Source: Escherichia phage phiAPCEc03
Reading direction: 5' to 3' (one strand)
Sequence record: NC_047754.1
DNA: 64,000 bases
The position numbers were made by a program, and so were the translations under genes. The notes under the pieces were generated by a model. The model ran no database searches. It saw only the letters and a list, made by a program, of their open reading frames with translations, and was not told where the DNA came from. Positions 1 to 64,000 of the stretch are shown in pieces (positions within the stretch are counted from its first letter, which is position 1; the number at the start of each line of letters is the position of its first letter).

Positions 1-74
1 TAAGCCCTGTGTTTCCTGGAGAGCGCAGGGCTTTTCTGTATAATGTATTTATACAACTAACTAGGGGATCAAAT

Positions 75-593
75 ATGACTGTTGATGAACTAACAGAACA
101 TCTCTTATCTAGAGGGTTTGATACAGATAAATATCATTGCTGGTTAAGCCCGGAAGGATGGCTAACAGTCCCATTGTATGATTTCTCTGGGATGTTGAGA
201 GGTTACCAGACTTATAATCCTTCTGCTCCAAAAGGACATGGTAAATCTCCTTTTGAAGCTAAGTATTTTACTTATTCTACTACACAGTGTGTATGGGGGC
301 TGGAAACTCTCAATGGAGATGAAAAAGTAGTATTGGTTGCTGAATCTGTATTTAAGGCAGTTGCGTTACATAATGCTGGTTATACAGCCCTGGCAATGTT
401 GGGTTCTTCTCCAGGAAAAGCGCTATTAAAGCAATTGAAATTACTACCTTTTAAATTGGTAGCTGTCGGGGATAATGATCCTGCGGGTGAAAAATTTGCT
501 AGAAAATTAAACGGCTTTGTTTCTCCTGTAGACGTAGATGAGATGTCTACCGAAAACTTGAAAAATTTTCTTGCTATGAAGCTAAATTTCTAA
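75..593 (+). CDS. Toprim-domain protein (primase-like fold)
   Basis: ORF with GGGG-type RBS before ATG at 75; conserved Glu in VLVAES and DxD motif in VGDNDPAG typical of Toprim domains; ORF frame is open from 9 but 75 has the better RBS. Confidence 0.45.
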   Translation: MTVDELTEHLLSRGFDTDKYHCWLSPEGWLTVPLYDFSGMLRGYQTYNPSAPKGHGKSPFEAKYFTYSTTQCVWGLETLNGDEKVVLVAESVFKAVALHNAGYTALAMLGSSPGKALLKQLKLLPFKLVAVGDNDPAGEKFARKLNGFVSPVDVDEMSTENLKNFLAMKLNF

Positions 594-613
594 TATAATA
601 TATTTATAAATTC

Positions 614-702
614 GGAAGAATAGCATAACGGTATTGCAGCAGATTGCTAATCTGTCGGTTTGAAATATAGCCTTGTGGGTTCGATTCCCACTTCTTCCGC
701 CA
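614..702 (+). tRNA. tRNA-Ser (anticodon GCU), long variable arm, CCA encoded
   Basis: 7-bp acceptor stem GGAAGAA/TTCTTCC, anticodon loop TTGCTAA, T-loop GGTTCGATTCC, 3-prime GCCA. Confidence 0.8.
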
Positions 703-708
703 AATTCT

Positions 709-786
709 GGTTCTCAAGCTCATATGGTATGAGCACCCGGCTCATAACCGGAAGGTACGTAGGTTCGAATCCTCGGGGAGCCACCA
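709..786 (+). tRNA. tRNA-Met/Ile2-type (anticodon CAU)
   Basis: Acceptor GGTTCTC/GGGAGCC pairs with two G-U; D-arm GCTC-ATATGGTAT-GAGC; anticodon loop CTCATAA; T-stem only 3 bp, so moderate confidence. Confidence 0.55.
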
Positions 787-807
787 TCTTGATTAGAGAG
801 GTTACAA

Positions 808-996
808 GTGGAACTATACCTAGTTTGTGTTGTGTTTATTCCAGATAGGGAATACCCGGATGAATATAAAAAAGGATATAGGTTAGCTAGGGCTATCTCT
901 GAAGCTCAGGCTATGGATAAAGTGGCAGATTATATGATTATGGTAGAAAACGTACACTATATCGACTCCCTTGAAGCCTCAAAAGTAATTGAATAA
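808..996 (+). CDS. hypothetical protein (GTG start)
   Basis: 62-aa ORF with AGAGAGG RBS upstream of GTG. Confidence 0.35.
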   Translation: MELYLVCVVFIPDREYPDEYKKGYRLARAISEAQAMDKVADYMIMVENVHYIDSLEASKVIE

Positions 997-1005
997 GGAA
1001 ACTAT

Positions 1006-1191
1006 ATGTCTAAGTTTCAAGAACTCAAGCAAGAGCTAGAAGAATGTGTCTGTCCTGACTGTCTAGGAGTTGGGGAAGCCTCTGATGCAGAAGCAGGAGA
1101 TACTTTTTGCAATATCTGGGTTTGTCCTACATGCAAAGGCACAGGCATTAATCCTACCTGTGGTATTTCTCTAGATATTGAAAGAGGATAA
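1006..1191 (+). CDS. small zinc-ribbon protein
   Basis: 61-aa ORF with two CxxC pairs (CPDC, CPTC). Confidence 0.5.
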   Translation: MSKFQELKQELEECVCPDCLGVGEASDAEAGDTFCNIWVCPTCKGTGINPTCGISLDIERG

Positions 1192-1291
1192 TACCTGTGA
1201 AACTAAAAGATTATTATATTGGTTGGTTTGTGGGACTAGTAGTAGGATTTTCACTAGGCTATAATATGTATCAACTAATAAACTGATTACA

Positions 1292-1369
1292 TGGGGGTGT
1301 AATCGAATTGGCATACATACCGTCCTTAAAATTCAGGTTTTGAGGGTTCGAATCCCTTGTCACGCACCA
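1292..1369 (+). pseudogene. degenerate tRNA-like element (no pairing acceptor stem)
   Basis: Canonical T-arm GAGGG-TTCGAAT-CCCTT and 3-prime ACCA; D-arm segment AATCGAATTGGC shared with the tRNA at 1482; no complementary 5-prime acceptor strand found. Confidence 0.3.
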
Positions 1370-1379
1370 AATTTGATGG

Positions 1380-1445
1380 TCAGAGTAAACTAAACCTACT
1401 ATCTCGGTTGAGCTGTTTTAATGGGTTCGAATCCCAGCGAGGCGT
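1380..1445 (+). pseudogene. degenerate tRNA-like element
   Basis: T-arm TGGG-TTCGAAT-CCCA present but no acceptor stem and no CCA. Confidence 0.25.
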
Positions 1446-1481
1446 AACTGCCTGGTGTGATAGAGGCATCATCTTATTATT

Positions 1482-1572
1482 GGAAGAGCAAATCGAATTG
1501 GCGACGAAAACCGCTTGGAAAGTGGCTGACTGGTAAAACGGCTTGAGAGTTCAAATCTCTCCTCTTCCGCCA
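1482..1572 (+). tRNA. class II tRNA, probably tRNA-Ser (anticodon GGA)
   Basis: Perfect acceptor GGAAGAG/CTCTTCC, perfect T-arm GAGAG-TTCAAAT-CTCTC, CCA encoded; anticodon loop TTGGAAA; D-arm and variable arm parse imperfectly. Confidence 0.55.
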
Positions 1573-1579
1573 AACAAAT

Positions 1580-1669
1580 GGAAGGTAGGGCGTAGTGGTA
1601 CGCAACTAGTCTTGAAAACTAGCCCGCTGTAGTGATACGGTGATGGTTCGACTCCATTACCTTCCTCCA
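1580..1669 (+). tRNA. tRNA-Ser (anticodon UGA), long variable arm
   Basis: Acceptor GGAAGGT/ACCTTCC, anticodon stem CTAGT/ACTAG with loop CTTGAAA, T-loop GGTTCGACTCC, CCA encoded. Confidence 0.85.
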
Positions 1670-1687
1670 ACTTATAAGGAAAACCTT

Positions 1688-1891
1688 ATGAAACATATTG
1701 TTAAGTATACTGAAAGTGAACGTGGGTGGGGCGGTGAAATCTGGTATCGTGGCTTTGATTCTGAAGAAGAAGCTAGAGCTGAGGTTCATGATACTAATAA
1801 AAATCTGCCAAAAGATCATGTACCAGACTACTATATTCAGGCTAAGTATGACGGTGTTAAAGATAAGGTTCCTGAAGGCTATAAGTTTTAA
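1688..1891 (+). CDS. hypothetical protein
   Basis: ORF starting MKHIVKY with AAGGAAA RBS; the upstream part of the listed ORF overlaps the tRNA. Confidence 0.5.
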   Translation: MKHIVKYTESERGWGGEIWYRGFDSEEEARAEVHDTNKNLPKDHVPDYYIQAKYDGVKDKVPEGYKF

Positions 1892-1899
1892 ATAATTCT

Positions 1900-2030
1900 T
1901 GGAATATGCCGGAATTGGTAGACGGGACTGCCGAATAGGTTTACTAGGAACATCCACTCCTAGAAATATACCTTAAAAGCGGTTGAGTTAAATGGTCTAA
2001 CTCATGAAGGTTCAAGTCCTTCTATTCCTT
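1900..2030 (+). ncRNA. tRNA-like structured element (oversized, about 130 nt)
   Basis: D-loop-like AATTGGTAGA near the 5-prime end, perfect T-arm GAAGG-TTCAAGT-CCTTC near the 3-prime end, acceptor-like pairing GGAATA/TATTCC, but 80 nt of extra sequence with two hairpins in between and no CCA. Confidence 0.3.
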
Positions 2031-2259
2031 GATACATCAATGGCTCAAAGTGTAACGGTGCTATTTGATGCTCTTGGAAAGACTTTCCCGACAGGCGTTC
2101 GGGGGTAAGCTTCTGAGGCTAGAATAGAAGAGTTTCTGAGAGCCGCCACAATTGAAAATTCGTACTCGTCTTGAGCTGCGTGCAATAGGGGATAACTTGA
2201 TTAGTATTCTAGAACATGCTAATTGAGGATGGTTTCGCTAACCCTGCGAGTTTTCAATT

Positions 2260-2336
2260 GTGGCTATATCATAATTGGTTAATGATCCTGATTGTGAATC
2301 AGGCCTATGTGGATTCGAATTCCACTAGCCACCCCA
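2260..2336 (+). tRNA. tRNA-His (anticodon GUG)
   Basis: Acceptor GTGGCTA/TAGCCAC, D-arm TCAT-AATTGGTTA-ATGA, anticodon arm CCTGA-TTGTGAA-TCAGG, T-arm GTGGA-TTCGAAT-TCCAC, CCA encoded. Confidence 0.85.
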
Positions 2337-2361
2337 AATTAATTTAAATAGGAAATAAAAT

Positions 2362-2535
2362 ATGGCTGATTTCTGCAAACAATGCTCCATTGATATGTGG
2401 GGCAGAGATACTGGTGACTTAGCTGGTCTGATTACAGAAGCCGAAGTCAAAGAAGGTTATGGTGCAGTTGTGGTTTGCGAAGGATGCGGAGTCATTCGAG
2501 TAGATCATGAAGGTAAGCGCCTTGAAGAAGGTTAG
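2362..2535 (+). CDS. small zinc-ribbon protein (57 aa)
   Basis: ORF MADFCKQCS...CEGCG with two CxxC pairs; below the 60-aa cutoff of the ORF track. Confidence 0.4.
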   Translation: MADFCKQCSIDMWGRDTGDLAGLITEAEVKEGYGAVVVCEGCGVIRVDHEGKRLEEG

Positions 2536-2601
2536 CCAAGTCGGTTAAGGCTGGGGTCTCTGAAATCCTGATCAGTGGTTCAAATCCACTACCTTCTGCC
2601 A
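2526..2601 (+). tRNA. tRNA-Gln (anticodon CUG)
   Basis: Acceptor AGAAGGT/ACCTTCT, anticodon loop CTCTGAA, T-arm AGTGG-TTCAAAT-CCACT, CCA encoded. Confidence 0.7.
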
Positions 2602-2606
2602 AACAA

Positions 2607-2684
2607 TTGGGATTAGCTTAGCTTGGCCTAAAGCTTCGGCCTTTGAAGTCGAGATCATTGGTTCAAATCCAATATCCCCTGCCA
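2607..2684 (+). tRNA. tRNA-Gln (anticodon UUG), imperfect acceptor stem
   Basis: Anticodon arm TCGGC-CTTTGAA-GTCGA, T-arm ATTGG-TTCAAAT-CCAAT, CCA encoded; only 5 of 7 acceptor pairs form. Confidence 0.5.
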
Positions 2685-2691
2685 AATAATC

Positions 2692-2767
2692 GCGGTTAAG
2701 CACACGGGTTGTGTCGCAGGCCTTCCAAGCCTCGCTGAGTAGGGTTCGATTCCCTCTAGCCGCTCCA
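2692..2767 (+). tRNA. tRNA-Gly (anticodon UCC), tentative
   Basis: Acceptor GCGGTTA/TAGCCGC with one G-U, anticodon loop CTTCCAA, T-loop GGGTTCGATTCCC, CCA encoded. Confidence 0.6.
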
Positions 2768-2783
2768 ACTTTAAGGGAACACT

Positions 2784-3035
2784 ATGCACGTTTTTGAGTT
2801 TCGTAATAAAAGTACTGATAAGCGAGTTATCATTATTGGAGAAACATATCGAGCATATGAACAAACTGACGGCTCTGTTATCTTGAATGATGAGAAAGGA
2901 GGTTTTAGCTTTTATCCAGAAGAACCTTATGAAGAGTTTCGAAAACAATTTAACCTAGACTGGAGAAAGCATTTAAACACTGTTGCTCCATCTGTAGTAT
3001 TGCCAACTACCAGTACTGTACCCTCTAATGGCTGA
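2784..3035 (+). CDS. hypothetical protein
   Basis: 83-aa ORF with GGGAAC RBS-like sequence. Confidence 0.5.
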   Translation: MHVFEFRNKSTDKRVIIIGETYRAYEQTDGSVILNDEKGGFSFYPEEPYEEFRKQFNLDWRKHLNTVAPSVVLPTTSTVPSNG

Positions 3036-3192
3036 CAACCTAAAAGTAAAGATTGATAAACAAAAGAAACGTGTAGAAGTAGAGATTGGCGAAGAACGTG
3101 TTGCCTTTACTTTCGAGTTTCTTCAGCAGTTGGCTATGACAGTTATGACTGATAAGTCTCCTGTTATTGAAAAAGAAATCCCGTTGAAATAA
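3028..3192 (+). CDS. hypothetical small protein (54 aa)
   Basis: ATG overlaps the previous stop; ORF MADNLKVKIDKQ ends immediately before the next tRNA. Confidence 0.35.
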   Translation: MADNLKVKIDKQKKRVEVEIGEERVAFTFEFLQQLAMTVMTDKSPVIEKEIPLK

Positions 3193-3200
3193 CGGGTTCT

Positions 3201-3287
3201 GCTGGGTTGGCAGAATGGTTGAATGCACCTGATTTGTAATCAGGAGGAGTAATCCCGTTGCAGGTTCGAATCCTGTGCCCAGCACCA
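3201..3287 (+). tRNA. tRNA with anticodon UGU (Thr by anticodon) and an atypical long variable region
   Basis: Acceptor GCTGGGT/GCCCAGC, perfect anticodon arm CCTGA-TTTGTAA-TCAGG, T-arm GCAGG-TTCGAAT-CCTGT, CCA encoded; 15-nt variable region is unusual for Thr. Confidence 0.55.
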
Positions 3288-3301
3288 ATTTAAGGACTAT
3301 T

Positions 3302-3469
3302 ATGTTTAAACTGTTAGTAGTTATCTGGTATAGTCAATCAAATAGAGCGAATACCTCCCACGTTATAGACTTTAATACTAAAAATGAAGCTGAAAAAGCA
3401 TATGCTAATTTAATAGAACGCAATAAAGAATCTCGTAGTATAGTTTATGAAGTGACTAAACTTTATTAA
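3302..3469 (+). CDS. hypothetical protein
   Basis: ORF MFKLLVVIWY with AAGGA RBS; upstream part of the listed ORF overlaps the tRNA. Confidence 0.45.
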   Translation: MFKLLVVIWYSQSNRANTSHVIDFNTKNEAEKAYANLIERNKESRSIVYEVTKLY

Positions 3470-3477
3470 AAATTCAT

Positions 3478-3530
3478 TTGCTTTCTCTCTTATATTCTTG
3501 TTATAATATTTATATAAATTAATGAGAGGG
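3478..3530 (+). promoter_or_regulatory. T5-type early sigma70 promoter
   Basis: -35 TTGCTT, 18-bp spacer, -10 TATAAT, then conserved TATAAATTAATGAGAGGG box before the ATG at 3538. Confidence 0.6.
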
Positions 3531-3537
3531 AAACCAA

Positions 3538-3831
3538 ATGAAACGTTATCTTTCTGTTGTGTTCCAAACTGGTGGTCAACGCTATACCTATGAATTTCCT
3601 AGCTCTTGGAAGATCAAAGAAGGTGATCAAGTTGTTGTGTTAACACCGCGTGATGGGTACAAGGTAGTAACGGTTAAGCAAGTCTTCACAAAAGATTATG
3701 AACCGTCTAAGTCTATTAACTATAAGATGATTCATGGTGTAGTTCGTCAAGTACCACGAGCGGAAGTCGAAATCAAAGTAGATAAAGATGGTAAACTTAA
3801 ATATACCTCTTGCTTAGACGAGTTGCTATAA
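3538..3831 (+). CDS. hypothetical protein
   Basis: 97-aa ORF downstream of the promoter. Confidence 0.6.
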   Translation: MKRYLSVVFQTGGQRYTYEFPSSWKIKEGDQVVVLTPRDGYKVVTVKQVFTKDYEPSKSINYKMIHGVVRQVPRAEVEIKVDKDGKLKYTSCLDELL

Positions 3832-4037
3832 TGAGGATTACTTTCACAGAAAAGATCATGAGTAACGGTGTTATGATCATTACCGCATGGGATGGTAATC
3901 AGTGGTGTAGTGTTTCAGGTATTAAGCCTGAAGAACAAACACTAGAAAATATCTCAAAGATTAAGCGAAGAATGGCAGAACGTGCACGACTTCCAGGTGC
4001 ACCTAGAAATGGCAAACGTTCTGCTGTAAAATGTTAA
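3831..4037 (+). CDS. hypothetical protein
   Basis: ORF MRITFTEK; start overlaps the upstream stop (TAATG). Confidence 0.45.
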   Translation: MRITFTEKIMSNGVMIITAWDGNQWCSVSGIKPEEQTLENISKIKRRMAERARLPGAPRNGKRSAVKC

Positions 4038-4038
4038 T

Positions 4039-4115
4039 GCTTCGGTAGCTTAGCGATCTAAAGCACTCGGCTGATAACCGAGAGATCGGGGGTTTAAATC
4101 CCTCCCGGAGTACCA
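4039..4115 (+). tRNA. tRNA-Ile (anticodon GAU)
   Basis: Acceptor GCTTCGG/CCGGAGT with G-U pairs, perfect anticodon arm CTCGG-CTGATAA-CCGAG, T-arm GGGGG-TTTAAAT-CCCTC, CCA encoded. Confidence 0.8.
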
Positions 4116-4211
4116 AATTTAGGAATTAAGACTATGCGTCCAGGAAAGTTTAAAAAAGCTAATTGGTCTAAAGAGTATAAAGAATACTTACTTAGTCTAA
4201 TAAAACATAAT

Positions 4212-4287
4212 AGTTAGTTGGCAGAGTGGTTATGCACCTCCTTCATACGGAGCGACTACAGTGGTTCAAATCCACTACTAACTACCA
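4212..4287 (+). tRNA. tRNA-Met/Ile2-type (anticodon CAU)
   Basis: Acceptor AGTTAGT/ACTAACT, anticodon loop TTCATAC, T-arm AGTGG-TTCAAAT-CCACT, CCA encoded. Confidence 0.7.
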
Positions 4288-4324
4288 TTAAAAGAGCTAG
4301 AGATAGCTAAATATAGGAGCAATT

Positions 4325-4519
4325 ATGTTAACAGTTAAAATAATGTCCACTGATGGTGGTGAGCAGATTCATGTTGGTAAAAGCGTAGGGTTTAATCCCA
4401 GAAATAAAAGCATAGCTATTTCTGGAATAGATCAAGCAATCTTCTTAAAAGAAGATGAAGTAGCATACGTTATGAACCAAACTGGTAAGACAGTTTCTGT
4501 ATATCGTGGTAAACTATAA
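4325..4519 (+). CDS. hypothetical protein
   Basis: 64-aa ORF with GGAG RBS. Confidence 0.5.
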   Translation: MLTVKIMSTDGGEQIHVGKSVGFNPRNKSIAISGIDQAIFLKEDEVAYVMNQTGKTVSVYRGKL

Positions 4520-4561
4520 AGAATAAAGAGCTGAGCCAATTTCTAACATCGTGGAGATCTA

Positions 4562-4930
4562 ATGAAAGCATATCAAAATCTTAAATCTGGCGTAATTAAC
4601 CTTGTTCATGAAAATCAGATTATTCAGCTATACTCCGACAACGGCGAACTTAAGCAGAAAGTTCTAGTTGAAGATCTAGAAGGTATCACACCACAATTCG
4701 ATCCCGAAGCCTTCCGTGAGGTCAAAGTGGAAGTCGCCCCTCAAATCGAAGGTGGTCAACACCTAAACGTCAATGTGTTAAGCCGTGATCAGCTTTTGGA
4801 TGCGCAGAAACATCCTGAAAAATACCCTCAGTTGACCATCCGTGTCTCTGGCTACGCTGTTCGATTTAATGCACTGACTCGTGAACAACAGAACGACGTT
4901 ATTAGTCGTACATTTACTCAGGCGATGTAA
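4562..4930 (+). CDS. hypothetical protein
   Basis: 122-aa ORF with GGAGA RBS. Confidence 0.55.
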
Positions 4931-5011
4931 TGGGGTTTGGATACGATTTCTCCCAGCTACGCAAGGTAGTCGAGCAAACTCCGTTTATCTCCCAAGTTTT
5001 AGGAGAAATGT

Positions 5012-5326
5012 GTGGATCGAGCATTAAGACGTCATCACCGGCAACGTGTGAAGAACAACCGCAAGAAGTACTGGACAGCCTTTCCACATGAAGAAAGCCC
5101 TAAGCGGTTAGGTATTATCACTACTACTCCTTGCATCTGTTCTTGTTGGATGTGTGGTAACCCTCGCAAGTACTATAAGAATAGTAAAGCAGGCATGAAG
5201 ACCTCGGAGATCAGGAAAATGGAAGCGATGATTATGGGCATCTCAAATGATGAATTTGATGGCTTTGTAGGGTTCGGAGAAGGAATCAGCTCAGGCTGTT
5301 TCGAAGATGAACGCCCCGATCTGTAA
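5012..5326 (+). CDS. hypothetical basic protein with Cys cluster (GTG start)
   Basis: AGGAG RBS 6 nt before GTG; arginine-rich N-terminus and CxCxC/CxxC cysteines. Confidence 0.45.
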   Translation: MDRALRRHHRQRVKNNRKKYWTAFPHEESPKRLGIITTTPCICSCWMCGNPRKYYKNSKAGMKTSEIRKMEAMIMGISNDEFDGFVGFGEGISSGCFEDERPDL

Positions 5327-5447
5327 TTAATAACAAACCCCAGCTATTGAATAAGTAGTCTGTGGTTTTTCTGTATACAGGAAAATAGTTTATGTATAAT
5401 AAAATTCATCCACATTAGGTTAATTTAAAAGACTTAATGGAGGTAAT

Positions 5448-5795
5448 ATGAGCCGTACTTATCGTAGACAATCTGGTGATCAGTGGTGGAAGTCTAAAGA
5501 ACAATTCTCTCAAGAATATTCTTTCCTCAAAGAAAATGGCTACTGGATTCGTGTTATTTATGCCAAATCCTGGGACGACATCAAAAAAGAAATGAAGGAA
5601 GCAACCATTCGTAATGAGAAAAAGGATGGTTATAACTGGAATTCCATTAGTAAGAATGTTAAGTGGCACTCTAATAAAATGGTTCGTCAAGGGAATCGTC
5701 AAGAACTTCACCGCGTGATGAAAGATCCAGAAAATTACGACTATAATCGCGATCATGACATGCGTAAGCGTGGGTTATGGTGGTGCTATGACTAA
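5448..5795 (+). CDS. hypothetical protein
   Basis: 115-aa ORF with GGAGG RBS. Confidence 0.6.
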   Translation: MSRTYRRQSGDQWWKSKEQFSQEYSFLKENGYWIRVIYAKSWDDIKKEMKEATIRNEKKDGYNWNSISKNVKWHSNKMVRQGNRQELHRVMKDPENYDYNRDHDMRKRGLWWCYD

Positions 5796-5812
5796 ATTCT
5801 GAAATAATTCAT

Positions 5813-5865
5813 TTGCTAAACCTCTCTTTTCTTGCTATAATATATTTATAAATTGATGAGAGAGG
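5813..5865 (+). promoter_or_regulatory. T5-type early sigma70 promoter
   Basis: -35 TTGCTA, 17-bp spacer, -10 TATAAT, then ATAAATTGATGAGAGAGG box. Confidence 0.6.
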
Positions 5866-5871
5866 TTTGAA

Positions 5872-6153
5872 ATGAAAAATCGCCTAGACTGTGCCATTCA
5901 TGTTCTTGAACATGATGTTGCGGGAACCTGTATGTCTTACCACGAAGCAGGTCGTTTAATTAAAGAACGTGTGGCAGATGTGTGCGGATTGAAGATTACT
6001 GCTGAGGAAGCGGATGATCTTTTAGGTCAAGCACTGGAGAAAACCGAAATGTTCCTCTGCGATTCTTGTTCTTGGTGGTGTGAAGCTCACGAACGTTCTT
6101 TCAACGATTATGATGTATGTCGTGATTGTAGTGGGGAGGATGAAGATGAATAA
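5872..6153 (+). CDS. hypothetical Cys-rich protein
   Basis: 93-aa ORF downstream of the promoter; CDSCSWWC and CRDCS motifs. Confidence 0.55.
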   Translation: MKNRLDCAIHVLEHDVAGTCMSYHEAGRLIKERVADVCGLKITAEEADDLLGQALEKTEMFLCDSCSWWCEAHERSFNDYDVCRDCSGEDEDE

Positions 6154-6442
6154 GTTTATTATTGCACTGATGATCTCCGCAGTTAGTTTCGGTTCTCTGG
6201 CGTCTACCAAAGTTTCTATGAAAAATGGTAATGTTAAAGTCCAACAGAGCGGCATTATTACCGAGTATGGTAAAGTTCGTGATGTTAAAGAACGTAATGG
6301 TAAGGTAGAAATCTATACTAATAAAAACTTCTCTACTCCAGCCGTTACTATTAGCAAACGCGGTGAAATAACCACTCAACGTACTAATAGCTCCAGTTCT
6401 TTTACTTGTCGTTATGATTGCGACTTTGAAGGAGAAGAGTAA
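6146..6442 (+). CDS. secreted protein with signal peptide
   Basis: GGAGGA RBS; N-terminus MNKFIIALMISAVSFGSLAS is signal-peptide-like. Confidence 0.5.
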   Translation: MNKFIIALMISAVSFGSLASTKVSMKNGNVKVQQSGIITEYGKVRDVKERNGKVEIYTNKNFSTPAVTISKRGEITTQRTNSSSSFTCRYDCDFEGEE

Positions 6443-6443
6443 C

Positions 6444-6752
6444 ATGGAAAAGAACGTGAAAAGACTAAACATCAATAGCACGGTGCAGATTCCAGCAACT
6501 AAGGATGTTTTAACATTCCTACGAAGTGAAAACGCTCAGTTTTGGCATGATCATGTTGTAAAGAACGGTAGTATTCCAGATGTAGTTGCCTTTGCCAAAA
6601 AACGTATCGAAGAATATAAAGATCCAGAGATTAAAGATGGGATGATCACTATGCAATTGTGGGTAGCCATGAATACGTTTGGACCTACTATGAGTCTAGG
6701 GGTTACTCCACTATTTACTAATATTCTAATTAATGAAAAGGATCTAAAATGA
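6444..6752 (+). CDS. hypothetical protein
   Basis: ORF MEKNVKRL with GGAGAAG RBS. Confidence 0.5.
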   Translation: MEKNVKRLNINSTVQIPATKDVLTFLRSENAQFWHDHVVKNGSIPDVVAFAKKRIEEYKDPEIKDGMITMQLWVAMNTFGPTMSLGVTPLFTNILINEKDLK

Positions 6753-7033
6753 TTATCTCTCCCTTTGCTCTTTGGTTCGTCATTGGATCTATAGTAGCTA
6801 TTTACAGCTTGGTTGATGATCTGTATATTTCTAAGAATAAAGATGTAATATTATACGTTATACATAAAACTCGACCGTTAGATCTGCCTCCTCTTGATGA
6901 TAAAACATTACTCAGATGTGCTAGATCTATGATATTTATTGTGGATATTCTTCTAGGCCCAACATCTGTGTTTTTCTTTTATAGAAAGACTCGTAATATG
7001 AAAAAATTTAAAGCTGAAATGCAGAATACCTAA
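6749..7033 (+). CDS. membrane protein
   Basis: 94-aa ORF with hydrophobic segments; ATGA overlap with the upstream gene. Confidence 0.5.
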   Translation: MIISPFALWFVIGSIVAIYSLVDDLYISKNKDVILYVIHKTRPLDLPPLDDKTLLRCARSMIFIVDILLGPTSVFFFYRKTRNMKKFKAEMQNT

Positions 7034-7142
7034 AGAACTCGCGTAGGACCGAGTTGCGTCACCTGCAACTGTTACGGATAAGGGAGTCGTGCCCCTTAGT
7101 GCGGTAAGTGGTGAGGTGGCTCTAGCCCTAACTGGAGATAAT

Positions 7143-7487
7143 ATGACTATATTACTAATTCTTGTTACAACTTGGTTTTTAATCGGTGCTGTATATGCGA
7201 TAGCTATTATTAGACATTTGGACGAATACTCTGCTGAATGGTTTGTTAAGTATCTACGTATTGATGATCAAGAACATGAGTTTAAAGATGAAAGACAGAA
7301 AAAAGCAGTAAATAATATGACAGCCAAAGAATGCTTGTTCTACATGCGTATTGTAGGGTTCTTTGGACTATTAGTTGCTGGCCCAATTGGTTCTACCATT
7401 GCTCCATATAAAGAAACAGTTGCTGACATCAAATTGTGGAGAAATGCAGGGGTACTACGCAAAGCTAGAGAAACTAGTATTACATAA
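7143..7487 (+). CDS. membrane protein
   Basis: ORF MTILLILVTTWFLIGAVYAIAII with GGAGA RBS. Confidence 0.5.
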   Translation: MTILLILVTTWFLIGAVYAIAIIRHLDEYSAEWFVKYLRIDDQEHEFKDERQKKAVNNMTAKECLFYMRIVGFFGLLVAGPIGSTIAPYKETVADIKLWRNAGVLRKARETSIT

Positions 7488-7532
7488 GATTGACACTAAG
7501 TCAACTTACTAGCAAAAGCAAATAATGACAAA

Positions 7533-7568
7533 GCCCAGCCTGCACTTTTGCGACTGGGCTATTTTTAT
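7533..7568 (+). terminator. rho-independent terminator
   Basis: GC-rich hairpin GCCCAG...CTGGGC followed by a T-tract. Confidence 0.6.
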
Positions 7569-7581
7569 AATAAAATTTTAG

Positions 7582-7634
7582 TTGCTTAGATGCCCAAACT
7601 TTTATATAATATGTTTATAGATTGAGGCAAGAGG
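7582..7634 (+). promoter_or_regulatory. T5-type early sigma70 promoter
   Basis: -35 TTGCTT, 17-bp spacer, -10 TATAAT, downstream GATTGAGGCAAGAGG. Confidence 0.6.
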
Positions 7635-7641
7635 ATTAAAT

Positions 7642-8322
7642 ATGAGAATCATTTCTAAATTCGCCGATGTGTATGATTTGCAGAACAGTTTGTTCGACCC
7701 TGATCGTGTTTGGGAGCGTAAAACTGAAGAGCTAACAATAAAGGCTCCAGATGATGGCAACTACATGATTATGCAAGAACGTATAATTGCTCGTGTTGGT
7801 GAAAAGAACGGCTACTTTAAAATTCTACCGTTTTTCCTAGCAGGAGAGATTTACTGGATGTACCATATTGATGTATTGGATACTCAAGTAAAAACTTTCA
7901 ACCTAGACAAAGCATTAGAAGTTCTGAAAGAGAATGGATGGTCAACGGGGTTTTCTCTGCTAGATATAAATAGGGGGAAGCCAAAAGAATCTATCCTATC
8001 CTGGAAAGAGGAAGTTACCTCTAAAGCTGAAGAAGCCTTAGCTGAGTTAAGAGTACCCTTAGCGGTTCTAGACTCAGTAGTTCCAAATGATAAAGATAGT
8101 AATAAGTATTTCAAGGCTATAACTAACCCACGCCTACATCTATCAGGTATTCCGTGGCAGGAAGTTGAAAGCAACTTATACCGATTACACCAGAGGGTTG
8201 AGCAGTATATCTGGGGGGTGCTTGGAACTGGAGAACCAGATATTATTACCACTTCTGATAAAGACCGCCTAGCAGCACATGGATTTGATACGGTTACATC
8301 ATTTAGGAATATGAAAAGATGA
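7642..8322 (+). CDS. hypothetical protein
   Basis: 226-aa ORF downstream of the promoter. Confidence 0.6.
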   Translation: MRIISKFADVYDLQNSLFDPDRVWERKTEELTIKAPDDGNYMIMQERIIARVGEKNGYFKILPFFLAGEIYWMYHIDVLDTQVKTFNLDKALEVLKENGWSTGFSLLDINRGKPKESILSWKEEVTSKAEEALAELRVPLAVLDSVVPNDKDSNKYFKAITNPRLHLSGIPWQEVESNLYRLHQRVEQYIWGVLGTGEPDIITTSDKDRLAAHGFDTVTSFRNMKR

Positions 8323-8762
8323 TAAAAAACTTTATTAGTTCTCTATGGCACGGTAAGTGGTATATCCTGGGAGCAGGTCTAGCGATAGGCATCTGGTTCG
8401 GTGCTTATCACTTAGTAGATAAAGTGGAGACTTTAGCAGGAGATCTTGCGGTAGCTACTAAAAAGATTTCTTCTCTAGAGACTTCCCTTAATAAGGTGAA
8501 AGCTGAAAGTGAACTTCGTGAGACTAGAATGAATCAGTATTTCACAATGAATAATATTTCGCAAGCAGATCTAGACAAAAAGATTAAGCAGTTAGATAAA
8601 GCTCTTAGTCGCCAAGATATTATAGCTGCAAAACCTGGATTGGTAACATTAATTGCTAAAAAGCAGAGTAAAGAGTTCGAGGAAAGATTAGCGTGTTTAA
8701 CTGGAAGCTTGGAATACTGCTCGCAGCCGCAATCACAATCACAGGCTGCGCACAAGAAATAA
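8319..8762 (+). CDS. membrane-anchored coiled-coil protein
   Basis: N-terminal transmembrane segment then heptad-like region. Confidence 0.5.
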   Translation: MIKNFISSLWHGKWYILGAGLAIGIWFGAYHLVDKVETLAGDLAVATKKISSLETSLNKVKAESELRETRMNQYFTMNNISQADLDKKIKQLDKALSRQDIIAAKPGLVTLIAKKQSKEFEERLACLTGSLEYCSQPQSQSQAAHKK

Positions 8763-9046
8763 AGCCAGAACCTACACATGAACTACCAACAGCTCATGTG
8801 GACTGGCCTAAAGGACTTCAACCTTGTAGCTTTGACTTTAAGTTTGAAAAGAAATTAGCTACAAATGGAGAAGATGGCGTAGTAGTTGTTGTACCATATA
8901 AAGATTGGAATGCAAAAGCAAAATGTGAGGAAGCAGTTTACTCTTACATTTCACGACTGACTGGTATGGTTTGCTTCTACCGCCAAGATTTACAAGAAAA
9001 ACGTTGCTTAGTTTACTATCCACCAATTAACAATAGGAAAGATTAA
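8693..9046 (+). CDS. lipoprotein
   Basis: Signal peptide with lipobox ITGC. Confidence 0.5.
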   Translation: MFNWKLGILLAAAITITGCAQEIKPEPTHELPTAHVDWPKGLQPCSFDFKFEKKLATNGEDGVVVVVPYKDWNAKAKCEEAVYSYISRLTGMVCFYRQDLQEKRCLVYYPPINNRKD

Positions 9047-9798
9047 TGTCAGTATTAGTAGGTTTACATGGTGAAGCTGGTTCGGGAAAAGATACCGTTG
9101 CAAAATTAATTATCGATTGGTGTAATGACACGTATCCAACGTGTTTATCACGTCGTTATAGTTTTGCTAAGCCCGTTTATGAACTTGCATCCGTAATCCT
9201 CGGTGTAACTCCAGAGTTTCTAGGAGAGCGCAGAGGAAAAGAGATTGACCAATGGTTTACGGTCACACAATCTCAATTGGAGCGAGCCAGAGATGTGTGG
9301 TTTAAGTACGGTATCGATAAGTTTGAAGACTTCTCGTACGTTTGGCCTATTTTTGAGGAAAAATATCTTAATCCTCAACAACTTATCTCAGAGAATAAAG
9401 AAGACGGACTTTATAGTTTATTTATTTCTCCGAGAAAAATGTTACAGCTCGTAGGGACAGAGCTAGGAAGGCAGCTGGTGCATGAACGCATTTGGCTCAT
9501 AATTCTGGAGCAATCCATCGCTAAAGACGACCCAGATGTCGCCGTAATAACAGATGTTAGATTCCCCAATGAAGGAGAGTTACTCAGAGAAACAAACCAT
9601 TTAGATATGGATTCTTTGATAGTAAATGTAGTACCCGCTGAGCAGAAGTTCACTATTAAATCAGATCATCCATCTGAAAGTGGTATTCCTGCAAAATATA
9701 TTACTCACGAATTAGTTAATAAATTCGATGGTATCAATAACCTTAAACTAGAAGTTTATAACTTCTGTGACTTAGAGCTAGAACCACTAGTTGGATAA
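9046..9798 (+). CDS. dnk: deoxynucleoside monophosphate kinase
   Basis: P-loop GEAGSGKDT as in T4-type dNMP kinases; 250 aa matches the size I recall for T5 dNMP kinase. Confidence 0.65.
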   Translation: MSVLVGLHGEAGSGKDTVAKLIIDWCNDTYPTCLSRRYSFAKPVYELASVILGVTPEFLGERRGKEIDQWFTVTQSQLERARDVWFKYGIDKFEDFSYVWPIFEEKYLNPQQLISENKEDGLYSLFISPRKMLQLVGTELGRQLVHERIWLIILEQSIAKDDPDVAVITDVRFPNEGELLRETNHLDMDSLIVNVVPAEQKFTIKSDHPSESGIPAKYITHELVNKFDGINNLKLEVYNFCDLELEPLVG

Positions 9799-9810
9799 TC
9801 AAGGATCGCT

Positions 9811-10392
9811 ATGACTAATAAAAAAGAAGAAAAGACTAACCTGTTTCACTCCATTCGCCAATCTAACGAGTATACCTTTTTCTTTGATGAAGAACTCGGT
9901 CCGCCGGATGAATACCGTGATTTAGCAATGGTACTTATGCAGGCAAATGAGGACGATGAAATTAATCTGATGATTAATGGTCCGGGTGGTTATGTTGATA
10001 CTGCTGCACAGTTATCTAACTTAATTGCTAATTGCCGTGGAACAGTTATAGGGCATCTGATTGGTCCTAGTGCTTCTGCTTACTGCACAATTTTCCTATC
10101 TTGTCATGGATGGGTAGTACATCCACATGCTACGCTAATGGGACACACGTTCTCTGGCGGGTTCTGTGAGAAGGGTCAAGAAATTAAGAAAGCCTATGAA
10201 TCTTACAACAAGTTCGTAGAAGATATGATGCTAGATGTCTACTATCCATTCTTCTCAATAGATGAAATAGACGAGATGGTAAAAGACAACAAAAATATCT
10301 ATCTAGATAGCAAGGAAATCCATAAGCGTATTGAAATCTTGGCAAAATATCGATCTGAGCAATATAATAAAGCCCAGTTACCTCAATTCTAG
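9811..10392 (+). CDS. ClpP-like serine peptidase
   Basis: INGPGG motif, Ser in GPSASAY and His in GHTFSGG spaced as in ClpP. Confidence 0.5.
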   Translation: MTNKKEEKTNLFHSIRQSNEYTFFFDEELGPPDEYRDLAMVLMQANEDDEINLMINGPGGYVDTAAQLSNLIANCRGTVIGHLIGPSASAYCTIFLSCHGWVVHPHATLMGHTFSGGFCEKGQEIKKAYESYNKFVEDMMLDVYYPFFSIDEIDEMVKDNKNIYLDSKEIHKRIEILAKYRSEQYNKAQLPQF

Positions 10393-10419
10393 GAGCACAA
10401 CGAAGAGTAAGTAGTTTTA

Positions 10420-10452
10420 AGCCAGGGTTTAACGACCCTGGCTTTTCTTTTA
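10420..10452 (+). terminator. rho-independent terminator
   Basis: Hairpin AGCCAGGG...CCCTGGCT plus T-tract. Confidence 0.65.
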
Positions 10453-10513
10453 TCTAAAATTCTTCTTGACAACGACAAAATTTTATGCTCCAGAAGTGAT
10501 CTTTAAAAACACA

Positions 10514-10550
10514 TTGTAATTTTCCTCCAAAATTAGTATAATGGTACTGG
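10514..10550 (+). promoter_or_regulatory. sigma70-type promoter
   Basis: -35 TTGTAA, 17-bp spacer, -10 TATAAT; upstream TTGACA also present. Confidence 0.5.
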
Positions 10551-10566
10551 TTAGAGGAGGTTACAA

Positions 10567-11223
10567 TTGGAAAAGTTCTTACAATTATTAACGGTACTGC
10601 TCCAAGAAGCGAAAGATCCAGCATCGCTTCTTAAACGTCTGCTAACTATCTTAGTTGCTGTCATTATTTTCTTATTTGTTAGTAATACTAGCGAGGTGAT
10701 GTCATTCTTAAAGACTTTCTCCACGTCTGCGGTCCTACAGGATGTTCAAACTCAAAGGATAGATAACTTTCCTAATGTAGCTAGAGAAAAGAGCATGGTG
10801 CTTTTCTCCCAAACGGGTGCGGATGCTGTTTTTGTCGTCAAGTATAAACCCGATGCCGTTAATGATTATTCTAACATTATTGCATGGGAAAGCAATGCGC
10901 AATTAGATAGGGCTGACTTGGCTGATAAAGCGGTAAATAAAACGTCTGAGCTATTTAGACGTCACTTAGACGGCTTCAACTACGCATCGGATTTAAGTGT
11001 AAAAGTAAATAAATACATGGGGTTAAATATACCTGCGTTTAAGAACGTTACTTTTAATTACATATACACTTGTCCGTATTTCAATCTAAACAATATCTAT
11101 GCTGGATATATTGGTATTGCTTGGAAAGATAATCCTGTAGATGCAGCCAATTCTGAGAAATTTAACGAGTATTTAACAAAGCTCTGTTCCCCACAACAGA
11201 GATCTTTAGGTAGATCAATATGA
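10567..11223 (+). CDS. putative holin (TTG start)
   Basis: AGGAGG RBS; one hydrophobic transmembrane segment; immediately upstream of and overlapping the endolysin gene. Confidence 0.4.
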   Translation: MEKFLQLLTVLLQEAKDPASLLKRLLTILVAVIIFLFVSNTSEVMSFLKTFSTSAVLQDVQTQRIDNFPNVAREKSMVLFSQTGADAVFVVKYKPDAVNDYSNIIAWESNAQLDRADLADKAVNKTSELFRRHLDGFNYASDLSVKVNKYMGLNIPAFKNVTFNYIYTCPYFNLNNIYAGYIGIAWKDNPVDAANSEKFNEYLTKLCSPQQRSLGRSI

Positions 11224-11633
11224 GTTTTAAATTTGGTAAAAATAGCGAAAAACAATTAGCTACCGTTAAGCCAGAGCTACAAAAAGTAGCTCGTAGAGCT
11301 TTAGAATTATCTCCATATGATTTCACGATCGTACAGGGTATTCGTACAGTAGCACAAAGTGCCCAGAATATTGCTAATGGTACTTCATTTTTAAAAGATC
11401 CTAGTAAAAGCAAGCATATTACTGGGGATGCCCTTGATTTTGCTCCATACATTAATGGCAAAATTGATTGGAATGATTTAGAAGCATTTTGGGCAGTTAA
11501 AAAGGCTTTTGAACAAGCGGGTAAAGAACTAGGCATTAAACTTCGTTTTGGTGCTGATTGGAATGCTTCGGGAGATTATCACGACGAAATAAAACGTGGT
11601 ACCTATGATGGCGGTCATGTCGAACTAGTTTAA
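11220..11633 (+). CDS. lys: endolysin, L-alanyl-D-glutamate peptidase (M15-like)
   Basis: 137 aa; metal-ligand pattern HITGDALDF and GGHVE; matches size and features I recall for T5 endolysin. Confidence 0.7.
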   Translation: MSFKFGKNSEKQLATVKPELQKVARRALELSPYDFTIVQGIRTVAQSAQNIANGTSFLKDPSKSKHITGDALDFAPYINGKIDWNDLEAFWAVKKAFEQAGKELGIKLRFGADWNASGDYHDEIKRGTYDGGHVELV

Positions 11634-11644
11634 TTAATAACTAA

Positions 11645-11667
11645 GGCGGGAATATTCCCGCCTTTTT
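11645..11667 (+). terminator. rho-independent terminator
   Basis: Hairpin GGCGGGAATATTCCCGCC plus TTTTT. Confidence 0.7.
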
Positions 11668-11710
11668 AGGCAAAGGGGGCTTTAATAATTTTTGAAGATA
11701 GGAGAAAGCC

Positions 11711-12127
11711 ATGTTTGCAGAACTATTCACTATGATGCTGCTAGGTATCTGGAAAATAAATCTAGTAGTATTCGTTTTAATGATAGTCTTTACTATCCTT
11801 GCATTAACTACCCGAAATAGCTTATTAATAAAGGTTATTCACGGACTAGAGTATATAATTATGGGTTCATTCGGCGTTTGTAAATGCAATTGCCATAGAG
11901 ATACGAAATATTGTTGGTTATGGATGGAACTAGAGAATCCTATATCCATAGCTTTGGCTGTTTCATTCGGTATGATTCTTATGGCTCTTACTCTAGCATT
12001 AATACCTTTGATGTTAGCTGGGGGAGTTACAGCGTATTTCACCCTTTTCTCCCCGATACTTATGTACTCAATTTACCCAATAACTATGTATCTAGTTAGG
12101 AAAAGATTTATACATGTAGTAGATTAA
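11711..12127 (+). CDS. polytopic membrane protein
   Basis: 138-aa ORF with several hydrophobic segments, GGAGAAAG RBS. Confidence 0.5.
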   Translation: MFAELFTMMLLGIWKINLVVFVLMIVFTILALTTRNSLLIKVIHGLEYIIMGSFGVCKCNCHRDTKYCWLWMELENPISIALAVSFGMILMALTLALIPLMLAGGVTAYFTLFSPILMYSIYPITMYLVRKRFIHVVD

Positions 12128-12140
12128 GATAAAAAAGTAG

Positions 12141-12195
12141 TTGACTTTTAGCCCTAGTTATTATATAATATATACATAAATTAGTTAAGAGAGGT
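12141..12195 (+). promoter_or_regulatory. T5-type early sigma70 promoter
   Basis: -35 TTGACT, 17-bp spacer, -10 TATAAT, downstream CATAAATTAGTTAAGAGAGG. Confidence 0.6.
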
Positions 12196-12202
12196 ATATA
12201 TT

Positions 12203-12634
12203 ATGTCTGATCGTTTCTATACTCAAATGGCGGAACATTTTCGTATACCACATTACGAGCTAAACATTGCACTCCGTGATCATGACTCTCCTGAGTACAA
12301 AAAGCTCGAAAAGAAAGCGGAAAAATCTATTGATACAAAGGTAGGTGCATCTATGTCTAAGGGCAAAAAGTTAACTCGTCTTGATCTTAATAAAATTTTA
12401 ACTGAACTTTTGGGTACTGATATTGAAGGTGCTAAATTACCGCTTCTTGTACTAGAGACTATGATTAAAAAGGTCAAAAATAAAGAGTATAAAAAGGTAG
12501 AAGTCCCAGAAGGCAGATTAAAAGCTCCTTATCAGGAAGCATTAACCGAGTGTTTGGGTGTAAATCTTGATCTGAGCACCGCAACCGTAAAAACTATGAG
12601 AAACTTCTTAGAGGCCATTAATAACTATGAGTAA
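12203..12634 (+). CDS. hypothetical protein
   Basis: 143-aa ORF downstream of the promoter. Confidence 0.6.
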   Translation: MSDRFYTQMAEHFRIPHYELNIALRDHDSPEYKKLEKKAEKSIDTKVGASMSKGKKLTRLDLNKILTELLGTDIEGAKLPLLVLETMIKKVKNKEYKKVEVPEGRLKAPYQEALTECLGVNLDLSTATVKTMRNFLEAINNYE

Positions 12635-12917
12635 ATTAGTATATCTATTGAAAGGTTCCACTTGCAATCCTTGCAAAATGTTTGAGCCAGTATTTGATAA
12701 AGTAGTCAGTGACTATAATTTGGAAATCCATAAAGAGACTGATAATACAGAATTAATGCAGAAATTTGGTGTGCGCCAAGTTCCTGTAGTAGTTCTGGCG
12801 GATCGCTTACCTAATGGTCGAGTAGAAGCCAATCATATTCTGATTGGACGTCAGCTTCGTAAAGAAACTATGCACGAAGCTATTAAAAATTTCCTGGATG
12901 ATAATCCAGAGGACTAA
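12627..12917 (+). CDS. thioredoxin/glutaredoxin-fold protein
   Basis: CNPC active-site-like motif near the N-terminus, 96 aa. Confidence 0.5.
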   Translation: MSKLVYLLKGSTCNPCKMFEPVFDKVVSDYNLEIHKETDNTELMQKFGVRQVPVVVLADRLPNGRVEANHILIGRQLRKETMHEAIKNFLDDNPED

Positions 12918-12924
12918 TAAACAA

Positions 12925-12956
12925 AGCCTGATCTTAGCTGATCAGGCTTTTATTTT
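12925..12956 (+). terminator. rho-independent terminator
   Basis: Hairpin AGCCTGATC...GATCAGGCT plus T-tract. Confidence 0.7.
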
Positions 12957-12958
12957 AC

Positions 12959-13010
12959 TTGCTTTTTGCTAAAAATTTTGGTATAATACTTATATAAATT
13001 GATGAGAGAG
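12959..13010 (+). promoter_or_regulatory. T5-type early sigma70 promoter
   Basis: -35 TTGCTT, 17-bp spacer, -10 TATAAT, downstream TATAAATTGATGAGAGAG. Confidence 0.55.
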
Positions 13011-13098
13011 ACATTAATATGATTATGTCACATATCTTTGTATGGATTTTAGTCATATTAATGGCTTTCTTTGCCCTTCAAGAAACAGGAATATTACG

Positions 13099-13476
13099 AT
13101 GAACTATGCATATCTAATTATTAATAACAATGTAGTTTGTGGTACTCGCGCCGTTGAGATGGGTATTACAGAAGAAAAGTATAAGTCACTGCCAGAAAAG
13201 GAACAACAATATTATGTTGAAGAAGCTGCTTGGGAATATGCTGATGTTTATCCCGAACAACGTGAAGATCGCGTTACTATTGTTGTTTCTTTGGGGCTGG
13301 TTGGCTGTGATACCGAAGTTGATACAGACCTAGAGACTTTAGAAGAGTGGGGAGAATTGGACATTTCAGTTAAAAACTCTTTAATCCGTGAGGCTTTTTG
13401 GGAAGCAGTTGACTGCCATGTTGTCTTTGAGCCTAACGATGAGGAAGCTGAGAAGCATACTAACCACTGGAGATAA
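13099..13476 (+). CDS. hypothetical acidic protein
   Basis: ORF MNYAYLIINN with AGGAA RBS; a 27-codon hydrophobic mini-ORF lies upstream at 13019-13102. Confidence 0.5.
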   Translation: MNYAYLIINNNVVCGTRAVEMGITEEKYKSLPEKEQQYYVEEAAWEYADVYPEQREDRVTIVVSLGLVGCDTEVDTDLETLEEWGELDISVKNSLIREAFWEAVDCHVVFEPNDEEAEKHTNHWR

Positions 13477-13480
13477 TTAA

Positions 13481-13726
13481 ATGTTAGCGGAACAAGCAAA
13501 ACGTTTAGCCAGGATAAATAGAGCTACACTCCTTAAGAGTAGAAAGAAACCATATAAATACGTTAAAAAGAGAATAGTTTCTTCTGTGGAGATTGGGGGT
13601 TCTTTTGTACAGTTTAATCGTAATGAAATTAGTTATGAAGCTATAAAAGCTCTATATAAAGAAGGTTATACTCTCCAACTATCTAATGATTATGGCACAA
13701 CTATTTTAACTGTTATTTGGGAATAA
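13481..13726 (+). CDS. hypothetical protein
   Basis: 81-aa ORF. Confidence 0.45.
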   Translation: MLAEQAKRLARINRATLLKSRKKPYKYVKKRIVSSVEIGGSFVQFNRNEISYEAIKALYKEGYTLQLSNDYGTTILTVIWE

Positions 13727-13728
13727 TT

Positions 13729-14592
13729 ATGAAAAAAGAATTTAATGTACATAAAACTCTAGTAGTGCCAGATGACGCCAACCTGTTTTTCGTTGGTGAT
13801 ATTCATGGATGCAACGATTTACTAGAAGATGCGTTGAAATTAGCTGGGTATAATAGCAAAAAAGATTGTGTAGTATGTGTTGGTGACTTAATTGACCGAG
13901 GCACACAAAACTTACAAGTTTTAGCCAAATTCCTGTATAATCCACGTTTTATTAGTGTCCGTGGTAATCATGACCAATTTATGATTGCAGGAGATTGGGC
14001 TAATTGGATGTATAATGGTGGTATGTGGGCTATGAATGAACTAGATGCAGACACCATTAAAAATATTGCCGAAGATATGGCTGAAAAAATGCCAGTATTC
14101 CTAACTGTTAGACATCGTGGTAAGAAATTTGGTGTTGTTCACGGTGGTGTACCTTTTACGTACAAAGAATGTGGTAATGAAGTAGAAACCCCAGTATGGG
14201 ATAATCTTATTGCACAAATAGAAGCAGCTAAGGAAGACCCACATGATCATCCTGGATACCATGTTGAGCCATATTTATGGGATCGAGATGTAATCCAAGA
14301 AATAGGCTTCTACTTGTCCAAAAATGGTGAGGAACACCCGTATTTCCAGCGTTATGCAGGATTTAAAGAAAAATACATGGTAGAAGTGCCAGAAGTTAAA
14401 GGTGTAGATTTCGTGTTTCACGGACATACTGGGGTTCCTTACCCACTTCTTTATAAAAACCGTGTTTATCTTGATACTGGCGGTGTTTTCAACGGGCAGT
14501 TGACGGTTGCGCAAGTTAACGATGAAACAGGTAAAATCACCACATTTACTACACTCCGGGAAGATAGTTGTGGTGTACAGAGGGTTCTTTAA
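13729..14592 (+). CDS. Ser/Thr protein phosphatase (calcineurin-like)
   Basis: Motifs GDIHG, GDLIDRG and RGNHD. Confidence 0.65.
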   Translation: MKKEFNVHKTLVVPDDANLFFVGDIHGCNDLLEDALKLAGYNSKKDCVVCVGDLIDRGTQNLQVLAKFLYNPRFISVRGNHDQFMIAGDWANWMYNGGMWAMNELDADTIKNIAEDMAEKMPVFLTVRHRGKKFGVVHGGVPFTYKECGNEVETPVWDNLIAQIEAAKEDPHDHPGYHVEPYLWDRDVIQEIGFYLSKNGEEHPYFQRYAGFKEKYMVEVPEVKGVDFVFHGHTGVPYPLLYKNRVYLDTGGVFNGQLTVAQVNDETGKITTFTTLREDSCGVQRVL

Positions 14593-14879
14593 TGAATGAT
14601 TGCACAAAAGATACACAAGAACAGTTAGAATCAATGCATATTGATACCCTTCGTTGGAAGGCGTTAGTCAATGCTTTCAGTAAAGGGGATACTGGGGTAT
14701 GGTACTCTGGGATAACAGTTAACTTTTGTTTTCATTCTCCTGCTGAGATAGAGATAGAAACAAGGCTTACTACCTACCTTAATGAGGTAGACCTTAAGGA
14801 AGGAGAGACTCCCGAAGAGTTTAAAACTAGAGTATTAACTTCTTGGGTTGATAATTTAATACAAAAAAGGAGTAAGTGA
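14592..14879 (+). CDS. hypothetical protein
   Basis: ORF MNDCTKDTQ; start overlaps the previous stop. Confidence 0.45.
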   Translation: MNDCTKDTQEQLESMHIDTLRWKALVNAFSKGDTGVWYSGITVNFCFHSPAEIEIETRLTTYLNEVDLKEGETPEEFKTRVLTSWVDNLIQKRSK

Positions 14880-15469
14880 TGAAGGTTAAATTCTGGTCAG
14901 ACTTGCACCTAGACCACCCTGGAGCACTACGTTTTCGTCCGTGGTTTAAGAACATGAAAGAGCACGATGAATATATTCTAGATACTCTTTCGAAGCATAT
15001 TGGTAAACGAACAAAACTTATTTTGCTAGGAGATATTGCAGTAGGTCGTGAAGGTCTGGCCAAATTAAAGTCGGTTATCCACAATGTTCCTAATCAACTG
15101 ATTATGGGCAATCACGATGCGGAACGTCAAGGACTGAGCATCAGGGACTTAGCGGAAGTTTATGACGATATTCAGGCTCTAGGTAAACAGACTGGAGGTG
15201 GCAAAAAGTTTTGGTTATCTCACTGCCCTTTGCACCCCAATGAACTTCGTGGTAAACTAAATATTCACGGACATGTACATACTATTTCTTTACGTGACCC
15301 ACGTTATATTAATGTCTCATTTGAAATGAGTAAAACTCCAGTTCCACTAGAGGATATTGTGTCTGGTAAGTTTACTAGCTATGATAGAGTAGTTAATTGT
15401 ACTACCGGCGAAGTATTACAAATATGGGAAGATGTAGCTGCTGTATTACGTGGTGATATAAATGTCTGA
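14876..15469 (+). CDS. metallophosphoesterase
   Basis: Motifs SDLHLD, GDIAVG, GNHD and GHVH. Confidence 0.6.
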   Translation: MMKVKFWSDLHLDHPGALRFRPWFKNMKEHDEYILDTLSKHIGKRTKLILLGDIAVGREGLAKLKSVIHNVPNQLIMGNHDAERQGLSIRDLAEVYDDIQALGKQTGGGKKFWLSHCPLHPNELRGKLNIHGHVHTISLRDPRYINVSFEMSKTPVPLEDIVSGKFTSYDRVVNCTTGEVLQIWEDVAAVLRGDINV

Positions 15470-15577
15470 GTATATAGCTGAGGCTATTATTAAACGAATC
15501 ATACAAACAGTAGCAATACTTATAATCATTTGTATTGCTATTGGTACAGGATTGGGCATTTTAATTAAAAGTTTTAT

Positions 15578-15630
15578 TTGCTAAAATGCTTAAGTTTCTG
15601 TATAATTACTTTATAAATTGATGAGAAGGA
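15578..15630 (+). promoter_or_regulatory. T5-type early sigma70 promoter
   Basis: -35 TTGCTA, 17-bp spacer, -10 TATAAT, downstream TTATAAATTGATGAGAAGG. Confidence 0.6.
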
Positions 15631-15636
15631 ATCAAA

Positions 15637-16068
15637 ATGAACAAAGTTGATAAAGCTCTAGTTTTCGCAGCAGCAGATAAGTTTGAACAAGTTAAGGCAA
15701 CTTTCCGAACCTTGTTCCAGTCTTACGTTCAAGATAAGTCTAATCCTATCTCTGAACGTTTGATGGTCTGGGAATGTCATGCTTGCAATGCCCTATTAAT
15801 TGCAGATTATCGTAGCGATATAGATAAAGATCTGTGTGAAATTCTTATCGCTGAGGAGGCAGAACGTTATCAGTTAATCTCTTTCCAAGATTTGGCGGAG
15901 CATATCATTCCTGATGATCTTTGGGATAAATACTATGGCGATCCTGAAGATGAAGGAATGACTCCAGAAGCCTGTATTGAGCTAATCTGCAAAAATCATC
16001 CTGAAATTGCAGAGAAATTTGAAAAAGTTTTTGCTTCTGAGTTCTCCGGCGTTGTTAACGATTGGTAA
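15637..16068 (+). CDS. hypothetical acidic protein
   Basis: 143-aa ORF downstream of the promoter. Confidence 0.6.
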   Translation: MNKVDKALVFAAADKFEQVKATFRTLFQSYVQDKSNPISERLMVWECHACNALLIADYRSDIDKDLCEILIAEEAERYQLISFQDLAEHIIPDDLWDKYYGDPEDEGMTPEACIELICKNHPEIAEKFEKVFASEFSGVVNDW

Positions 16069-16085
16069 GTAATTAAAAAATTCAG

Positions 16086-16140
16086 TTGCTTTAAGCCTTA
16101 AAATTCTGTATAATAAGTTCATAAATTAATGAGAGAGGAA
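16086..16140 (+). promoter_or_regulatory. T5-type early sigma70 promoter
   Basis: -35 TTGCTT, 17-bp spacer, -10 TATAAT, downstream CATAAATTAATGAGAGAGG. Confidence 0.6.
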
Positions 16141-16146
16141 ATTATA

Positions 16147-16422
16147 ATGGAAAACATGACTAAAGACTTCGACGCCTCTAACCTTACCAAGACTGAAATG
16201 GCCAATGTATTAGCAATTCTCCTCGACATGCAAGGATTTGAGGGGCAACTGATGAAAATGTCCATCCCAGCAATGAAAAAGATGTACGATTCTCTTAACA
16301 AGAACGCTATGGCCTTTAACTTAGCAAAACAAGAGGCACGCTTTGCTAAGGAGCATCAAGCAGTGGCAGAACGCCGGGCAGCTAGCTTTGAGCGTGAAGT
16401 TAAGCAATTAAAGAAAAAATGA
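16147..16422 (+). CDS. hypothetical protein
   Basis: ORF MENMTKDF with GAGAGG RBS. Confidence 0.55.
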   Translation: MENMTKDFDASNLTKTEMANVLAILLDMQGFEGQLMKMSIPAMKKMYDSLNKNAMAFNLAKQEARFAKEHQAVAERRAASFEREVKQLKKK

Positions 16423-16955
16423 TAACACAAGAAAGATTAAAAGAATTATTGGAATACCGCCCGGAAACGGGCGAGTTTATTAGATTAGTAAGTATAGGTA
16501 ATCAAAAAGCTGGTAGTATTGCTGGCTGTCTAAGAAAGACTGGGTATATAGAGATAAGAGTAGATAAAGTAGGTTACAAAGCACATCGACTAGCCTTCCT
16601 CTATATGGAAGGTTATATTCCCGAAATAATAGACCACGTAAATCATATACGGAGTGATAATAGGTGGGCTAACCTTAGAGAATCTAACAACCAAGAAAAT
16701 TCTAGAAATAGAACAGCAAGGAGCAAATCAGGGTATTTGGGAATCTTTTGGCATAAACAAAAGCAAAAATGGGAAGTAAGGGTTGTAGATTCATACAAAA
16801 AGTTAGTACATGGTGGGTATTTTGATTTCTTAGATCTAGAATTAGCGGTTCAAAGAGCTAATAAACTTCGTTTAGAGCTACATGGGTCTAACGCTGTTGT
16901 AGAAACTTTTGATCATACAAAACTCTTTCCTACTTTAGAGGAACTAAATAAATGA
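16419..16955 (+). CDS. HNH homing endonuclease with AP2-like DNA-binding domain
   Basis: HNH core IDHVNH...N-RWAN; C-terminal region GYLGIFWHKQKQKWEVRV resembles an AP2 domain; paralogous to the minus-strand ORF at 31964-32461. Confidence 0.6.
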   Translation: MITQERLKELLEYRPETGEFIRLVSIGNQKAGSIAGCLRKTGYIEIRVDKVGYKAHRLAFLYMEGYIPEIIDHVNHIRSDNRWANLRESNNQENSRNRTARSKSGYLGIFWHKQKQKWEVRVVDSYKKLVHGGYFDFLDLELAVQRANKLRLELHGSNAVVETFDHTKLFPTLEELNK

Positions 16956-17233
16956 TTATAGAAATTCTTATTGGGTTACTAATTCTTACTACGCTAGTAG
17001 CGATTGGTGGAGTTATTGGGATTATAAACGCACGAAAAAACATGGAAAGTATGCTTATTACTAATGATGGACTACACCACCGTTTGCTAGAGCAAGAGCA
17101 AGATATTGAATTAGCACAAAGACGCTCGGATATTCTTAAGGAAAAATTAAATAATATAGAAGCAATAGTTGGGAATAATAAATTACCTGCTAAAGTAATG
17201 TGTACACAGATAATCACGGAGATTAAAAAATGA
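16952..17233 (+). CDS. membrane-anchored coiled-coil protein
   Basis: N-terminal transmembrane helix, 93 aa. Confidence 0.45.
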   Translation: MIIEILIGLLILTTLVAIGGVIGIINARKNMESMLITNDGLHHRLLEQEQDIELAQRRSDILKEKLNNIEAIVGNNKLPAKVMCTQIITEIKK

Positions 17234-17475
17234 TGATGTTTATTCTAGCATTTTATCTAATCGTGGTAGGGGTTCTAGTTACTAAGTACCACACATGGGC
17301 ACCAAAGAATGTAGCTAAGGTAGCATTATTTGTTATTCCAGTTCCACTTATTATCTTTTCTATGTTACTGGTGATGTTAATCGGTAAAGTAACAAAGACC
17401 GATGTTAAGCGCATTGCTGACGAATTGCAACAGTCCTGTGATATGATTGAGGATATTCTTAAAGATGAAACTTAA
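17230..17475 (+). CDS. small membrane protein
   Basis: Two hydrophobic segments, 81 aa. Confidence 0.45.
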   Translation: MMMFILAFYLIVVGVLVTKYHTWAPKNVAKVALFVIPVPLIIFSMLLVMLIGKVTKTDVKRIADELQQSCDMIEDILKDET

Positions 17476-17791
17476 TTTTAACGAATTAAATACTTTGCAT
17501 GAGCTGTTACAGTTTGTAAATAATAATATTAGTATTCCAGATGACACACTAGAAGTTCTCATGGTAATCGAGAAAAAGGTAGGAATTGAGATTGAGGACT
17601 CCTGGAAACCGCTTTCTGTATTAACACCTCTTAATATGAAAGTGATAGTTAAAAATATCGATACTGGTGAAGAATGTAAGATGATTCGTAAAGAACTAGC
17701 TGATAGTTATTCACCAAAGTCTGTAGTAATGTACCATGATGACACACCTAAGGTTCTACAGACAGCTAATTATGTATGGCGTCTCCCATGA
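17447..17791 (+). CDS. hypothetical protein
   Basis: 114-aa ORF. Confidence 0.45.
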   Translation: MRIFLKMKLNFNELNTLHELLQFVNNNISIPDDTLEVLMVIEKKVGIEIEDSWKPLSVLTPLNMKVIVKNIDTGEECKMIRKELADSYSPKSVVMYHDDTPKVLQTANYVWRLP

Positions 17792-17890
17792 TTGATTTAG
17801 TACCAATTACTGCGGGGCTAATAGCACTATTAGTGCTCGCAGTTTTCATTATTGTGGAGCAGGCCAAAGTAATAAGGAGACTTAAAAACA

Positions 17891-18091
17891 ATGATAAAAC
17901 GTCTTGTTTACCAGGCACCAAAAATTGTAACTGAGTATTTTGTATTACTACCTCAGATTGTATTTCTAACAGCATTATTTAATATACTTTTTCGACATCT
18001 AGGAATAACGGAAAATATATTCTATACTTCTGGGTTACTTCCTTTTATGTATGAAGGCATTATCATGGCAATTAACGGAGTTCGTAAATGA
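17891..18091 (+). CDS. small membrane protein
   Basis: 66-aa hydrophobic ORF. Confidence 0.4.
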   Translation: MIKRLVYQAPKIVTEYFVLLPQIVFLTALFNILFRHLGITENIFYTSGLLPFMYEGIIMAINGVRK

Positions 18092-18549
18092 CAGCACTAC
18101 AACAACTACAGAATTACTGGTTTGATAACCAATTTAACGATCTTTTCATCCAGTTGTTTGTCGAAACGAACGGACGCTTCAACTACCGATTCTTTAACAA
18201 GTTTCACGAAACAAAATTCTCGCATACAGAAATTAATGCAGCGATCCAAGACCTAACTGGTTCTAAAGTAGTTCAATATCGTGAAGTAGACTTTACACCA
18301 GAGTGTTTTGGGTTTGAATTATTTAAGAAAGCATATAAATTTGGTAAGTTTGAGGATGCTCGTCAATGGGTTCACGATTTTTGGTATAACACCGATATTG
18401 TTCCTAGTCGCGTGCTGATTCTTAACTGGATTGCTAAGCAACATCCACCTAAAACGCAATCATCCTTCTTACCGACTGACACAGGAAACCTCTACCATGA
18501 CAGAAAAGAAAAATCCATTATTGGAGCAGATGAAGGAGTGGGAGAGTAA
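18088..18549 (+). CDS. hypothetical protein
   Basis: 153-aa ORF; ATGA overlap with the upstream gene. Confidence 0.55.
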   Translation: MTALQQLQNYWFDNQFNDLFIQLFVETNGRFNYRFFNKFHETKFSHTEINAAIQDLTGSKVVQYREVDFTPECFGFELFKKAYKFGKFEDARQWVHDFWYNTDIVPSRVLILNWIAKQHPPKTQSSFLPTDTGNLYHDRKEKSIIGADEGVGE

Positions 18550-18868
18550 TATTGAAACTGGTCTAATAGACGGTGAAGATATTGTCAACTCCATACTAGA
18601 AGTAACAGTAGATAATATTAATCCTATTTTGGCTGGAGAAACCTCAGATCTTATAGGACTCTCTAGCACATTTGATTCTTTGGCTAAATTATCTTTAGAC
18701 GATGAAGAGATAACCAAAGAAGATCTCGCTACAGCTATGAATATGGCTATTAATGCTTACATCAGTAAACGTACTGATGAACTTGGTAAACAGATCAATA
18801 AGCGTGATGCTACGCTAGGTCTTATGGAAACGGCCACTATGTTAAGAAGTGGTAAACAACTTCATTAA
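18497..18868 (+). CDS. hypothetical acidic protein
   Basis: ORF MTEKKNPLLEQ; internal start chosen for RBS context. Confidence 0.45.
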   Translation: MTEKKNPLLEQMKEWESNIETGLIDGEDIVNSILEVTVDNINPILAGETSDLIGLSSTFDSLAKLSLDDEEITKEDLATAMNMAINAYISKRTDELGKQINKRDATLGLMETATMLRSGKQLH

Positions 18869-18876
18869 TTTTAGGG

Positions 18877-18910
18877 GGCCAGGACTTAATTGTTCTGGCC
18901 TTTTATGTTT
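18877..18910 (+). terminator. rho-independent terminator
   Basis: Hairpin GGCCAGGAC...GTTCTGGCC plus T-tract. Confidence 0.65.
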
Positions 18911-18924
18911 TCAAGGAACTTCAA

Positions 18925-19128
18925 ATGCAAGTATATGTCCTTACTAGAGATATAAATGAGTATAATCAGGATGGTGAGTATTTTGTAAAAGTATTCGCTG
19001 AAAAGCCAAGTAAACAACAATTATTAGATGTTGGAGTACCGGAAGACCAGGCTAAGTGTATACTACAAGATAAAGAGTTTACTGGAGATGCTTACGAATG
19101 TTTCCACCTTAGCTGTGAGACTATTTAG
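18925..19128 (+). CDS. hypothetical protein
   Basis: 67-aa ORF. Confidence 0.45.
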   Translation: MQVYVLTRDINEYNQDGEYFVKVFAEKPSKQQLLDVGVPEDQAKCILQDKEFTGDAYECFHLSCETI

Positions 19129-19129
19129 T

Positions 19130-19576
19130 ATGAGAGAAAAAGTAAATGAATTATTAATCGAGGAAGCTAACAACTTCCCTATAAATAGATTCGTAAAATC
19201 GGATGGGTCTATTAATAGAACTAAAATTAAGCAACTACATCCCGACTTTCAACAAGAAGCACTAAACCTTATATTTATCAAGAAAGCTATTGCAGCTCAC
19301 GGGGCTTTCTTTGGGTATGAGCGTGTAAATTATAAGACAATGCAACAGCAAGTCGAGATCTACTGTCCAGACCATGATGGTTATTACTGGCAAACTGCTA
19401 GATCTCATTTAGAAGGTCATGGTTGTCGACTGTGTGCACACAAGGTTGTGCAGCGTGTCACTGATTATGGAACTTATACCGTACCAGCATGTTACCATAA
19501 ATTTGTGATTGACGATAATCATATAGTTTGGTATAATAAGTTTTCAAAGCTAAGAATGGAGATAAATAGTGAGTAG
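19130..19576 (+). CDS. hypothetical Cys/His-containing protein
   Basis: ORF MREKVNELL; internal start chosen to avoid overlap with the upstream gene. Confidence 0.45.
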   Translation: MREKVNELLIEEANNFPINRFVKSDGSINRTKIKQLHPDFQQEALNLIFIKKAIAAHGAFFGYERVNYKTMQQQVEIYCPDHDGYYWQTARSHLEGHGCRLCAHKVVQRVTDYGTYTVPACYHKFVIDDNHIVWYNKFSKLRMEINSE

Positions 19577-19859
19577 CTATATTGTATGGTCAAACCCACT
19601 AGCAGCACTTAGTAACAAACTATTTAAAACAACGTGGGGATATAATGAGATAGACTTAGGTAGTCGCCCAATACCAAACAAACACCCATTAGTTCCAGAG
19701 CTGTATAGGGTAGTAATAAATGGCGCAGAGTATTTGGTTGATAAATTTGACAGAAAACGTTTATTAGAGGGTATCTACGATAATTCTACATCAATAAATG
19801 AATTAGTAGAACATGCCCAAATATATGATAAAAGCTGGATGTTAATATGGAGATCATAG
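19569..19859 (+). CDS. hypothetical protein
   Basis: 96-aa ORF. Confidence 0.45.
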   Translation: MSSYIVWSNPLAALSNKLFKTTWGYNEIDLGSRPIPNKHPLVPELYRVVINGAEYLVDKFDRKRLLEGIYDNSTSINELVEHAQIYDKSWMLIWRS

Positions 19860-20080
19860 TAATTATTTTAGCAGTTATGTTATTTATTGTAACATTTGTA
19901 TCATTTGCTATTATGCGCAGAGCTAGAGAACTAGCGGAAGATATAACAAAATTACGTGGTGAGTTGGCTGCTCTTAAATTACAGCGTGAGGCTTTAAAGT
20001 TGTTTGTGATTCAGGGTAGCGTAGAACATACAACAGAAGACTTCATCACGTATCTCAAACGTTACATGGGAATTAAATAA
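19847..20080 (+). CDS. membrane-anchored coiled-coil protein
   Basis: N-terminal transmembrane helix, 77 aa. Confidence 0.45.
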   Translation: MEIIVIILAVMLFIVTFVSFAIMRRARELAEDITKLRGELAALKLQREALKLFVIQGSVEHTTEDFITYLKRYMGIK

Positions 20081-20265
20081 TGGAAACTCTTTTTCTTTTA
20101 ATGCTCGTAGGTTCCCTGCTAGTTATACTAGCACTTCTACTAATCTGTAATATTCTTAATAATAAGAATTTAGAGTTAAAGTGTGAGAACCAAATCCTTA
20201 ACCGTGAACTTAAACAATATAACCTAGCAGCTCATAAGCTGTTAGACAAACTGGAGAATAAATAA
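20080..20265 (+). CDS. small membrane protein
   Basis: 61 aa, hydrophobic N-terminus; ATGG overlap with upstream stop. Confidence 0.4.
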   Translation: METLFLLMLVGSLLVILALLLICNILNNKNLELKCENQILNRELKQYNLAAHKLLDKLENK

Positions 20266-20825
20266 TGACTTTATATGCACAACAATCTATTCAAGTAGTA
20301 CCAGAGCATGAACTGAATACATGGGATTATAGCTTTAAAGATTTAACTGCTACTGTACAATTCAAATCTATGAAGCTAACCTTTGCACACACTAGTATTA
20401 AAGCATGTAAAGATCTTGAAGGTAAGCTCGAAGATGCTCGTAAGATTTTTGGCACGGCTCGCATCCCAGCTGATAATCTAATTAACGCATTAATCGATGC
20501 AGGGTACAAACTTGTGAAGACTGAGGTAAATCGTCCCAGTACCCCAGTGACTATTAGAGATCCCTGGCAATCAGGGACAATCTCAATGCTGAATAACTCC
20601 GATAAAAGATTAATGTCGGATATGCACAATGTTCCTTGTGGGGGTGTGATACGTAGTACGCAGTCATATAAGTTTGGGGAAGATTACGGCCCTTCTGTAC
20701 AGCTGAAACATACTCAAGAAGCTTTTGAATCTGATATGCGAAGCGTAGCACCTGCGGATGCTGGAGCTTTTAATAAGTCTGTTTATACTATTCCTATGAA
20801 CAATCCTGTAAGAGCGGAAGTCTAG
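20265..20825 (+). CDS. hypothetical protein
   Basis: 186-aa ORF. Confidence 0.55.
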   Translation: MTLYAQQSIQVVPEHELNTWDYSFKDLTATVQFKSMKLTFAHTSIKACKDLEGKLEDARKIFGTARIPADNLINALIDAGYKLVKTEVNRPSTPVTIRDPWQSGTISMLNNSDKRLMSDMHNVPCGGVIRSTQSYKFGEDYGPSVQLKHTQEAFESDMRSVAPADAGAFNKSVYTIPMNNPVRAEV

Positions 20826-20960
20826 AAGATGCAATTATGGAAGCACTAGGGGCTGTTATTAACGAAAGTAAAAAGGATTAATAATTCCTAATATATGAGC
20901 CTCTACGGAGGCTATAAAATAAAAAGAAGGTCATCCAGACCTTAAAAATGGGAGATAATA

Positions 20961-21845
20961 ATGTATAACTTTAAAGATAAACTAAGACAAAATGCTGGCA
21001 AAACAAAACCTAAAGAGAACAATAATGTTCCTAATGCCAAAGTATTACCATTTCCAGAACTATCTCAAGAAGAAAAAGATAAGTTAGCATTTATGTTTGA
21101 TGCCCTTCTAGGGCTAAATGGACGTTTATACTCCTCACTCAATATTAATGAGAAACGTCTAGTAGAGATGTTCTGTAAGCGTTATCAAGTTACTTCAAAG
21201 GGTAATTCTTATAAAGAAGGTGAGAAAGCATTTACAGTCTTAAAGATTAGCGCATATGCACATCGTTTCTTAGTTTATGGGTTACAGATGGAATACTTCA
21301 CCATCCCATCATTTAGCTCTTTCCATATCTTTGAAGATGAACGAATGAATATTGATGATCTCTATGGGGATACGTACAAATACTCAGGAAGTCCATTCCA
21401 TGATGCATTAAGGAGCTACCCAACTAACTACTTACCAGTTAGGGCATCACAAGGTAAAGCTAGCATCTTCGCTGTTTACTCAGGATCTAAAGCATCGGAT
21501 CTAGAAACTTATATATTTAAAGAGCGTAAATCTGTACTTCCAGATGAAGCATTGTATAATAATCCATTGCTTCCAGAAAAAGAACCAGAGAAGATTGATG
21601 TAACCCCACCAATCCCATCTGATTCCCAGTATTTAATTTATGAGAAACAAGTTAAGTTATCCCTAGAAATTGGGTTAGTTACACCGCTTGCTGCAGCATT
21701 CATCAATAGGTATCTAGAAATTCCTGACGAGTTCCACACACGTTATAATACGAATATTCAGATAACGGATGAACTAATAGCTATTGCAAAAAGTACGCCT
21801 ACAGATACTGAGGCGTATCAAAAAGCATACCAAGAGTTACTATAA
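20961..21845 (+). CDS. hypothetical protein
   Basis: 294-aa ORF with GGAGA RBS; last gene before the repeat-rich noncoding region. Confidence 0.6.
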   Translation: MYNFKDKLRQNAGKTKPKENNNVPNAKVLPFPELSQEEKDKLAFMFDALLGLNGRLYSSLNINEKRLVEMFCKRYQVTSKGNSYKEGEKAFTVLKISAYAHRFLVYGLQMEYFTIPSFSSFHIFEDERMNIDDLYGDTYKYSGSPFHDALRSYPTNYLPVRASQGKASIFAVYSGSKASDLETYIFKERKSVLPDEALYNNPLLPEKEPEKIDVTPPIPSDSQYLIYEKQVKLSLEIGLVTPLAAAFINRYLEIPDEFHTRYNTNIQITDELIAIAKSTPTDTEAYQKAYQELL

Positions 21846-22382
21846 TATTCTGCAAGTCTCGGTGCACAATACCTGTACCGAGACAATAATACAAACTCTC
21901 GTTGACAGATAGCTAAATGTATGTTATCATAACTCTATGAGTTAATAGAATTAACCATTTAGAGTTGCCACACAGAAGGTGTGGTGGTTCAGTAATTTAA
22001 AATTACTAACTTGTAGCGGAGGATACGGAGCGACAGGACAAGTTAATAAGTAATTTAATATAAATTGCTAGAAACATCACGAGACCTTCTGGCGGGGGCA
22101 AAGCTCTATATGAGAACCCTGGGGGATCTTATATTTAAAATAAAAGTAAAACTTTTGACCACATAATTTACATTCAAGATGATACACCTGTTGCCGCTCA
22201 TCTGCTAGGATGGCACAACACTTTCTTCTAGACTCCTAAGTTTTTATGAAAACTCTAGTCAACTCAGGCGGTTTTCATTGTTCCTAGAAACTCTAGCAAT
22301 AGGCGGTTAATACAGGGCGGTTATAGGGAGGGCGGTTATTTCTAGGAGACATTTTTTGAAAACACATTTCCAGAAATTACTA

Positions 22383-22981
22383 TCGGATTTGCACATTGTG
22401 TTTCTAGAAATTTATGGTCGGATTTGCACAAACGCCTAAGTTTTCAGGAACTCTTACTCTCCTGAAAATGGCAGCATTATTTCGGGCCGAAGGCCCGTGA
22501 TTGCCTGAGTTTTTAGAGTCACAATAATTTTCACTTGTCAAGCTATTTTGCCCCATTTAGCTAATAAAATTTTACTTTATCTGCACTTATCTCAAATTAA
22601 CCCAAATCTTCTCAACTCTTCCCCAAAATCCCCGCAAATCAGGTGCTCCGCACCAAACATGCACCTCTCCCACAGTTCCCCCAAGTTTCTCTCGCTCTCT
22701 CAACTTCTCCCCAAACTCATACAATCACACACCCTCCAATCGAAGTCACAAAAATCTTGTCGGATTCGCACAAATAAACCCCTGTCGGATTTGCACATAT
22801 TCTAGCTAATTCCACAGGATTGATGCGCAGCATCGGATTGCTGTAGTTTTTAGGAAAATTCATTGTCGGATTTGCACACTATAAAAATTTTTCGGGTCGG
22901 ATTTGCACACTACTAAAAATTGTCGGATTCGCACATACACGCCCACGCGTAACACCCGTGGAGCAATGTCGGATTTGCACA
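22383..22981 (+). repeat. iteron-like array: 8 direct copies of 13-bp TCGGATTYGCACA
   Basis: Copies start at 22383, 22428, 22759, 22785, 22866, 22897, 22923 and 22969, all in the same orientation within a noncoding region. Confidence 0.85.
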
Positions 22982-23033
22982 AAAGCGCAGGGCAATTGCC
23001 CTGCCCGCCTGAATGCAAATACAAATGAGAATC

Positions 23034-23165
23034 ATTCGCATTTAAAAAGCGGAATGAGAATGATAATGATTCGCATTTAAAAAGTGAAATGAAAATTATT
23101 CAGGAAGTGAAACGATTCTCATTTAAAAAGTGGAATGCAAATGATAGTGATTCGCATTTAAGAAC
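23034..23165 (+). repeat. 4 direct copies of ATTCGCATTTAAAAAG-containing unit
   Basis: Units at about 23034, 23069, 23115 and 23150, period about 35-45 bp. Confidence 0.75.
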
Positions 23166-23191
23166 GGAAGTGAGAAACACTGTTATTTAAG

Positions 23192-23273
23192 TTATCCACA
23201 GACTTATTAACCGCATAATTTGACTTGACAGAATCCTAGCCATTTTGAGGCGTTATTAACAGACTTATCCACA
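23192..23273 (+). promoter_or_regulatory. DnaA-box-like 9-mers (TTATCCACA), two copies
   Basis: Exact TTATCCACA at 23192-23200 and 23265-23273. Confidence 0.55.
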
Positions 23274-23442
23274 GCTTATCCTACTGTATAAATATACAGT
23301 ATTCCTACGCAGTGAATAATTCTAATATAGTCCTAAAACGTCCTAGATCGCATTCTAACGCGTTTAATTTTGGTGGGGATACTAAAACAAGGGGTTATCC
23401 GGTTGCAGGCGTGAAAAACGGGGATCTGCTCCCCGCTTGTTG

Positions 23443-23637
23443 TCAGTCCGGTAATTGATGCGTGATCTTCTCCTCCTCCCCGTAGGAATCGACCAAATGT
23501 TGATAGTAACCATCGGCATCATAAATAACGCTATCATACTCGCCACGCTCGACCGCTTGCCGGTTTTCCGGCGTATCGGGCACGTAAAAAACATCAACCA
23601 TTGTACTGGTTTTAGTCACAATAATTTTATTGCTCAT
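23443..23637 (-). CDS. hypothetical small protein (pre-early-like block)
   Basis: 64-aa ORF with AGGGG RBS-like sequence. Confidence 0.5.
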   Translation of the reverse strand: MSNKIIVTKTSTMVDVFYVPDTPENRQAVERGEYDSVIYDADGYYQHLVDSYGEEEKITHQLPD

Positions 23638-23662
23638 AATAACCCCTAGTAAATATATAATT

Positions 23663-24007
23663 TCATTGTGCTACCTTTCGAAAAGCTGTTTCAATACTTT
23701 CCGCAGTTGATTGAATATACGCGCCTTTCATGATCAGGCGCTCAGTGCATATCTTACGGAAAATATTAATAAAATCATCTTCATTTTCTGCAATTAATGC
23801 TTCACCCATAACCTGAACGTCGCAAGATGCAAAGGTCAAAAATTGAAACGCTAGTTCACGGGCAACGACCGCATTGATTTTATAATGCGCCTTGCCCTCA
23901 TAAATATTAATAACGCCCTTGTAAGCTGGGGAAAGCTGGTTTAAATAGTTTGCTAGTAATGCCGGACGGCAATTAGCAACAAAGCGGTTGCCCTCATAAA
24001 TAACCAT
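23663..24007 (-). CDS. hypothetical protein
   Basis: ORF with GGGAGG RBS before internal ATG at 24007 (MVIYEGNRF); the listed ORF extends to 24022. Confidence 0.5.
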   Translation of the reverse strand: MVIYEGNRFVANCRPALLANYLNQLSPAYKGVINIYEGKAHYKINAVVARELAFQFLTFASCDVQVMGEALIAENEDDFINIFRKICTERLIMKGAYIQSTAESIETAFRKVAQ

Positions 24008-24130
24008 TTTATAACCTCCCAATCAGGTAACCAGATAAAAGCATAAAAATCCCCAGTAAAAGGGGATCATTCTTAAATAAGGTGGCGGTAAAACCGCCAA
24101 CCATTGCAAGGAGAATAACAATAGCGCTTT

Positions 24131-24343
24131 TCATAGTACCCCACGAAACGCAGCGTAAAAGGTGGCAAAGTGTTTAACTGTTTCAGCGATCACGTTGCCG
24201 CGCTTGTCAAATTTTTTCTCGGTAACACGAAAGGCATTTTTGTTACGTGCTACATATTCGATTTTACAATCTTCCCGCTCGAACGTGTTAACATCCACCA
24301 GCTTAAAGCCTTTCGAACGTGCAAGAGAAACGTTGCGGATCAT
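24131..24343 (-). CDS. hypothetical basic protein
   Basis: 70-aa ORF. Confidence 0.5.
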   Translation of the reverse strand: MIRNVSLARSKGFKLVDVNTFEREDCKIEYVARNKNAFRVTEKKFDKRGNVIAETVKHFATFYAAFRGVL

Positions 24344-24345
24344 TT

Positions 24346-24501
24346 TTATTCTCCTTTACTAGTCATGCAGCCCAGCAGATAAGAAAATACAGCGATACCC
24401 GCGCCAATAATAACCGCGTGAACGCCGAAAGCTATGGCAAAAAGTGATAAAATAGCGCCCAAGATACCTGCCAGAATAGCTCGAAAAATAACCATTTTCA
24501 T
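24346..24501 (-). CDS. small hydrophobic membrane peptide (51 aa)
   Basis: ORF MKMVIFRAILAGILGAILSLFAIAFGVHAVIIGAGIAVF, GGAG RBS; below the ORF-track cutoff. Confidence 0.4.
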   Translation of the reverse strand: MKMVIFRAILAGILGAILSLFAIAFGVHAVIIGAGIAVFSYLLGCMTSKGE

Positions 24502-24541
24502 TCTCCTAGTTAGCGGGGCGAAAATAACGCCCCGTTATTAC

Positions 24542-24772
24542 TTACATTAAAACAATTTTAGCGGCTTGTTTTTTGGTGCAATGTTCCGCCTTCAGGGTAT
24601 CCAGCAAAAAGCCAGCCGTTTGCTGGTCAATCTTATCAGCGTTATACAATTCTTGGATGGTGTTATAAGTTTTAGCAATGCCATATTCTTGCACCATTTC
24701 GTGAATAATAACGCGGTTAGATACCCAGCCTTGAGCGGTGAACAGATGACTAGCAGAAGAATAAGCAACCAT
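24542..24772 (-). CDS. hypothetical protein
   Basis: GGAGG RBS before internal ATG (MVAYSSASH); the listed ORF extends to 24829. Confidence 0.5.
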   Translation of the reverse strand: MVAYSSASHLFTAQGWVSNRVIIHEMVQEYGIAKTYNTIQELYNADKIDQQTAGFLLDTLKAEHCTKKQAAKIVLM

Positions 24773-24889
24773 TTTAAGCCTCCAATTTTTGGGAAAATTT
24801 TCAACCGTCCTCGAACGGTGTAAGGGCATTATAACAAAAAAGGCCGCCGATTATGGCGACCTTTACAAAACTTTACATTAGATTATTTA

Positions 24890-25123
24890 TTACTCGCTTT
24901 CGGTGCTAGTGGTAAAAGTAGAAATATCAATACCTTTCACCATTTCATCAATCATCTCAGCAATGTTAAAAGATTGCACCATTTCTAACATAGCCGCTTC
25001 CATAGCTGCACCTGCTACCGCTTTCGCCTTTTGGTTACTCGGGGCGTACTGGTCAACCGCTACACTCAGCAGGTTAGCGATCACTACCCGACCAATCGGC
25101 GTATCAATATAGCCTTTAATCAT
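24890..25123 (-). CDS. hypothetical protein
   Basis: 77-aa ORF; start overlaps the upstream stop (ATGA), suggesting coupling. Confidence 0.5.
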   Translation of the reverse strand: MIKGYIDTPIGRVVIANLLSVAVDQYAPSNQKAKAVAGAAMEAAMLEMVQSFNIAEMIDEMVKGIDISTFTTSTESE

Positions 25124-25866
25124 GAAGGGCGCTTTTTAGCCGCTACTTTCGTAATTTGAGTCAGTGCAATTTTACCCGCTTCCAGTTTTGCAGCGTTTAC
25201 AACAGCGGATTTATTAGCGGCAACGATGTTAGCAATCTTGGTCATAGTATTTTTTCCTTTATTTTCAGTAGTTTGAGCGTTAGAATTTACAGCATGTTTT
25301 TCCGTGTTGTCAATAGGCTGATCTTCATCTTTCCAGAAAGAAAAACCAGCACTTTCGATGTCGCCATCATATACATATGGGTATAGCTCCCGTGGTAGCA
25401 AAAAATTGCCATCGTCATCAAAAGCCATTACAGCCGCCAGACGATACCCGTCACCAATTGACCGATTCCAGCCAACTGATAAATAACGCCAAAATGAATC
25501 GAGAAAATTTTCAACGTCATAAAGATCATTGGGGTTGGCCCCATAGTTTTCTATTGAAAAAACTTCTAAGCCCGCCCCAGTATCATAGGCTTTTACTATA
25601 CTACCTTTTACAATTATGAAATCGGTATCCGGCCCCCTGCTAGTAAGCAGGTGATTATCTCGATTATATAAAACAAGCGTTGCCCCTTGCTTATACAGTT
25701 GCAAAAAACTACTCATATCATAGGCATCGAAATCATCAAAAAAATTTTGGTGAATATCTTCGGACTTGTTAACAAAGTGTTTAATGCTGGTTGTTCTGCT
25801 ACCATCCAGCAGGTTACGCAGCGCACCTTTTAAGACGGTTGCGTTATCTGGTTTATATAGCCTCAT
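25120..25866 (-). CDS. hypothetical protein with Ala/Lys-rich C-terminal tail
   Basis: 248-aa ORF, first gene of the minus-strand block. Confidence 0.6.
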   Translation of the reverse strand: MRLYKPDNATVLKGALRNLLDGSRTTSIKHFVNKSEDIHQNFFDDFDAYDMSSFLQLYKQGATLVLYNRDNHLLTSRGPDTDFIIVKGSIVKAYDTGAGLEVFSIENYGANPNDLYDVENFLDSFWRYLSVGWNRSIGDGYRLAAVMAFDDDGNFLLPRELYPYVYDGDIESAGFSFWKDEDQPIDNTEKHAVNSNAQTTENKGKNTMTKIANIVAANKSAVVNAAKLEAGKIALTQITKVAAKKRPS

Positions 25867-26158
25867 TTGTTCGGCCCCCTCGTTAATCGGTGAGTGAATG
25901 ATAAGGGTAATTTTCTAGCATAGGCAAAGATTATTTTACTTTTTTATTTTCCTTGCCTAACGCCTATTTTTATGCTAACCGCGCAGCGGTGTACTAAAGA
26001 GCAAAACACGGCGAAGCCACCAGGCCGTCGCATTGAGGCTTTACTTTAATATTACCTTGTAGCGTTCAGCTCGTTAGAAAGCGTTTTAGGCCGCTTAAAA
26101 TTGATTGCAGTCGTTAACACTACCTTTTTACCCTGTGTATTTATACAGTAGAATAACC

Positions 26159-26540
26159 TGTGGATAAGTCTGTGCAAAAGTCCCTATATCGCCGCCTATC
26201 GTGTCAAATTATTTTGTGCTGTGGATAACGTTGTGGATAACTTAAATGATAGTGGTTCTCACTTAGGCCGATAGTTTCTTATAGTTATTATTTCTTATAA
26301 TTATTATTTCTCATTAATTTATAAGTATATTATATATCATGAAATAGTTAGTTGGCTAATGAGATTTTCCGTGATTAATAGTCTGCTAATAATTTAAGCC
26401 GTTACAATCCACCAGCATGATTATCATCCTAGCAATTATTAGTCTGCTATCTTTCCGATGCATACTAACAGATAAAAGTCAATTAATTTATTTTATAAAA
26501 TAAGTAGTTATCCACTGGAAAATAGAAGTCAAGTGGATAA
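26159..26540 (+). promoter_or_regulatory. DnaA-box-like 9-mer cluster, mostly in reverse orientation
   Basis: TGTGGATAA at 26159-26167, 26220-26228 and 26232-26240; TTATCCACT at 26507-26515 and AGTGGATAA at 26531-26539. Confidence 0.55.
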
Positions 26541-26987
26541 CTAGGAAAATTTCATTTTTGCTTCTGGGGATAAGTTATCAACAAGGCTAGAATGCGCCTA
26601 AAACGCCCTAGAACGCGATGAAGTTTTTAGCCATCTCATCATAAAGGGATAAGCCGTTTATCGCTGTCACGAGCTTTTTAGGTTTTGTCAAGTAGGGCAA
26701 AGTAAATATAAATGAAAAAATTACTTGCCTATTTGCTATGTTTTGTGGTATTCGCGCGCCCGTTTCTTTCAATTTTAGGCCGTCGCCGCACGCCGTCCGG
26801 TGGATCGTGTCTTTACGTTTCTTTACAAAAATAAGGTTGCGCCATTTTCGGGAATCCCCTATTATTTATCTCGTAGGGCGGCAATGACGAACTACACGGC
26901 GGGAAGTTTACCACCACGCTCTTTAAAAATTGGGTACATCTTAAAGCCTATCGGCGGTAAACTTATTCATTATAAGGAATCGACGAT

Positions 26988-27191
26988 ATGAAACAAACGC
27001 TTTTGATCACTGGCAAGCCTATTAAGGCACTAGATATCAAAACAAAAAACTTGTTGACAGTAGCACAAAGATCAGTAAAATATAGATTCACGCAGTACAA
27101 GAAAGGTCGCCAGCAAGGTTTAGAAATGATCTGGCGAAATATTATGATTGACTTGAAAGAAAATCATAAAAAACTGCAAAAAACCGCTTGA
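26988..27191 (+). CDS. hypothetical basic protein
   Basis: 67-aa ORF with AAGGA RBS. Confidence 0.4.
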   Translation: MKQTLLITGKPIKALDIKTKNLLTVAQRSVKYRFTQYKKGRQQGLEMIWRNIMIDLKENHKKLQKTA

Positions 27192-27216
27192 CAACCTAGC
27201 CGATAGGTTTTAAGAT
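27188..27216 (+). promoter_or_regulatory. sigma70-like promoter
   Basis: -35 TTGACA, 17-bp spacer, -10 TAAGAT. Confidence 0.4.
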
Positions 27217-27420
27217 GTACCCAGTTCGATAAGAGCGATAACTTGATAAAATTTGACGGTCGGTGCTTACCATAATGCATCCCGCCCCCCTAACTGGGAT
27301 ATAGCGGCCTACGTGGAGTTCTTTAAATCGATTATACTGGCGAGCGGATTGTTACTTATTACCTGCTACTTTCTAGCAGGTAATGCGGAACAATCCACCA
27401 AATAACTCGGAGTTTATATT

Positions 27421-27672
27421 ATGCAAAACGTTATTACCGCGCCTAAAATTGGTCAATCCGTCTTCATTCCTTTCGTTACTAAAACGGATGAATTAACCGG
27501 AAAGGCTGAACGCATTAAAGGTGCGGCGCTTATGCCGTTCGATACAATCGACGCGGTATATGCTGAAAATGAACGTAGTAACAACGGCAAACCTGTTTTT
27601 AACGTTCGCGTTAAATCCGGCGACGTTGTAAAGGTTGTTCAACGTAACGAAAAATGGGAAGCTGTTCTGTAA
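27421..27672 (+). CDS. hypothetical protein
   Basis: 83-aa ORF with GGAG RBS. Confidence 0.6.
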   Translation: MQNVITAPKIGQSVFIPFVTKTDELTGKAERIKGAALMPFDTIDAVYAENERSNNGKPVFNVRVKSGDVVKVVQRNEKWEAVL

Positions 27673-27770
27673 TTTAGTGTTAACTTTATATCCCCCTTAT
27701 TTCAGGGGGATATAACGATTAACATTAAGTTAATCTAATCCCTTAAATTAAACTAATAGGAGTTTATATC

Positions 27771-28178
27771 ATGACTAACGTTAAAACCGCAAAATTCGCA
27801 TGGAATGAAGAAAACACTCAGAAAGCTGTTTCCATGTATCAGCAGTTAATTAATGAAAACGGTTTAGATTTCGCAAATAGAGACGGTTTAAAAGAGATTG
27901 CAAAAGCAGTTGGCGCGGCTTCCCCTGTATCCGTTCGCTCAAAATTGACCAGTGCAAAAGCCTATCAAAAAAGCGATAAGCCGCGTAAAGTTGGTGGCGG
28001 TAGCTCTGTGCGTAAAGCTCACTATGTGCGCGTTATCGCTAAACATGCTATTGATTCCGGCATTATCAAAGACGCCGACGATCTGGCAAGTCTGGAAAGT
28101 GCAAAACTTGAAACGCTGGACGCAGTAGCGCAACTGTTAGGCGTTGCCGATGAAGTAAAACAAGCCGCAGGCGAATAA
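27771..28178 (+). CDS. A2: A2-like pre-early protein (tentative)
   Basis: 135-aa ORF next to the A1-like gene; size matches what I recall for T5 A2; assignment rests on size and synteny only. Confidence 0.4.
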   Translation: MTNVKTAKFAWNEENTQKAVSMYQQLINENGLDFANRDGLKEIAKAVGAASPVSVRSKLTSAKAYQKSDKPRKVGGGSSVRKAHYVRVIAKHAIDSGIIKDADDLASLESAKLETLDAVAQLLGVADEVKQAAGE

Positions 28179-28269
28179 TAGTTATACCTTGCCCCCTTTT
28201 AGTGAGGGGGCAATAATATAACTGTTTAGCGATAGTTATTTTCTTCCCTTAAATCAGGAGTTTTAAAAA

Positions 28270-28467
28270 ATGATTTTCTTTCCTACTGAATCATTAATTC
28301 TAGGCTTGTTTATTATGGCGGCCTCATTATTATTTGCTTATTTTCAAAATGATTTAGATTCATATTATTTTAAACGTAAATCTAAGTTAGCAAAACGTTT
28401 GGGCTTGCTTTGTTTTATCGCTGCCGTTGCTTGTGGTGTTAGTTCTAGCCTAATGCCTTTAAATTAA
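28270..28467 (+). CDS. small membrane protein
   Basis: 65-aa ORF with two hydrophobic segments. Confidence 0.5.
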   Translation: MIFFPTESLILGLFIMAASLLFAYFQNDLDSYYFKRKSKLAKRLGLLCFIAAVACGVSSSLMPLN

Positions 28468-28557
28468 TGTTGCAAATTATAACGCCTATTATTCGAGGCG
28501 TTATATTTGGCAATATTGCCGTTATTAATCTAATCCCTTTAATGGAGTTTTATTACT

Positions 28558-30228
28558 ATGATTATTTCCGCAGAAAAACAAACCGTTATCCTGAAAATGG
28601 CCGCTGACTTTAATTTCTATGGTAAACGTCTGCGCGCTACTAAACTGGAAGTCTGCGACGATATATCAAAAGCGGTCTACGATACAACGAAGCATTCAAC
28701 CGCTATCTGCGACTGGCTGGAAGCAAATAAACCAGCTAAACCGAAAGCGGCAAAAGTAGCAAAAGCCATTAAAAACGATGAGCGCCCAGAAGCGGCGGGG
28801 ATTGTTTCTAGTACGGTTGAGCAATGGGAAGTAAAACAGGGTAAACGCTTTATTATTACGTCGATTCAGAATAATACTTTCCCACATAAAAACTTTTTAG
28901 CAAGTCTGGAAAAATTCGCTGAATATATCGGTGCTGATTTGCTTGTTTCTAAGTATATTTATAATAAAAACGGCTTCCAGAATGGAGAAGGTGCAGACGG
29001 TATCAAATACGATCCCGCATTTGATAAATATATTTGCAGCAAAAACGTGTTTTTAAATAACCGCCGTTTTGCTTTCATGGCTGAAATTAATGTTTTGCCT
29101 ACCGCAGACTATCCGCTTTCAGGATTTGCAGAAACTGCAACGGCTTTAAATATTGAAGGGCTGGCAATTGGTCACGCTAAAATTACCGCTGAAAGCGTGC
29201 CAGCTTTAAAAGGTGAAGTAGTGCGCCGTATGTATTCAACCGGAACGGCAACGCTCAAAAACTACATTCAGCAGAAAGCAGGACAAAAAGCCGAGGCGCT
29301 GCATAACTTCGGTGCGCTTATAGTTGAGTTCGACGACGACGGGGAATTTTTTGTTCGCCAGCTTGAAACAATGGACGAAAGCGGGGTGTTTTATGATCTG
29401 AACGTTTGCGCTACTCCTGCCGGATGCTATGAGACATCGGGGCATGTTTTAGGCTTGCAGTATGGCGATATTCACGCCGAAAAATTAGATGAGGAGTGCG
29501 CCGCCGCATCTTGGGGGCATGGTGATACTTATGGGCTAGTAGATATTCTTAAACCAAAATATCAGTTTGTGCATGACGTTCACGATTTTACATCCCGCAA
29601 TCATCATAACCGCGCATCCGGTGTATTCCTAGCTAAACAATACGCCGCCGGACGTGATAAAGTTCTGGATGATCTTATCGATACGGGGCGCGTGCTGGAA
29701 TCAATGGAACGTGATTTTAGTCAAACAATCATTGTTGAATCTAATCACGATTTGGCGCTATCCCGTTGGCTTGATGATCGTAATGCTAACATCAAAGACG
29801 ATCCAGCAAACGCCGAGTTATATCACCGCCTGAATGCTGCAATTTACGCGGCAATCGGTGAACACGACGAAACGTTTAACGTGCTAGATTATGCGTTGCG
29901 CAAGGTTGCAGGTTGTGAATTTAACGCCATTTTCCTGACCACTGATCAATCTTTCAAGATTGCAGGCATTGAATGCGGCGTACACGGTCACAATGGCATT
30001 AACGGCAGTCGTGGCAATCCTAAACAATTTAAAAAATTGGGCAAGTTAAACACGGGGCATACCCATACCGCCAGCATTTATGGCGGCGTATATACCGCTG
30101 GCGTTGCTGGTAGTCTGGATATGGGTTACAACGTTGGCGCGTCAAGCTGGACGCAAACGCATTTAATTACCTATGCAAATGGTCAACGCACTTTGATTGA
30201 CTTTAAAAACGGTAAATTCTTTGCATAA
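28558..30228 (+). CDS. A1: A1-like pre-early protein, metallophosphoesterase-family nuclease
   Basis: 556 aa; calcineurin-like motifs GDIH, SNHD, GVHGHNG and GHTHT in canonical order; size matches T5 A1. Confidence 0.7.
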   Translation: MIISAEKQTVILKMAADFNFYGKRLRATKLEVCDDISKAVYDTTKHSTAICDWLEANKPAKPKAAKVAKAIKNDERPEAAGIVSSTVEQWEVKQGKRFIITSIQNNTFPHKNFLASLEKFAEYIGADLLVSKYIYNKNGFQNGEGADGIKYDPAFDKYICSKNVFLNNRRFAFMAEINVLPTADYPLSGFAETATALNIEGLAIGHAKITAESVPALKGEVVRRMYSTGTATLKNYIQQKAGQKAEALHNFGALIVEFDDDGEFFVRQLETMDESGVFYDLNVCATPAGCYETSGHVLGLQYGDIHAEKLDEECAAASWGHGDTYGLVDILKPKYQFVHDVHDFTSRNHHNRASGVFLAKQYAAGRDKVLDDLIDTGRVLESMERDFSQTIIVESNHDLALSRWLDDRNANIKDDPANAELYHRLNAAIYAAIGEHDETFNVLDYALRKVAGCEFNAIFLTTDQSFKIAGIECGVHGHNGINGSRGNPKQFKKLGKLNTGHTHTASIYGGVYTAGVAGSLDMGYNVGASSWTQTHLITYANGQRTLIDFKNGKFFA

Positions 30229-30284
30229 TTAAATTATTCCCCTAGCGGCTTGAAATATAGTCGCTATTACAGGAGTCACAAAAA

Positions 30285-30542
30285 ATGAAAGTTACATTAC
30301 CCAAAACATTGGACGAAAAAGTATTCATTTCACCGGATGAAATGGAATCCGATAAAGTTTACAGCTTCGGGCCTATCCTAGCCGCCAAAACTAATACTGA
30401 TGGTATTATTTCCGTCGATTCCCGTGATAATGATGTTGTTCCTTTTGATGACTATGGCGCTTTTTATGAATGGCTAAGTGATAATAATCTACCCGTAAAC
30501 GGTGAATTAACGCCGTACCAAATGCAGATTATTATCAAATAA
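30285..30542 (+). CDS. hypothetical acidic protein
   Basis: 85-aa ORF with AGGAG RBS. Confidence 0.55.
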   Translation: MKVTLPKTLDEKVFISPDEMESDKVYSFGPILAAKTNTDGIISVDSRDNDVVPFDDYGAFYEWLSDNNLPVNGELTPYQMQIIIK

Positions 30543-30580
30543 ATTAAATTCCTTATTAAACTAACTGGAGTTTTATAAAT

Positions 30581-30973
30581 ATGAAAAAGCAAAATATTCC
30601 ATTTGATCGCGCTCAGTCTTCCATTGTTCTGGTTTATTCTAATGGCGAACGTTACCACGTCGAGGCGGGGCACGTTATTGATGATCTATTAGATTTCAAT
30701 GACGCTTTACAGGTTACAACATTCGCATATACGCAGGGCAAACTAACCAGCCATATTAAAGCAAAAGGCGTTTATGTTGATACGGTGAAGCAAGAAACGA
30801 TTATCATCGACGCCGTAAAATCCGGCCTTGCCTTTGCAGTTGTCGCGCCTTGCCCCGCTTGCCTTGATGATCAATTGATTTCTGCAAAAGTATATACTTG
30901 TGCTGGTATTCGTTCCAGCGTATCAGGTGAGGATGTTAGTTTTATTGCCGATGCGTTGGCTTATGGTCTTTAA
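30581..30973 (+). CDS. hypothetical protein
   Basis: 130-aa ORF with GGAG RBS. Confidence 0.6.
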   Translation: MKKQNIPFDRAQSSIVLVYSNGERYHVEAGHVIDDLLDFNDALQVTTFAYTQGKLTSHIKAKGVYVDTVKQETIIIDAVKSGLAFAVVAPCPACLDDQLISAKVYTCAGIRSSVSGEDVSFIADALAYGL

Positions 30974-31053
30974 TAGTTAATTTATTATTACCCGCTTATA
31001 AATAGCGGGTAATGCTGAAATAACTAAATCCCTTTAATGGAGAACGTAACAAA

Positions 31054-31788
31054 ATGAATCAAGTTAAAACGAATATTACCCGTAATTTCCCGCATATTTC
31101 CCGCGTCATGATTTGGGATCTGGACGGCACTATCATTAATTCTTTCCATCGTGTAGCGCTTTGCTTTGATAGTGAGGGCAATTTAGATTTAAATAAGTAT
31201 AAAAATGAAGCCTGCAAACATCATTTAATAATGCAAGATACTTTATTGCCATTAGTTGAATACATGCGCCAGTGCATGAATGACGCAAATACTTTAAACA
31301 TTATTTGCACCGCTCGACTAATGAGCAAGTCGGACTATTATTATTTGCGCAAACAAGGCTTGCGCGGTCGTGGTAATAGTAATATCCGCGTGTTTTCCCG
31401 TGATACACTGCATAAATATTTTGAGGCTGATAAAGTTAGCGAAATATACCACAGCAAGGACGCAGTATATAAATCTTATTATTTTGAATTATTCAAACAA
31501 CTATACCCAAACGCTGATTTTACAATGATTGACGATCATAAAGGCGTACTATCAGCGGCGGCATCATACGGATTTAAAACGCTGGACGCGCAAGCCGTTA
31601 ACGATATTCTATCAATCGGCGTGACATTGATAGGTGAAACCTTTATTGATGAATCCCTCGATGATGATAATGATTATCAATTCCTAGCTGACCGTTTAAA
31701 ATTATGCTGGGAAGGTATGACCGAGGAAGAACGCGCAGAATATAGTTGCAGCCCGCAACAATATATTGAGAAATTAAAAGTTGCGTAA
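31054..31788 (+). CDS. dmp: HAD-family 5-prime-deoxyribonucleotidase
   Basis: 244 aa with HAD motif I (WDLDGTI) near the N-terminus; size and position match T5 dmp. Confidence 0.6.
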   Translation: MNQVKTNITRNFPHISRVMIWDLDGTIINSFHRVALCFDSEGNLDLNKYKNEACKHHLIMQDTLLPLVEYMRQCMNDANTLNIICTARLMSKSDYYYLRKQGLRGRGNSNIRVFSRDTLHKYFEADKVSEIYHSKDAVYKSYYFELFKQLYPNADFTMIDDHKGVLSAAASYGFKTLDAQAVNDILSIGVTLIGETFIDESLDDDNDYQFLADRLKLCWEGMTEEERAEYSCSPQQYIEKLKVA

Positions 31789-31963
31789 TAATTAAAGTTG
31801 AAATAGTTTCATCCTGCAATTAAAATGGTTGCAGGATGAAACAGTTACCCTGCTAATAGTAACGGGGGTGGCGGTTAGCAGACTAAGTATTTCCGCCGGA
31901 GGCAGTGAGCACATCTTCATGTGTAATCTTAGGAAATTTGGCAAAAAGGTTAATTAGCGCTAA

Positions 31964-32461
31964 TTAATTATGGTTTGCAAACTCACCGTGGTAATGCTCC
32001 CTGGCTTTTCTAAGTTCTTTTTCAGCCTGCTCAAGAGTTTTAAAAGTTCCTATGGTAATTCTATTACCATTTACACGTAGTTTTGCTTCGAACTTTCCCT
32101 CCCCGCGTTTATATACTCCCTTAACCCCTGTAGACTCATTCTTCCATCCCGAAGAGTTTTTTCCATTCTCTGCATTTGTTGCTTTACGTAAGTTATTCCA
32201 CCTATTGTTGAAGGGGTCTTGATCTTTGTGATCAATGAGAAATTCACCTGGGTCTTCTCCTGTCATGTATAGATACGCTACCCGATGGGCCTTATATAAC
32301 CCATTATTACCCATTGATAGGGATATTCCTGAACTATTTCTACTACCTGCTGGTTTACCTTTACGACTCCCTGAATTCCAAGTAAATATACCTGCCTCTG
32401 GATCATAGTCATATTTTTTCTTATATTCTTCTAATGATAGAAGAGGTTTATGATTTGCCAT
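31964..32461 (-). CDS. HNH homing endonuclease with AP2-like domain
   Basis: Core AHRVAYLY...IDHKD...NNRWNNL, C-terminal GVYKRGEGKFEAKLRV; paralog of 16419-16955. Confidence 0.6.
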   Translation of the reverse strand: MANHKPLLSLEEYKKKYDYDPEAGIFTWNSGSRKGKPAGSRNSSGISLSMGNNGLYKAHRVAYLYMTGEDPGEFLIDHKDQDPFNNRWNNLRKATNAENGKNSSGWKNESTGVKGVYKRGEGKFEAKLRVNGNRITIGTFKTLEQAEKELRKAREHYHGEFANHN

Positions 32462-32666
32462 TTATCTTGAATCTCCTCCGAGAACTTCTTGAGCCATCAT
32501 TCCACTCCCGCTCAAACTCCGCACGTTTCTCTTCAAACTTCCGCTCCCTTTCCGCAATCTCCCGCGATACTTCCGCAATATATTTACGATGGCTGTCGAT
32601 AGCCGCAGTCATTCCGAAAATTCCCGCAAGTATCCCGATAATAAAAGCAATTATAATACTAAACAT
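32448..32666 (-). CDS. small membrane protein
   Basis: 72 aa, N-terminal transmembrane helix then charged tail. Confidence 0.45.
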   Translation of the reverse strand: MFSIIIAFIIGILAGIFGMTAAIDSHRKYIAEVSREIAERERKFEEKRAEFEREWNDGSRSSRRRFKINGKS

Positions 32667-32853
32667 CTAATTCCCTCTCAATTTGCAGAATACGGGTACT
32701 ATCACAACGTTGCAGTTCTACTAATTTTTCTATAGCAAATTGTTGCTGCTTTACCTGGGCCTCTAGAGTTTTTAGGCGAACATACGCGTTATAAGAAACA
32801 ATGAAAGTTGCCCAGACTAGTATTACTATTAGTGTAGCTACTACTTCCATCAT
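32659..32853 (-). CDS. small membrane protein
   Basis: 64 aa, N-terminal transmembrane helix. Confidence 0.45.
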   Translation of the reverse strand: MMEVVATLIVILVWATFIVSYNAYVRLKTLEAQVKQQQFAIEKLVELQRCDSTRILQIERELDV

Positions 32854-33261
32854 TTACGTTTCTCCAGTAATAAAATTTCAACTCTAGCCAAGTGATTATC
32901 TAAAATACATTGTCCGATAATAACAACCCCTAGTAATGCAATAATTACCCATTCCATTAAATCCACCCCGCCATAGCTGCTAACCAAAAACCTACGAAAA
33001 TAAAGAATAGGATAGTTCCGAACCCAAAACTATTTATCCAACTCTCATACACCTCTCCGCGTCTATTCTTTCTTTTGTTTGACATATCTTTCGTGCTCCC
33101 ATAAATGTGATATTTAAAATATTTTATAGTTTGTGTATAACCGACCGTGCTTGTGAACTCCTAGAAGGACTCCTATTTTTCTTACCTAGTGGTTTCTGCC
33201 AATATACCATCCAAGAAATAAAAAATTTAGTTTACTTGGATGTCTTTTTGTTTTATACTAA

Positions 33262-33528
33262 TTACAGGTAATTAGATTGCTCTAGTTTAAATTTACAATC
33301 ACCATATTTAAGGTCAAACTGACTGAGATCCCACCACCCAAATTTAGTACGGAGCTGTACTACTGGAAAGCGATCTCCCTTAATACGAACTTTTTGAACC
33401 TTGAGACCGTAATGTTCTTCTCCCGCACCACCAAAAGATTTTACAAATCCCGTACAAAATGGTTTGGGAGCAGGTGCACAACCAGATAACATAACTACGG
33501 CAACTAGTGCAATTACAAACTTTTTCAT
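33262..33528 (-). CDS. llp: lipoprotein, Llp-like (receptor-blocking lytic conversion lipoprotein)
   Basis: Signal peptide with lipobox LSGC; divergent from the adjacent receptor-binding protein gene as in T5 llp/oad. Confidence 0.6.
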   Translation of the reverse strand: MKKFVIALVAVVMLSGCAPAPKPFCTGFVKSFGGAGEEHYGLKVQKVRIKGDRFPVVQLRTKFGWWDLSQFDLKYGDCKFKLEQSNYL

Positions 33529-33613
33529 ATTTATCTCTCCATTTCTAATTTATGAATCTATTATAGCAAAATAGAGGGATGAAAGCAAATACATTTTTAT
33601 AATAGGAGATTAT

Positions 33614-35371
33614 ATGGGTTTTTTCGCTGGAAAGTATAGCGATGGTAAGACCGTACTATCTTTAAATACTGAATCTGGGGGTGACATTAATCGTCACTAT
33701 AGTCCAAATAATAATAGTATTTTTCATAGTGATATGCCATTTGTCCTAGTTGATGGTACTTACGAGGCTGGGTTAGGTGATGCCGGAAATGGGTTTTTCG
33801 TATGTCAGATGCCTCCTGATATAGTAAATATTAAATCTAATGATCCTGGTAGAGTTATACTAACTGCTATTGAAATTAACGGCACTCACAGAGCTTTTCT
33901 TAATGGTACTCAGAGTAAGGTTGGTCAAACTATAGTTGCCACTCAAGCTGATCCCTTTAGATCTTTTGCTAGTGTTTCTCAAACTAGTGGATTTGCATTT
34001 GGTAATAGTCTAGCATCTGGAACTTATAATTATAATTCATCGATAGGGCACGAAGAATCTATCTCTAGGAGTGGCACAGGGGGTACTACATTACATAGTA
34101 CCTACCATGGGATAGTTAGGCCCGGTGCGGGAGCTCCTGTAGGTGTTACTGTTGCAGAAGCTTTTGCACAATTAGGGTTTCCTACTAACAGTAGCACAGT
34201 ACCTGTAGATGGGAATAACCCGTACTATTGGGATCCTGGATGGATGTCGCCTCTAGGAGCAGCACATAGAGGGCATGATTGGTTTTATGTTTGCAATTCT
34301 AATATACGTGGGTACGGTGGGGTTAGGCAAGGGCTCCCAGGTAATGTAAATACTATGTACCACGACGGCGGGAACAGATTTGTTTGTAGGGGATCTACTA
34401 CTAATCTAGCTAACCAGTCGGGTGACTCTACAATACTACAGGATTGGTATAATATAACTCCTACTAAGGTTATTTGGTATGTTCTTAACTTAAGGTACTC
34501 AAATGGCGGTATGAGTATTTCCGGCAATCCCTTTACTGGTTCTGATATTCTTATATCTCCTTCTAATTTCATAATTAAAGGGGTAAGTCTCCCGAATACT
34601 GGATATAAATTTATAAATCAGAATGCTTTTGGTAACCTAGGTTACCGTCCTGATATGGAGTATATAGGGAATAACGCAGCGTATACTGGGGTTTTTGGGG
34701 ATACCACGGCAAGGTGTGAACTTGTAGGGTCTAGTAATGGAGGATTATGGTCTCCTGTAGACTATGGTGGAGCTAAATCACAGATTAGCATTTATAGGTT
34801 CGGAGTAGGTAAACAGTGGTATGTAAACTCTAACGATAATACTATTGGTAACGAGCATGGAGTTGTTTGGGGACCATCAGCAGTTCCACTGCGACTTTTT
34901 GGTGGAAATGTAGGTAGTTCTTATATGGGAGATGATATTACTCCTAGCTACCCAGGAACGGGTGATAGATACGTTGGTTTATCAACTATTGGGCTAGGTA
35001 TACCAGGCGGAAATGCTACAGTAATTCTTACTACTGAAGTTATATCAGGTAATCTTAATTGTGCGGGTGTTCCAGCTAATACATGGAATAACGGTGTGTT
35101 TCAAGTGCAAGGAAGAAGAGCATATAGCTATAGCGGCGGGGATGCAATATTCCACCAGATTTTAACGCTACCTGTGGGCTATCTAGTACCTTTTCATACT
35201 ACATCTGCTTTTAGATATACACCTAACAATGCTCTAAGTAGAAACAGTTTTATATATACAGTTAAAAATCTAGGAAATGGAAATGTGGAGTTAGGGGTAG
35301 TTATGCACGTGAGTTTGGGTAGTGCAGTTTTCCTACCTAGATTAAGAGTAACAGTTCAACGCCTTACCTAA
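33614..35371 (+). CDS. receptor-binding tail protein (pb5/Hrs-like)
   Basis: 585-aa Gly/Asn-rich protein adjacent and divergent to llp; call by synteny. Confidence 0.55.
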
Positions 35372-35381
35372 AGGAGGAAAT

Positions 35382-35864
35382 ATGGCAAATGATGTATTAG
35401 TACCAGATCTTATGTCCCCTGAAGGGATGGATGTGATTGAAGCTTATTTACAGTGCGGCAGCGATGTGCCTTCTGCCGCACGTAGTCTTGGAATGTCCGA
35501 AATTGCTTTCCGAGATATTATGAATCGTAGTGAAGTTAAGAACTACTTAAATGATATTTTTATGGAAAGTGGATTCCGTAACAGGGATCGTTTGTTTGGT
35601 GTTCTAGATGAAGTTATTAAACGTAAACTAGAGGAACTGGAAGAAACTGGCATGGGTTCTGACCAGGATATTATGGATATTCTCTGGAAAGCACACAAGA
35701 TGAAGATGGAAGAGATGAAAATGATGGTAGAGTTAGAAAAAGCTAAAGCTGCCGTTCGAGCTCCTGCTAATCAGACCAATATCCAGAATAACATTATTGC
35801 TGGAGCTGGGGATCAAAACTACATGGACTTAATTACTTCCCTGGCTACTGGAGGTAAGAAATAA
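35382..35864 (+). CDS. putative terminase small subunit
   Basis: 160 aa, immediately upstream of and abutting the large terminase gene. Confidence 0.4.
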
Positions 35865-37180
35865 TGGAAGTATCAAGACCCTACGTTAACACAGTAGATG
35901 TTATTGATTTCGGAATAGACAAACGTTTCTTTCGTTTACCTGTTTCAGGAATACTAGCACAAGAAGGTATTACACCTAATGGTCCTCAAATAGCGATTAT
36001 CAATGCGCTAGAAGACCCTAGACATCGTTTTGTAACGGCGTGTGTATCGCGCCGTGTGGGCAAGTCCTTTATAGCATATACACTTGGATTCCTAAAATTG
36101 CTGGAACCCAATGTGAAGGTACTAGTAGTTGCTCCTAACTACTCACTGGCCAACATCGGATGGTCTCAGATTCGTGGTCTTATTAAGAAGTATGGCCTAC
36201 AAACTGAACGTGAGAACGCTAAAGATAAAGAGATTGAGTTAGCTAATGGTTCTCTGTTTAAACTAGCTTCCGCGGCTCAGGCTGACTCCGCAGTTGGACG
36301 TTCATATGATTTTATCATTTTCGATGAGGCGGCAATTTCCGATGTGGGTGGTGATGCCTTTAGGGTTCAGTTACGTCCTACTCTAGATAAACCTAATTCT
36401 AAAGCTCTATTTATTTCCACCCCTCGTGGAGGTAACTGGTTTAAAGAGTTTTACGCCTATGGATTTGATGATACGTTACCTAACTGGGTGTCTATTCATG
36501 GTACATACCGTGATAACCCTCGTGCTGACCTGAATGACATTGAGGAAGCACGTCGTACAGTTAGTAAAAACTACTTCCGCCAGGAATACGAGGCCGACTT
36601 CTCTGTATTCGAAGGCCAGATCTTTGATACCTTTAATGCTATCGATCATGTTAAAGACCTCAAAGGTATGCGTCACTTCTTTAAAGATGATGAAGCATTC
36701 GAAACATTGCTTGGTATTGACGTTGGTTATCGTGATCCTACAGCAGTTCTTACTATTAAGTACCACTATGATACAGATACCTACTATGTATTAGAAGAGT
36801 ACCAGCAGGCAGAGAAAACTACAGCGCAACATGCTGCGTATATTCAGCACTGTATAGATCGTTATAACGTAGATCGTATCTTCGTTGACTCCGCGGCTGC
36901 CCAGTTCCGTCAGGACTTAGCTTATGAACATGAAATTGCATCAGCTCCAGCTAAAAAATCTGTCCTAGACGGTCTAGCATGCTTGCAAGCGCTATTCCAG
37001 CAAGGCAAGATTATTGTAGATGCTTCATGTTCCTCATTAATCCATGCGTTGCAGAACTATAAATGGGACTTCCAAGAAGGTGAAGAAAAATTATCACGTG
37101 AAAAACCACGTCATGATGCTAACTCTCACCTCTGTGATGCGCTGCGCTATGGAATTTACTCTATTTCCCGTGGTAAATAA
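35864..37180 (+). CDS. terminase large subunit
   Basis: 438 aa; Walker A VSRRVGKS and Walker B DFIIFDEAA. Confidence 0.8.
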   Translation: MEVSRPYVNTVDVIDFGIDKRFFRLPVSGILAQEGITPNGPQIAIINALEDPRHRFVTACVSRRVGKSFIAYTLGFLKLLEPNVKVLVVAPNYSLANIGWSQIRGLIKKYGLQTERENAKDKEIELANGSLFKLASAAQADSAVGRSYDFIIFDEAAISDVGGDAFRVQLRPTLDKPNSKALFISTPRGGNWFKEFYAYGFDDTLPNWVSIHGTYRDNPRADLNDIEEARRTVSKNYFRQEYEADFSVFEGQIFDTFNAIDHVKDLKGMRHFFKDDEAFETLLGIDVGYRDPTAVLTIKYHYDTDTYYVLEEYQQAEKTTAQHAAYIQHCIDRYNVDRIFVDSAAAQFRQDLAYEHEIASAPAKKSVLDGLACLQALFQQGKIIVDASCSSLIHALQNYKWDFQEGEEKLSREKPRHDANSHLCDALRYGIYSISRGK

Positions 37181-37294
37181 ATAAATATAGGAAGGGATAC
37201 TACTCAGTTGGTATCCCATTCCTGCATTTTAAAATCCCCTTTACAAATTCGATACGATTATGTATACTATATTCATACAGTTGAGGAGAACACT

Positions 37295-37732
37295 ATGGCA
37301 AGCAATATAAAATATAAACGCGATGCTATATCCCTTATGAGAGACGGAATAAAAAGTCAATATAAAAAAGACTCTCAATGTGCTATCTGCGGTTGTGCTG
37401 AAGAATTAGAGCTTCATCATTACCATACGGTGTCTCTACTAGTTAAAAAATTTGCTAAAGAACTCCAATTGGATTTCACTGACGAAGAAACAGTCCTTTC
37501 AAATAGGACGGCATTCTATGATCGATATAGGCATGAGCTAGTAGAAGACACTGTTACCCTTTGTGTACACCATCACCAATTATTACATAAGGTTTACACA
37601 AAAGAACCTCCTTTATTTTCTGCTAATAAGCAAAAAGTGTGGGTTCAAAAGCAGAAAGACAAATTACAGAATCCTCAAGAAAAGACACAAGTCAAGACTG
37701 AAACAAAATCAGGATTCGCAAGGTTCTTATAA
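37295..37732 (+). CDS. HNH endonuclease (terminase-associated type)
   Basis: CAICGC...HHYH...CVHHHQLLH motifs; GAGGAG RBS before ATG at 37295. Confidence 0.6.
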   Translation: MASNIKYKRDAISLMRDGIKSQYKKDSQCAICGCAEELELHHYHTVSLLVKKFAKELQLDFTDEETVLSNRTAFYDRYRHELVEDTVTLCVHHHQLLHKVYTKEPPLFSANKQKVWVQKQKDKLQNPQEKTQVKTETKSGFARFL

Positions 37733-38949
37733 TGGGTTTTAAAAGCTGGATTACTGAAAAGCTAAATCCGGGTCAACGTATTATAAGAGACATGGAACCA
37801 GTTAGTCATCGCACTAACCGTAAGCCTTTTACCACTGGACAAGCCTACAGTAAAATTGAGATTCTCAATAGAACTGCTAATATGGTTATAGATAGTGCGG
37901 CGGAGTGTTCTTATACTGTCGGAGATAAATATAATATTGTCACGTATGCCAATGGTATCAAGACAAAGACTCTAGACACTCTCTTAAATGTACGACCTAA
38001 TCCATTCATGGATATAAGCACATTCCGTAGACTTGTAGTCACTGACCTACTTTTTGAAGGTTGTGCATACATCTATTGGGATGGCACAGCACTTTACCAT
38101 GTCCCTGCTGCACTAATGCAAGTAGAGGCAGATGCCAATAAGTTTATCAAAAAATTTATATTTAATAATCAGATAGACTATCGCGTAGATGAGATTATCT
38201 TTATAAAGGATAACAGTTACATGCGCGGCACAAATTCTCAAATTTCTGGACAATCTCGTGTTGCTACTGTTATTGATTCTCTTGAGAAGCGTTCTAAGAT
38301 GCTTAACTTTAAAGAGAAATTCCTCGATAACGGAACCGTGATTGGTCTTATTCTTGAGACGGATGAAATCCTGAACAAGAAATTGCGTGAGCGTAAACAA
38401 GAAGAATTACAACTAGATTATAATCCTAGTACTGGTCAGTCCTCTGTCCTGATTCTAGATGGTGGTATGAAAGCTAAACCGTACTCCCAAATATCCTCTT
38501 TTAAAGATCTAGACTTTAAGGAAGACATTGAAGGATTTAATAAATCTATCTGTCTAGCCTTTGGTGTTCCGCAAGTACTGATTGATGGTGGTAATAATGC
38601 GAACATTCGACCAAACATCGAATTGTTCTACTATATGACTATCATCCCTATGCTGAACAAACTGACTAGTTCTCTTACTTTCTTTTTTGGTTATAAGATT
38701 ACTCCTAATACTAAGGAAGTAGCTGCATTAACACCAGATAAAGAATCTGAGGCTAAACATTTAACCTCATTGGTTAATAATGGTATTATAACTGGTAACG
38801 AAGCTCGTTTAGAGCTGAACCTTGAACCTTTAGATGATGAGCAGATGAATAAGATTCGTATTCCTGCTAACGTTGCTGGTTCTGCAACAGGCGTATCTGG
38901 TCAAGAAGGTGGTAGACCTCAAGGTTCCACCGAGGGAGATAAAGAATGA
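37732..38949 (+). CDS. portal protein
   Basis: 405-aa ORF between terminase and protease/capsid genes; call by synteny and size. Confidence 0.7.
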   Translation: MGFKSWITEKLNPGQRIIRDMEPVSHRTNRKPFTTGQAYSKIEILNRTANMVIDSAAECSYTVGDKYNIVTYANGIKTKTLDTLLNVRPNPFMDISTFRRLVVTDLLFEGCAYIYWDGTALYHVPAALMQVEADANKFIKKFIFNNQIDYRVDEIIFIKDNSYMRGTNSQISGQSRVATVIDSLEKRSKMLNFKEKFLDNGTVIGLILETDEILNKKLRERKQEELQLDYNPSTGQSSVLILDGGMKAKPYSQISSFKDLDFKEDIEGFNKSICLAFGVPQVLIDGGNNANIRPNIELFYYMTIIPMLNKLTSSLTFFFGYKITPNTKEVAALTPDKESEAKHLTSLVNNGIITGNEARLELNLEPLDDEQMNKIRIPANVAGSATGVSGQEGGRPQGSTEGDKE

Positions 38950-39431
38950 TTGATTATAGTGGTCTAAAGACCATTTTTGGTGAAAAACTGCCAGAATCTC
39001 ATATCTTCTTTGCTACGGTTGCTGCGCATAAATATGTTCCTAGCTACGCTTTTCTGCGTAGAGAACTAGGACTTTCATCTGCGCATACTAACCGTAAAGT
39101 ATGGAAGAAATTTGTAGAGACCTATGGTAAAGCAGTTCCTCCTGCTCCACCATTAACTCTTTCTAAGGATTTAACTGCTAGCATGTCCGTTGAAGAGGGA
39201 GCAGCGTTAACCCTTTCTGTTACTGCAACCGGTGGTATTGGTCCATATACTTATGCATGGACTAAAGATGGTTCTCCTATTCATGGTGCTTCAGGAGCTA
39301 CCTATACTAAGCCTGCAGCAGCTACAAAGTATTCTGGAGCCTATAAAGTAACTGTAACAGATAGTAAGCAAGTAAGCAAGGACTCTGCTACATGTGCTGT
39401 GACAGTTAATCCTACTGTTCCTGGAGGCTAA
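38946..39431 (+). CDS. Ig-like domain capsid decoration protein (pb10-like)
   Basis: 161 aa; C-terminal Ig-like segment TATGGIGPYTYAWTKDGSPI...TVTD. Confidence 0.55.
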   Translation: MIDYSGLKTIFGEKLPESHIFFATVAAHKYVPSYAFLRRELGLSSAHTNRKVWKKFVETYGKAVPPAPPLTLSKDLTASMSVEEGAALTLSVTATGGIGPYTYAWTKDGSPIHGASGATYTKPAAATKYSGAYKVTVTDSKQVSKDSATCAVTVNPTVPGG

Positions 39432-39434
39432 TAA

Positions 39435-40067
39435 ATGACACAAGCTGCTATTGACTATAACAAGTTAAAATCAGCACACGTTCATTTAGATGCCTATATT
39501 AAATCTATTGATAGCGAATCCAAAGAGGGCGTTGTAAAAATCCGTGGATTCGCTAATACAATTAGTAAAGATCGCGCTGGTGATGTAATTCCTGCTTCTG
39601 CGTGGAAAACATCTAATGCACTTACTAACTATATGAAAAACCCGATTATTCTTTTCGGACACGATCATCGTCGTCCAATCGGTAAGTGTATTGATCTTAA
39701 CCCTACTGAAATGGGTCTCGAAATCGAATGCGAGATCTATGAAAGTTCTGACCCGGCTATCTTTTCACTAATTAAAAACGGTGTACTGAAAACTTTTAGT
39801 ATCGGATTCCGCTGCCTAGATGCAGAGTGGGATGAAGCTACTGATATATTTATTATTAAAGATTTAGAACTATACGAAGTTTCGGTAGTTTCTGTACCTT
39901 GTAATCAGGACTCAACGTTCAATCTCGCTAAGAGCATGAATGGTCATGATTATACTGAATGGCGTAAATCTTTTACTGCAATAAGTTCTAAAGCTGTCCC
40001 AGCTCAAGAACGTAATCTTTCTGAACTAGAAAAACTTGCGATAGCTTTAGGCTACGTTAAAGAATAA
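39435..40067 (+). CDS. prohead protease (HK97-type)
   Basis: 210 aa, immediately upstream of the major capsid gene. Confidence 0.7.
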   Translation: MTQAAIDYNKLKSAHVHLDAYIKSIDSESKEGVVKIRGFANTISKDRAGDVIPASAWKTSNALTNYMKNPIILFGHDHRRPIGKCIDLNPTEMGLEIECEIYESSDPAIFSLIKNGVLKTFSIGFRCLDAEWDEATDIFIIKDLELYEVSVVSVPCNQDSTFNLAKSMNGHDYTEWRKSFTAISSKAVPAQERNLSELEKLAIALGYVKE

Positions 40068-40084
40068 CGGAGAATTATTTAAAA

Positions 40085-41458
40085 ATGACTATTGATATTA
40101 ATAAGCTGAAAGAAGAACTTGGTCTGGGTGATCTGGCTAAATCTCTGGAAGGTCTGACCGCTGCTCAGAAAGCTCAGGAAGCTGAACGTATGCGTAAAGA
40201 GCAGGAAGAAAAAGAACTGGCTCGTATGAATGACCTGGTTTCTAAAGCTGTTGGTGAAGACCGTAAGCGTCTGGAAGAGGCTCTGGATCTGGTTAAGTCT
40301 CTGGATGAGAAATCTAAGAAGAGCGCAGAACTGTTTGCACAAACTGTAGAAAAACAACAGGAAACTATTGTTGGTCTTCAGGACGAAATTAAATCTCTGC
40401 TAACAGCTCGTGAAGGTCGTTCCTTTGTTGGTGATAGTGTTGCTAAAGCACTGTACGGTACTCAGGAAAACTTTGAAGACGAAGTAGAAAAACTGGTTCT
40501 GTTGTCTTATGTAATGGAAAAAGGTGTATTCGAAACCGAACACGGTCAAAAACACCTGAAAGCAGTGAATCAGTCCTATTCTGTAGAAGTTTCTAGTGAA
40601 AGCTATGAAACTATTTTCTCCCAGCGTATTATCCGTGACCTGCAGAAAGAGCTGGTAGTTGGCGCACTGTTCGAAGAACTGCCGATGTCTAGTAAAATTC
40701 TTACTATGTTGGTTGAGCCAGACGCTGGTAAAGCTACTTGGGTTGCTGCTTCTACTTATGGTACTGATGCAACTACTGGTAATGAAGTTAAAGGTGCTCT
40801 TAAAGAAATCCACTTCAGTACTTACAAACTGGCTGCTAAGTCCTTCATTACTGATGAAACTGAAGAAGATGCAATCTTCTCTCTGCTGCCTCTGCTGCGT
40901 AAACGCCTGATTGAAGCACACGCTGTTTCTATCGAAGAAGCGTTTATGACTGGTGATGGTTCTGGTAAGCCGAAAGGCCTGTTGACTCTTGCTAGAGAAG
41001 ATGATGCTAAAGTTGCTACTGAAGCTAAAGCTGATGGTACTGTTCTGGTAACTGCTAAAACTATCTCTAAACTGCGTCGTAAACTGGGTCGTCATGGTCT
41101 GAAACTGAGCAAACTGGTACTTATCGTATCTATGGATGCTTACTACGATCTTCTGGAAGATGAAGAATGGCAGGATGTTGCACAGGTTGGTAACGATGCT
41201 GTTAAACTGCAAGGTCAGGTTGGTCGTATTTACGGTCTGCCGGTTGTAGTTTCTGAGTACTTCCCAGCTAAAGCTGCTTCCGCAGAGTTCGCAGTTATTG
41301 TTTATAAAGATAACTTCGTAATGCCGCGTCAGCGTGCTGTTACTGTTGAGCGTGAGCGCCAAGCTGGTAAACAGCGTGACGCATACTACGTTACCCAGCG
41401 TGTTAACCTGCAACGTTACTTTGCAAATGGCGTTGTATCTGGTACTTACGATGCTTAA
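40085..41458 (+). CDS. major capsid protein precursor with N-terminal scaffold-like delta domain
   Basis: 457 aa; N-terminal about 150 aa is a charged coiled coil; size matches T5 pb8 precursor. Confidence 0.8.
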   Translation: MTIDINKLKEELGLGDLAKSLEGLTAAQKAQEAERMRKEQEEKELARMNDLVSKAVGEDRKRLEEALDLVKSLDEKSKKSAELFAQTVEKQQETIVGLQDEIKSLLTAREGRSFVGDSVAKALYGTQENFEDEVEKLVLLSYVMEKGVFETEHGQKHLKAVNQSYSVEVSSESYETIFSQRIIRDLQKELVVGALFEELPMSSKILTMLVEPDAGKATWVAASTYGTDATTGNEVKGALKEIHFSTYKLAAKSFITDETEEDAIFSLLPLLRKRLIEAHAVSIEEAFMTGDGSGKPKGLLTLAREDDAKVATEAKADGTVLVTAKTISKLRRKLGRHGLKLSKLVLIVSMDAYYDLLEDEEWQDVAQVGNDAVKLQGQVGRIYGLPVVVSEYFPAKAASAEFAVIVYKDNFVMPRQRAVTVERERQAGKQRDAYYVTQRVNLQRYFANGVVSGTYDA

Positions 41459-41477
41459 TACAGGCTTTTCAGCCGAT

Positions 41478-41504
41478 AAGGAGAGCTTCGGCTCTCCTTT
41501 TTTA
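41478..41504 (+). terminator. rho-independent terminator
   Basis: Hairpin GGAGAGC-TTCG-GCTCTCC plus T-tract. Confidence 0.75.
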
Positions 41505-41517
41505 TTGGGAAAAATAA

Positions 41518-42030
41518 ATGCAAATAATCACAGCTGAAGATTATAGATTATATGGCGGGTTAAAACGACCTGAACTAGAATCTGGAGTAGAGATGATGAT
41601 TACTGCTGCCAATGCGCTGATTACTAGCCTTTTAGGTATGGATGATGCTGATGCGGTAGACCAGTTAATCAATACAAAACCTACTCGTAAAAAATACTTT
41701 TTAAGTTCTCCCTCAGCTACTTCAGTAACCAAAATGACTATTAATGATAAGGAGATAGATCCCGAACAGTATAAGTTGTACTCTGATGGGGTTATACTTC
41801 TTAAATTTAATCCTCCGGAAGGTTATATGGATGTAGAGTACACACAAGGTGGATTTAATCCAATACCTGAGGATCTCAAACTTGCAGCATGTATGCTAGT
41901 AGATCATTGGCATAAACAGGATTACCGTCAAGCTAAAACAATTGGTGGAGAAACAGTTACTTTTAATAATACTAAGTCTGGTATTCCAGAGCATATTCGT
42001 ACTATTATTGAAGTTTACAGGAGAGTATAA
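41518..42030 (+). CDS. head completion / connector protein (putative)
   Basis: 170-aa ORF after the capsid gene. Confidence 0.45.
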   Translation: MQIITAEDYRLYGGLKRPELESGVEMMITAANALITSLLGMDDADAVDQLINTKPTRKKYFLSSPSATSVTKMTINDKEIDPEQYKLYSDGVILLKFNPPEGYMDVEYTQGGFNPIPEDLKLAACMLVDHWHKQDYRQAKTIGGETVTFNNTKSGIPEHIRTIIEVYRRV

Positions 42031-42797
42031 TGTCTCTTTCTGATTTAGCTACACAAATTATTAAGGAGCAACTAGATACTGTCGGACGTTCCGAGAACAA
42101 TAAAAATACTGTTGTATACTCTGTTGAAACAGGATTAAAAGATCCTACTAGGGACGGTACTGTTGCTCAAGTATCTTTTAAGTTTTCAAAACCTGTATCA
42201 CAAGATCTTCTTAATATTAGAACCGCTTCTATATTAAAAGCTGTATCCTCTAGTTTAGATCTTTCTGGAGATTTAGGTGCTCTAGAGAACTTAATACAAG
42301 CAACCGCTGGTAAAAAATCCTCAGTAGGTAAAAAACGTTCTACTGGTAGAGTGCAGGTAAATTTTGGGGATCCTAGAGACGTAGAAGATGGATATTCTGG
42401 TGCAGTAACAGGTGCTTCAGGACGTTTTGTATCAAATAGCAATATGAAGGTTATTCTGGAGTTGGTTGCTAAAGAATACTTAATAAAGGATATGAAAAAA
42501 GCAGGAGCGCCATTAAAATTTAGAACTGGTCGCTTTGCAAACTCTTTAAAAATTAAAGATGTTATGCTTAGAGACGCAGAGACTAGTAAAGGTGCCCCAG
42601 AACTAAACGTAACATATAACTATATGACTCGTCCATATTCTGTATTCAACCCCGCAGTATCTACATACAGAAGATTATCTCTACGACCTTATCCTGGCGC
42701 TAGAAACCCACAAAAACTTATTGGTGAGGCTATAGCAAAAGCTGCAAGAGACCTGATTCACTCCAGATATAAAATTAAGGTTAATCAAGGAACCTAA
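42030..42797 (+). CDS. structural protein (putative head-tail joining)
   Basis: 255-aa ORF in the head-tail junction block. Confidence 0.45.
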   Translation: MSLSDLATQIIKEQLDTVGRSENNKNTVVYSVETGLKDPTRDGTVAQVSFKFSKPVSQDLLNIRTASILKAVSSSLDLSGDLGALENLIQATAGKKSSVGKKRSTGRVQVNFGDPRDVEDGYSGAVTGASGRFVSNSNMKVILELVAKEYLIKDMKKAGAPLKFRTGRFANSLKIKDVMLRDAETSKGAPELNVTYNYMTRPYSVFNPAVSTYRRLSLRPYPGARNPQKLIGEAIAKAARDLIHSRYKIKVNQGT

Positions 42798-42800
42798 TAA

Positions 42801-43286
42801 ATGGACCATAGAACAAGTATTGCACAAGCTATGGTTGACCGAATCTCTAAACAAATGGATGGTTCTCAACCTGACGAATATTTTAATAACCTATACGGAA
42901 ACGTTTCTCGTCAAACTTATAAATTTGAGGAAATACGAGAGTTTCCTTATGTGGCAGTTCATATCGGAACTGAAACTGGGCAGTATCTTCCTTCGGGCCA
43001 ACAGTGGATGTTTTTAGAACTTCCAATCCTGGTGTACGATAAAGAGAAAACAGACATTCAAGAGCAACTTGAAAAACTCGTAGCGGATATAAAAACCGTT
43101 ATTGACACAGGTGGAAATTTAGAATATACTGTTAGTAAACCTAATGGATCGACCTTCCCATGTGAGGCAACTGATATGATCATTACATCAGTTAGTACAG
43201 ATGAGGGTCTACTGGCCCCATATGGTTTAGCAGAAATAAATGTAACAGTGAGGTATCAGCCTCCACGTAGGTCACTTCGCAGATAA
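42801..43286 (+). CDS. tail terminator protein (p142-like, putative)
   Basis: 161 aa, immediately upstream of the tail tube gene. Confidence 0.45.
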   Translation: MDHRTSIAQAMVDRISKQMDGSQPDEYFNNLYGNVSRQTYKFEEIREFPYVAVHIGTETGQYLPSGQQWMFLELPILVYDKEKTDIQEQLEKLVADIKTVIDTGGNLEYTVSKPNGSTFPCEATDMIITSVSTDEGLLAPYGLAEINVTVRYQPPRRSLRR

Positions 43287-43312
43287 GTTACAGATTAGGA
43301 GAAAATAATTAA

Positions 43313-44707
43313 ATGTCTTTACAACTATTACGTAATACTCGAATCTTCGTGTCTACGGTTAAGACCGGTCACAATAAGACCAACACGCAAGAGATTCTAG
43401 TTCAGGATGATATTTCTTGGGGTCAGGACAGTAACTCAACAGATATTACTGTTAATGAAGCTGGTCCGCGTCCAACTCGTGGTTCTAAACGTTTTAATGA
43501 CTCTTTAAACGCAGCTGAGTGGAGTTTCTCTACTTATATCCTGCCGTATAAAGATAAAAATACTAACAAACAAATTGTTCCTGACTATATGTTATGGCAT
43601 GCACTTTCTAGTGGTAAAGCCCTTAACCTGGAAGGTGATACAGGGGCACACAATAACGAAGCTAACTTTATGGTTAACTTCAAAGATAACTCCTATCATG
43701 AGTTAGCAATGTTACATATTTATATTCTGACTGATAAAGCATGGAGTTATATCGATTCCTGTCAGATTAATCAGGCAGAAGTTAACGTTGATATCGAAGA
43801 TATTGGCCGTGTAACTTGGTCTGGTAATGGTAATCAGCTTATTCCTCTGGATAAGCAACCATTTGACCCAGATAAATTAGGTATTGATGATGAAACTTAT
43901 ATGACTATCCAGAGTTCTTATATTAAGAACAAACTTACTATCCTGAAAATTAAGGATATGGATTCTGGTAAAGCATATGATATTCCTATTACTGGTGGTA
44001 CTTTCACTATTAATAACAACATCACGTACCTAACCCCGAATATTATGTCCCGTGTAAATATTCCGATCGGTTCATTTACTGGTGCATTTGAACTAACTGG
44101 TTCATTAACTGCTTATCTGAATGATAAATTTCTTGGTTCTATGGAGCTGTACAAAGATCTTATCAAAACTCTGAAGGTAGTTAACCGCTTCGAAATTGCT
44201 CTAGTACTTGGTGGTGAATACAAGGAAGAACGTCCTGCGGCTATTCTGGTAGCTAAACAAGCACACGTTAATATTCCTACTATTGAAACTGATGATGTAC
44301 TTGGTACTTCAGTAGAGTTTAAAGCTATTCCATCTGATCTGGATGCTGGTGATGAAGGTTACTTAGGCTTCTCTAGTAAATATACCAAAACAACTATTAA
44401 TAACTTGATTGTTAATGGTGATGGTGCTACTAATGCTGTAACCGCAATTACTGTTAAATCTGCTGGTGATGCTACTACAGTAAACAACTCGGCTACTCTT
44501 CAAATGAGTGTTGAAGTTACTCCTTCTCCCGCAAAGAATAAGGAAGTTACTTGGGCTATCACTGCCGGTGATGCAGCTACTATCAGTGCAACCGGACTGT
44601 TGACAGCAGATGCTAGTAAAACTGGTGCAGTTACTGTGAAAGCTACTGCTAAAGATGGTTCTGGAGTTAAAGGTACTAAACAGATTACTGTAACAGCAGG
44701 TGGCTAA
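43313..44707 (+). CDS. tail tube protein (pb6-like) with C-terminal Ig-like domain
   Basis: 464 aa, same as T5 pb6; C-terminal Ig-like segment. Confidence 0.75.
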   Translation: MSLQLLRNTRIFVSTVKTGHNKTNTQEILVQDDISWGQDSNSTDITVNEAGPRPTRGSKRFNDSLNAAEWSFSTYILPYKDKNTNKQIVPDYMLWHALSSGKALNLEGDTGAHNNEANFMVNFKDNSYHELAMLHIYILTDKAWSYIDSCQINQAEVNVDIEDIGRVTWSGNGNQLIPLDKQPFDPDKLGIDDETYMTIQSSYIKNKLTILKIKDMDSGKAYDIPITGGTFTINNNITYLTPNIMSRVNIPIGSFTGAFELTGSLTAYLNDKFLGSMELYKDLIKTLKVVNRFEIALVLGGEYKEERPAAILVAKQAHVNIPTIETDDVLGTSVEFKAIPSDLDAGDEGYLGFSSKYTKTTINNLIVNGDGATNAVTAITVKSAGDATTVNNSATLQMSVEVTPSPAKNKEVTWAITAGDAATISATGLLTADASKTGAVTVKATAKDGSGVKGTKQITVTAGG

Positions 44708-44711
44708 TTAA

Positions 44712-45611
44712 ATGTACTACTCTCTAATGAGAGAGTCAAAAGTTATAGTTGAGTATGATGGTAGGGCATTTCATTTTGATGCCCTATCAAACTATGATAT
44801 ACAGACTTCCTACGAGGAATTCAAGACTCTTCGTAGGACTGTTCATCGTAGAACTAACTATGCAGACTCTATTATAAATGCTCAAACTCCCTCTTCTATC
44901 TCTCTAGCAGTAAATTTCAGCAATACTCTTACTGAGGCTAACTTCTTTGAATGGTTAGGTTTTGATAGAAAAGGTAATACTTTCTTACTCCCACTATATA
45001 GTAATAATATTGAACCTATTATGTTCAATATCTATATAGTAAACAAAGATAATAACTGTGTATATTTTGAAAACTGCTATGTATCTACAGTAGATTTTTC
45101 TTTAGATAAGAATATACCAATTCTTAATGTTGGTATTGAGTCTGGGAAATTCTCAGAAGTATCTACCTATAGAGAAGCCGCTTCTATTATACAGGGTGAA
45201 GTAATGTCTTACAGCCCAGTAATAGCTTCTACTAATGGCAGCATCTTACCCGGTCTTATTTCTGCCTCTTTATCTTTCCAACAGCAGTGCTCCTGGAGAG
45301 AGGATAAGAGTGTTTTTGATATAAATAAAATTTATAATAATAAAAGAGCCTATGTAACTGAAATGAATGCTTCGGCAACCCTTTCTCTGTATTACTTAAA
45401 ACGTTTTGCAGGAGATATGGTTTATAATATAGAACCGGAGATAGATGTACCTTTAACGATAAGAAATAATAATATTTCTATAGATTTTCCTTCAGCACGT
45501 ATTACAAAACGCCTAGATTTCTCAGATGTGTATAGAGTTGAGTGGGATATTATACCTACTGCCTCCTCAGACCCAGTGAGAATAGATTTCTTTGGAGAAA
45601 TTAAAAAATGA
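44712..45611 (+). CDS. tail protein (p140-like, putative)
   Basis: 299-aa ORF between tail tube and chaperone genes. Confidence 0.4.
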   Translation: MYYSLMRESKVIVEYDGRAFHFDALSNYDIQTSYEEFKTLRRTVHRRTNYADSIINAQTPSSISLAVNFSNTLTEANFFEWLGFDRKGNTFLLPLYSNNIEPIMFNIYIVNKDNNCVYFENCYVSTVDFSLDKNIPILNVGIESGKFSEVSTYREAASIIQGEVMSYSPVIASTNGSILPGLISASLSFQQQCSWREDKSVFDINKIYNNKRAYVTEMNASATLSLYYLKRFAGDMVYNIEPEIDVPLTIRNNNISIDFPSARITKRLDFSDVYRVEWDIIPTASSDPVRIDFFGEIKK

Positions 45612-46012
45612 TTAATTTAAAAGATATTACTCTTGATACTCGTACTATTACTCTTTCCTACCCAGGTATGCCGAACTTTAAACTAGAACTTAACTATATG
45701 TCTCGTGCTACCTCTAAACGTGTTATTTCTTCTGCTAAACGCGATGAATGGGTTAACGGTACTTTGGTTCAGGTACAGGATGATGATAAGTTCATTGAAG
45801 CCTTCGTTGATGCTGCGATTAAAGGTTGGACTGGTTTGACTGTTGGTGACGTTGAAAAACTGATGCTGATTGAAACAGATGCTGATCCTGAGACTGAAGT
45901 TCCTTTTAGTCGCGATAATGCTGTAATGCTTATGCAGAACTCTTCTGCGTTTGATTCCTGGATCAACCAGACAGTGTTCCACTTAGACACTTTTCGTAGC
46001 TCAAAAGCGTAA
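45608..46012 (+). CDS. tail assembly chaperone (putative)
   Basis: 134-aa acidic protein upstream of the tape measure gene. Confidence 0.45.
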   Translation: MINLKDITLDTRTITLSYPGMPNFKLELNYMSRATSKRVISSAKRDEWVNGTLVQVQDDDKFIEAFVDAAIKGWTGLTVGDVEKLMLIETDADPETEVPFSRDNAVMLMQNSSAFDSWINQTVFHLDTFRSSKA

Positions 46013-46073
46013 AGAGTTACTAGATGCTGTTGCTGATTTTGCAGACAAATGTATTAAAAGCTCAGCATCTAAA

Positions 46074-46442
46074 ATGACTAAACAACAATATTTAATACTT
46101 TGCGAGTCAATGGGTATAGAGCCTGATCCTAAGGCTATGCCCGTTGAACTTGAGGATTTTCCACCTATTGTAGCTATTAGTATGAATATTTATAATAGTC
46201 TAGTTGACTGTTTCATACCTGGTGACTTCCCTATCTTTATAGGTAAAGACAAAGCTGCTTTAGGTGTTTTATTTGATATTTATGGGATTACTGATCCTAT
46301 AGAAAAAGAATTTGTTCTACACATTATCAATATATTTGATGCTAAAGCTGTAGACGCTGCACGTAAACGTGCTGAGAAGCATAAGCCGCAAAACGGTAGA
46401 ATACCTAACGTTAAGCCGCACGCCAGATCTCGAGCACGGTAA
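46074..46442 (+). CDS. tail assembly chaperone second ORF (possible frameshift product)
   Basis: 122-aa ORF with no obvious RBS; its frame is open back to 45987 and overlaps the end of the upstream ORF. Confidence 0.4.
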   Translation: MTKQQYLILCESMGIEPDPKAMPVELEDFPPIVAISMNIYNSLVDCFIPGDFPIFIGKDKAALGVLFDIYGITDPIEKEFVLHIINIFDAKAVDAARKRAEKHKPQNGRIPNVKPHARSRAR

Positions 46443-46477
46443 AAGTTTCCTCCAATGGGCGTTCCACGATGAGGCTT

Positions 46478-46509
46478 GGCTCTGGGTGATTTGCCCAGAG
46501 CCTTTTTTA
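46478..46509 (+). terminator. rho-independent terminator
   Basis: Hairpin GGCTCTGGG...CCCAGAGCC plus TTTTTT. Confidence 0.75.
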
Positions 46510-46525
46510 TTGGGAAAAATAAAAT

Positions 46526-49500
46526 ATGACTGATAAGCTAATACGAGAATTACTAATAGACGTTAAACAGAAGGGGGCAACCCGTACTGCAAAGTCTATT
46601 GAAAACGTATCTGATGCATTAGAAAATGCTGCTGCTGCTTCCGAACTGACAAATGAACAGTTAGGTAAAATGCCCAAAACTCTATATTCCATTGAGAGGG
46701 CAGCAGATAGAGCAGCGAAAAGTCTTACTAAAATGCAAGCTAGCAGAGGTATGCTTAGTATTACTAAATCTATTAATGATATAGGAGCTAAGTTAGATGA
46801 TCTCGCTATTACAATGATTGAAGTAGCAGATAAATTAGAAGTCGGATTTGATGGAGTTTCTAGATCTGTTAAAACAATGGGCAATGATGTTGCAGCTGCA
46901 ACAGAGAAGGTTCAAGATAGGTTATATGATACTAATAGGGCTTTAGGAGGTACGGCTAAAGGCTTTAATGATACTACTGGTGCTGCTGGTAGAGCTTCTA
47001 GAGCTATTGGTAATACTTCTGGTTCAGCACGTGGTGCAACTCGTGATTTTGCAGCAATGGCTAAAATTGGTGGTAGTTTACCTATTATGTACGCAGCTCT
47101 TGCTTCCAATATCTTCGTTCTGCAATCCGCGTTCGAACAACTTAAACTAGGTGATCAGTTAAATCGTCTAGAAAAATTTGGTGTTATAGTAGGTACTCAG
47201 ACTGGTACTCCTGTTCAGTCTCTTGCTAGATCACTACAAGAAGCTGCCGGGTATGCTATCTCCTTTGAAGAAGCAATGAGACAAGCATCCTCAGCGTCCG
47301 CTTATGGCTTTGATGCCGAACAACTTAATAAATTTGGTTTAGTAGCTCGTCGTGCTGCTGCTGTTCTTGGTGTTGATATGACTGATGCACTTAACCGTGT
47401 AATTAGGGGCGTATCTAAACAAGAAATCGAACTTCTGGATGAACTTGGTGTCACCATCCGTCTTAATGACGCATACGCTGATTATGTTAAACAGTTAAAT
47501 GCTGCAAACACAGGTATAACATATAATGTTAATAGTCTTACCACTTTCCAGAAACAACAAGCATACGCTAACGCGGTAATTGCTGAATCTACTAAGCGGT
47601 TTGGCTACCTAGATGAAGTACTACGTGCAACTCCATGGGAGCAATTTGCTGCTAATGCAGATGCTGCACTAAGAAAAATACAACAAGCTGCTGCTAAGTA
47701 TTTAGGGCCAGTAATTGATGCTATCAACACAGTATTTTATACATCTCAGGCTTCTATATCTGCTGAGGCAGCTAGAGCTCAAGAAAAAACTAATAGACAG
47801 ATAGACCCTACCAACGTTGGTGCTGTTGCTTTAAGTTTAGCTGCTTCTGAAGAAGGCTATAATAAAGCTCTAGATATGTATAAGGAATCTCTTGATAAGC
47901 GTAATAAGCTAAAATCTGAGTTCGATAAACGAATGGAACAAGCAGATTTCTATACAAAACTAGCTATACGTCAAGTTGGTGAAGGTATTCCTGTTGGTCT
48001 TGCAGCAGCAGGTGCTTCGGAGGCCAATAAGCAATTTGTAGCAGAAACTGCAGCTATGGGTTTACAAGTAACTAGACTTGGTAAAGAAGTAGAGGATTCT
48101 ACTGAAAACCTCAATGCTTGGAAATCAGCGTATCAAGCTGCTGGAGCTGCTGCTGCAAAAGCTAACCCCGAGTTTCAGAAGCAAATTAATCTACAGAGAG
48201 ATACTACTGATCCTGATGCTGTATACGATTTTAACTCTACTGTATTAAAAGGACTAACTGAGCAGCAGAAAGCGTACAATCAGACTAAGAAAACTGCTAG
48301 TGACTTAGCTAATGATATACAGAACGTTGCTCAGAATACAGATACTGCTGCTAAAACTAGTACTACGTTAGCAGATGCTATAAAAAACATAGAATCTCTA
48401 TCTCTAGGTACGGGTAAAAGTGCAGATGAGTATGTTAAAAATCTTAATTTAGGCTATAATACGTTATCTGAGATGAAAACTGCTTCTCAGGCCTTGTCCG
48501 AGTATGTTAAACTAACTGGTAATGAAACTAAAAATCAGTTAGCAGTTCAACAGAAAATAGCCGATGTGTATAATCAAACTAAGGATAAGGAAAAGGCTCA
48601 GGAAGCTGGTAGACGTTTAGAGTTGCAACAGTTAGAAGAGCAAGAAGCTGCTTTACGCCGTGTTCTTCAAACAAACCAGGGAAATAAAGCTGTTGAGAAA
48701 GAAATTGAAAAAATTCAGCTGGAGAAACTTAAACTTACCAATCAGGGTATGGAGGCCCAGAAGAAGATTAAGGATTATACAGATAAAATCCTGGGTGTAG
48801 ATCGTGAGATAGCTCTTCTGAATGACCGCACTATGACTACTACTCAATATAGATTAGCTCAGCTAAAACTAGAACTAACTATAGAGAAAGAGAAGTACGA
48901 ATGGTATACAAAACAAGCGGACAAACAGAAAGAGGCAGAACAGTCTAGACGTGCTCAAGCACAAATAAGCAGAGAAATATGGGAAGCGGAGAAACAGGCA
49001 ACTGCCTCACATGTATCAGCTCTCATGGATGCGCTAGAGGTCAGCCAAACGCAGAGGAATGTTACTGGTCAATCTCAAATTCTTACTGAAAGATTATCCA
49101 TTCTGCAGCAACAGCTGGAGCTGTCTAAGGGCAATACTGAGGAAGAAATTAAATATCGTAATGAGATTTATAAAACTTCGGCGGCCTTAGAGCAGCTTAG
49201 AAAACAGAGAGATATCCAGATGCAGCAACAGGTGGGATCTTCTGTAGGTGCTGTATATACTCCTACAACTGGACTATCTGGGGAGGATAAAGATTTTGCT
49301 GATATGCAAAATAGAATGGCTTCTTATGATCAGGCAATCTCTAAACTATCTGAATTAAATTCTGAAGCAACCGCTGTGGCTCAAAGTATGGGTAACTTAA
49401 CTAACGCTATGATTCAGTTCTCTCAGGGATCCCTAGATACTACCTCCTTGATTGCTTCTGGCATGCAAACTGTATCTTCTATGATTCAGTATAGTACTAG

Positions 49501-50206
49501 TCAACAGGTTAGTGCAATTGATCAGGCTATTGCAGCAGAACAGAAACGTGATGGTAAATCAGAAGCATCTAAAGCTAAGTTGAAGAAGTTGGAAGCTGAA
49601 AAGCTGAAGATTCAACAAGACGCAGCTAAGAAGCAGATTATCATCCAAACTGCAGTAGCTGTAATGCAAGCGGCAACAGCTGTACCATACCCGTTCTCTA
49701 TTCCTTTAATGGTTGCGGCAGGTTTAGCGGGTGCATTGGCGTTAGCACAAGCATCTTCTGCATCTGGTATGTCAAGTATTGCTGATTCTGGGGCGGATAC
49801 AACTAGTTACTTAACCTTAGGAGAGCGTCAGAAGAATATAGATGTGTCCATGTCTGCTAATGCAGGTGAACTATCTTATATTCGTGGCGATCAAGGTATA
49901 GGTAGTGCCAACTCTTTCGTTCCTCGTGCTGAGGGTGGTAATATGTATCCAGGGGTTAGCTATCAAATGGGTGAGCATGGTACAGAAGTAGTTACCCCTA
50001 TGGTTCCTATGAAAGCTACACCTAATGATGAGCTAAAAACCTCGTCTAACTCAACTTCAGGAAGACCTATCATCCTGAATATTAGTGCTATGGATGCTGC
50101 AAGTTTTAGAGAGTTTGCTTCTAGTAATAGTGGTGCTCTAAGAGACGCGGTAGAATTAGCTCTGAATGAGAACGGTGCTAGTCTGAAAACATTAGGAAAT
50201 TCTTAA
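46526..50206 (+). CDS. tape measure protein (pb2-like)
   Basis: 1226-aa Ala/Gln-rich coiled-coil protein with hydrophobic segment near the C-terminus. Confidence 0.85.
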   Translation: MTDKLIRELLIDVKQKGATRTAKSIENVSDALENAAAASELTNEQLGKMPKTLYSIERAADRAAKSLTKMQASRGMLSITKSINDIGAKLDDLAITMIEVADKLEVGFDGVSRSVKTMGNDVAAATEKVQDRLYDTNRALGGTAKGFNDTTGAAGRASRAIGNTSGSARGATRDFAAMAKIGGSLPIMYAALASNIFVLQSAFEQLKLGDQLNRLEKFGVIVGTQTGTPVQSLARSLQEAAGYAISFEEAMRQASSASAYGFDAEQLNKFGLVARRAAAVLGVDMTDALNRVIRGVSKQEIELLDELGVTIRLNDAYADYVKQLNAANTGITYNVNSLTTFQKQQAYANAVIAESTKRFGYLDEVLRATPWEQFAANADAALRKIQQAAAKYLGPVIDAINTVFYTSQASISAEAARAQEKTNRQIDPTNVGAVALSLAASEEGYNKALDMYKESLDKRNKLKSEFDKRMEQADFYTKLAIRQVGEGIPVGLAAAGASEANKQFVAETAAMGLQVTRLGKEVEDSTENLNAWKSAYQAAGAAAAKANPEFQKQINLQRDTTDPDAVYDFNSTVLKGLTEQQKAYNQTKKTASDLANDIQNVAQNTDTAAKTSTTLADAIKNIESLSLGTGKSADEYVKNLNLGYNTLSEMKTASQALSEYVKLTGNETKNQLAVQQKIADVYNQTKDKEKAQEAGRRLELQQLEEQEAALRRVLQTNQGNKAVEKEIEKIQLEKLKLTNQGMEAQKKIKDYTDKILGVDREIALLNDRTMTTTQYRLAQLKLELTIEKEKYEWYTKQADKQKEAEQSRRAQAQISREIWEAEKQATASHVSALMDALEVSQTQRNVTGQSQILTERLSILQQQLELSKGNTEEEIKYRNEIYKTSAALEQLRKQRDIQMQQQVGSSVGAVYTPTTGLSGEDKDFADMQNRMASYDQAISKLSELNSEATAVAQSMGNLTNAMIQFSQGSLDTTSLIASGMQTVSSMIQYSTSQQVSAIDQAIAAEQKRDGKSEASKAKLKKLEAEKLKIQQDAAKKQIIIQTAVAVMQAATAVPYPFSIPLMVAAGLAGALALAQASSASGMSSIADSGADTTSYLTLGERQKNIDVSMSANAGELSYIRGDQGIGSANSFVPRAEGGNMYPGVSYQMGEHGTEVVTPMVPMKATPNDELKTSSNSTSGRPIILNISAMDAASFREFASSNSGALRDAVELALNENGASLKTLGNS

Positions 50207-50210
50207 AACT

Positions 50211-50240
50211 GGAGGAGGACTTTGAGTCCTCCTTTTCTTT
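50211..50240 (+). terminator. rho-independent terminator
   Basis: Hairpin GGAGGAGGAC...GTCCTCC plus T-tract. Confidence 0.7.
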
Positions 50241-50259
50241 ATGGAAAAATAAAAATTTC

Positions 50260-50300
50260 TTGATAAAATTTTCTAATACTATTATAATAATTGTATCTAA
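50260..50300 (+). promoter_or_regulatory. sigma70-type promoter upstream of distal tail genes
   Basis: -35 TTGATA, 17-bp spacer, -10 TATAAT, followed by strong RBS AAGAGGAGAAATTAACTATG. Confidence 0.5.
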
Positions 50301-50315
50301 GAGGAGAAATTAACT

Positions 50316-50930
50316 ATGAGATTACCAGACCCATACACGAATCCAGAACTTTCAGGATTAGGATTCGAAAGTGTTAACCTGATTGATAATGACCCAGTAA
50401 TTCGTGATGAGTTACCAAATGGTAAAGTTAACGAAGTTAAGGTATCTGCTCAATACTGGGGTATAAATATTTCTTATCCAGAATTATTTCCAGATGAATA
50501 TAATGTTCTAGATGCTTTTATTCTAGAATACAAAAGGACTGGTAGTTATATAGATGTTATATTACCCCAATACGAAGCTTTTAGAGTTAGAGGTAATACT
50601 AACTTAGTAAATATACCAGCAGGACAAAAAGGTTCCAATATTACTATGGATACAAAAGGTGTTCTTACCGGTATCCCTAAACCAGGTGATTTATTTAAAT
50701 TATCCAATCACCCAAAAGTTTATAAAATAACATCATTTAATAGATCTGGTAATTCATGGTCTATTAACGTATACCCTGATTTATTTGTAACGACTACTGG
50801 AGCTGAAAAACCAGTATTTAATGGGATACTGTTTAGAACAAAACTCATGAATGGTGATGCTTTCGGATCTACATTAAATAATAACGGAACGTATTCCGGC
50901 ATCTCATTAAATTTACGGGAAAGTTTATGA
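50316..50930 (+). CDS. distal tail protein (pb9-like)
   Basis: 204 aa, same as T5 pb9; follows the tape measure gene. Confidence 0.7.
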   Translation: MRLPDPYTNPELSGLGFESVNLIDNDPVIRDELPNGKVNEVKVSAQYWGINISYPELFPDEYNVLDAFILEYKRTGSYIDVILPQYEAFRVRGNTNLVNIPAGQKGSNITMDTKGVLTGIPKPGDLFKLSNHPKVYKITSFNRSGNSWSINVYPDLFVTTTGAEKPVFNGILFRTKLMNGDAFGSTLNNNGTYSGISLNLRESL

Positions 50931-53776
50931 AAAAAATACTAGATAGTGCTAGAAACTACTTAAAAAATAATAGCAGAATAAAAACTGCTAGTCTAATTTC
51001 CCTAGAATTACCTGGCTCTACTGGTACTAGTACTGCTTTTATTTATTTAACTGATTATTTTAGAGATGTACTATATAATGGTATTTTGTACCAGGCCGGT
51101 AAGGTTAAGTCCATTAGCACACATAAACAAAATAGAGATTTATCTATTGGCAGTCTATCTTTTACTATTACAGGTACAGCGCAGGATGAAGTACTAAAAC
51201 TAGTGCAAAATGGTGTATCCTTCTTAGATAGAACCGTATCAATTCATCAAGCAATTATTACTGAAGATGGTTCTATTCTACCAGTAGACCCCGATACAAA
51301 TGGTCCTTTACTATATTTTAGAGGGAGGATTACTGGAGGGGGTATTAAAGATAACATTAGTACCTCTGGAGTAGGAACCTCTACAATTACCTGGAATTGT
51401 TCTAACCAATTCTATGACTTTGATAGAGTTAATGGTAGATATACTGATGACGCTTCCCATAGGGGGCTTGAAGTTGTAGCTGGACAGTTAGTACCATCTA
51501 ATGGTGCTAAAAGACCAGAGTATCAAGAAGACTACGGCTTCTTCCACTCTAATAAAAGTATCTCTATCCTAGCAAAATATCAGGTTCAAGAAGAAAGATA
51601 CAAGCTAAAATCAAAGAAAAAATTATTTGGTTTATCTAGAAGCTACAGCCTTAAAAAATACTATGAAACTGTCACTAAGGAAGTGGATATAGATTTTAAC
51701 CTTGCTGCTAAATACATACCGGTGGTTTATGGAGTTCAAAAAATTCCTGGAATACCCATTTTTGCTGATACAGAACTACACAATCCCAACATAGTTTATG
51801 TCGTATACGCCTTTGCTGAGGGGGAGATTGATGGTTTTCTTGATTTCTCCTTTGGTGATAACCCTATGATCTGCGTAGATGCTAATGACAGCTCCGCTAG
51901 AACCTGCTTTGGTACTAAAAAAATAGCAGGAGATACAATGCAGAGGATAGCATCTGGAACCTCTTCTAGTAGTCCATCCGTCCATGGTCAAGAGTATAAG
52001 TATAATGATGGAAATGGTGACATAAGGATTTGGACTTATCACGGAAAATCTGATCAAACAGCCTCTGAAGTACTAGTAGATATAGCTAAAGAACGTGGAT
52101 TCTACCTTCAGAATATGAATGGCAATGGGCCGGAGTACTGGGATGCTAGATATAAGCTACTAGATACTGCATACGCAGTGGTGCGCTTCACTATTAATGA
52201 AAATAGGACTGAGATTCCAGAAGTTAGTGCTGAAATTCAAGGTAAAAAAGTAAAAGTCTATCATTCTGATGGTAGAGTAACTGCTAATAGTACTAGTTTA
52301 AATGGTATTTGGCAAACACTTGATTACTTAACCTCTGATAGATATGGCGCTAATATTACCATTGATCAGTTCCCCCTTCAGCAATTAATACAGGAAGCAT
52401 CTATTTTAGATATTATAGATGAATCCTATCAGGTATCTTGGCAGCCATATTGGAGATACGTTGGGTGGACTGATCCACTAGCAGAAAATAGACAAATAGT
52501 ACAAATGAATACTATTCTGGATACATCTGAATCAGTATTTAAAAATGTGCAAGGTTTGTTAGAGTCCTATGGTGGGGCTATTAACAATTTATCTGGCCAG
52601 TATAGGGTTACTGTAGAAAAATACTCTAATACTCCCTTAGAGATTAATTTTCTAGATACTTACGGTGATTTGGAGCTATCAGATACTACTGGTAGAAATA
52701 AATTCAACTCAGTTCAAGCATCTATCGTAGATCCCGCCCTTAGCTGGAAAACTAATTCTATTACATTCTATAATTCCAAGTATAAGGAACAGGACAAGAA
52801 CCTAGATAAAAAATTACAACTATCTTTTGCTAATATTACTAACTACTATACTGCAAGAAGTTTTGCGGATAGAGAACTTAAGAAATCCAGATACTCAAGA
52901 ACACTTTCTTTCTCATTACCATACCAGTTCATAGGGATTGAACCCAATGATGCTATTGCATTCACGTATGACCGTTACGGGTGGAACAGAAAGTATTTCC
53001 TAGTTGATGAGGTTGAAAACTCTAGAGAGGGTAAGATAAATGTTACCTTACAGGAGTATGGAGAGGATGTATTCATCAACTCTGAGCAGGTTGATAATAG
53101 CGGTAATGATATTCCTGATATTAGTAACAATGTCCTTCCTCCTAGAGACTTTAAATATACTCCTACTCCTGGCGGTTTAGTAGGCTCTATAGGTAAAAAT
53201 GGTGAGTTATCCTGGCTTCCGAGTCTAACCAATAATGTAGTTTACTACTCTATTGTGCACTCAGGCCATGCCGAACCTTACATAATACAACAGTTAGAGA
53301 CCAATCCTAACGAACGTATGATCCAAGAAATAATTGGGGAACCAGCAGGTCTGGCTATATTTGAGATAAGGGCAGTAGATATTAATGGTAGAAGAAGTTC
53401 CCCGGTGACTCTGTCTATAGAACTTAACTCTGCTAAAAACCTTAGTGTAGTATCTAATTTTAGGGTAACTAATACGGCCTCTGGGGATGTAACTGAGTTT
53501 GTCGGCCCAGATGTAAAACTAGCTTGGGATAGGATACCGGAAGAAGATATAATAGAGAGTATATTTTATACCCTTGAAATACACGATTCACAAAATAGGA
53601 TGTTAAGAAGTGTACGTATTGAAAATCAGTATACTTATGACTATTTATTAACGTATAATAAGGCAGATTTTGCTCTCCAGAACAGCGGTGCTCTAGGTAT
53701 AAATAGAAAATTGTATTTTCGTATTAGGGCTGAGGGGAATGATGGAGAACAGTCTGTGGAGTGGGCATCCATTTAA
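50927..53776 (+). CDS. baseplate hub protein (pb3-like)
   Basis: 949 aa, same as T5 pb3. Confidence 0.75.
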   Translation: MKKILDSARNYLKNNSRIKTASLISLELPGSTGTSTAFIYLTDYFRDVLYNGILYQAGKVKSISTHKQNRDLSIGSLSFTITGTAQDEVLKLVQNGVSFLDRTVSIHQAIITEDGSILPVDPDTNGPLLYFRGRITGGGIKDNISTSGVGTSTITWNCSNQFYDFDRVNGRYTDDASHRGLEVVAGQLVPSNGAKRPEYQEDYGFFHSNKSISILAKYQVQEERYKLKSKKKLFGLSRSYSLKKYYETVTKEVDIDFNLAAKYIPVVYGVQKIPGIPIFADTELHNPNIVYVVYAFAEGEIDGFLDFSFGDNPMICVDANDSSARTCFGTKKIAGDTMQRIASGTSSSSPSVHGQEYKYNDGNGDIRIWTYHGKSDQTASEVLVDIAKERGFYLQNMNGNGPEYWDARYKLLDTAYAVVRFTINENRTEIPEVSAEIQGKKVKVYHSDGRVTANSTSLNGIWQTLDYLTSDRYGANITIDQFPLQQLIQEASILDIIDESYQVSWQPYWRYVGWTDPLAENRQIVQMNTILDTSESVFKNVQGLLESYGGAINNLSGQYRVTVEKYSNTPLEINFLDTYGDLELSDTTGRNKFNSVQASIVDPALSWKTNSITFYNSKYKEQDKNLDKKLQLSFANITNYYTARSFADRELKKSRYSRTLSFSLPYQFIGIEPNDAIAFTYDRYGWNRKYFLVDEVENSREGKINVTLQEYGEDVFINSEQVDNSGNDIPDISNNVLPPRDFKYTPTPGGLVGSIGKNGELSWLPSLTNNVVYYSIVHSGHAEPYIIQQLETNPNERMIQEIIGEPAGLAIFEIRAVDINGRRSSPVTLSIELNSAKNLSVVSNFRVTNTASGDVTEFVGPDVKLAWDRIPEEDIIESIFYTLEIHDSQNRMLRSVRIENQYTYDYLLTYNKADFALQNSGALGINRKLYFRIRAEGNDGEQSVEWASI

Positions 53777-55833
53777 TGATTTCAAATAATGCACCAGCCA
53801 AAATGGTCTTAAATAGTATAATGACTGGATATACTTTGGCTTATGTCCAGCACTCCATTTATACTGATTATGATGTTATTGGTAGATCTTTTTGGTTAAA
53901 AATAGGAGAAAGTATAGATAGACGTGATTACACCGGTATAGATACTTTCTTCGTAATGATTAATAATCTAACCCCCTCTACCTCCTATGAGATTCAGGGG
54001 GCTTTCTATGACTCAATTATTGACTCAGAGTTACTGGAAGCTAAGATTGGTATCAACCTCTCTAATGAAACTAATTTTAGAACAAAGGAAAAGCCAATAA
54101 TTGTTGCAGCAAGATCTGAATCAGAACCCGTCGACGTTGGTGTTGGTGCTCCAATAGTTGTTGTAGAGACTGCTGGTGAAGCTAGTTACTGCACTATTGA
54201 ATTAAAAAGTACTGCATCAGAAGACAGTGAATGGGTTAAGTATTATATAGGTGCGCTGGGACCTACTATCAAATTTGGTGGTGTTCCTGTTGGAGACTAT
54301 AAGATCAGAATATCTGGTCAAGTTACGATGCCAGATGGTGTTACAGTTGACTCATCTGGCTATTATGAATATCCTAGCGTTTTCACTGTAGCTTATAATT
54401 TCGTACCACCTACTGCACCTACTAACATTGCCTTTAAAACTGCACGAATCGCAGACGGTAAGGAACGATATGATGTTAGAATAGAATGGGACTGGGAACG
54501 TGGTGCTGGTGCTAATGTCCGTGAATTTCTGGTTACTTATATAAACTCTGAAGAATACGCTAAGACTGGTTGGGCTAAAGCTCAAAAGATAAACGTTGGG
54601 GCTGCTAGAGCTGCAACAATTATATCATTCCCATGGAAAGTTGAGCATACTTTTAAGGTATCATCAATTGCCTGGGGACCAAATAAGCAAGATATAACAG
54701 AATCAGCTCCTGTAACATTTATATTGAATGAAGATACTCCTCTAGACAACAGCTTTGTCAATGAGACGGGTATTGATGTTAATTATGCCTTTATTAAGGG
54801 CAGCATGAAAGATGGAGAAATCTGGAGACAGACATTCTTAATCGATGCAGCTACTGGTGCTATTAACATTGGTCTGCTAGATGAAGAAGGAAAAGCACCT
54901 ATTTCTTTTGACCCTATAAACCGTGTTGTTAACGTTGATGGTAAAGTAATTACTAGAGATATTAATGCTGCGAACTTTATCATGACTAACTTATCTGGTA
55001 AGGATAACCCAGCAATTTACACTCAAGGTAAATCTTGGGGGGATAATAACTCCGGTATTTGGATGGGTATGGATAATACCTCTGCCAAAGCTAAGTTAGA
55101 CATTGGTAATGCCACACAGTGGATTCGTTATGATGGTGATGTGCTACGTATTTCTAGTGGAGTAGTTATTGGAACTCCTAATGGCGATGTAGATCTTGGT
55201 ACTGGTATGCAAGGTAAGCAAACAGTATTTGTTTATAAGTTAGCAACATCTCTACCTGCTAAACCACTAGAACAAGATTATCCGCCTCCTGGTTGGTCAA
55301 AAACTCCACCTAACCGTACAGATATGACACAAAATATCTATGCCACTACAGGTACACTTGATCCCGTTACTAACAAACTTCTTGAAGGTACTAGCTGGTC
55401 TGATGTAGTTCAGTGGAGTGGTACTGAGGGTACTATAGGACATGATGGACAACGTGGTCCTGGGATGTACTCCTTAGGTATTCCTGGTCTTGGAGGCTGG
55501 GATGATGGACAAGCTAATGCCTTCTTCCAGAATAACTTTGGTAGTCCTCCTGTTAGATATGATGTATTAACCGAATTTAATAGTAATGCTCCACAATCAG
55601 CATTTACCAGACAATGGAATGGATCTGGGTGGGTGAACCCTGCAATGGTTCTTCATGGGAACATGATTGTTAATGGAACAGTGACGGCAGATAAAATTGT
55701 AGCAGGAAATGCTTTCTTGTCTCAAATTGGTGTTAATATCATTTATGATAGAAATGCTGCGTTATCCTGGAATCCTGAGGCATACTACAAGATGAAGATA
55801 GACCTAAATAGTGGGTATATCCATATAAGGTAA
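53761..55833 (+). CDS. central tail fiber / baseplate protein (pb4-like)
   Basis: 690 aa, about T5 pb4 size. Confidence 0.7.
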   Translation: MGIHLMISNNAPAKMVLNSIMTGYTLAYVQHSIYTDYDVIGRSFWLKIGESIDRRDYTGIDTFFVMINNLTPSTSYEIQGAFYDSIIDSELLEAKIGINLSNETNFRTKEKPIIVAARSESEPVDVGVGAPIVVVETAGEASYCTIELKSTASEDSEWVKYYIGALGPTIKFGGVPVGDYKIRISGQVTMPDGVTVDSSGYYEYPSVFTVAYNFVPPTAPTNIAFKTARIADGKERYDVRIEWDWERGAGANVREFLVTYINSEEYAKTGWAKAQKINVGAARAATIISFPWKVEHTFKVSSIAWGPNKQDITESAPVTFILNEDTPLDNSFVNETGIDVNYAFIKGSMKDGEIWRQTFLIDAATGAINIGLLDEEGKAPISFDPINRVVNVDGKVITRDINAANFIMTNLSGKDNPAIYTQGKSWGDNNSGIWMGMDNTSAKAKLDIGNATQWIRYDGDVLRISSGVVIGTPNGDVDLGTGMQGKQTVFVYKLATSLPAKPLEQDYPPPGWSKTPPNRTDMTQNIYATTGTLDPVTNKLLEGTSWSDVVQWSGTEGTIGHDGQRGPGMYSLGIPGLGGWDDGQANAFFQNNFGSPPVRYDVLTEFNSNAPQSAFTRQWNGSGWVNPAMVLHGNMIVNGTVTADKIVAGNAFLSQIGVNIIYDRNAALSWNPEAYYKMKIDLNSGYIHIR

Positions 55834-55839
55834 TAAATA

Positions 55840-56262
55840 ATGAGTACTGAAAATAGAGTTATAGACTTAGTAATAGATGAGAAAGTACCTTATGGTCTAA
55901 TGATGCAATTCTTAGATGTTGATGATAGTACTTATCCCCCTACAAACACCCCTGTTAACTTAACAGGGTATTCTCTAAAGGGTACTATAAAGAATAGCCT
56001 TGATGAGAATGCGGAAACTTTGGCATCTTTTACTACTAAAATTATTGATGCTGCTCAAGGTGCTATAGCTATAAGTTTACCTGTAGAGGCGGTAGATAAT
56101 ATTGGTGAAAAAGCCACCAAAGAGAGAGATAAGTATAACCCTCGCCAACGTTTTGCAGGATACTATGATATAATTATGACACGAGATGTCATAGGATCAG
56201 CTATTAGCTCTTTTCGTATAATGGAGGGTAAAGTATTTATCAGTGATGGGGTAACTAGATAA
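55840..56262 (+). CDS. collar protein (p132-like)
   Basis: 140 aa, immediately upstream of the tail fiber genes. Confidence 0.55.
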
Positions 56263-58709
56263 TGGCAATAACTACTAAGATTATTGTACAACAAATATTA
56301 AATATTGATGATACTAAAGCTACTGCTAGTAAATTTCCTAGATACACAGTAACTCTTGGAAACTCTATTAGCTCTATTACTGCTATAGAGTTAGTATCCT
56401 CTATAGAGGCCGCTGCTAAATCTGCTGCGGCTGCAAAAGATTCTGAAATAGCTGCTAAAACCTCAGAACTTAATGCTAAGAACTCTGAACAGGAAGCTGC
56501 TATTTCTGCTGGAGCTTCAGAAGCTTCTGCTAATCAGTCTGCTACCTCTGCTACTCAGTCCGCAGCGTCAGCCAATAAGTCTGCAGAATCCGCTGCCGCA
56601 GCTAAAATATCCGAGACTAATGCGAAGACTAGTGAAACTAATGCGAAGACTAGTGAAACTAACGCGAAGACTAGTGAAACTAATGCTGACGCATCAGCTG
56701 CTGCTGCAAAAATTAGTGAGACTAATGCAAAGGCAAGTGAGACTAATGCAGCTCAATCAGCTGCTGATGCAAAACTTAGCGAGGGTAACGCAAAGGTCAG
56801 TGAGACTAATGCAGCTCAATCAGCAGCTGATTCTAGCGGTTTTAGGAATGAGGCGGAAATATTTTCTGGGCAAGCTGCTGCATCGGCATCTGCGGCAAAA
56901 ATCTCTGAAACCAATGCAAAAACCTCGGAAACAAAAGCTAAGGCTAGTGAAACTAATGCTGCGGGATCTGCAACTTCTGCTAGCCAATCTGTAGCTACTA
57001 TTCAAGGACTTAAATCAGATGTCGAACAGTTAAAATCTGATACCCAGGACATTAAAAATAGTGCTATAACAGAGACAACAGCTTTAAAAGCGGATGTCGA
57101 ACAGTTAAAATCTGATACCCAGGCCATTAAAAATAGCGCTATAACAGAGACAACAGCTTTAAAAGCGGATGTTGAGCAACTAAAAACAGATACACAAGGT
57201 ATTAAGGATAGCGCGGTATCTGAGACAACAACTTTAAAAGATCAAGCTGCTGCTTCTGCTGCACAAGCAGGTAATAGTGCTGTTGAGGCCGGGCAACAAG
57301 CTAGCAATGCTGCTGGTAGTGCAAATAGCTCTAAAGTAGAAGCAGACCGTGCAAAGGCAGAAGCAGACCGTGCGGAAGTTGCAGCTAATAGGGATCCTGA
57401 TCTTCAACCATTCCCTGACGTATGGATTCCATTTAATGACTCGCTTGATATGCTCGCAGGTTATTCACCCGGCTATAAGAAAATAACAGTTGGTGAAGAT
57501 GTTATTACAATGCCTTCTGATAAGGTTGTTAGTTTCACGCGTGCGTCAAATGCAACATACATAAATAAGCATGGTGAATTTTGTATTGCTAATATCGATG
57601 AACCCAGATTTGAAAAGCAAGGACTCTTGATTGAAGGCCAGAGGACAAATCACATTACTTTCAGTAATGACCCCGCTTCACTAAATACAGATAAGCACCG
57701 TAGTGATGTTACTTATAATGTTGATAAGTATGGTTTTGCATATGCAACGGCTACAGCTAACGAAAATTCACATGGTGAGTACCCTTCATTATTTTATTGT
57801 AAAACCGTGAATGCAATCAACTGTCAGCAAAATGAATATGTTTCTTTATCTATACGAGTAAAGGCAAACTCGGATATCTATATCACCCCACAATTTTATT
57901 TAGTAGGTAAGGATGGAGGTCTTATTCTCGGTGCTAGATCTTTCATAAGTTGCGAAACCGGCGAAGTTTCTTCTGTAGTAGAAGGGAGGGGGACTATAGC
58001 ACATAGAATATATAGAGAAGACAACGGATGGTTGAAAGTTGAAGCTATGTGTAAATTTGTAGAACGTGGAGGTAGTTCTATTGGATCTGTAAATTATTGT
58101 CGGAATAATGATCAACCTTCGCAAGTTGGGGATACAATATCATTTTGTACTCCGCAATTTGAAAAGGGTTTTTGTGCATCCTCCTTCATTATTACGGGAA
58201 GCACTCCTGCAACAAGGGCTCTGGATTATGTTACTATACCTGCAAGAAATAATTTCTCAGGGACGAATATTTCATTCCTTGCTGAGGTAAGTATCAACTG
58301 GAATAGCTTTCAATTAGATAATATATACCCAATGATAGTGGATAACAACCACTACTTCGTAAGAGGAAAAGCATTTGTTGCGGAATTTGACAGAACCTCC
58401 GTTACACCTTACACGTATGTGGTAACTGAGGATGGATCAACTATTCTGTCCAGAGGTTATTCATTTGAAAAACAATTTTCTCCACATGTATTTGGTTTTA
58501 TTCTCAGTGGCGATGTAGAGGTCACCTCGTTTGTTAATGGTAATAGTGGTGAGACCTCACACGGTTCTACCTGGAAAGGAACGGACTCGGACGCACTAGT
58601 AGAAATAGGCGGTAGACTTTCAGATTCAACTAAATTGTATGGTCATATTCGTAACCTTAGAATATGGAATAGAGTATTAACAGATAGTCAAATGCGGGAG
58701 AAAGTTTAA
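56262..58709 (+). CDS. L-shaped tail fiber proximal subunit (LtfA-like) with tandem coding repeats
   Basis: 815 aa; Ala-rich SETNAKT-type repeats and three 27-aa repeats (DVEQLKSDTQ.IKNSAITETTALKA). Confidence 0.6.
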   Translation: MAITTKIIVQQILNIDDTKATASKFPRYTVTLGNSISSITAIELVSSIEAAAKSAAAAKDSEIAAKTSELNAKNSEQEAAISAGASEASANQSATSATQSAASANKSAESAAAAKISETNAKTSETNAKTSETNAKTSETNADASAAAAKISETNAKASETNAAQSAADAKLSEGNAKVSETNAAQSAADSSGFRNEAEIFSGQAAASASAAKISETNAKTSETKAKASETNAAGSATSASQSVATIQGLKSDVEQLKSDTQDIKNSAITETTALKADVEQLKSDTQAIKNSAITETTALKADVEQLKTDTQGIKDSAVSETTTLKDQAAASAAQAGNSAVEAGQQASNAAGSANSSKVEADRAKAEADRAEVAANRDPDLQPFPDVWIPFNDSLDMLAGYSPGYKKITVGEDVITMPSDKVVSFTRASNATYINKHGEFCIANIDEPRFEKQGLLIEGQRTNHITFSNDPASLNTDKHRSDVTYNVDKYGFAYATATANENSHGEYPSLFYCKTVNAINCQQNEYVSLSIRVKANSDIYITPQFYLVGKDGGLILGARSFISCETGEVSSVVEGRGTIAHRIYREDNGWLKVEAMCKFVERGGSSIGSVNYCRNNDQPSQVGDTISFCTPQFEKGFCASSFIITGSTPATRALDYVTIPARNNFSGTNISFLAEVSINWNSFQLDNIYPMIVDNNHYFVRGKAFVAEFDRTSVTPYTYVVTEDGSTILSRGYSFEKQFSPHVFGFILSGDVEVTSFVNGNSGETSHGSTWKGTDSDALVEIGGRLSDSTKLYGHIRNLRIWNRVLTDSQMREKV

Positions 58710-58973
58710 GTGAAAGATATTAATTTACAATTCAAGGATGAAAAACATTATCTGGATGTTGTCGTTGATAGTGGGTGGCTTAAGACAAACTACGGTAACG
58801 TGTTTATAGATGAAATTGGTTTTATCCCTGTGGTAGACGACCCTAAAAGTAAAACCCCTGCTATTATTGGTAAAGAAGGTTATTACATAAATATAAGGGT
58901 AGGAGATAATATAGACTTGTCAGACATCGAACAATTCATTATTAAGAATCCCGATGTACGCAAATGGGCATAA
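58710..58973 (+). CDS. hypothetical small protein between tail fiber genes (GTG start)
   Basis: 87-aa ORF starting right after the LtfA stop. Confidence 0.35.
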   Translation: MKDINLQFKDEKHYLDVVVDSGWLKTNYGNVFIDEIGFIPVVDDPKSKTPAIIGKEGYYINIRVGDNIDLSDIEQFIIKNPDVRKWA

Positions 58974-58983
58974 GAGGTGATCA

Positions 58984-60726
58984 ATGACTACTTATACTAA
59001 TATCCCCCAGGATATTACAAAACTTAAAGACGAAAAGATGGATAAAAACAACAATTTATCCGATCTTGCAGACCGTGCAGCAGCATGGTTAAATGTGCGT
59101 CCTATTGGGTCCACCCCTCTTGCGGGGGATCCTGTTGGGGACTATGATGCCGCAACTAAACGTTGGGTAGAGAATAAGATTAACACCGGTACAGTCGGTC
59201 CCACTATGAATGGTGTTATGAATTACGGTGTTGGTGATTTCCACCTTCGAGATAGTCGTGCGTATATCCAGCCGTACGAGGTGGTTTCTGATGGTCAGCT
59301 TCTTAACAGGGCTGACTGGCCGGAGCTTTGGGCATACGCTCAAAGGGTTGGTGTTATAGAGGATTCGGTATGGTTAGCTTATAAATTCCAGCGTGGAAAA
59401 TACTCTAATGGTGACGGAGCAACAACTTTTCGTGTTCCAGATAAGAATGGGGTGCAGGAGGGATCAATACGTGCTCTTTATGGCCGTGGAGATGGCGGGA
59501 ATAGTGGTGCAAATGGGCAACTGTTCGAATCCGCTGCGCCTAATATTACAGGCTTTTTCACCACATATTCCGCTCAAACTTACGGCCAGGTATTAGGTAT
59601 GACAGGTGGTTCTTTTACCACAAGTAATAAAATATTTCCGGAAGGAAAAGGAGACGGTATACCCCCAGGCACAGCGCCGCTCGCTGGGCGTTATAATACC
59701 TGCGACTTCAATGCCTCAATGTCAAGTCCGATTTACGGGGCATCAACTGATGAGATTCTTACACGAAACTTTGTCGGCGTGTGGGTAATACGGGCGTCCG
59801 GTGGTTTCGTTGCGGCAAATACATCATGGAGTGTAATAAACGCTGATGCTGCCAAACCTCCTACTGGTACAGTTGTAAGGGGTGGTAGTGTGAAGTCAGA
59901 ATACAAGATTGGCACAACTACTACGCATCAAGCATATCTGCAATCTTACGGAAAGATTGATGGATTGACGTCTGAACAAGGTGCAGTTATATCAAACGGG
60001 GTTCAAGAGTGGTCATTTAATCAAGCTGGGACTTTGTACTTCCCAAGCGCAGAAACTCAAATTGGCACGCTAAGGTCTGATGGCGCGCTACAGGTTAACG
60101 CATACGTACGAGCAAAAGACTTCGTTGCACAGCCATTAAACTCTGTTGGAGTTGCCGCTATAGAAAGAAACGCCATCAGAATGATTAACTACGCGAATGT
60201 GTCAGAAGGGTATTATGTAAACACTATAAGCGGCGATTGGTACGATGGAAGCTGGATATTTGGTGGTATTCGCTCCGGTAATAGGTTGTTAGATAGGGTA
60301 CAGCTTAATGTCTATAACGGAATCGGAGGAGCTGCATCTTATATTTTTGGGACGGATGGTATAGCAAAAGGTCAAGAATGGAGAAACTTATCCGACAAAC
60401 GCATTAAAAGTAATATTGAGCGTATAAACGATCCACTATCTAAGATGCGAAACATTAAAGGGGTTAAATGGGTACTAGAAACAAACGGCTCAGTTGGGTA
60501 TGGATTTATTGCTCAGGATGTAGAGAAAGACTTTCCTGAAGCAGTATCTGAAACTCAGTCATCACCTGTTACTCTGCGCGACGGTTCGACGTTGGATAAC
60601 ATAAAATCTGTTAATATGCCAGGTGTAGCAGCTGCACTGCACCACGAGGCGATACTTGCTTTGATGGAAAAGGTGGAGAACCTAGAAGCAGAATTAGCTG
60701 CATTAAAAGAAGCGAATGGTTCCTAA
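58984..60726 (+). CDS. tail fiber distal subunit (LtfB-like) with C-terminal intramolecular chaperone domain
   Basis: 580 aa; C-terminal segment SDKRIKSNIERI...GYGFIAQDVEKDFPEAV resembles the autoproteolytic chaperone domain of phage fibers. Confidence 0.6.
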   Translation: MTTYTNIPQDITKLKDEKMDKNNNLSDLADRAAAWLNVRPIGSTPLAGDPVGDYDAATKRWVENKINTGTVGPTMNGVMNYGVGDFHLRDSRAYIQPYEVVSDGQLLNRADWPELWAYAQRVGVIEDSVWLAYKFQRGKYSNGDGATTFRVPDKNGVQEGSIRALYGRGDGGNSGANGQLFESAAPNITGFFTTYSAQTYGQVLGMTGGSFTTSNKIFPEGKGDGIPPGTAPLAGRYNTCDFNASMSSPIYGASTDEILTRNFVGVWVIRASGGFVAANTSWSVINADAAKPPTGTVVRGGSVKSEYKIGTTTTHQAYLQSYGKIDGLTSEQGAVISNGVQEWSFNQAGTLYFPSAETQIGTLRSDGALQVNAYVRAKDFVAQPLNSVGVAAIERNAIRMINYANVSEGYYVNTISGDWYDGSWIFGGIRSGNRLLDRVQLNVYNGIGGAASYIFGTDGIAKGQEWRNLSDKRIKSNIERINDPLSKMRNIKGVKWVLETNGSVGYGFIAQDVEKDFPEAVSETQSSPVTLRDGSTLDNIKSVNMPGVAAALHHEAILALMEKVENLEAELAALKEANGS

Positions 60727-60810
60727 CAAATTTGAGCAAGAATTAATCGAACTGAAAAACTTGTGAACCAGCTCAATAATCCAGATAGATAATTATATAC
60801 GCATAGTAAA

Positions 60811-60846
60811 AAGAAACCCCAGTGGACAAAATCCGCTGGGGTTTTT
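60811..60846. terminator. bidirectional rho-independent terminator
   Basis: Hairpin CCCCAG...CTGGGG flanked by A-run upstream and T-run downstream, between convergent gene blocks. Confidence 0.7.
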
Positions 60847-60849
60847 ATA

Positions 60850-61113
60850 TTACTTGCTTCTACAACCTTCTATAATACCAAGATTATAGATAGTTAATAG
60901 TATTTTTAAATGCTCATTATCAGTATTAGTACAAAATTCTACAAAACCTTCAGGATCCCAGAAAGTAACATTACCTTCTTTATCTGTTTTTAGCACAAAC
61001 GTTTCTGGTTTAGTAGTTTTAATCTGATAAGCTGACATACTAGTATCAATACCTACCATATTAGGATCACTAAAATTATTTGCTTCCTGAGCTTCCAAAC
61101 CCGCCTTCCCCAC
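60850..61113 (-). CDS. hypothetical protein
   Basis: 87-aa ORF. Confidence 0.45.
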   Translation of the reverse strand: MGKAGLEAQEANNFSDPNMVGIDTSMSAYQIKTTKPETFVLKTDKEGNVTFWDPEGFVEFCTNTDNEHLKILLTIYNLGIIEGCRSK

Positions 61114-61522
61114 GATCAGTTTCCCCTAGTTCATCAACAATTTCAAAATTATGTGTTGAGTAGTGTGGTACTACTACCAACTGGCAAAGTCTTTCAAAAT
61201 TTTCCAGAGTTTGAATTTCAGAACCGTAGTTATAAAGGTTCATCTTAATAGTTCCACGATAGTCTGAGTCGATCACTCCTGCGGTATTTGCGATCATCAG
61301 ATGACGCTTACCTAAAGAGCTGCGAGGAACTACCAAACCGAACCAACCTCGCGGAATTTCCACCGCGACACCGGTGTCAATCATTAGGGATTTGCCTGGT
61401 GCAATAGCGCGTAAATCTGCAGCAGGGTTAGTACCAAAGAATGCTCGCAGGTCCATACCTGCGGCATCTTTGGAACCAATCTTAGGCATACAATCTGGAT
61501 GAGTTAATTTAATTTTAATCAT
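61076..61522 (-). CDS. dut: dUTPase
   Basis: 148 aa; dUTPase motifs PRSS and GVIDSDYRG. Confidence 0.85.
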   Translation of the reverse strand: MIKIKLTHPDCMPKIGSKDAAGMDLRAFFGTNPAADLRAIAPGKSLMIDTGVAVEIPRGWFGLVVPRSSLGKRHLMIANTAGVIDSDYRGTIKMNLYNYGSEIQTLENFERLCQLVVVPHYSTHNFEIVDELGETDRGEGGFGSSGSK

Positions 61523-62394
61523 TGTTCTGCAATCTCCAAAATATCTTTTGTAAACTTATCTAATACATCTTGACCTACAGCAGCAATAGCATCCACACAG
61601 TAGGTAGGTAAATCAACCAGAATTAGGTTTCGATAAAGCAATTCTTCCGAAGCGTTTAAATTCTGTATATATTTCTGTTTTCCAGGTAGTGGAAGCTGAT
61701 CAATAATATCCAGAACATTACCAAATTCACGAATAATGTTATATCCTCGTTTCGCTCCAATACCTTCAACGCCACGGATATTATCCCCTAAATCACCCAT
61801 AATTGCTTTCAGAGAGATAAACTGCTCTACATCGTCAACATTATGGTGCTCATACATATCACGAAGATGATATTCACGACGTGTTGTGAAAGAGAAGCGA
61901 GAAACTTTATCAGTTAATAAAGTATCCCAGTCACCGTCAGTAGAAATCAACCAAACGTGGTCATATAGATGCCCGATGAGCTTAACAATATAAGCTGCCA
62001 TATCATCTGCTTCTACACCACGAATAGTGAAAGTTGGAAATGTAGTTTCGCATAACTCGAAAGCATCTCTCAGATATTCGAAGAATTGTTCATCTAATGC
62101 TTTCTCCTCTTCCGTACGCTGTGAGTATTTCTCATCTCGATTCCCTTTATACTCGGGGAGATGCTCTAAGCGGAATGCAGACTTCCCTTTATCTCCTAAA
62201 ACTATTGTAGTTCTAGCGGAATAAGATTTTGCTAGAGACTGAATAGTGGAAACATAACTTGAGGCAAAGGGTTTTTTACTGTTATTATGTTTGAAGCGAA
62301 AGCCTAAGTTAGTTCCATCGACAATCATTAGGTTACGACGGGAAGCCATTTCAGCTTCCTCTTCTTCAATAAATTTTCCCCAGGATTTACTCAT
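61519..62394 (-). CDS. D15: flap endonuclease / 5-prime to 3-prime exonuclease (D15)
   Basis: 291 aa; N-terminus MSKSWGKFIEEEEAEMASRRNLMIVDGTNLGFR and acidic clusters match the T5 D15 exonuclease I recall. Confidence 0.9.
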   Translation of the reverse strand: MSKSWGKFIEEEEAEMASRRNLMIVDGTNLGFRFKHNNSKKPFASSYVSTIQSLAKSYSARTTIVLGDKGKSAFRLEHLPEYKGNRDEKYSQRTEEEKALDEQFFEYLRDAFELCETTFPTFTIRGVEADDMAAYIVKLIGHLYDHVWLISTDGDWDTLLTDKVSRFSFTTRREYHLRDMYEHHNVDDVEQFISLKAIMGDLGDNIRGVEGIGAKRGYNIIREFGNVLDIIDQLPLPGKQKYIQNLNASEELLYRNLILVDLPTYCVDAIAAVGQDVLDKFTKDILEIAEQ

Positions 62395-62876
62395 TATTTA
62401 ATTAAGTCCTCAACAGATGCATGATGTAGCCACGGCTCAAATAAACCAATTACGATTTCCATGTCTTTCTTATTTAACACCATATGGGTACGACTCATTA
62501 AGTTGTCAACCATCGGGTCTGAGCTATCCAAAGCTATTAACCACTGTCCTCTGTCTTTTTTGAATATTAATGCAGGTTTGGAGTTCATCTGCTCACCTTC
62601 ACGTGAGCACTGCTGCCACCACTTCTCTAGAGTGGATTCACCAACATTAAATAAATTACTTGATATATTATCATCTTTATACCACTTAACTTCGAAGCAG
62701 TATTTACTAATGTGTCCGCTTTGTGGTGGAAGGTAGATGTCACCTTTCAGTCCGTGGCTCTGGCCAAAAGCACCAGAGCCAGGAACACGTTCCCACTCAA
62801 GACCTGTACGCTCACGTAGAATATCTCTTACCTGATATTCACCACGTTTACCTTTCTCTCTACTATCTACAGCCAT
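62394..62876 (-). CDS. hypothetical protein (D14 position)
   Basis: 160-aa ORF between SbcC-like and D15 genes. Confidence 0.5.
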   Translation of the reverse strand: MAVDSREKGKRGEYQVRDILRERTGLEWERVPGSGAFGQSHGLKGDIYLPPQSGHISKYCFEVKWYKDDNISSNLFNVGESTLEKWWQQCSREGEQMNSKPALIFKKDRGQWLIALDSSDPMVDNLMSRTHMVLNKKDMEIVIGLFEPWLHHASVEDLIK

Positions 62877-62879
62877 GTT

Positions 62880-64000
62880 TTATTCTAAGTAGGAAAATCC
62901 TTCTGCATCTTTTTTGACAGTAATCTTATGAGCTAATGGATGCGTATGCCCATGAGAAACAATGATAGAATTTAGACTTTCTTCCCCATTTAATAGTTCA
63001 ACGAGAGTATCAAGTCCTTTCGTATCAATAAAGCTAATTACTTCATCAAGGAATAGAAGATTAATATTAACTTTACTAATAGATGTTAACAGCATCCGAA
63101 TAGCTAACAGGGTTGCTAGATTAATTCGACTTTGCTGACCAGTAGAGCAGTTCTCCATACTGGTACGATTTCCATCATTGAAGATTACTACTTGTAATTT
63201 TGTTTCATCAAGTTCAAATCCAAGTGCGAATTTACCTCCAGTCATAATAGAAAGGTATTTATTAATTAATTCTTCGAATACTTTCACACTATGCTCTAGT
63301 TTATATCCTACTAGATTCTTCAATGCAGCAATCAGAATATCGAGATCAGCAACAGCTTCAGATACTCCATCCAGTTTGGAAGTAATCTCAGTCATTTCTG
63401 CTTCTGCTTTCTCAATCTGTTCTAACTTTGCTTTATATTTTGCATTGGCTAATTCGACATTTGCATTATGCTCTTTGGCAATTGCAACCTTAGAGCGGCC
63501 ATCAGCGATTTCCTGTTCTAATTGTCGGATTTGCACCTGTAGGATTTGCACATTGAGTTCTTCAAAAGAAGCATCACTCATTGAATTTTTGAACTCGTCT
63601 CTAGCTACCACTGCTTTATCCAAAGCATCCTTTGCTTTAGTATACGCAACGTACTCAAGTTGTTCTTTCTTCAACTGTTCTAGCTTAGCTTCAAGAGATT
63701 GCTTCTCTTTGAACAGAGGATCATATTCTATTCTAGCCATATCCATTGCTTTTTGAGCAGCAGTTGTATCCAGATGAGTACCACAAGTAGGGCATTCAGT
63801 ATTTGAAGCCTCTTGCTTAAACTTCTGATAACGTTTCTTAACTTCGCTCGCACGTGAGGTCACAATCGTTAGGTCACGCGTAACACTCGAGATCTCTTCA
63901 TTTTGGTCGGTGGGCGCGGGCAGATTTTTGAAAGGTTCGAAAGATTGTTCGGCAACTTGTACAGCTTTGTCCAAATTACGCAACTTAGTAATATTAGCCT
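62880..64000 (-). CDS. SbcC/Rad50-like ATPase, C-terminal part (partial; N-terminus beyond window end)
   Basis: Zinc hook CPTCG, coiled coil, ABC signature STGQQSRINLA, Walker B LLFLDE and H-loop VSHGH; frame stays open to the window edge. Confidence 0.7.
   Translation of the reverse strand, partial: ANITKLRNLDKAVQVAEQSFEPFKNLPAPTDQNEEISSVTRDLTIVTSRASEVKKRYQKFKQEASNTECPTCGTHLDTTAAQKAMDMARIEYDPLFKEKQSLEAKLEQLKKEQLEYVAYTKAKDALDKAVVARDEFKNSMSDASFEELNVQILQVQIRQLEQEIADGRSKVAIAKEHNANVELANAKYKAKLEQIEKAEAEMTEITSKLDGVSEAVADLDILIAALKNLVGYKLEHSVKVFEELINKYLSIMTGGKFALGFELDETKLQVVIFNDGNRTSMENCSTGQQSRINLATLLAIRMLLTSISKVNINLLFLDEVISFIDTKGLDTLVELLNGEESLNSIIVSHGHTHPLAHKITVKKDAEGFSYLE

Follow-up and report, generated by a model that had tools for sequence, protein, structure and literature searches.

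The curated record of phage T5 (NC_005859) annotates stable RNAs as well as tRNA genes. One of these, RNA1, is described as an unspliced, tRNA-like stable RNA of 144 nt, and its 'stable' status rests on that annotation. Part of what the tRNAs of such phages do is known from work on defence systems. PARIS is neutralised by the T5 tRNA-Lys (PMC11464382), and P2 OLD cleaves the host tRNAs Thr(UGU), Gly(UCC), fMet, Val and Pro, infection being rescued by phage Thr(UGU) tRNAs, that of Bas33 included (bioRxiv 10.64898/2026.07.10.737580). Bas33 is the phage HildyBeyeler (PMC11619597).

Layout of the tRNA region

The window analysed here comprises 64,000 nt of Escherichia phage phiAPCEc03 (NC_047754.1). 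Matches to 515 phage records, chiefly T5-like phages of Salmonella and Escherichia, together with gene-by-gene mapping onto the T5 record, identify positions 614–4287 as the tRNA region of a Tequintavirus (a T5-like phage of the Demerecviridae). The reading that we favour, with a probability of about 0.8, is that of a T5-type early tRNA cluster with eleven intact tRNAs, a dead tRNA-Leu hybrid, and two tRNA mimics; the region is largely a matter of already known biology. The T-loop motif GGTTCRANTCC occurs 12 times in the cluster and 17 times in the whole window, where chance alone would give 4.4. Directly 5' of the first tRNA is a sigma-70 promoter-like site (571–599, plus strand, TTGCTA-17-TATAAT). 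Its place corresponds to that of P15b in T5, a promoter overlapping the end of the primase-like gene. The cluster genes and small ORFs would be transcribed rightward, on the plus strand, from sigma-70 promoters such as this one, and host tRNA-processing enzymes would then release the mature RNAs.

Intact tRNA genes

Run at default settings on the full 64-kb window, ARAGORN called eight tRNAs, each of them on the plus strand and inside 614–4287. Rfam RF00005 at its gathering score recovered the same eight plus a CAU-anticodon tRNA (709–783, 40.3 bits), and relaxing ARAGORN (-ps80) added two calls, Met-cat (709–786) and Gly-tcc (2692–2767). The eight are the class II tRNA-Ser(GCU) (614–702; 60.5 bits; orthologous to T5 tRNA-Ser3(GCU)) and tRNA-Ser(UGA) (1580–1669; 33.1 bits; T5 tRNA-Ser1), tRNA-His(GUG) (2260–2336), tRNA-Gln(CUG) (2526–2601), tRNA-Gln(UUG) (2607–2684; 46.1 bits), tRNA-Thr(UGU) (3201–3287; 58.9 bits), tRNA-Ile(GAU) (4039–4115), and tRNA-Met(CAU) (4212–4287), an elongator according to the T5 annotation, which also supports the His, Gln(CUG) and Ile assignments. 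In tRNA-Gln(UUG), 1:72 and 2:71 are unpaired and Rfam flags both of these top pairs; the T5 record states that a version of its own tRNA-Gln(UUG) with a replaced anticodon is an effective amber suppressor.

The remaining three intact genes depart from the norm in some part of their fold. The CAU tRNA (709–786) has an imperfect T stem and differs from its T5 counterpart by a compensatory change in the anticodon stem. tRNA-Gly(UCC) (2692–2767) is 100% identical to T5 tRNA-Gly1(UCC) and shows compensatory changes relative to Sugarland; its D arm is atypical, with a stem of 5 bp and a linker of 1 nt. tRNA-Ser(GGA) (1482–1572), the orthologue of T5 tRNA-Ser2(GGA), falls under all thresholds of ARAGORN and Rfam (19.7 bits on the tRNA-Sec model) and has a noncanonical D region with a 4-nt linker and no U8. 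Its minimum free energy fold is nevertheless a cloverleaf, which is kept across the window, T5 and Erwinia phage KEY with compensatory changes in all stems.

A preliminary description of the region had proposed a plus-strand cluster of eleven tRNAs with encoded CCA. ARAGORN, Rfam and T5 orthology bear out both the cluster and the anticodon calls, and the sequence encodes CCA in 11 of 11 genes. Its 'Met-CAU' at 709 is indeed a tRNA with a CAU anticodon, but the Met identity does not hold in the T5 annotation, which gives tRNA-Ile2(CAU); most other records give tRNA-Met. Eight tRNAs had been said to parse cleanly or nearly so, which is too generous for tRNA-Gly, called by standard detectors only at relaxed thresholds. 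'Isoacceptor duplicates' is half right: there are isoacceptors, but the three Ser and two Gln tRNAs differ in anticodon and are not duplicates. As to covariance-model scans, the three odd elements discussed below are rejected as tRNAs, and all eleven tRNAs stand once T5 orthology is counted.

In the long ORFs of the window, ACA, AUA, GGA and CUA are used at 15.0, 16.8, 16.7 and 18.7 per thousand, UUA is over-used, and the GC content of the window is 0.387. The eleven tRNAs would accordingly be suited to act as decoders for A/U-ending codons, which are used two to four times more here than in E. coli. By analogy with close relatives, where this has been demonstrated experimentally, they may also replace host tRNAs lost to tRNA-cleaving defence nucleases.

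tRNA-Thr(UGU) has a long, 15-nt variable arm with a 3-bp stem (3246–3248/3253–3255) capped by GUAA, and carries G1-C72, C2-G71, A73 and CCA. Covariation in three of three variable-arm pairs among the 21 distinct sequences of this family, which is widespread among phages, indicates that the long variable arm is under selection. The tRNA is identical in HildyBeyeler, which has a 111-nt stretch identical to 3190–3300 of the window.

A hybrid tRNA-Leu pseudogene

Three further elements had been described as retaining canonical T arms while lacking a pairing acceptor stem or being oversized, and the T-loop motif is present in all three. The first (1293–1369, plus strand; placed at 1292–1369 in that description) does lack a pairing acceptor stem, and its anticodon stem is unpaired too. 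It encodes CCA, neither ARAGORN nor Rfam calls a tRNA in it, and its folding z-score is −0.37, no better than shuffled sequence. Alignments show it to be a mosaic: 1293–1305 and 1329–1337 are of tRNA-Leu(UAA) type, 1316–1325 and 1343–1369 of tRNA-Leu(UAG) type. The Leu-UAA locus matches its upstream flank and 5' part, and the Leu-UAG locus its 3' part and downstream flank.

These alignments mark the element as the scar of a deletion of ~4.9 kb in which 12 tRNA genes were lost; Bas32 shows the gene order without the deletion. Recombination between the tRNA-Leu(UAA) gene and the tRNA-Leu(UAG) gene 4.9 kb downstream would have inactivated both, leaving a dead hybrid and removing the genes for Tyr, Glu, Trp, Phe, Cys, Asn, Asp, Lys (two), Pro, Val and Ala tRNAs. 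Mismatch repair of a heteroduplex would yield the patchy mosaic at the joint.

An assembly artefact, in which two similar tRNA-Leu genes were collapsed and the 12 genes between them dropped, would also explain why the junction was found neither in 361 matching phage records nor in IMG/VR, and the parental genes do have identical 10-nt and 5-nt blocks and the T loop in common. We consider it improbable: the shared identity is short (≤27 nt) and broken by the four-segment mosaic, which simple read collapse would not produce, elsewhere the region keeps the gene order of relatives (collinearity), and T5Mos, T5 mutant 123 and Bas34 are documented natural or laboratory deletions of exactly this region (PMC11464382; bioRxiv 10.64898/2026.07.10.737580).

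RNA1 and a second tRNA-like element

The oversized element noted at 1900–2030 belongs to the counterpart of T5 RNA1 (1898–2041, plus strand; 95% identity to the T5 misc_RNA), a tRNA-Leu-derived, tRNA-like RNA without CCA. RNA1 is present in 491 phage records, as 32 distinct variants, and spans several Demerecviridae lineages (Tequintavirus, Epseptimavirus, Sugarlandvirus). Its stems comprise an acceptor stem (1901–1906/2023–2028), a D stem (1909–1911/1923–1925), an equivalent of the anticodon stem (1927–1931/1979–1983), a variable arm (1984–1990/1998–2004) and a T arm (2006–2010/2018–2022). Beyond the anticodon-stem equivalent are a middle helix (1937–1940/1970–1973) and a distal hairpin (1941–1949/1958–1966), whose loop ACAUCCAC (1950–1957) is identical in 31 of the 32 variants. 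Because sequence relatedness inflates shuffle controls for pair counts, controls with slid partners are the safer comparison. Against these, 94.2% of cells are paired across the 32 variants (39–50% in controls), 13 pairs show compensatory change (1–3 in controls) and the covariation score is 0.296 (≤0.08 in controls). RNAalifold independently gave the same helices except the D arm.

The same sequence could be taken for a true tRNA-Leu(UAA) gene with a 40-nt intron that is spliced to give a decoding tRNA. ARAGORN with introns allowed (-i) makes this call at its default score, tRNA-Leu(taa) i(33,40), the 40 inserted nucleotides being placed at position 33; the annotation of phage JLBYU40 has a 134-nt tRNA-Leu(taa), the D arm is very like that of tRNA-Leu, and the over-used UUA would be its codon. 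The putative anticodon site, however, differs between lineages (CCUUAAAA, CCCGAAAAC, CUCAUAAAG, CUCGACGG), the Klebsiella-phage orthologue being 'Phe(aaa)' to ARAGORN and Ser in the annotation of other records. The insert is under structural selection, with its near-invariant loop and covariation in 5 of 12 insert pairs, unlike a spacer that is spliced out. A U.U combination occupies 1:72 in 28 of the 32 variants, and RNA1 has no CCA, which RNA I, the hybrid and every one of the eleven tRNAs encode. The insert has no Rfam group I intron match and, at 40 nt, is far below group I size; the T5 curators annotate an unspliced RNA, and E. coli is not known to have a protein-dependent tRNA splicing pathway. 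A spliced tRNA-Leu is therefore highly improbable.

Since 13 pairs covary and the 'anticodon' is not conserved, RNA1 is not a pseudogene, and not a tRNA with an intron either; comparative evidence makes it a tRNA mimic that is structured but does not decode. It would have arisen from a tRNA-Leu whose acceptor stem, D and T arms and long variable arm were retained as an L-shaped body, the anticodon loop being swapped for a conserved two-helix extension of ~40 nt tipped by the near-invariant loop.

The third element, noted at 1380–1445, is real, but those boundaries cover a mere part of a conserved tRNA-like element, almost never annotated, at 1374–1471 (plus strand). It starts 5 nt past the CCA of the upstream gene, ends 10 nt ahead of tRNA-Ser(GGA), and occurs in 247 records from Tequintavirus, Sugarlandvirus-type Klebsiella phages, Erwinia phage KEY and phage Eos. 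RNAalifold gave a closing stem (1374–1378/1380–1381 with 1463–1464/1467–1471), a T-arm-like hairpin (1422–1425/1433–1436) and an additional hairpin (1437–1444/1449–1456). Among the 11 distinct sequences of the alignment, which represent few lineages, pairing reaches 99.1% (24–49% in slid controls) and four pairs are compensatory; the closing stem never varies on both sides, so that it fits the model without proving it. T5 lacks this element, but its annotated tRNA-like RNA2 folds to the same design (closing stem, T arm, non-standard arms), and its RNA3, also annotated as tRNA-like, has a closing stem and two hairpins. We take 1374–1471 to be a putative smaller counterpart of RNA1, a second tRNA-like RNA of broadly similar type.

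Possible roles of the tRNA-like RNAs

The three odd elements had been suggested to be decaying duplicates, and they might all be functionless tRNA pseudogenes kept only through close phage kinship. As canonical tRNAs all three fail the tRNA detectors, 1293–1369 has no stable fold relative to shuffled sequence, and 1374–1471 must be dispensable because T5 does without it. Yet RNA1 and 1374–1471 align at 72–88% identity with Sugarlandvirus, Erwinia and Eos phages in which the flanks do not align, and their substitutions cluster in compensatory pairs; such conservation across lineages is the reverse of what decay would leave. As for the hybrid, it is indeed a pseudogene, yet at 91–94% identity to each parent over the matching parts it is young, and a one-step recombinant of two different tRNA-Leu genes is not a product of decay. 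Decay is thus quite unlikely, and 'decaying duplicates' describes none of the three. The alternative suggestion of noncanonical small RNAs suits RNA1 and 1374–1471, and not the hybrid, a deletion scar.

The remaining suggestion, processing signals, may be part of the role of these elements. In its strict form RNA1 and 1374–1471 would act purely in cis, as tRNA-shaped marks for cutting of a polycistronic early transcript by RNase P, RNase E or RNase Z. Consistent with this, both are placed directly between mature RNAs (RNA1 adjoins RNA I, then RNA III, then tRNA-His), and both keep the acceptor/T-arm stack as recognised by RNase P. A cleavage signal would not need the RNA1 loop and the selected distal helices, however, because these are distant from all processing sites; moreover, RNA1 is annotated as a stable product in T5, and the ordinary tRNAs of the cluster already serve as punctuation. 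A purely cis-acting function is therefore doubtful. In the most likely, though putative, role of these tRNA mimics, RNA1 and 1374–1471 would be freed by RNase P-type processing, helping to set the ends of neighbouring RNAs, and as free molecules would bind a tRNA-recognising factor of the host or phage.

Two further stable-RNA genes lie inside the interval and are absent from the preliminary description. RNA I (2042–2148, plus strand), a stable RNA according to T5, is 97% identical to T5 misc_RNA RNAI, and its sequence and fold show a tRNA-like terminus (GGCUC...GAGCC-G-CCA). RNA III (2153–2258, plus strand), likewise stable according to T5 and 99% identical to T5 misc_RNA RNAIII, has a 12-bp terminal stem and a folding z-score of −2.72, and stops one base ahead of tRNA-His (2260).

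Organization of the cluster

The tRNA cluster at 614-4287 is real and was correctly observed in the preliminary description, and is largely a known feature as judged by ARAGORN, Rfam and mapping onto T5. The cluster as such is textbook material: mapping of tRNA genes in T5 goes back to the 1970s, and the T5 RefSeq record already includes the tRNA-like stable RNAs. Its predicted gene content appears firmly established from detector calls and alignments. What is worth keeping is a covariation model for RNA1, an unannotated element at 1374-1471, the apparent loss of 12 tRNAs through a Leu/Leu hybrid, and a family of long-arm tRNA-Thr.

In a megablast search against 50,697 phage records, window 1-5400 matched 515, mostly Salmonella and Escherichia T5-like phages, the best matches having 92-97% identity with ~70% of the query covered; the relatives fetched for the window belong to the Demerecviridae, genus Tequintavirus. 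The T5 reference was the curated record NC_005859, which lists tRNAs T5t01-24 and the misc_RNAs RNA1, RNAI, RNAIII, RNA2, RNA3, RNAIV, and RNA2H, and which aligns to the window in reverse orientation. Gene order and strand are common to both phages, with 84-97% nucleotide identity across 32-800, 1482-1691, 1886-3199, and 4022-6438. The mapping places the primase-like T5.076, tRNA-Ser3(GCU), and tRNA-Ile2(CAU) at 32-800; tRNA-Ser2(GGA) and tRNA-Ser1(UGA) at 1482-1691; RNA1, RNAI, RNAIII, tRNA-His, and T5.062 at 1886-2539; tRNA-Gln(CUG), tRNA-Gln(UUG), tRNA-Gly(UCC), and two ORFs at 2524-3199; and tRNA-Ile(GAU) and tRNA-Met at 4022-4287. T5 and the window thus have in common three Ser, Ile2, His, two Gln, Gly, Ile, and Met tRNAs, as well as RNA1, RNAI, and RNAIII. 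Window 800-1482 and 3200-3465 have no T5 counterpart in this mapping. Unlike T5, the window is without the homing endonucleases hegA, hegC, and hegD and without the 12 tRNA genes between two Leu genes, where a hybrid scar stands instead; the element at 1374-1471, absent from T5, occupies the place of hegC (window 1370-1481 versus T5 31022-31606, comparison locus L003). In T5, hegD overlaps tRNA-Gln(CUG) (T5 29344-29419), which is flagged there as a pseudogene; the gene is intact in the window at 2526-2601.

A promoter-like TTGCTA-17-TATAAT sequence lies at 571-599, immediately ahead of the first tRNA. The cluster genes would be co-transcribed from early promoters and processed by host RNase P and other nucleases. 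Two further T5-annotated stable RNAs, not named in the preliminary description, lie within 614-4287: RNA I (2042-2148), which starts with GGCUC and ends with GAGCC-G-CCA, a tRNA-like acceptor end with encoded CCA, and RNA III (2153-2258), which has a 12-bp terminal stem and a folding z-score of -2.72 and ends one base before tRNA-His. RNase P probably cuts RNA I and tRNA-His at their 5′ ends; the first cut would fix the 3′ end of RNA1 to the base, and the second would place that of RNA III within one base.

The eleven tRNAs

ARAGORN at default settings called eight tRNAs, and Rfam at the gathering score returned these eight plus 709-783. The covariance-model and ARAGORN scans named in the preliminary description bore out nine tRNAs at these thresholds and rejected the three odd elements (1293-1369, 1374-1471, and 1898-2041) as canonical tRNAs; with orthology to T5 taken into account, all eleven tRNAs stand. 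Relaxed ARAGORN added tRNA-Gly(UCC) at 2692-2767, which standard detectors miss because it has a 5-bp D stem and a 1-nt linker; the earlier impression that the Gly tRNA parses cleanly or nearly so does not hold for these detectors. This tRNA has 100% identity to T5 tRNA-Gly1, for which a note in the T5 record NC_005859 states that amber suppression is effective once the anticodon is replaced. tRNA-Ser(GGA) at 1482-1572 lies under every detector threshold. Some 30% of its positions are changed relative to the T5 copy, with all stems kept by compensatory changes: the acceptor is GGAAGAG/CUCUUCC versus GGAAAAG/CUUUUCC in T5, the D stem UCG/CGA versus UAG/CUA, and the T stem GAGAG/CUCUC versus AUGGG/CCCAU. 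In tRNA-Gln(UUG), 1:72 and 2:71 are unpaired; an unpaired 1:72 is normal for E. coli glutamine identity. The cluster had been said to hold isoacceptor duplicates; isoacceptors there are, but the three Ser and two Gln tRNAs all have different anticodons and so are not duplicates.

The tRNA at 709-786, first read as Met-CAU, does carry a CAU anticodon, but its amino acid is labeled differently by different annotators: Ile2 (tRNAI2(CAU)) by the T5 curators and Met in most other records. A similarity search bearing on its identity gave tRNA-Arg as the best E. coli genome match, at 73-75% identity. In a tRNA-Ile2, C34 is converted to lysidine by TilS, charging is by IleRS, and the codon decoded is AUA. 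AUA accounts for 16.8 codons per thousand in the long ORFs of the window, roughly fourfold the E. coli frequency, an overuse consistent with 709-786 being a lysidine-type tRNA-Ile2.

A hybrid Leu gene at the site of a 12-tRNA deletion

The element at 1293-1369 was aligned with the 74-nt tRNA-Leu(UAA) of NBSal003, the tRNA-Leu(UAG) of JLBYU40, and both loci of IrisVonRoten (Bas32). The window tracks the Leu-UAA locus from the upstream flank to 1305, the Leu-UAG gene at 1316-1325, the Leu-UAA gene at 1329-1337, and the Leu-UAG locus from 1343 on, into the downstream flank. The two acceptor strands come from different genes, as do the two anticodon-stem strands, and therefore neither stem pairs (GGGGGUG/GUCACGC and CCGUC/UUCAG); the absence of a pairing acceptor stem had been rightly seen from the start. 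As a canonical tRNA (paired 7-bp acceptor, 5-bp anticodon stem, at least 29 bits) the element falls short; it had no Rfam match at E≤10 and no ARAGORN call even at -ps70, and it folds like shuffled sequence (z = -0.37).

In Bas32 the two Leu genes are 4.9 kb apart, and between them lie the Tyr, Glu, Trp, Phe, Cys, Asn, Asp, Lys-CUU, Pro, Lys-UUU, Val, and Ala tRNAs, none of which was found by ARAGORN or Rfam anywhere in the 64-kb window. Judged by these alignments, 1293-1369 is evidently a recombination scar, marking the loss of 12 tRNA genes in one step through a Leu/Leu hybrid, and the mosaic left behind argues firmly for recombination between two paralogous tRNA genes as the deletion mechanism. 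The segment 1200-1480 was unbroken in none of 361 matching phage records, and the hybrid joint had no exact match in IMG/VR. The phage's most over-used codons include CUA and UUA, which the two Leu tRNAs, now destroyed, decoded. The parental tRNA-Leu(UAA) of NBSal003 and Bas32 (comparison loci L004:2014-2087 and L103:1429-1505) is only 74-77 nt long with a short variable loop. A leucine anticodon here goes with a class I shape, the converse of the long-arm tRNA-Thr described below.

Multi-kb deletions in the non-essential tRNA region have been described for T5 mutants and naturally occurring Tequintavirus variants (T5Mos, T5 mutant 123, and Bas34; PMC11464382; bioRxiv 10.64898/2026.07.10.737580). 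These likewise removed many tRNA genes, but their end points differ from that in the window, which runs from tRNA-Leu(UAA) to tRNA-Leu(UAG). The hybrid gene shows how a single recombination event between paralogous tRNA genes can remove a tRNA arsenal, a loss that now matters because sensitivity to PARIS, OLD, and similar defences is set by the tRNAs that a phage carries.

RNA1, a tRNA-Leu derivative with a conserved extension

Window 1898-2041 has 95.1% identity over 144 nt to T5 RNA1 (locus T5s03), with collinear flanks and a matching position between the small ORF after tRNA-Ser(UGA) and RNA I. The T5 record labels this 'RNA1, tRNA-like stable RNA with unknown functions', an unspliced 144-nt stable RNA; its stable-RNA status in infected cells is as given by the NC_005859 annotation. 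RNA1 occurs in 491 phage records at identities down to 72%, in Klebsiella Sugarlandvirus. In a structure model written by hand on an alignment of 32 distinct versions, the acceptor stem has 6 bp with U.U at 1:72, the D arm is of tRNA-Leu type, the equivalent of the anticodon stem has 5 bp and the middle helix 4 bp, ACAUCCAC forms the loop of a distal hairpin, and a variable arm of 7 bp and a T arm follow. Across the 32 versions this structure was 94.2% paired, versus 39-50% with slid partners, and showed 13 compensatory pairs versus 1-3 and a covariation score of 0.296 versus ≤0.08. RNAalifold independently gave the hand-drawn helices except the D arm, where it proposed another local pairing. 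Taken together, the pairing and covariation values argue strongly that RNA1 is under structural selection. As far as we know, no explicit RNA1 model supported by covariation precedes this one.

All but one of the 32 versions have ACAUCCAC as the distal loop (the T5 loop is ACAUCCGC), and the 'anticodon' site varies by lineage (UUAAAA, CGAAAAC, CAUAAAG, CGACGG). ARAGORN called the Klebsiella orthologue 'Phe(aaa)', and some records annotate it as Ser. Every tRNA in the cluster has CCA; RNA1 does not. Its anticodon loop is replaced by a structured segment of ~47 nt (1932-1978), and the tRNA model RF00005 gave only a partial match (1962-2030, 23.9 bits). By the standard of a canonical tRNA (29 bits or more, an anticodon loop of 7 nt, and a 3′ end with CCA or open to processing) RNA1 falls short. 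It is a tRNA-Leu derivative that has kept the L-shaped body and exchanged the anticodon loop for a conserved extension.

An intron-bearing tRNA-Leu was considered for 1900-2030. The tRNA-Leu(UAA) of cyanobacteria and plastids, which has an intron, resembles RNA1 in its tRNA-Leu-like body with an anticodon-loop insertion, and the window copy holds a UAA triplet. The RNA1 insert, however, is 40 nt rather than >200 nt and has no group I fold, Rfam giving no match to Intron_gpI or another intron family at E≤10, and in T5 the RNA is stable and unspliced. The covariation, which extends to the insert, the variable anticodon site, and the absent CCA led to rejection of this candidate, and for the same reasons RNA1 is neither an intron-bearing decoder nor a decaying copy.

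The reading of RNA1 as a tRNA-Leu derivative invites comparison with non-decoding RNAs. YrlA, the tRNA-like domain of tmRNA, and T4 'species 1/2' have an acceptor-like stem with D and T arms that form a tRNA elbow, and another module stands in place of the anticodon arm; the T4 stable RNAs, too, are encoded in a phage tRNA cluster. Y RNA and YrlA families, whose covariance models include the Ro/Rsr-binding helix, were not among Rfam matches to E=10 in 500-4500. For tmRNA, which has a CCA-bearing tRNA-like domain and a tag reading frame, there was no ARAGORN call and only 15-nt T-loop fragments in Rfam, at 9.9-16.4 bits versus a gathering score of 47. RNA1 has neither CCA nor the alanine-identity G3.U70. 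Within T5, RNA2 folds with a closing stem, a T arm, and non-standard arms on the same plan as RNA1; RNA3 has two hairpins besides its closing stem. In the Klebsiella Sugarlandvirus orthologue of RNA1 (comparison loci L005:6299-6452 and L013-L015:2486-2639), the acceptor stem is apparently extended to ~13 bp with one mismatch and is wholly different in sequence, with the distal loop ACAUCCAC unchanged.

To look for RNA1 beyond the Demerecviridae, a pattern scan was run on IMG/VR and gave 85 loci. Only 24 were retained by nhmmer, almost all of them isolate-genome contigs about as long as T5, and the others were chance matches. In a search for targets of the RNA1 loop, its 8-mer (GTGGATGT/ACATCCAC) was seen to occur five times in the window versus 1.35 expected, a count reached in 0 of 100 shuffles. 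Four of the sites (1950-1957, 10119-10126, 18441-18448, and 24291-24298) are ACATCCAC on the + strand, in loop sense, three of them within + strand ORFs; the fifth, 43004-43011, is the only complementary one and lies within a + strand ORF.

An unannotated conserved element

The tRNA-like element first delimited as 1380-1445 is real, but conservation makes it part of a larger unit, 1374-1471. This unit is ≥95% conserved in ~190 T5-like records, and conservation of its 3′ two-thirds extends, at 81-88%, to Klebsiella phages, phage Eos, and Erwinia phage KEY. In four aligned lineages it starts a few bases past the CCA of the preceding tRNA (Leu-UAG or Ala), and in the window and a Klebsiella phage it ends just before a tRNA-Ser; records almost never annotate it. 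RNAalifold closed the unit with the stem UGAUG.UC/GA..CAUCA and gave two covarying hairpins, one T-arm-like, with covariation in its stem (UGGG/CCCA, CAGG/CCUG, CGGG/CCCG), and one extra (AGGC/GCCU, GGGC/GCCC). The structure was 99.1% paired versus 24-49% with slid partners, with 4 compensatory pairs versus 0-1. The closing stem is putative because it is never altered on both sides, and structural selection is thus indicated for part of the element. RNA1 and this second element together bring the role of the stable tRNA-like RNAs of T-odd and T-even phages, a forty-year-old question, within reach of direct test.

The consensus fold has no D arm and no CCA, and the only Rfam match was a 15-nt T-loop fragment (tmRNA model, 10.9 bits). 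The element does not qualify as a canonical tRNA, a cloverleaf whose D, anticodon, and T arms are joined by a CCA or discriminator at the 3′ end. A permuted tRNA, in which the hairpin at 1437-1456 would be the closed acceptor stem followed by a D arm, was dropped because the D stem is unpaired in Klebsiella phages, Erwinia phage KEY, and Eos and because the long-range stem UGAUG/CAUCA is invariant. The three odd elements had also been taken as possible decaying duplicates, a view that is not supported: RNA1 and, in part, 1374-1471 appear structurally selected, and 1293-1369 looks like a one-step recombination scar. An IMG/VR pattern scan for 1374-1471 returned 19 loci, nearly all isolate-genome contigs of T5-like size. 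Outside the cluster, the T-loop motif occurs at five sites in the window, which is chance level, and these yielded no further tRNA-like elements; the two on the + strand read as ordinary coding sequence.

A tRNA-Thr with a long variable arm

The tRNA-Thr(UGU) at 3201-3287 is not of class I, its variable region of 15 nt (A, GGA, GUAA, UCC, CGUU) forming a 3-bp stem with a GUAA loop. It has a 3-bp D stem with G13.A22, and A14, A15, G18G19, A73, and CCA. All bacterial tRNA-Thr known to us are class I, with a variable loop of 4-5 nt, and to our knowledge class II architecture in bacteria is otherwise confined to Leu, Ser, Tyr, and Sec, a rule that this family breaks. The tRNA shares with class II a long variable region, and its D-stem features and A73 are much like those of tRNA-Leu; it differs from the Leu, Ser, Tyr, and Sec tRNAs in its UGU anticodon and invariant G1-C72 and C2-G71. 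At this locus T5 and Bas32 have an unrelated tRNA-Thr of 75 nt, so that relative to T5 an 87-nt tRNA-Thr replaces one to which it has no detectable similarity.

The long form is present in ~100 T5-like records, and the design also in Aeromonas phage PX29 (Straboviridae) and a Kyanoviridae phage; a pattern scan of IMG/VR found 33 contigs that differ widely in size. Pooling of IMG/VR loci (L104-L132) with other phage loci (window 3201-3287 and comparison loci L101:1501-1585 and L102:1501-1586) gave 21 distinct sequences, all called tRNA-Thr(tgt); the family thus has at least 21 distinct sequences, in the annotated families Demerecviridae, Straboviridae, and Kyanoviridae. Across the 21 the cloverleaf was 97.3% paired, all three variable-arm pairs are compensatory (GGA/UCC, GAG/CUC, AGG/CCU, GUG/CAC) with mostly GNRA loops, and G1-C72 and C2-G71 are invariant in every member. 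Such changes make a strong case for structural selection on the variable arm of this phage tRNA-Thr. A similarity search bearing on its origin found no match at all to 3201-3287 in E. coli genomes, and a limited full-text literature search found no paper mentioning a long variable arm on a phage tRNA-Thr.

In E. coli tRNA-Thr the acceptor pairs are G1-C72 and C2-G71. The tRNA at 3201-3287 has these pairs and a UGU anticodon (G35, U36), and hence the E. coli-type threonine identity elements, the general rule being that tRNA-Thr identity elements lie in the anticodon and acceptor-stem pairs (PMC9976931). The main E. coli leucine determinants given by the same source (A73, A14, A15-U48, G18G19) are all present as well; on an even bolder version of the unlikely immunity reading set out below, the long-arm tRNA-Thr could be dually charged.

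According to a 2026 preprint, P2 OLD destroys host tRNA-Thr(UGU), and plaquing is restored strongly by the Thr(UGU) tRNAs of T4, Bas32, Bas33, and HK446, and only partly by that of T5 (bioRxiv 10.64898/2026.07.10.737580). The text of that preprint does not mention the variable arm. HildyBeyeler (Bas33) is identical to the window over 111 nt spanning the tRNA-Thr; since the identical Bas33 tRNA rescues when OLD destroys the host tRNA, 3201-3287 is presumably functional in vivo and, by this analogy, replaces host tRNA-Thr(UGU) function, an indirect indication that it is charged with threonine and decodes ACA/ACG. The long arm is not needed for OLD resistance, because the Bas32 tRNA is of the short form.

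Possible relation to tRNA-targeting immunity

In close relatives, phage tRNAs replace the host tRNAs cut by PARIS (PMC11464382) and by OLD (bioRxiv 10.64898/2026.07.10.737580). phiAPCEc03 would be sensitive to PARIS because it has no tRNA-Lys, and partly exposed to OLD because it has no fMet, Val, or Pro tRNA: of the tRNAs that OLD targets, five in all, it appears to have lost Val and Pro and has no fMet gene, with Thr and Gly kept. The tRNA mimics probably act in trans. The non-standard members of the cluster might be adaptations to tRNA-targeting immunity rather than to decoding, the mimics being decoys or sensors and the Thr arm a shield, although we consider this unlikely, at about one chance in five. 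A host tRNA nuclease or other tRNA-binding factor would find in RNA1, and perhaps in 1374-1471, a decoy or sensor derived from tRNA-Leu that offers a tRNA body with a conserved non-anticodon loop, and the extra arm of tRNA-Thr(UGU) would protect the anticodon stem against TOPRIM tRNases such as OLD.

Neighboring genes

A Pfam scan of ten ORFs from 75 to 4930 found no tRNA-related domain, the only matches being a Toprim-like domain, a weak zinc-finger match, DUF7293, and a glycyl-radical domain. Window 1-41 resembles the T5 bidirectional terminator region (T5 39728-39768), and the next window sequence resumes at T5 37840; T5.077-079, the three genes that lie between these points in T5, are missing from phiAPCEc03. 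Just upstream of the hybrid Leu gene, a 61-aa ORF (1006-1191) has two CxxC pairs (CPDCLGVG ... CPTCKGTG) and a weak, sub-cutoff Pfam match to Anti-TRAP (20.2 bits), and is labeled 'anti-termination protein Q-like' in relatives. Directly after the tRNA cluster, a 122-aa ORF (4562-4930) with a glycine-radical domain (Pfam Gly_radical, E = 3.7e-18) encodes a GrcA-like autonomous glycyl radical cofactor, typical of T5-like phages.

Follow-up and report, generated by a model that had tools for sequence, protein, structure and literature searches.

The RNAs closest to those studied here are annotated in phages T5 and BF23, whose GenBank records (AY692264 and AJ604530) list four consecutive RNA genes: RNA1, RNA I, RNA III, and tRNA-His. 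The depositors describe RNA1 as a 'tRNA-like RNA with unknown functions' and RNA I and RNA III (misc_RNA rnaI and rnaIII) as 'stable RNA with unknown functions'; the stability of the RNAs and the positions of their ends, as used throughout this work, are taken from these annotations. Our literature search returned nothing on RNA I and RNA III of T5 and BF23, on their processing, or on small-RNA sequencing of T5, the primary papers on T5 and BF23 being outside its reach. Beyond this group of phages, species 1 and 2 of phage T4 (rnaD and rnaC), encoded in the T4 tRNA cluster, are presumably small stable RNAs of unknown function that are co-transcribed and co-processed with tRNAs and whose 5' and 3' ends pair with one another. 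Both are reported to require RNase P as well as RNase E, and we know of no cassette polymorphism in them. T4 belongs to another virus family, and its RNAs are likened to RNA I and RNA III by description alone.

Stems cut by RNase III offer another comparison. In phage T7 R1.1 and the minimal substrate, in the precursors of the 16S and 23S rRNAs, and in the T4 tRNA step, a helix of about 20 bp is built from the flanks of the released RNA, the cut is staggered and leaves 3' overhangs of 2 nt, at least 11 bp separate the cut from the end of the helix, and A-U pairs lie beside the scissile bonds. Going by the annotated ends, the locus described here resembles them in all these respects. It differs in that the RNA to be released is a small variable cassette, in its non-consensus G-C pair at position +2, and in the outer half of its helix, just 6-8 bp formed between a CCA end and the start of a tRNA. 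The tRNA in question, tRNA-His, has its own known peculiarity. In Escherichia coli, RNase P keeps G-1 of tRNA-His because this nucleotide pairs with C73. The tRNA-His of our window likewise has an extra 5' nucleotide and C73, but the extra base is a U, which does not pair with C73; we take the T5 tRNA-His to be the one cited as the U-1 exception. Since U-1 lacks this pairing with C73, another way of fixing the 5' end of this tRNA may be needed, and the helix described below offers one.

Judged by its sequence, the window, i.e., the whole 64-kb stretch of DNA that was analysed, comes from a T5-like phage (Demerecviridae, Tequintavirus). With many relatives, as with T5 and BF23, it shares 97-99% identity over positions 1880-2400. 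The window could be aligned without gaps with both annotated records (mean column identity of 99%). RNA I and RNA III of T5 and BF23 are found at the same locus (97.5-97.9% identity over 515 aligned bases, window positions 1886-2400), and there too RNA1, tRNA-His, and a small ORF lie next to them; the window differs from both phages by a few point changes, e.g., G2190 where they have an A. On the plus strand, RNA I (107 nt) occupies positions 2042-2148 and RNA III (106 nt) positions 2153-2258, and the gap left between the 3' end of one and the 5' end of the other is a 4-nt spacer, CAAU (2149-2152). They are followed on the same strand by a 78-nt tRNA-His with a GUG anticodon and an encoded CCA (2259-2336). 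Its start depends on the source: the T5 and BF23 records begin it at U-1, position 2259, whereas ARAGORN begins it at 2260 (2260-2336), in agreement with Rfam. The alignment shows that 2042-2258 encodes the RNA I and RNA III known from T5-like phages, which are already annotated; a small stable RNA had been one of the guesses made from the sequence of the window, and the T5 and BF23 records place two stable RNAs exactly there. The inverted repeat that drew attention to this region is in this sense a rediscovery of annotated T5 RNAs, and the added value of the present analysis is comparative. Its new part consists of a conserved 19-20 bp putative processing helix, its covariation, and a polymorphic cassette slot, all of them absent from the T5 and BF23 annotations.

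No promoter is annotated or predicted on the plus strand between RNA1, RNA I, RNA III, and tRNA-His, so the four genes most likely share one transcript. In 2040-2259, neither ARAGORN detects a tRNA nor Rfam a family, even at E<=10, and the ORFs are only 20-46 aa long, which bears out the earlier impression that no credible ORF or tRNA occupies this interval. We rejected protein coding, as these short ORFs are also lost when the cassette is replaced. We rejected as well an inverted remnant of tRNA-His on the minus strand, where the match is of 14 nt only and the strand folds like shuffled sequences. Most recent genome records of T5-like phages leave this stretch blank or give it a spurious 'hypothetical protein'.

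The original prediction was of a 13-bp inverted repeat whose right arm overlaps the first bases of tRNA-His. The repeat exists, with coordinates shifted by one position: in the sequence of the window, the left 13-mer CCACAATTGAAAA lies at 2146-2158 and the right one, TTTTCAATTGTGG, at 2251-2263. The exact complementarity extends to 14 bp (GCCACAATTGAAAA at 2145-2158 and TTTTCAATTGTGGC at 2251-2264), a repeat search allowing mismatches gives arms of 18 nt at 2145-2162 and 2247-2264 (94%), and when G-U pairs are counted there are 20 consecutive pairs, 2145-2164 with 2245-2264. The left-arm region (2140-2165) reads ...GAGCC GCCACAATTGAAAATTCGTAC..., and the right-arm region (2246-2267) reads ...GCGAGTTTTCAATTGTGGCTAT.... 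On the plus strand, the left arm of the helix (2145-2164) starts with the discriminator G and CCA of RNA I, continues through the spacer CAAU, and ends 12 nt into RNA III; the right arm (2245-2264) takes in the last 14 nt of RNA III, U-1, and nucleotides G1 to C5 of tRNA-His as ARAGORN delimits it (from 2260), which upholds the predicted overlap. In the 64-kb window, 3 perfect 14-bp inverted repeats have arms no more than 150 nt apart; dinucleotide-preserving shuffles held a mean of 0.10 such repeats each, and 7 of 100 shuffles had any. The inverted repeat at 2145-2264 is real and no chance match.

RNA I and RNA III are both structured. RNA I starts with GGCUC and ends with GAGCC-G-CCA: a terminal stem of 5 bp is followed by a discriminator and by a CCA that is encoded. 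Its 30 distinct variants among relatives fall into three sequence types with conserved ends, and their consensus fold includes compensatory pairs (21:85, 22:84, 24:82, 47:60, and 50:58). RNA III has a 12-bp closing stem (2153-2164 with 2245-2256), a 2-nt 3' overhang (AU), no CCA, and, in the predicted fold, three internal hairpins, including those at 2196-2227 and 2231-2243. It folds at -30.7 kcal/mol (z = -2.7; 0 of 200 shuffles as good), whereas its minus strand is unstructured (z = 0.05). The inverted repeat is this 12-bp closing stem together with an outward extension of 8 bp in the precursor, where the GCCA of RNA I and the spacer CAAU, which contributes base pairs 5-8 of the helix, are paired with the 3' terminus of RNA III and the opening five nucleotides of tRNA-His. 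Structure prediction, which had been proposed as a check, gives -100.9 kcal/mol for 2042-2336 (z = -4.1 relative to shuffles) and places the long helix in the minimum-energy structure. In this fold, the acceptor stem of tRNA-His is unformed; when it is forced, the energy is -92.2 instead of -100.9 kcal/mol, a cost of 8.7 kcal/mol.

To assess whether relatives keep this helix, we used 38 loci from GenBank phages and IMG/VR contigs, which comprise 22 distinct junction sequences. In six cassette families, a helix of 19-20 positions starts from the discriminator or the CCA of RNA I, after which the pairing stops. For the covariation test, 11 distinct junctions were lined up purely by position, and structure played no part in the fitting. 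We found that 97.7% of the cells pair and that 9 of the 20 pairs show compensatory double changes, values that 0 of 500 shuffles reached; sliding the partner by 1-3 columns brings the pairing down to only 31-46%. The changes reach into the otherwise 'invariant' flanks: base pair 10 goes from G-C to A-U in S124, and base pair 12 from A-U to G-C in KKP_3711 and LVR16A. The arms accept G-U but not A-C: base pair 15 is U-G in 7 of the 11 junctions and base pair 13 is G-U in 4 of them. Part of the pairing over the outer 4-5 positions follows from sequences that have to be there in any case, GCCA in RNA I and GUGGC in tRNA-His (the latter presumably shared with the tRNA-His of E. coli at its 5' end), and this counts against the reading as a processing helix given below.

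The helix recurs with other sequences outside the T5 group. In Sugarlandvirus (Klebsiella phages), RNA I reads GGCCC...GGGCC-A-CCA, a U-A pair of its terminal stem being replaced by C-G, the junction is flanked by CCA-AAUUUGAG and CUCAAAUUU-GG, and the acceptor strand of tRNA-His is GGGAUAU. Counting from C74 of RNA I, the helix spans 19 positions, and its register is shifted: U-1, G1, and G2 take the place of U2, G3, and G4 as partners of the CCA. Phage Eos has the helix without tRNA-His downstream, and Proteus phages of the genus Novosibvirus have just a 14-bp hairpin before tRNA-His. A lack of conservation in related phages had been named in advance as grounds for giving up the earlier reading; instead, the helix is kept in six cassette families and two virus groups. 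Because it is maintained with compensatory changes across cassettes, in Sugarlandvirus, and in Eos, we conclude that the helix is selected as an RNA structure, of which the length and the start at the CCA of RNA I are kept and the sequence is not. The guess at a processing or precursor structure is thereby supported and takes a definite form, that of a helix in a precursor spanning RNA I, RNA III, and tRNA-His, conserved with compensatory changes.

The part enclosed by the helix varies much more. At least six cassettes occupy the place of RNA III, with lengths, taken from the CCA of RNA I to tRNA-His, of 33, 68, 111, 126, 138, and 149 nt. Among 50,697 phage records, the 111-nt cassette, which is that of T5, BF23, and the window itself, was found in 281, the 149-nt cassette in 66 (KKP_3711 and many Klebsiella phages), the 68-nt cassette in 65 (S113, Ob_P, and OSY-STA), the 126-nt cassette in 55 (polluks), the 138-nt cassette in 15 (bastian, TrudiGerster, and LVR16A), and the 33-nt cassette in 2 (S124). 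Their interiors are unrelated (z<=1.5 for pairwise local scores, the level of shuffles), except for the 149-nt and 126-nt cassettes. We suspected a common motif, GAYUAAC, and rejected it, as no 6-mer occurs in three or more interiors. The five other types are like that of T5 in giving no ARAGORN tRNA and no Rfam match, either at the gathering thresholds or at E<=10. The 149-nt family has a closing stem and three arms, 13 of its 51 pairs being compensatory in only 6 sequences, and it is predicted, like RNA III, to fold as a four-way junction; at the other extreme, in the 33-nt cassette of S124, 11 positions inward from the expected cut and a GCAA tetraloop make up a 28-nt hairpin. Types of RNA I and types of cassette combine as mosaics. 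The comparison of these sequences identifies the position of RNA III as a polymorphic slot, a pattern typical of loci under conflict-driven selection.

What does the helix do? We think that it is probably a precursor processing helix (to which we give a probability of roughly 0.7), i.e., a determinant that would separate RNA I, RNA III, and tRNA-His from one another. The RNA ends suggest how this could happen. The palindrome CAATTG occurs on the plus strand in the left arm (2149-2154) and in the right arm (2255-2260), the two copies pair together in the RNA, and the annotated ends correspond to a cut CAAU/UG in each of them (between 2152 and 2153 and between 2258 and 2259), symmetric about the dyad. 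According to the GenBank ends, position 2153 of RNA III pairs with 2256 and its 3' end is 2258, which leaves 2-nt 3' overhangs on both products. Provided that the annotated ends were determined by experiment, paired palindromes cut at CAAU/UG imply staggered, symmetric cuts with 2-nt 3' overhangs, which is the geometry of RNase III. If this enzyme made one staggered double cut, RNA III would come out with its two ends formed and a 3' overhang of 2 nt, RNA I would keep the spacer CAAU as a 4-nt trailer until trimming exposed the CCA, and the 5' strand of tRNA-His, in T5 with the extra U-1, would be free to form the acceptor stem. The CCA of RNA I and the acceptor strand of tRNA-His would then be released from their mutual sequestration. 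If so, a double-stranded processing site couples the maturation of RNA I, RNA III, and tRNA-His, which gives a testable hypothesis for the logic of the locus.

That the enzyme is the RNase III of the host is a separate claim, to which we attach slightly under even odds. The length of the helix fits a substrate of this enzyme (about 20-22 bp), with 20 bp in the window and 19-20 positions across cassettes and Sugarlandvirus. The E. coli enzyme has been shown by Pertzev and Nicholson to require that the cut lie a minimum of 11 bp from the loop, one pair fewer costing a 50-fold loss of reactivity, and its minimal substrate yields a 28-nt product (PMC1540722). Here, the helix continues inward from the annotated cut for 12 bp in five of the cassette families and for 11 positions in the mini-cassette of S124. 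The rules given for the proximal and distal boxes of RNase III substrates prefer A-U or U-A at +1, A-U at +2, A-U or U-A at +3, G-C at +4, and U-A and U-G at +10 and +11, a G-C pair at +3 being expected to block binding (PMC1540722). Our junctions follow these rules in part: each of the two cuts has A-U or U-A pairs beside it, and U-A at +1 and an invariant A-U at +3 fit. The G-C pair at +2, where the consensus prefers A-U, is a misfit; +4, where it prefers G-C, is A-U in 8 of the 11 junctions and G-C in 2. Position +10 is U-A in 9 of the 11 junctions, and +11 is U-G, U-A, or A-U. E. coli RNase III is also known to take part in the maturation of phage T4 tRNAs (PMC4810235). In Sugarlandvirus, a cut symmetric about the CAAAUUUG palindrome would leave 2-3 extra nt on tRNA-His. 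Therefore, it cannot hold generally that RNase III directly makes the 5' end of this tRNA; a direct setting of the U-1 end can apply to the T5 group at most. Two observations sit badly with a processing helix cut by RNase III: the helix of Eos lies upstream of no tRNA-His, and the 14-bp hairpin of Novosibvirus is too short by the 11-bp rule.

The main rival to RNase III is RNase P. RNA III would then be a cloverleaf-shaped mimic of a tRNA in which the 12-bp stem stands in for the stack of acceptor and T stems, RNase P would cut 5' of RNA I, of RNA III, and of tRNA-His, the 3' end of RNA III would be what the cut at tRNA-His leaves over, and the outer 8 bp would be incidental. RNase P prefers a U at position -1, and all three annotated 5' cuts come after CAAU (AUCAAU/GGCUC at 2041/2042, CACAAU/UGAAAA at 2152/2153, and UUCAAU/UGUGG at 2258/2259). 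The closing stem of 12 bp in five of the six cassette families, the four-way-junction folds of RNA III and of the 149-nt cassette, and the acceptor-like stem and GCCA of RNA I also speak for a tRNA-like substrate. However, the enzyme needs an unpaired leader, and here 8 bp continue past the cut in a helix that is kept even through the register shift of Sugarlandvirus; RNA III ends in a 2-nt AU tail and not in NCCA, the stem of the smallest cassette counts 11 positions instead of 12, and both RNA I and RNA III are invisible to ARAGORN and to the Rfam tRNA model. Moreover, U-1 cannot pair with C73, and canonical cleavage would miss the annotated 5' end of tRNA-His at 2259. We regard RNase P as unlikely to be the enzyme, if by no means far-fetched. 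A second reading, compatible with processing, shifts the emphasis to the mature RNA: the helix would mainly be the protective closing stem of interchangeable trans-acting RNAs (e.g., decoys for host nucleases directed at tRNAs or for other defences), and its extension a by-product. T5 tRNAs do counteract defences that cleave tRNAs (PMC11464382; PMC10644984), the cassettes behave as discrete alleles that are each highly conserved (in 281, 65, 55, 15, 66, and 2 records), they form mosaics with the types of RNA I, and the 149-nt family has an internal structure of its own, backed by the 13 compensatory pairs out of 51 in 6 sequences. Such a role accounts poorly for the 33-nt cassette of S124, a hairpin too small to contain a functional body and yet with the full helix, and for the outer 8 bp, which are conserved, shifted register included, though they are no part of the mature RNA III. 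We find it doubtful as the main reason for the helix.

Two further readings place the function elsewhere than in a processed precursor. The arms might be terminal inverted repeats of a mobile cassette, or mark a hotspot of recombination or homing, since unrelated inserts lie between identical flanks (...GAGCCGCCACAATTGA and TCAATTGTGGC) and genes of HNH homing endonucleases are found in the same tRNA region of T5. Features acting at the level of DNA are hard to reconcile with arms that follow RNA pairing on the plus strand (G-U is accepted and A-C is not) while the minus strand folds like shuffles, and with RNAs that are annotated as stable transcripts; besides, the inner arm sequences vary among cassettes, and there is hence no common end of the type used by transposases. 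We consider such an origin very improbable. An intrinsic terminator or attenuator before tRNA-His, for which a consensus scan gives a weak site at 2234-2250 followed by TTTTCAATTG, is less probable still: the stem has just 5 bp, 8 such sites were found where shuffles lead one to expect 3.3, the stem and the U-run are absent from the other cassettes, and tRNA-His, which would lie behind the terminator, has no plus-strand promoter of its own. We rejected it as a weak 5-bp consensus match that other cassettes do not conserve. Returning to a processing helix cut by RNase III, its fullest version is, in our view, rather less likely than not. In this version, the locus would be a conserved RNase III module in which a helix of 19-20 bp holds the CCA of RNA I and the 5' terminus of tRNA-His together until one staggered cut resolves them, around a hypervariable slot that takes any of six or more exchangeable structured RNAs, the smallest a mere hairpin of 28 nt and the largest a four-way junction of 144 nt; in T5 this cut, and not RNase P, would set U-1, and the cassettes might be anti-defence or decoy RNAs.

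Among the matches listed in a metagenome scan with the 16-mer GAGAGCCRCCACAATT, 2 of 120 loci are T5-like, both with the T5-type cassette, and the rest are chance matches; a scan of viral contigs with the 5' end of RNA I gave the same contigs as the first scan of this kind. Upstream of the junction, RNA1 was mapped by gap-free alignment from its annotation in BF23 and T5 (misc_RNA rna1) to the plus strand at 1898-2041, and as annotated it ends immediately before RNA I begins. ARAGORN makes no call there, and the Rfam tRNA model scores 23.9 bits at 1962-2030, below its threshold. In shape, RNA1 is like a tRNA-Leu as regards the acceptor, D, variable, and T arms; its anticodon arm is long and extended.

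The RNA directly upstream of RNA I, RNA1 (1898-2041), resembles a tRNA-Leu in which the acceptor, D, variable and T arms are all normal and the anticodon arm is about 40 nt longer, with a conserved apical loop, AACAUCCAC, at its tip. ARAGORN makes no tRNA call at 1898-2041, and the Rfam tRNA model scores 23.9 bits, over the 3' part only. Its naming differs between records, i.e., it is a tRNA-Leu in one GenBank entry (JLBYU40) but a "tRNA-like RNA with unknown functions" in BF23. Each of the three RNA 5' ends annotated in the block comes directly after the tetranucleotide CAAU: AUCAAU/GGCUC at 2041/2042, CACAAU/UGAAAA at 2152/2153 and UUCAAU/UGUGG at 2258/2259. Such a common motif might stem from a preference of the processing enzyme for particular leaders.

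The junction upstream of tRNA-His takes other forms in related phages (positions in each locus's own coordinates). Bacteriophage Eos (L165, about 170-470) carries RNA I and a cassette of the 149-nt type with the full precursor helix, and the right arm is followed by TACTCAAATAAAAGCG... and not by tRNA-His. In the Proteus Novosibvirus phages (L039 and L040, about 370-510), a 14-bp hairpin (arms UACAUUUAAGAAUC / GGUUCUUAAAUGUG) precedes tRNA-His (U-1, G1...) and overlaps its first three nucleotides; upstream of it lie a second hairpin and a CCA-ending tRNA. Several GenBank records of T5-like phages place "hypothetical protein" coding sequences across RNA I and RNA III (L003, 404-583; L008, 563-769; L036, 311-472; L038, 266-451; L164, 284-379). 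Because the RNA structures are conserved and the cassettes are replaced, these are probably false gene calls.

Downstream of tRNA-His, T5 st0 (L001, 2179-2760) encodes an HNH endonuclease between tRNA-Gln and the small ORF that follows tRNA-His, whereas the window lacks this gene (at about 2535), its ORF at 2362-2535 being followed directly by tRNA-Gln at 2526. Three further tRNA genes of the window received no call from ARAGORN. The one at 709-783 scores 40.3 bits with the Rfam tRNA model. In another, at 2692-2763, the anticodon loop carries UCC and the D arm is unusual; this gene is apparently the counterpart of the tRNA-Gly annotated in T5. The last is a CCA-ending sequence near 1480-1573, which was matched by eye and lies roughly at the position of tRNA-Ser2 in T5.

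The whole window holds only three exact inverted repeats of 14 bp (spacer of at most 150 nt). One of them forms a perfect hairpin, GTTTCATCCTGCAA-TTAAAATGG-TTGCAGGATGAAAC, at 31806-31842. The third (56741-56832) arises from a direct repeat, GACTAATGCAGCTCAATCAGC, present in two copies about 65 nt apart, together with palindromes containing CAGCTG, and this stretch looks like a repetitive coding region.

What the first reader, a model, noticed from the sequence alone, without database searches (positions are those of the whole stretch)
3201..3287. tRNA with Thr anticodon UGU but a class II-like 15-nt variable region
Acceptor, anticodon and T-arm stems are well formed and the anticodon loop TTTGTAA reads UGU, yet the variable region (AGGAGTAATCCCGTT) is far longer than in canonical tRNA-Thr and can form a short stem-loop. 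This could be a phage-specific tRNA, a suppressor-like variant, or a mis-parse.
Basis: seen in the sequence. Interest (0 to 1): 0.4.

Follow-up and report, generated by a model that had tools for sequence, protein, structure and literature searches.

The report
Threonine tRNA with an extra arm
This T5-like phage carries a working threonine tRNA built on the long-arm tRNA body plan that textbooks reserve for serine, leucine and tyrosine, and the same design proves widespread in phages and present in some bacteria, for a tRNA that two bacterial anti-phage nucleases are known to attack.

Summary
Window 3201-3287(+) is a high-scoring tRNA (ARAGORN Thr/UGU; Rfam 58.9 bits) with a 15-nt variable region: A, a 3-bp stem GGA/UCC, loop GUAA, tail CGUU. 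Its core is class II-type (3-bp D-stem, G13.A22, A15:U48). It is not a mis-parse and not a natural suppressor.

It carries the full bacterial Thr identity set and lacks key Ser and Tyr determinants. A GenBank record with the identical 87-nt gene says it reads ACA and becomes an effective amber suppressor when given a CUA anticodon.

It is one of two alleles at this locus in T5-like phages. T5 itself has a 75-nt class I tRNA-Thr(UGU), found in 295 records. The long-arm allele is in 98.

It belongs to a large family: more than 100 distinct long-arm tRNA-Thr(UGU) genes in diverse viral contigs, plus chromosomal copies in Eremiobacterota and Acetobacteraceae. The extra stem covaries strongly. I found no description of this in the searchable literature.

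Host tRNA-Thr(UGU) is the prime target of the PARIS AriB and P2-OLD nucleases. The T5 allele is mutated at their cleavage site and the window allele is not. The altered body may therefore be an alternative escape route, but this is inferred and untested.

The parts
3201..3287 (+). tRNA-Thr(UGU) gene, 87 nt, CCA encoded; the class II-type ('long-arm') allele
   Evidence: ARAGORN. Rfam RF00005 58.9 bits. 100% identical to tRNAT of AJ604531. Present in 98 phage records.
3201..3207 (+). Acceptor stem 5' strand (G1 C2 U3 G4 G5 G6 U7), pairing with 3277-3283. Carries the Thr identity pairs G1-C72, C2-G71, G4-C69 and G5-C68.
   Evidence: Sequence. Identity set from PMC9976931 Table 1. G1-C72 and C2-G71 are invariant in 36/36 aligned family members and present in 88/89.
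3210..3226 (+). D-arm of class II (Ser/Tyr) type: 3 bp (G10-C25, C11-G24, A12-U23), G13.A22 mismatch, loop AAUGGUUGA with A15
   Evidence: Sequence. 3 bp plus a non-Watson-Crick 13:22 pair in 76/89 family members. The D-arm motif otherwise hits mainly tRNA-Ser (92 of 123).
3228..3244 (+). Anticodon arm CCUGA-UUUGUAA-UCAGG. It retains C28-U-G30, C40-A-G42 and U36-A-A-U-C-A41 exactly as in E. coli tRNA-Thr(UGU), which are the P2-OLD and AriB cleavage motifs.
   Evidence: Sequence. Host thrU verified. Motifs from PMC12445682 and PMC12409363.
3235..3237 (+). Anticodon TGT (UGU), reading ACA and probably further ACN codons if U34 is modified
   Evidence: ARAGORN position 35. Depositor's note 'codon recognized: ACA'.
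3245..3259 (+). Variable arm, 15 nt: A (3245), stem GGA (3246-3248), loop GUAA (3249-3252), stem UCC (3253-3255), tail CGUU (3256-3259). The final U is position 48, the Levitt partner of A15.
   Evidence: Covariation. The 15:48 pair switches between A:U (8) and G:C (6) in alignment A2, and is G:C 66 / A:U 14 of 89 overall.
3260..3276 (+). T-arm GCAGG-UUCGAAU-CCUGU. The first pair is G.U, replaced by A-U or G-C in close relatives.
3284..3287 (+). Discriminator A73 and encoded CCA end
3302..3469 (+). 55-aa ORF of unknown function (phrog_15108) that is inherited together with the long-arm allele and is absent from T5 proper
   Evidence: Alignment of window, T5 and phage 5 loci. PHROG match E = 2.7e-40. 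Annotated as ORF trn 2.19.-1 in AJ604531.
3177..3196 (+). Conserved upstream flank with hairpin CCCGTT-GAAAT-AACGGG (3180-3196). It holds the first copy of the 10-mer AATCCCGTTG (3177-3186), which recurs in the variable arm (3251-3260). It marks the left boundary of the allele swap.

Best explanation
It is a functional elongator tRNA-Thr(UGU) whose body is class II-type: a 3-bp D-stem, a non-Watson-Crick 13:22 pair, a Ser/Tyr-type D-loop, and a short variable arm with tRNA-Tyr-like dimensions.

Inferred from the identity nucleotides: host ThrRS charges it through the acceptor stem (G1-C72, C2-G71, G4-C69, G5-C68) and the anticodon (G35, U36). It then supplies decoding of ACA, and probably ACU and ACG, for an AT-rich phage.

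Shown by sequence comparison: it is one of two interchangeable alleles at this locus in T5-like phages. The other is the class I tRNA-Thr(UGU) of T5.

From the literature: E. coli has a single tRNA-Thr(UGU), and it is the prime target of two Toprim nucleases (PARIS AriB, P2-OLD) that cut the anticodon stem at 40|41. Phage tRNA-Thr(UGU) genes act as cleavage-resistant replacements.

Shown: the T5 allele is mutated at those sites, while the window allele keeps them identical to the host.

Inferred and untested: in the window allele, resistance, if any, comes from the reshaped core and the arm that emerges three nucleotides from the cut site. That would let the phage keep a host-identical anticodon stem-loop.
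For: - Genuine tRNA.
- Complete bacterial Thr identity set (PMC9976931 Table 1), seen directly in the sequence. G1-C72 and C2-G71 are invariant across the family.
- The identical 87-nt gene in AJ604531 is annotated by its depositors as reading ACA and as giving an effective amber suppressor after anticodon replacement. So it is expressed, processed, charged and used on E. coli ribosomes.
- It is the only Thr tRNA in the tRNA regions of relatives that carry this allele.
- Same slot as the T5 tRNA-Thr(UGU). The two alleles are found in 295 and 98 records.
- In 72 viral loci with a long-arm Thr(UGU), only 4 also hold a normal-length one, and all other Thr isoacceptors there are 72-76 nt.
- Chromosomal copies lie beside a Tyr-Gly-Thr(GGU) tRNA cluster and near nusG-rplA in Eremiobacterota.
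- ACA plus ACU make up 73% of Thr codons in the window's ORFs.
- Nuclease context.
- Site comparison of the host, T5 and window alleles.
Against: - No aminoacylation or cleavage data exist for this allele.
- The PARIS rescue experiments used the T5 class I allele, not this one.
- The amber-suppressor note implies that a derivative lacking the Thr anticodon is still charged efficiently. So the body carries some second, anticodon-independent or CUA-compatible identity, and exclusive Thr charging of the wild type is not proven.
- The arm also exists in bacteria, where an anti-phage-nuclease rationale is not obvious, so it may be neutral.
- An intact cleavage motif could simply mean the tRNA is sensitive to those nucleases.
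- Whether Eremiobacterota genomes also hold a class I Thr(UGU) was not checked.
Confidence: 0.75

Rival explanations
1. The arm and class II core are a neutral legacy. The gene descends from a class II tRNA (a Ser- or Tyr-type scaffold; Ser UGA to Thr UGU is a one-base anticodon change) whose acceptor stem was remoulded to Thr identity and whose arm shrank to 3 bp. It works as an ordinary Thr tRNA, and the arm does nothing in particular.
For: - Ser-type D-arm: 92 of 123 hits to its motif are tRNA-Ser.
- The arm layout (1 nt + 3 bp + loop + 3-4 nt) matches E. coli tRNA-Tyr as I recall that sequence; it was not verified with the tools.
- The arm's sequence and loop are free to vary; only a third to a half of loops are GNRA.
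- The architecture is present in cellular lineages.
Against: - The arm's size is tightly held: 3 bp in 64/89 and 1 nt on the 5' side in 77/89.
- The architecture is restricted to the UGU isoacceptor within Thr, and that is exactly the isoacceptor hit by two nucleases.
- Similar mini-arms recur in phage Asn(GUU) and Lys(UUU), the other reported AriB targets, and also in Cys and Trp.
Confidence: 0.35
2. It is a mischarging, recoding tRNA. A synthetase specific for class II tRNAs (LeuRS, TyrRS or SerRS) charges it, so ACA is partly read as Leu, Tyr or Ser, as with the nematode nev-tRNAs.
For: - Class II-type body with A73, A15:U48 and G18G19, which are Leu-type elements.
- The CUA derivative is an effective suppressor, whereas the class I T5 allele is not. 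That requires charging independent of the Thr anticodon.
Against: - The full Thr determinant set is strictly conserved.
- G73 and G2-C71 (Ser) are absent. U35 and G34 (Tyr) are absent in the wild type. The D-loop layout and position 20a do not match Leu.
- It is usually the phage's only Thr(UGU) and sits in core chromosomal context in Eremiobacterota. Systematic mistranslation of ACA is hard to reconcile with that.
Confidence: 0.07
3. The arm is a recognition handle for a partner other than a synthetase or a nuclease, such as a processing or modification enzyme or a phage-encoded factor (the co-inherited 55-aa ORF is a candidate).
For: - GNRA tetraloops are frequent.
- The allele travels together with a small conserved ORF of unknown function.
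Against: - The loop sequence is not conserved across the family.
- The same architecture occurs in unrelated phages and bacteria. I did not examine those loci for this ORF.
- There is no evidence of any interaction.
Confidence: 0.08
4. It is a non-functional pseudo-tRNA or an annotation artefact.
For: The length is unusual for the isotype. Several GenBank records leave it unannotated.
Against: High covariance-model score, perfect helices, encoded CCA, compensatory changes in every helix, conservation at 94% identity or more in 98 records, and the depositor-reported suppressor activity.
Confidence: 0.02

Closest known systems
Canonical bacterial and phage tRNA-Thr(UGU): E. coli thrU and the T5 tRNAT class I allele
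   Same: Anticodon UGU, the G1-C72/C2-G71/G4-C69/G5-C68 determinants and A73. Compared with T5, the same genomic slot. Compared with thrU, an identical anticodon-stem core (C28UG30/C40AG42) and identical positions 36-42.
   Different: - 87 nt instead of 75-76.
- 15-nt variable arm instead of a 4-5-nt loop.
- 3-bp D-stem with G13.A22 instead of 4 bp.
- Ser/Tyr-type D-loop.
- Opposite behaviour from the T5 allele when given a CUA anticodon.
Bacterial class II tRNAs (tRNA-Tyr, tRNA-Ser, tRNA-Leu)
   Same: Class II core (3-bp D-stem, non-Watson-Crick 13:22, R15:Y48). D-arm almost identical to phage tRNA-Ser D-arms. Arm dimensions like tRNA-Tyr. A73 and G1-C72 as in tRNA-Tyr.
   Different: The anticodon and acceptor determinants are those of Thr. 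The arm is too short for Ser identity, which also needs the absent G73 and G2-C71. It lacks G34/U35 (Tyr). It lacks the Leu-type D-loop layout and A20a.
Nematode nev-tRNAs and other non-canonical V-arm-containing tRNAs (Hamashima et al., PMC3333845)
   Same: A long variable arm combined with an anticodon of a class I amino acid.
   Different: nev-tRNAs keep Leu identity and are mischarged with Leu, are weakly expressed and are eukaryotic. Here the cognate (Thr) identity set is complete and conserved, and the gene is usually the only Thr(UGU) in its genome region.
allo-tRNAs and (8/4) tRNAs of bacteria and phages (Mukai et al., PMC5389517)
   Same: Irregular bacterial and phage tRNAs with long V-arms and unexpected anticodons.
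   Different: allo-tRNAs have 8/4 or 9/3 acceptor/T-stem geometry and Ser identity (G73/U73, long arm). This tRNA is a normal 7/5 with A73 and a 3-bp arm.
Phage 'rescue' tRNAs that replace host tRNAs cut by defence nucleases (T5 tRNA-Lys/Thr/Asn against PARIS AriB; phage tRNA-Thr6 and tRNA-Thr21 against P2-OLD)
   Same: The same anticodon as the targeted host tRNA. The same locus as the T5 tRNA-Thr that contributes to PARIS escape.
   Different: All characterised rescue tRNAs are class I and escape through anticodon-stem substitutions or a shortened stem. This one has an unmutated site and a different body, and its resistance has not been tested.

Membership tests
tRNA (Rfam RF00005) | Covariance-model score above the gathering threshold with a complete cloverleaf | tested here: met
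   58.9 bits against 29, model positions 1-71 of 71. ARAGORN agrees.
Bacterial tRNA-Thr (ThrRS substrate) | Acceptor-stem determinants G1-C72, C2-G71, G4-C69, G5-C68 | tested here: met
   All four pairs are present. Identity set from PMC9976931 Table 1.
Bacterial tRNA-Thr (ThrRS substrate) | Anticodon determinants G35 and U36 | tested here: met
   Anticodon UGU at 3235-3237.
Bacterial tRNA-Thr (ThrRS substrate) | Aminoacylation with threonine by ThrRS | not testable with these tools
   Only a depositor's note, 'codon recognized: ACA'. No charging data found.
Bacterial tRNA-Thr (ThrRS substrate) | Class I architecture (4-5-nt variable loop, 4-bp D-stem), as in all described tRNA-Thr | tested here: not met
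   15-nt variable arm and a 3-bp D-stem with G13.A22.
Class II tRNA architecture | Variable region longer than 10 nt that forms a stem-loop | tested here: met
   15 nt, 3 bp plus a tetraloop. 100% paired with compensatory changes at all three pairs. Selection control.
Class II tRNA architecture | 3-bp D-stem with a non-Watson-Crick 13:22 pair, and an R15:Y48 Levitt pair | tested here: met
   G13.A22 and A15:U48 in the window. 76/89 and 80/89 in the family.
tRNA-Ser identity (E. coli SerRS) | G73, G2-C71, C11-G24 and a large variable arm | tested here: not met
   A73 and C2-G71 in place of G73 and G2-C71, and the arm is only 3 bp. C11-G24 is present.
tRNA-Leu identity (E. coli LeuRS) | A73, A15:U48, G18G19 in the Leu-type D-loop position, A20a | tested here: inconclusive
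   A73, A15:U48 and G18G19 are present. The D-loop layout is Ser/Tyr-type and position 20a reads as U. Charging is not testable.
tRNA-Tyr identity (E. coli TyrRS) | A73 with G34 and U35 | tested here: not met
   A73 is present but the anticodon is U34 G35. An engineered CUA derivative would gain U35, which may explain the suppressor note (inference).
allo-tRNA | 8/4 or 9/3 acceptor/T-stem configuration | tested here: not met
   7-bp acceptor stem and 5-bp T-stem.
nev-tRNA-like mischarging V-arm tRNAs | Body carries the identity of a class II amino acid, and the tRNA is mischarged | not testable with these tools
   Sequence argues against this because the Thr set is complete. The amber-suppressor note leaves a latent second identity open.
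Phage rescue tRNAs against anticodon-stem nucleases | Same anticodon as the targeted host tRNA | tested here: met
   UGU. Host thrU is the target of AriB and P2-OLD.
Phage rescue tRNAs against anticodon-stem nucleases | Substitutions at or near the cleavage site, or a shortened anticodon stem | tested here: not met
   C28UG30, C40AG42 and U36AAUCA41 are identical to the host, and the 27:43 pair is strengthened to C-G. The T5 allele does have such substitutions.
Phage rescue tRNAs against anticodon-stem nucleases | Resistance to cleavage and rescue of growth | not testable with these tools
   The published tests used the class I T5 allele or other class I phage tRNAs.

The most novel reading that the evidence does not exclude
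Switching a tRNA to the class II body plan is an anti-defence strategy. The short arm emerging next to position 43, together with the remodelled D-loop and core, would stop Toprim anticodon-stem nucleases (PARIS AriB, P2-OLD and relatives) from docking. The phage could then keep an anticodon stem-loop identical to the host's, and so keep host modification and decoding properties, while still escaping cleavage. This would explain three things: why the arm is confined to the UGU isoacceptor of Thr, why it recurs in phage tRNA-Asn(GUU) and tRNA-Lys(UUU), and why T5-like phages carry either a site-mutated class I allele or a site-intact long-arm allele. A secondary possibility is that the body also confers a latent second aminoacylation identity, as the suppressor note hints.
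Probability: 0.3. Interest if true: 0.8.

Novelty: new variant of a known kind. Interest (0 to 1): 0.6.

Why it matters

This gene is the cultured, experimentally tractable representative of a large family of class II-type tRNA-Thr(UGU). T5-like coliphages and Salmonella phages carry it, so it can be studied with E. coli enzymes. The family is common in uncultivated phages and is chromosomal in Eremiobacterota. Related mini-arms occur on Asn, Cys, Trp and Lys tRNAs.

Three questions become directly testable:
- How do ThrRS, EF-Tu and modification enzymes tolerate a class switch?
- Is tRNA body architecture a second route of escape from tRNA-cleaving immune nucleases, given a natural two-allele comparison at one locus?
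- Do such scaffolds carry dual identities that could be used for orthogonal or suppressor tRNA design?

Tried and rejected
- I first took the PARIS rescue experiments (T5 tRNA-Lys, Thr and Asn) as direct functional evidence for this gene. Reading AY543070 showed that T5 carries a different, 75-nt class I allele, and a 78-nt Asn. Those data are context only.
- I first described the Eremiobacterota copies as lying inside the thrU-tyrU-glyT-thrT operon. Strand information shows they are adjacent to, but divergently oriented from, the Tyr-Gly-Thr(GGU) cluster.
- I first took the GNRA tetraloop as a defining feature. That was imposed by my search pattern. An unconstrained scan gives 11 strict GNRA loops of 31.
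- BLAST of the tRNA against 5,426 E. coli genomes found no match. This is uninformative for so short and divergent a query.
- The segment-wise nearest-isotype analysis, used in place of isotype covariance models, was not decisive. The acceptor stem's neighbours are mixed, and the D-arm result (39/40 Ser) is biased because part of the data set was selected by that D-arm motif.
- The sub-threshold Rfam hit to sRNA sX4 (26 bits against 70) only reflects the tRNA-Ser-like portion of that model.
- Supplementary tables of the P2-OLD paper, which list its 245 phage tRNAs, are not held. I could not tell whether a long-arm allele was in that screen.
- BLAST of the second family subgroup against cultured phages gave only 5 weak hits.
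- Nine literature searches found no description of a class II-like tRNA-Thr in phages or bacteria. Older T5 papers from subscription or Russian-language journals are not in the library.

Full report
**1. The observation**

The window is a T5-like phage (Tequintavirus, Demerecviridae). A 701-bp query around the finding matches 431 phage records at 80-97% identity.

ARAGORN calls a tRNA-Thr (anticodon tgt) at exactly 3201-3287(+). Rfam's tRNA model scores it 58.9 bits against a gathering score of 29 and places 11 extra bases in the variable region. Neither tool offers a different anticodon or a standard-length parse.

Read directly, the gene is:
GCTGGGT TG GCAG AATGGTTGA ATGC A CCTGA TTTGTAA TCAGG A-GGA-GTAA-TCC-CGTT GCAGG TTCGAAT CCTGT GCCCAGC A CCA.

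The variable region is 15 nt: one unpaired base, a 3-bp stem, a GUAA loop and a four-base tail. The D-stem has only three Watson-Crick pairs followed by G13.A22. The D-loop (AAUGGUUGA) has the layout of tRNA-Ser and tRNA-Tyr. The last variable base (U) pairs in the Levitt sense with A15. So the whole core is class II-type, not just the loop.

The free-energy minimum also contains the variable hairpin. The cloverleaf with the hairpin evaluates to -28.4 kcal/mol, against -25.2 without it.

**2. Relatives and the two-allele locus**

The identical or near-identical 87-nt gene occurs in 98 phage records, all T5-like phages of Salmonella, Escherichia, Klebsiella, Shigella and Citrobacter. It is mostly annotated tRNA-Thr.

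T5 itself (AY543070) has a different gene in the same slot. This is a 75-nt class I tRNA-Thr(UGU), GCTCCTAAAGCATTGTTGGTGATGCAGTTGCCTTGTAAGCATCTGAACCGGGTTCGATTCCTAGTGGGAGCACCA. That allele occurs in 295 records.

An alignment of the window, T5 and phage 5 shows three things:
- The upstream flank is conserved up to the first base of the tRNA.
- Homology to T5 is lost through the tRNA and through a 55-aa ORF (window 3302-3469, phrog_15108, unknown function) that T5 lacks.
- Homology resumes after that ORF.

The locus is therefore dimorphic. The long-arm allele arrives as a cassette of tRNA plus small ORF.

In relatives that carry the long-arm allele, it is the only Thr tRNA in the tRNA region.

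**3. A large family**

*Shared body in unrelated phages.* The T4-like Aeromonas phages PX29 and Ah1 carry an 85-nt tRNA-Thr(UGU) with the same body. Erwinia T4-like phages carry an 87-nt tRNA-Trp(CCA) with nearly the same D-arm, variable arm (GGA-GAAA-UCC, or GGG-GAAA-CCC in a relative) and T-arm. Their acceptor stem, A9 and G73 are those of tRNA-Trp.

*Viral contigs.* A pattern scan of IMG/VR for UGU anticodon loops followed by a long spacer returned at least 120 loci (capped). ARAGORN found 71 distinct long-arm tRNA-Thr(UGU) sequences of 80-90 nt among them. A second scan with no constraint on the arm's sequence added 20 more.

*Cellular genomes.* The same pattern in one genome per GTDB species found 16 genuine genes among the 120 loci returned. 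About eleven are in Candidatus Eremiobacterota, three in Acetobacteraceae and one in Spirosoma. In Eremiobacterota the gene lies beside, and divergent from, a Tyr(GUA)-Gly(UCC)-Thr(GGU) tRNA cluster. In one 3.56-Mb chromosome it is about 5 kb from tRNA-Trp, nusG and rplA, which is core cellular context.

*Family features across 89 distinct sequences:*

| Feature | Count |
|---|---|
| G1-C72 and C2-G71 | 88/89 |
| Discriminator | U in 55, A in 32 |
| One unpaired base before the stem | 77/89 |
| 3-bp variable stem | 64/89 |
| 3-4-nt tail | 68/89 |
| D-stem of 3 bp with non-Watson-Crick 13:22 | 76/89 |
| 15:48 pair | G:C in 66, A:U in 14 |

*Covariation.* On two gapless alignments (14 and 22 sequences) the full structure is 98.5% and 98.7% paired. 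Shuffles give 67-69% and slid partners give 30-44%. The variable stem is 100% paired, and all three of its pairs show changes on both sides.

*Selection control.* Those subsets were chosen by my own hairpin parser, so I ran a control. A 3-bp stem closing a 4-nt loop occurs in 69 of 89 variable regions, against 12-16 expected (maximum 27 of 1000 shuffles). In the fixed register it occurs in 61, against 2-4 expected.

*Loop sequence.* GNRA loops are common but not defining: 11 strict cases of 31 in the unconstrained sample.

*Isoacceptor restriction.* In 72 viral loci holding a long-arm Thr(UGU), only four also hold a normal-length Thr(UGU). All AGU, CGU and GGU Thr tRNAs in those loci are 72-76 nt. 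So the architecture is specific to the UGU isoacceptor and usually replaces the standard gene.

**4. Which amino acid?**

The identity table of Giegé and Eriani (PMC9976931) gives these bacterial sets, compared here with the window tRNA:

| Synthetase | Bacterial identity set | Window tRNA |
|---|---|---|
| ThrRS | G1-C72, C2-G71, G4-C69, G5-C68, G35, U36 | All present |
| SerRS | G73, G2-C71, C11-G24, large variable arm | A73, C2-G71 and a 3-bp arm; only C11-G24 present |
| TyrRS | A73, G34, U35 | A73 only |
| LeuRS | A73, A15:U48, G18G19, A20a | A73, A15:U48 and G18G19 present; D-loop layout is Ser/Tyr-type and 20a is not A |

The long-arm Trp tRNA of the Erwinia phages likewise carries most of the Trp set (A1-U72, G2-C71, G3-C70, G4-C69, A9, G73, CCA), with A5-U68 in place of G5-C68. 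The long-arm Cys tRNAs L047 and L093 carry U73. This argues that these scaffolds are charged with the amino acid of their anticodon.

The strongest functional evidence is a depositor's note. GenBank record AJ604531 (Bacteriophage 5 tRNA gene region) contains a gene 100% identical to the window tRNA. It is annotated 'codon recognized: ACA; replacement of the anticodon with CUA sequence converts this tRNA into effective amber suppressor'. So the RNA is made, matured, aminoacylated and used by ribosomes in E. coli.

The class I allele in T5 carries the opposite note, 'does not convert'. The same contrast holds for Asn. The 83-nt long-arm Asn of phage 5 converts and the 78-nt Asn of T5 does not.

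ThrRS needs G35 and U36, so an efficient CUA derivative must be charged by another enzyme. My best guess is TyrRS, because the derivative gains U35 and already has A73, G1-C72 and a Tyr-sized arm. LeuRS is the next candidate. This is inference. It leaves a small possibility that the wild type is not charged exclusively with Thr.

**5. Why the UGU isoacceptor? The defence context**

Two recent papers show that E. coli tRNA-Thr(UGU), the cell's only ACA reader, is a prime target of Toprim nucleases.

[quoted passage not shown] A second protomer is modelled on D-loop U16-U17. Co-expression of the T5 Lys, Thr and Asn tRNAs rescues growth and infection (Belukhina et al., PMC12409363).
[quoted passage not shown] Phage tRNA-Thr(UGU) genes rescue growth by resisting cleavage. 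In the class I tRNA-Thr6 the resistance maps to G30C/C40G plus a shortened stem (PMC12445682).

None of these papers, nor the eLife paper on anticodon-loop escape, mentions a variable arm.

I verified the host thrU, lysT-type and asnT-type sequences against 5,426 E. coli genomes. The three-way comparison of the Thr alleles is:

| tRNA | Anticodon stem (27-31 / 39-43) | State of the nuclease motifs |
|---|---|---|
| Host thrU | ACUGA / UCAGU | Reference: C28-U-G30, C40-A-G42, U36-A-A-U-C-A41 |
| T5 class I allele | GUUGC / GCAUC | C28 to U, G42 to U (a mismatch), U39 to G; both motifs mutated and the stem weakened |
| Window allele | CCUGA / UCAGG | All three motifs retained; 27:43 strengthened to C-G |

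The long-arm Asn of T5_ev212 also keeps the host's U36-A-A-U-C-C41. So T5-like phages show two designs: a class I body with a mutated site, or a class II-type body with an intact site.

The inference is that the altered core and the arm, which begins three nucleotides after the scissile bond, substitute for site mutations. This is plausible but untested. The tRNA may equally be sensitive to these nucleases. The existence of the architecture in bacteria also shows it does not need a phage-defence rationale.

Codon usage gives an independent reason for the gene. ACA is 23.5% and ACU 49.5% of Thr codons in 39 long ORFs of this 38.7%-GC window.

**6. Comparison with known systems and novelty**

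The gene has been in GenBank as 'tRNA-Thr' for years and was even engineered, so its existence is not new.

What I could not find described is the following:
- It is a class II-type tRNA-Thr.
- It is an alternative allele to the T5 gene.
- It belongs to a widespread phage and bacterial family.

Nine full-text searches and 11 papers gave nothing. Reviews state that the V-arm is specific to Ser, Leu and bacterial Tyr, and that bacterial tRNA genes lack structural diversity (PMC4033280).

The nearest precedents differ in defining features:
- Nematode nev-tRNAs have a V-arm with a class I anticodon, but they carry Leu identity and are mischarged.
- allo-tRNAs have a long arm and odd anticodons, but 8/4 or 9/3 geometry and Ser identity.

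I therefore rate this a new variant of a known kind. One caveat: older T5 literature in journals outside the library may have noted the long extra arm.

**7. Verdict**

- Best explanation (confidence 0.75): a functional Thr-specific tRNA on a class II scaffold, serving ACA/ACN decoding and probably replacing host thrU.
- Hypothesis that the scaffold is a nuclease shield: about 0.3.
- Rival that the arm is a neutral legacy: about 0.35.
- Mischarging rival: about 0.07.
- Interest: 0.6.

Noticed in passing
L001 5277-5359 (T5_ev212); L362 2003-2085 (phage 5); L002 982-1063 (PX29); further examples L076, L086, L143: tRNA-Asn(GUU) of 82-87 nt with a similar mini variable arm. In T5_ev212 it is G-GUC-GAAA-GAC-AAC on an otherwise class I D-arm. 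T5 proper has a 78-nt Asn. The depositors note that the long-arm Asn becomes an amber suppressor with CUA and that the T5 one does not. It keeps the host's U36AAUCC41 site. Asn(GUU) is also an AriB target.
   Followed up: partly
L001 3396-3472 and 7565-7641; L362 120-196 and 5106-5182: tRNA-Leu(UAA) and tRNA-Leu(UAG) of only 77 nt with a 5-nt variable loop (GUUUU). They retain the Leu-type D-loop (AAUUGGUA/AAUUGGCA), U48 and A73, so they are class-I-shaped Leu tRNAs. T5 proper has an 85-nt class II Leu(UAG). Short Leu tRNAs made up 10 of 37 and 12 of 41 phage Leu tRNAs in my samples.
   Followed up: partly
L003 3992-4078 (Erwinia phage IT22); L076 (Erwinia phage pEp_SNUABM_01): 87-nt tRNA-Trp(CCA) sharing the D-arm, variable arm and T-arm of the window tRNA. 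Its identity elements are those of Trp (A1-U72, G2-C71, G3-C70, A9, G73). The arm shows a compensatory A:U to G:C change between the two phages.
   Followed up: partly
L047, L093, L086, L176, L178, L200, L204 (Cys); L145, L178, L189, L200, L293 (Lys UUU); L200 (Lys CUU); L170 (His); L145, L169 (Gly): Further phage tRNAs for class I amino acids that carry extra variable arms. Several of the Cys tRNAs have the Ser-type D-arm, and L047 and L093 have U73.
   Followed up: no
L046, L141, L143, L149, L188, L204, L215, L224: Nine distinct tRNA-Ile(UAU) genes of 91-97 nt with a 23-25-nt variable region that contains a recurring AGAU-containing motif (e.g. CUAGAU, CCAGAU). They are reminiscent of the nematode nev-tRNA-Ile(UAU).
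   Followed up: no
window 3177-3186 and 3251-3260; hairpin 3180-3196: The 10-mer AATCCCGTTG occurs only twice in the 64-kb window (0.06 expected). One copy is in the conserved hairpin just upstream of the tRNA, which is also present in T5. The other is in the variable arm. This could be microhomology at the edge of the allele cassette, or coincidence.
   Followed up: partly
window 3302-3469 (+): A 55-aa ORF (phrog_15108, unknown function) that accompanies the long-arm tRNA allele and is absent from T5 proper.
   Followed up: partly
window about 2692-2767 (+): A T5-type tRNA-Gly(UCC), identical to phage 5 (1 substitution versus T5_ev212). ARAGORN misses it, and so does Rfam at the gathering threshold, presumably because its D-arm is atypical (CACACGGGUUGUGUC). 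The depositors report it as an effective amber suppressor after anticodon replacement.
   Followed up: partly
window 709-783 (+): An Rfam tRNA hit (40.3 bits) that ARAGORN does not call. By synteny with T5 and phage 5 it is probably tRNA-Ile2(CAU), which sits next to tRNA-Ser(GCU).
   Followed up: no
window about 1670-2259 (+): By synteny with AJ604531 and AY543070, the interval between tRNA-Ser(UGA) and tRNA-His should hold a small ORF and the T5 'stable RNAs' RNA1 (tRNA-like), RNAI and RNAIII, whose functions are unknown. I did not examine it.
   Followed up: no
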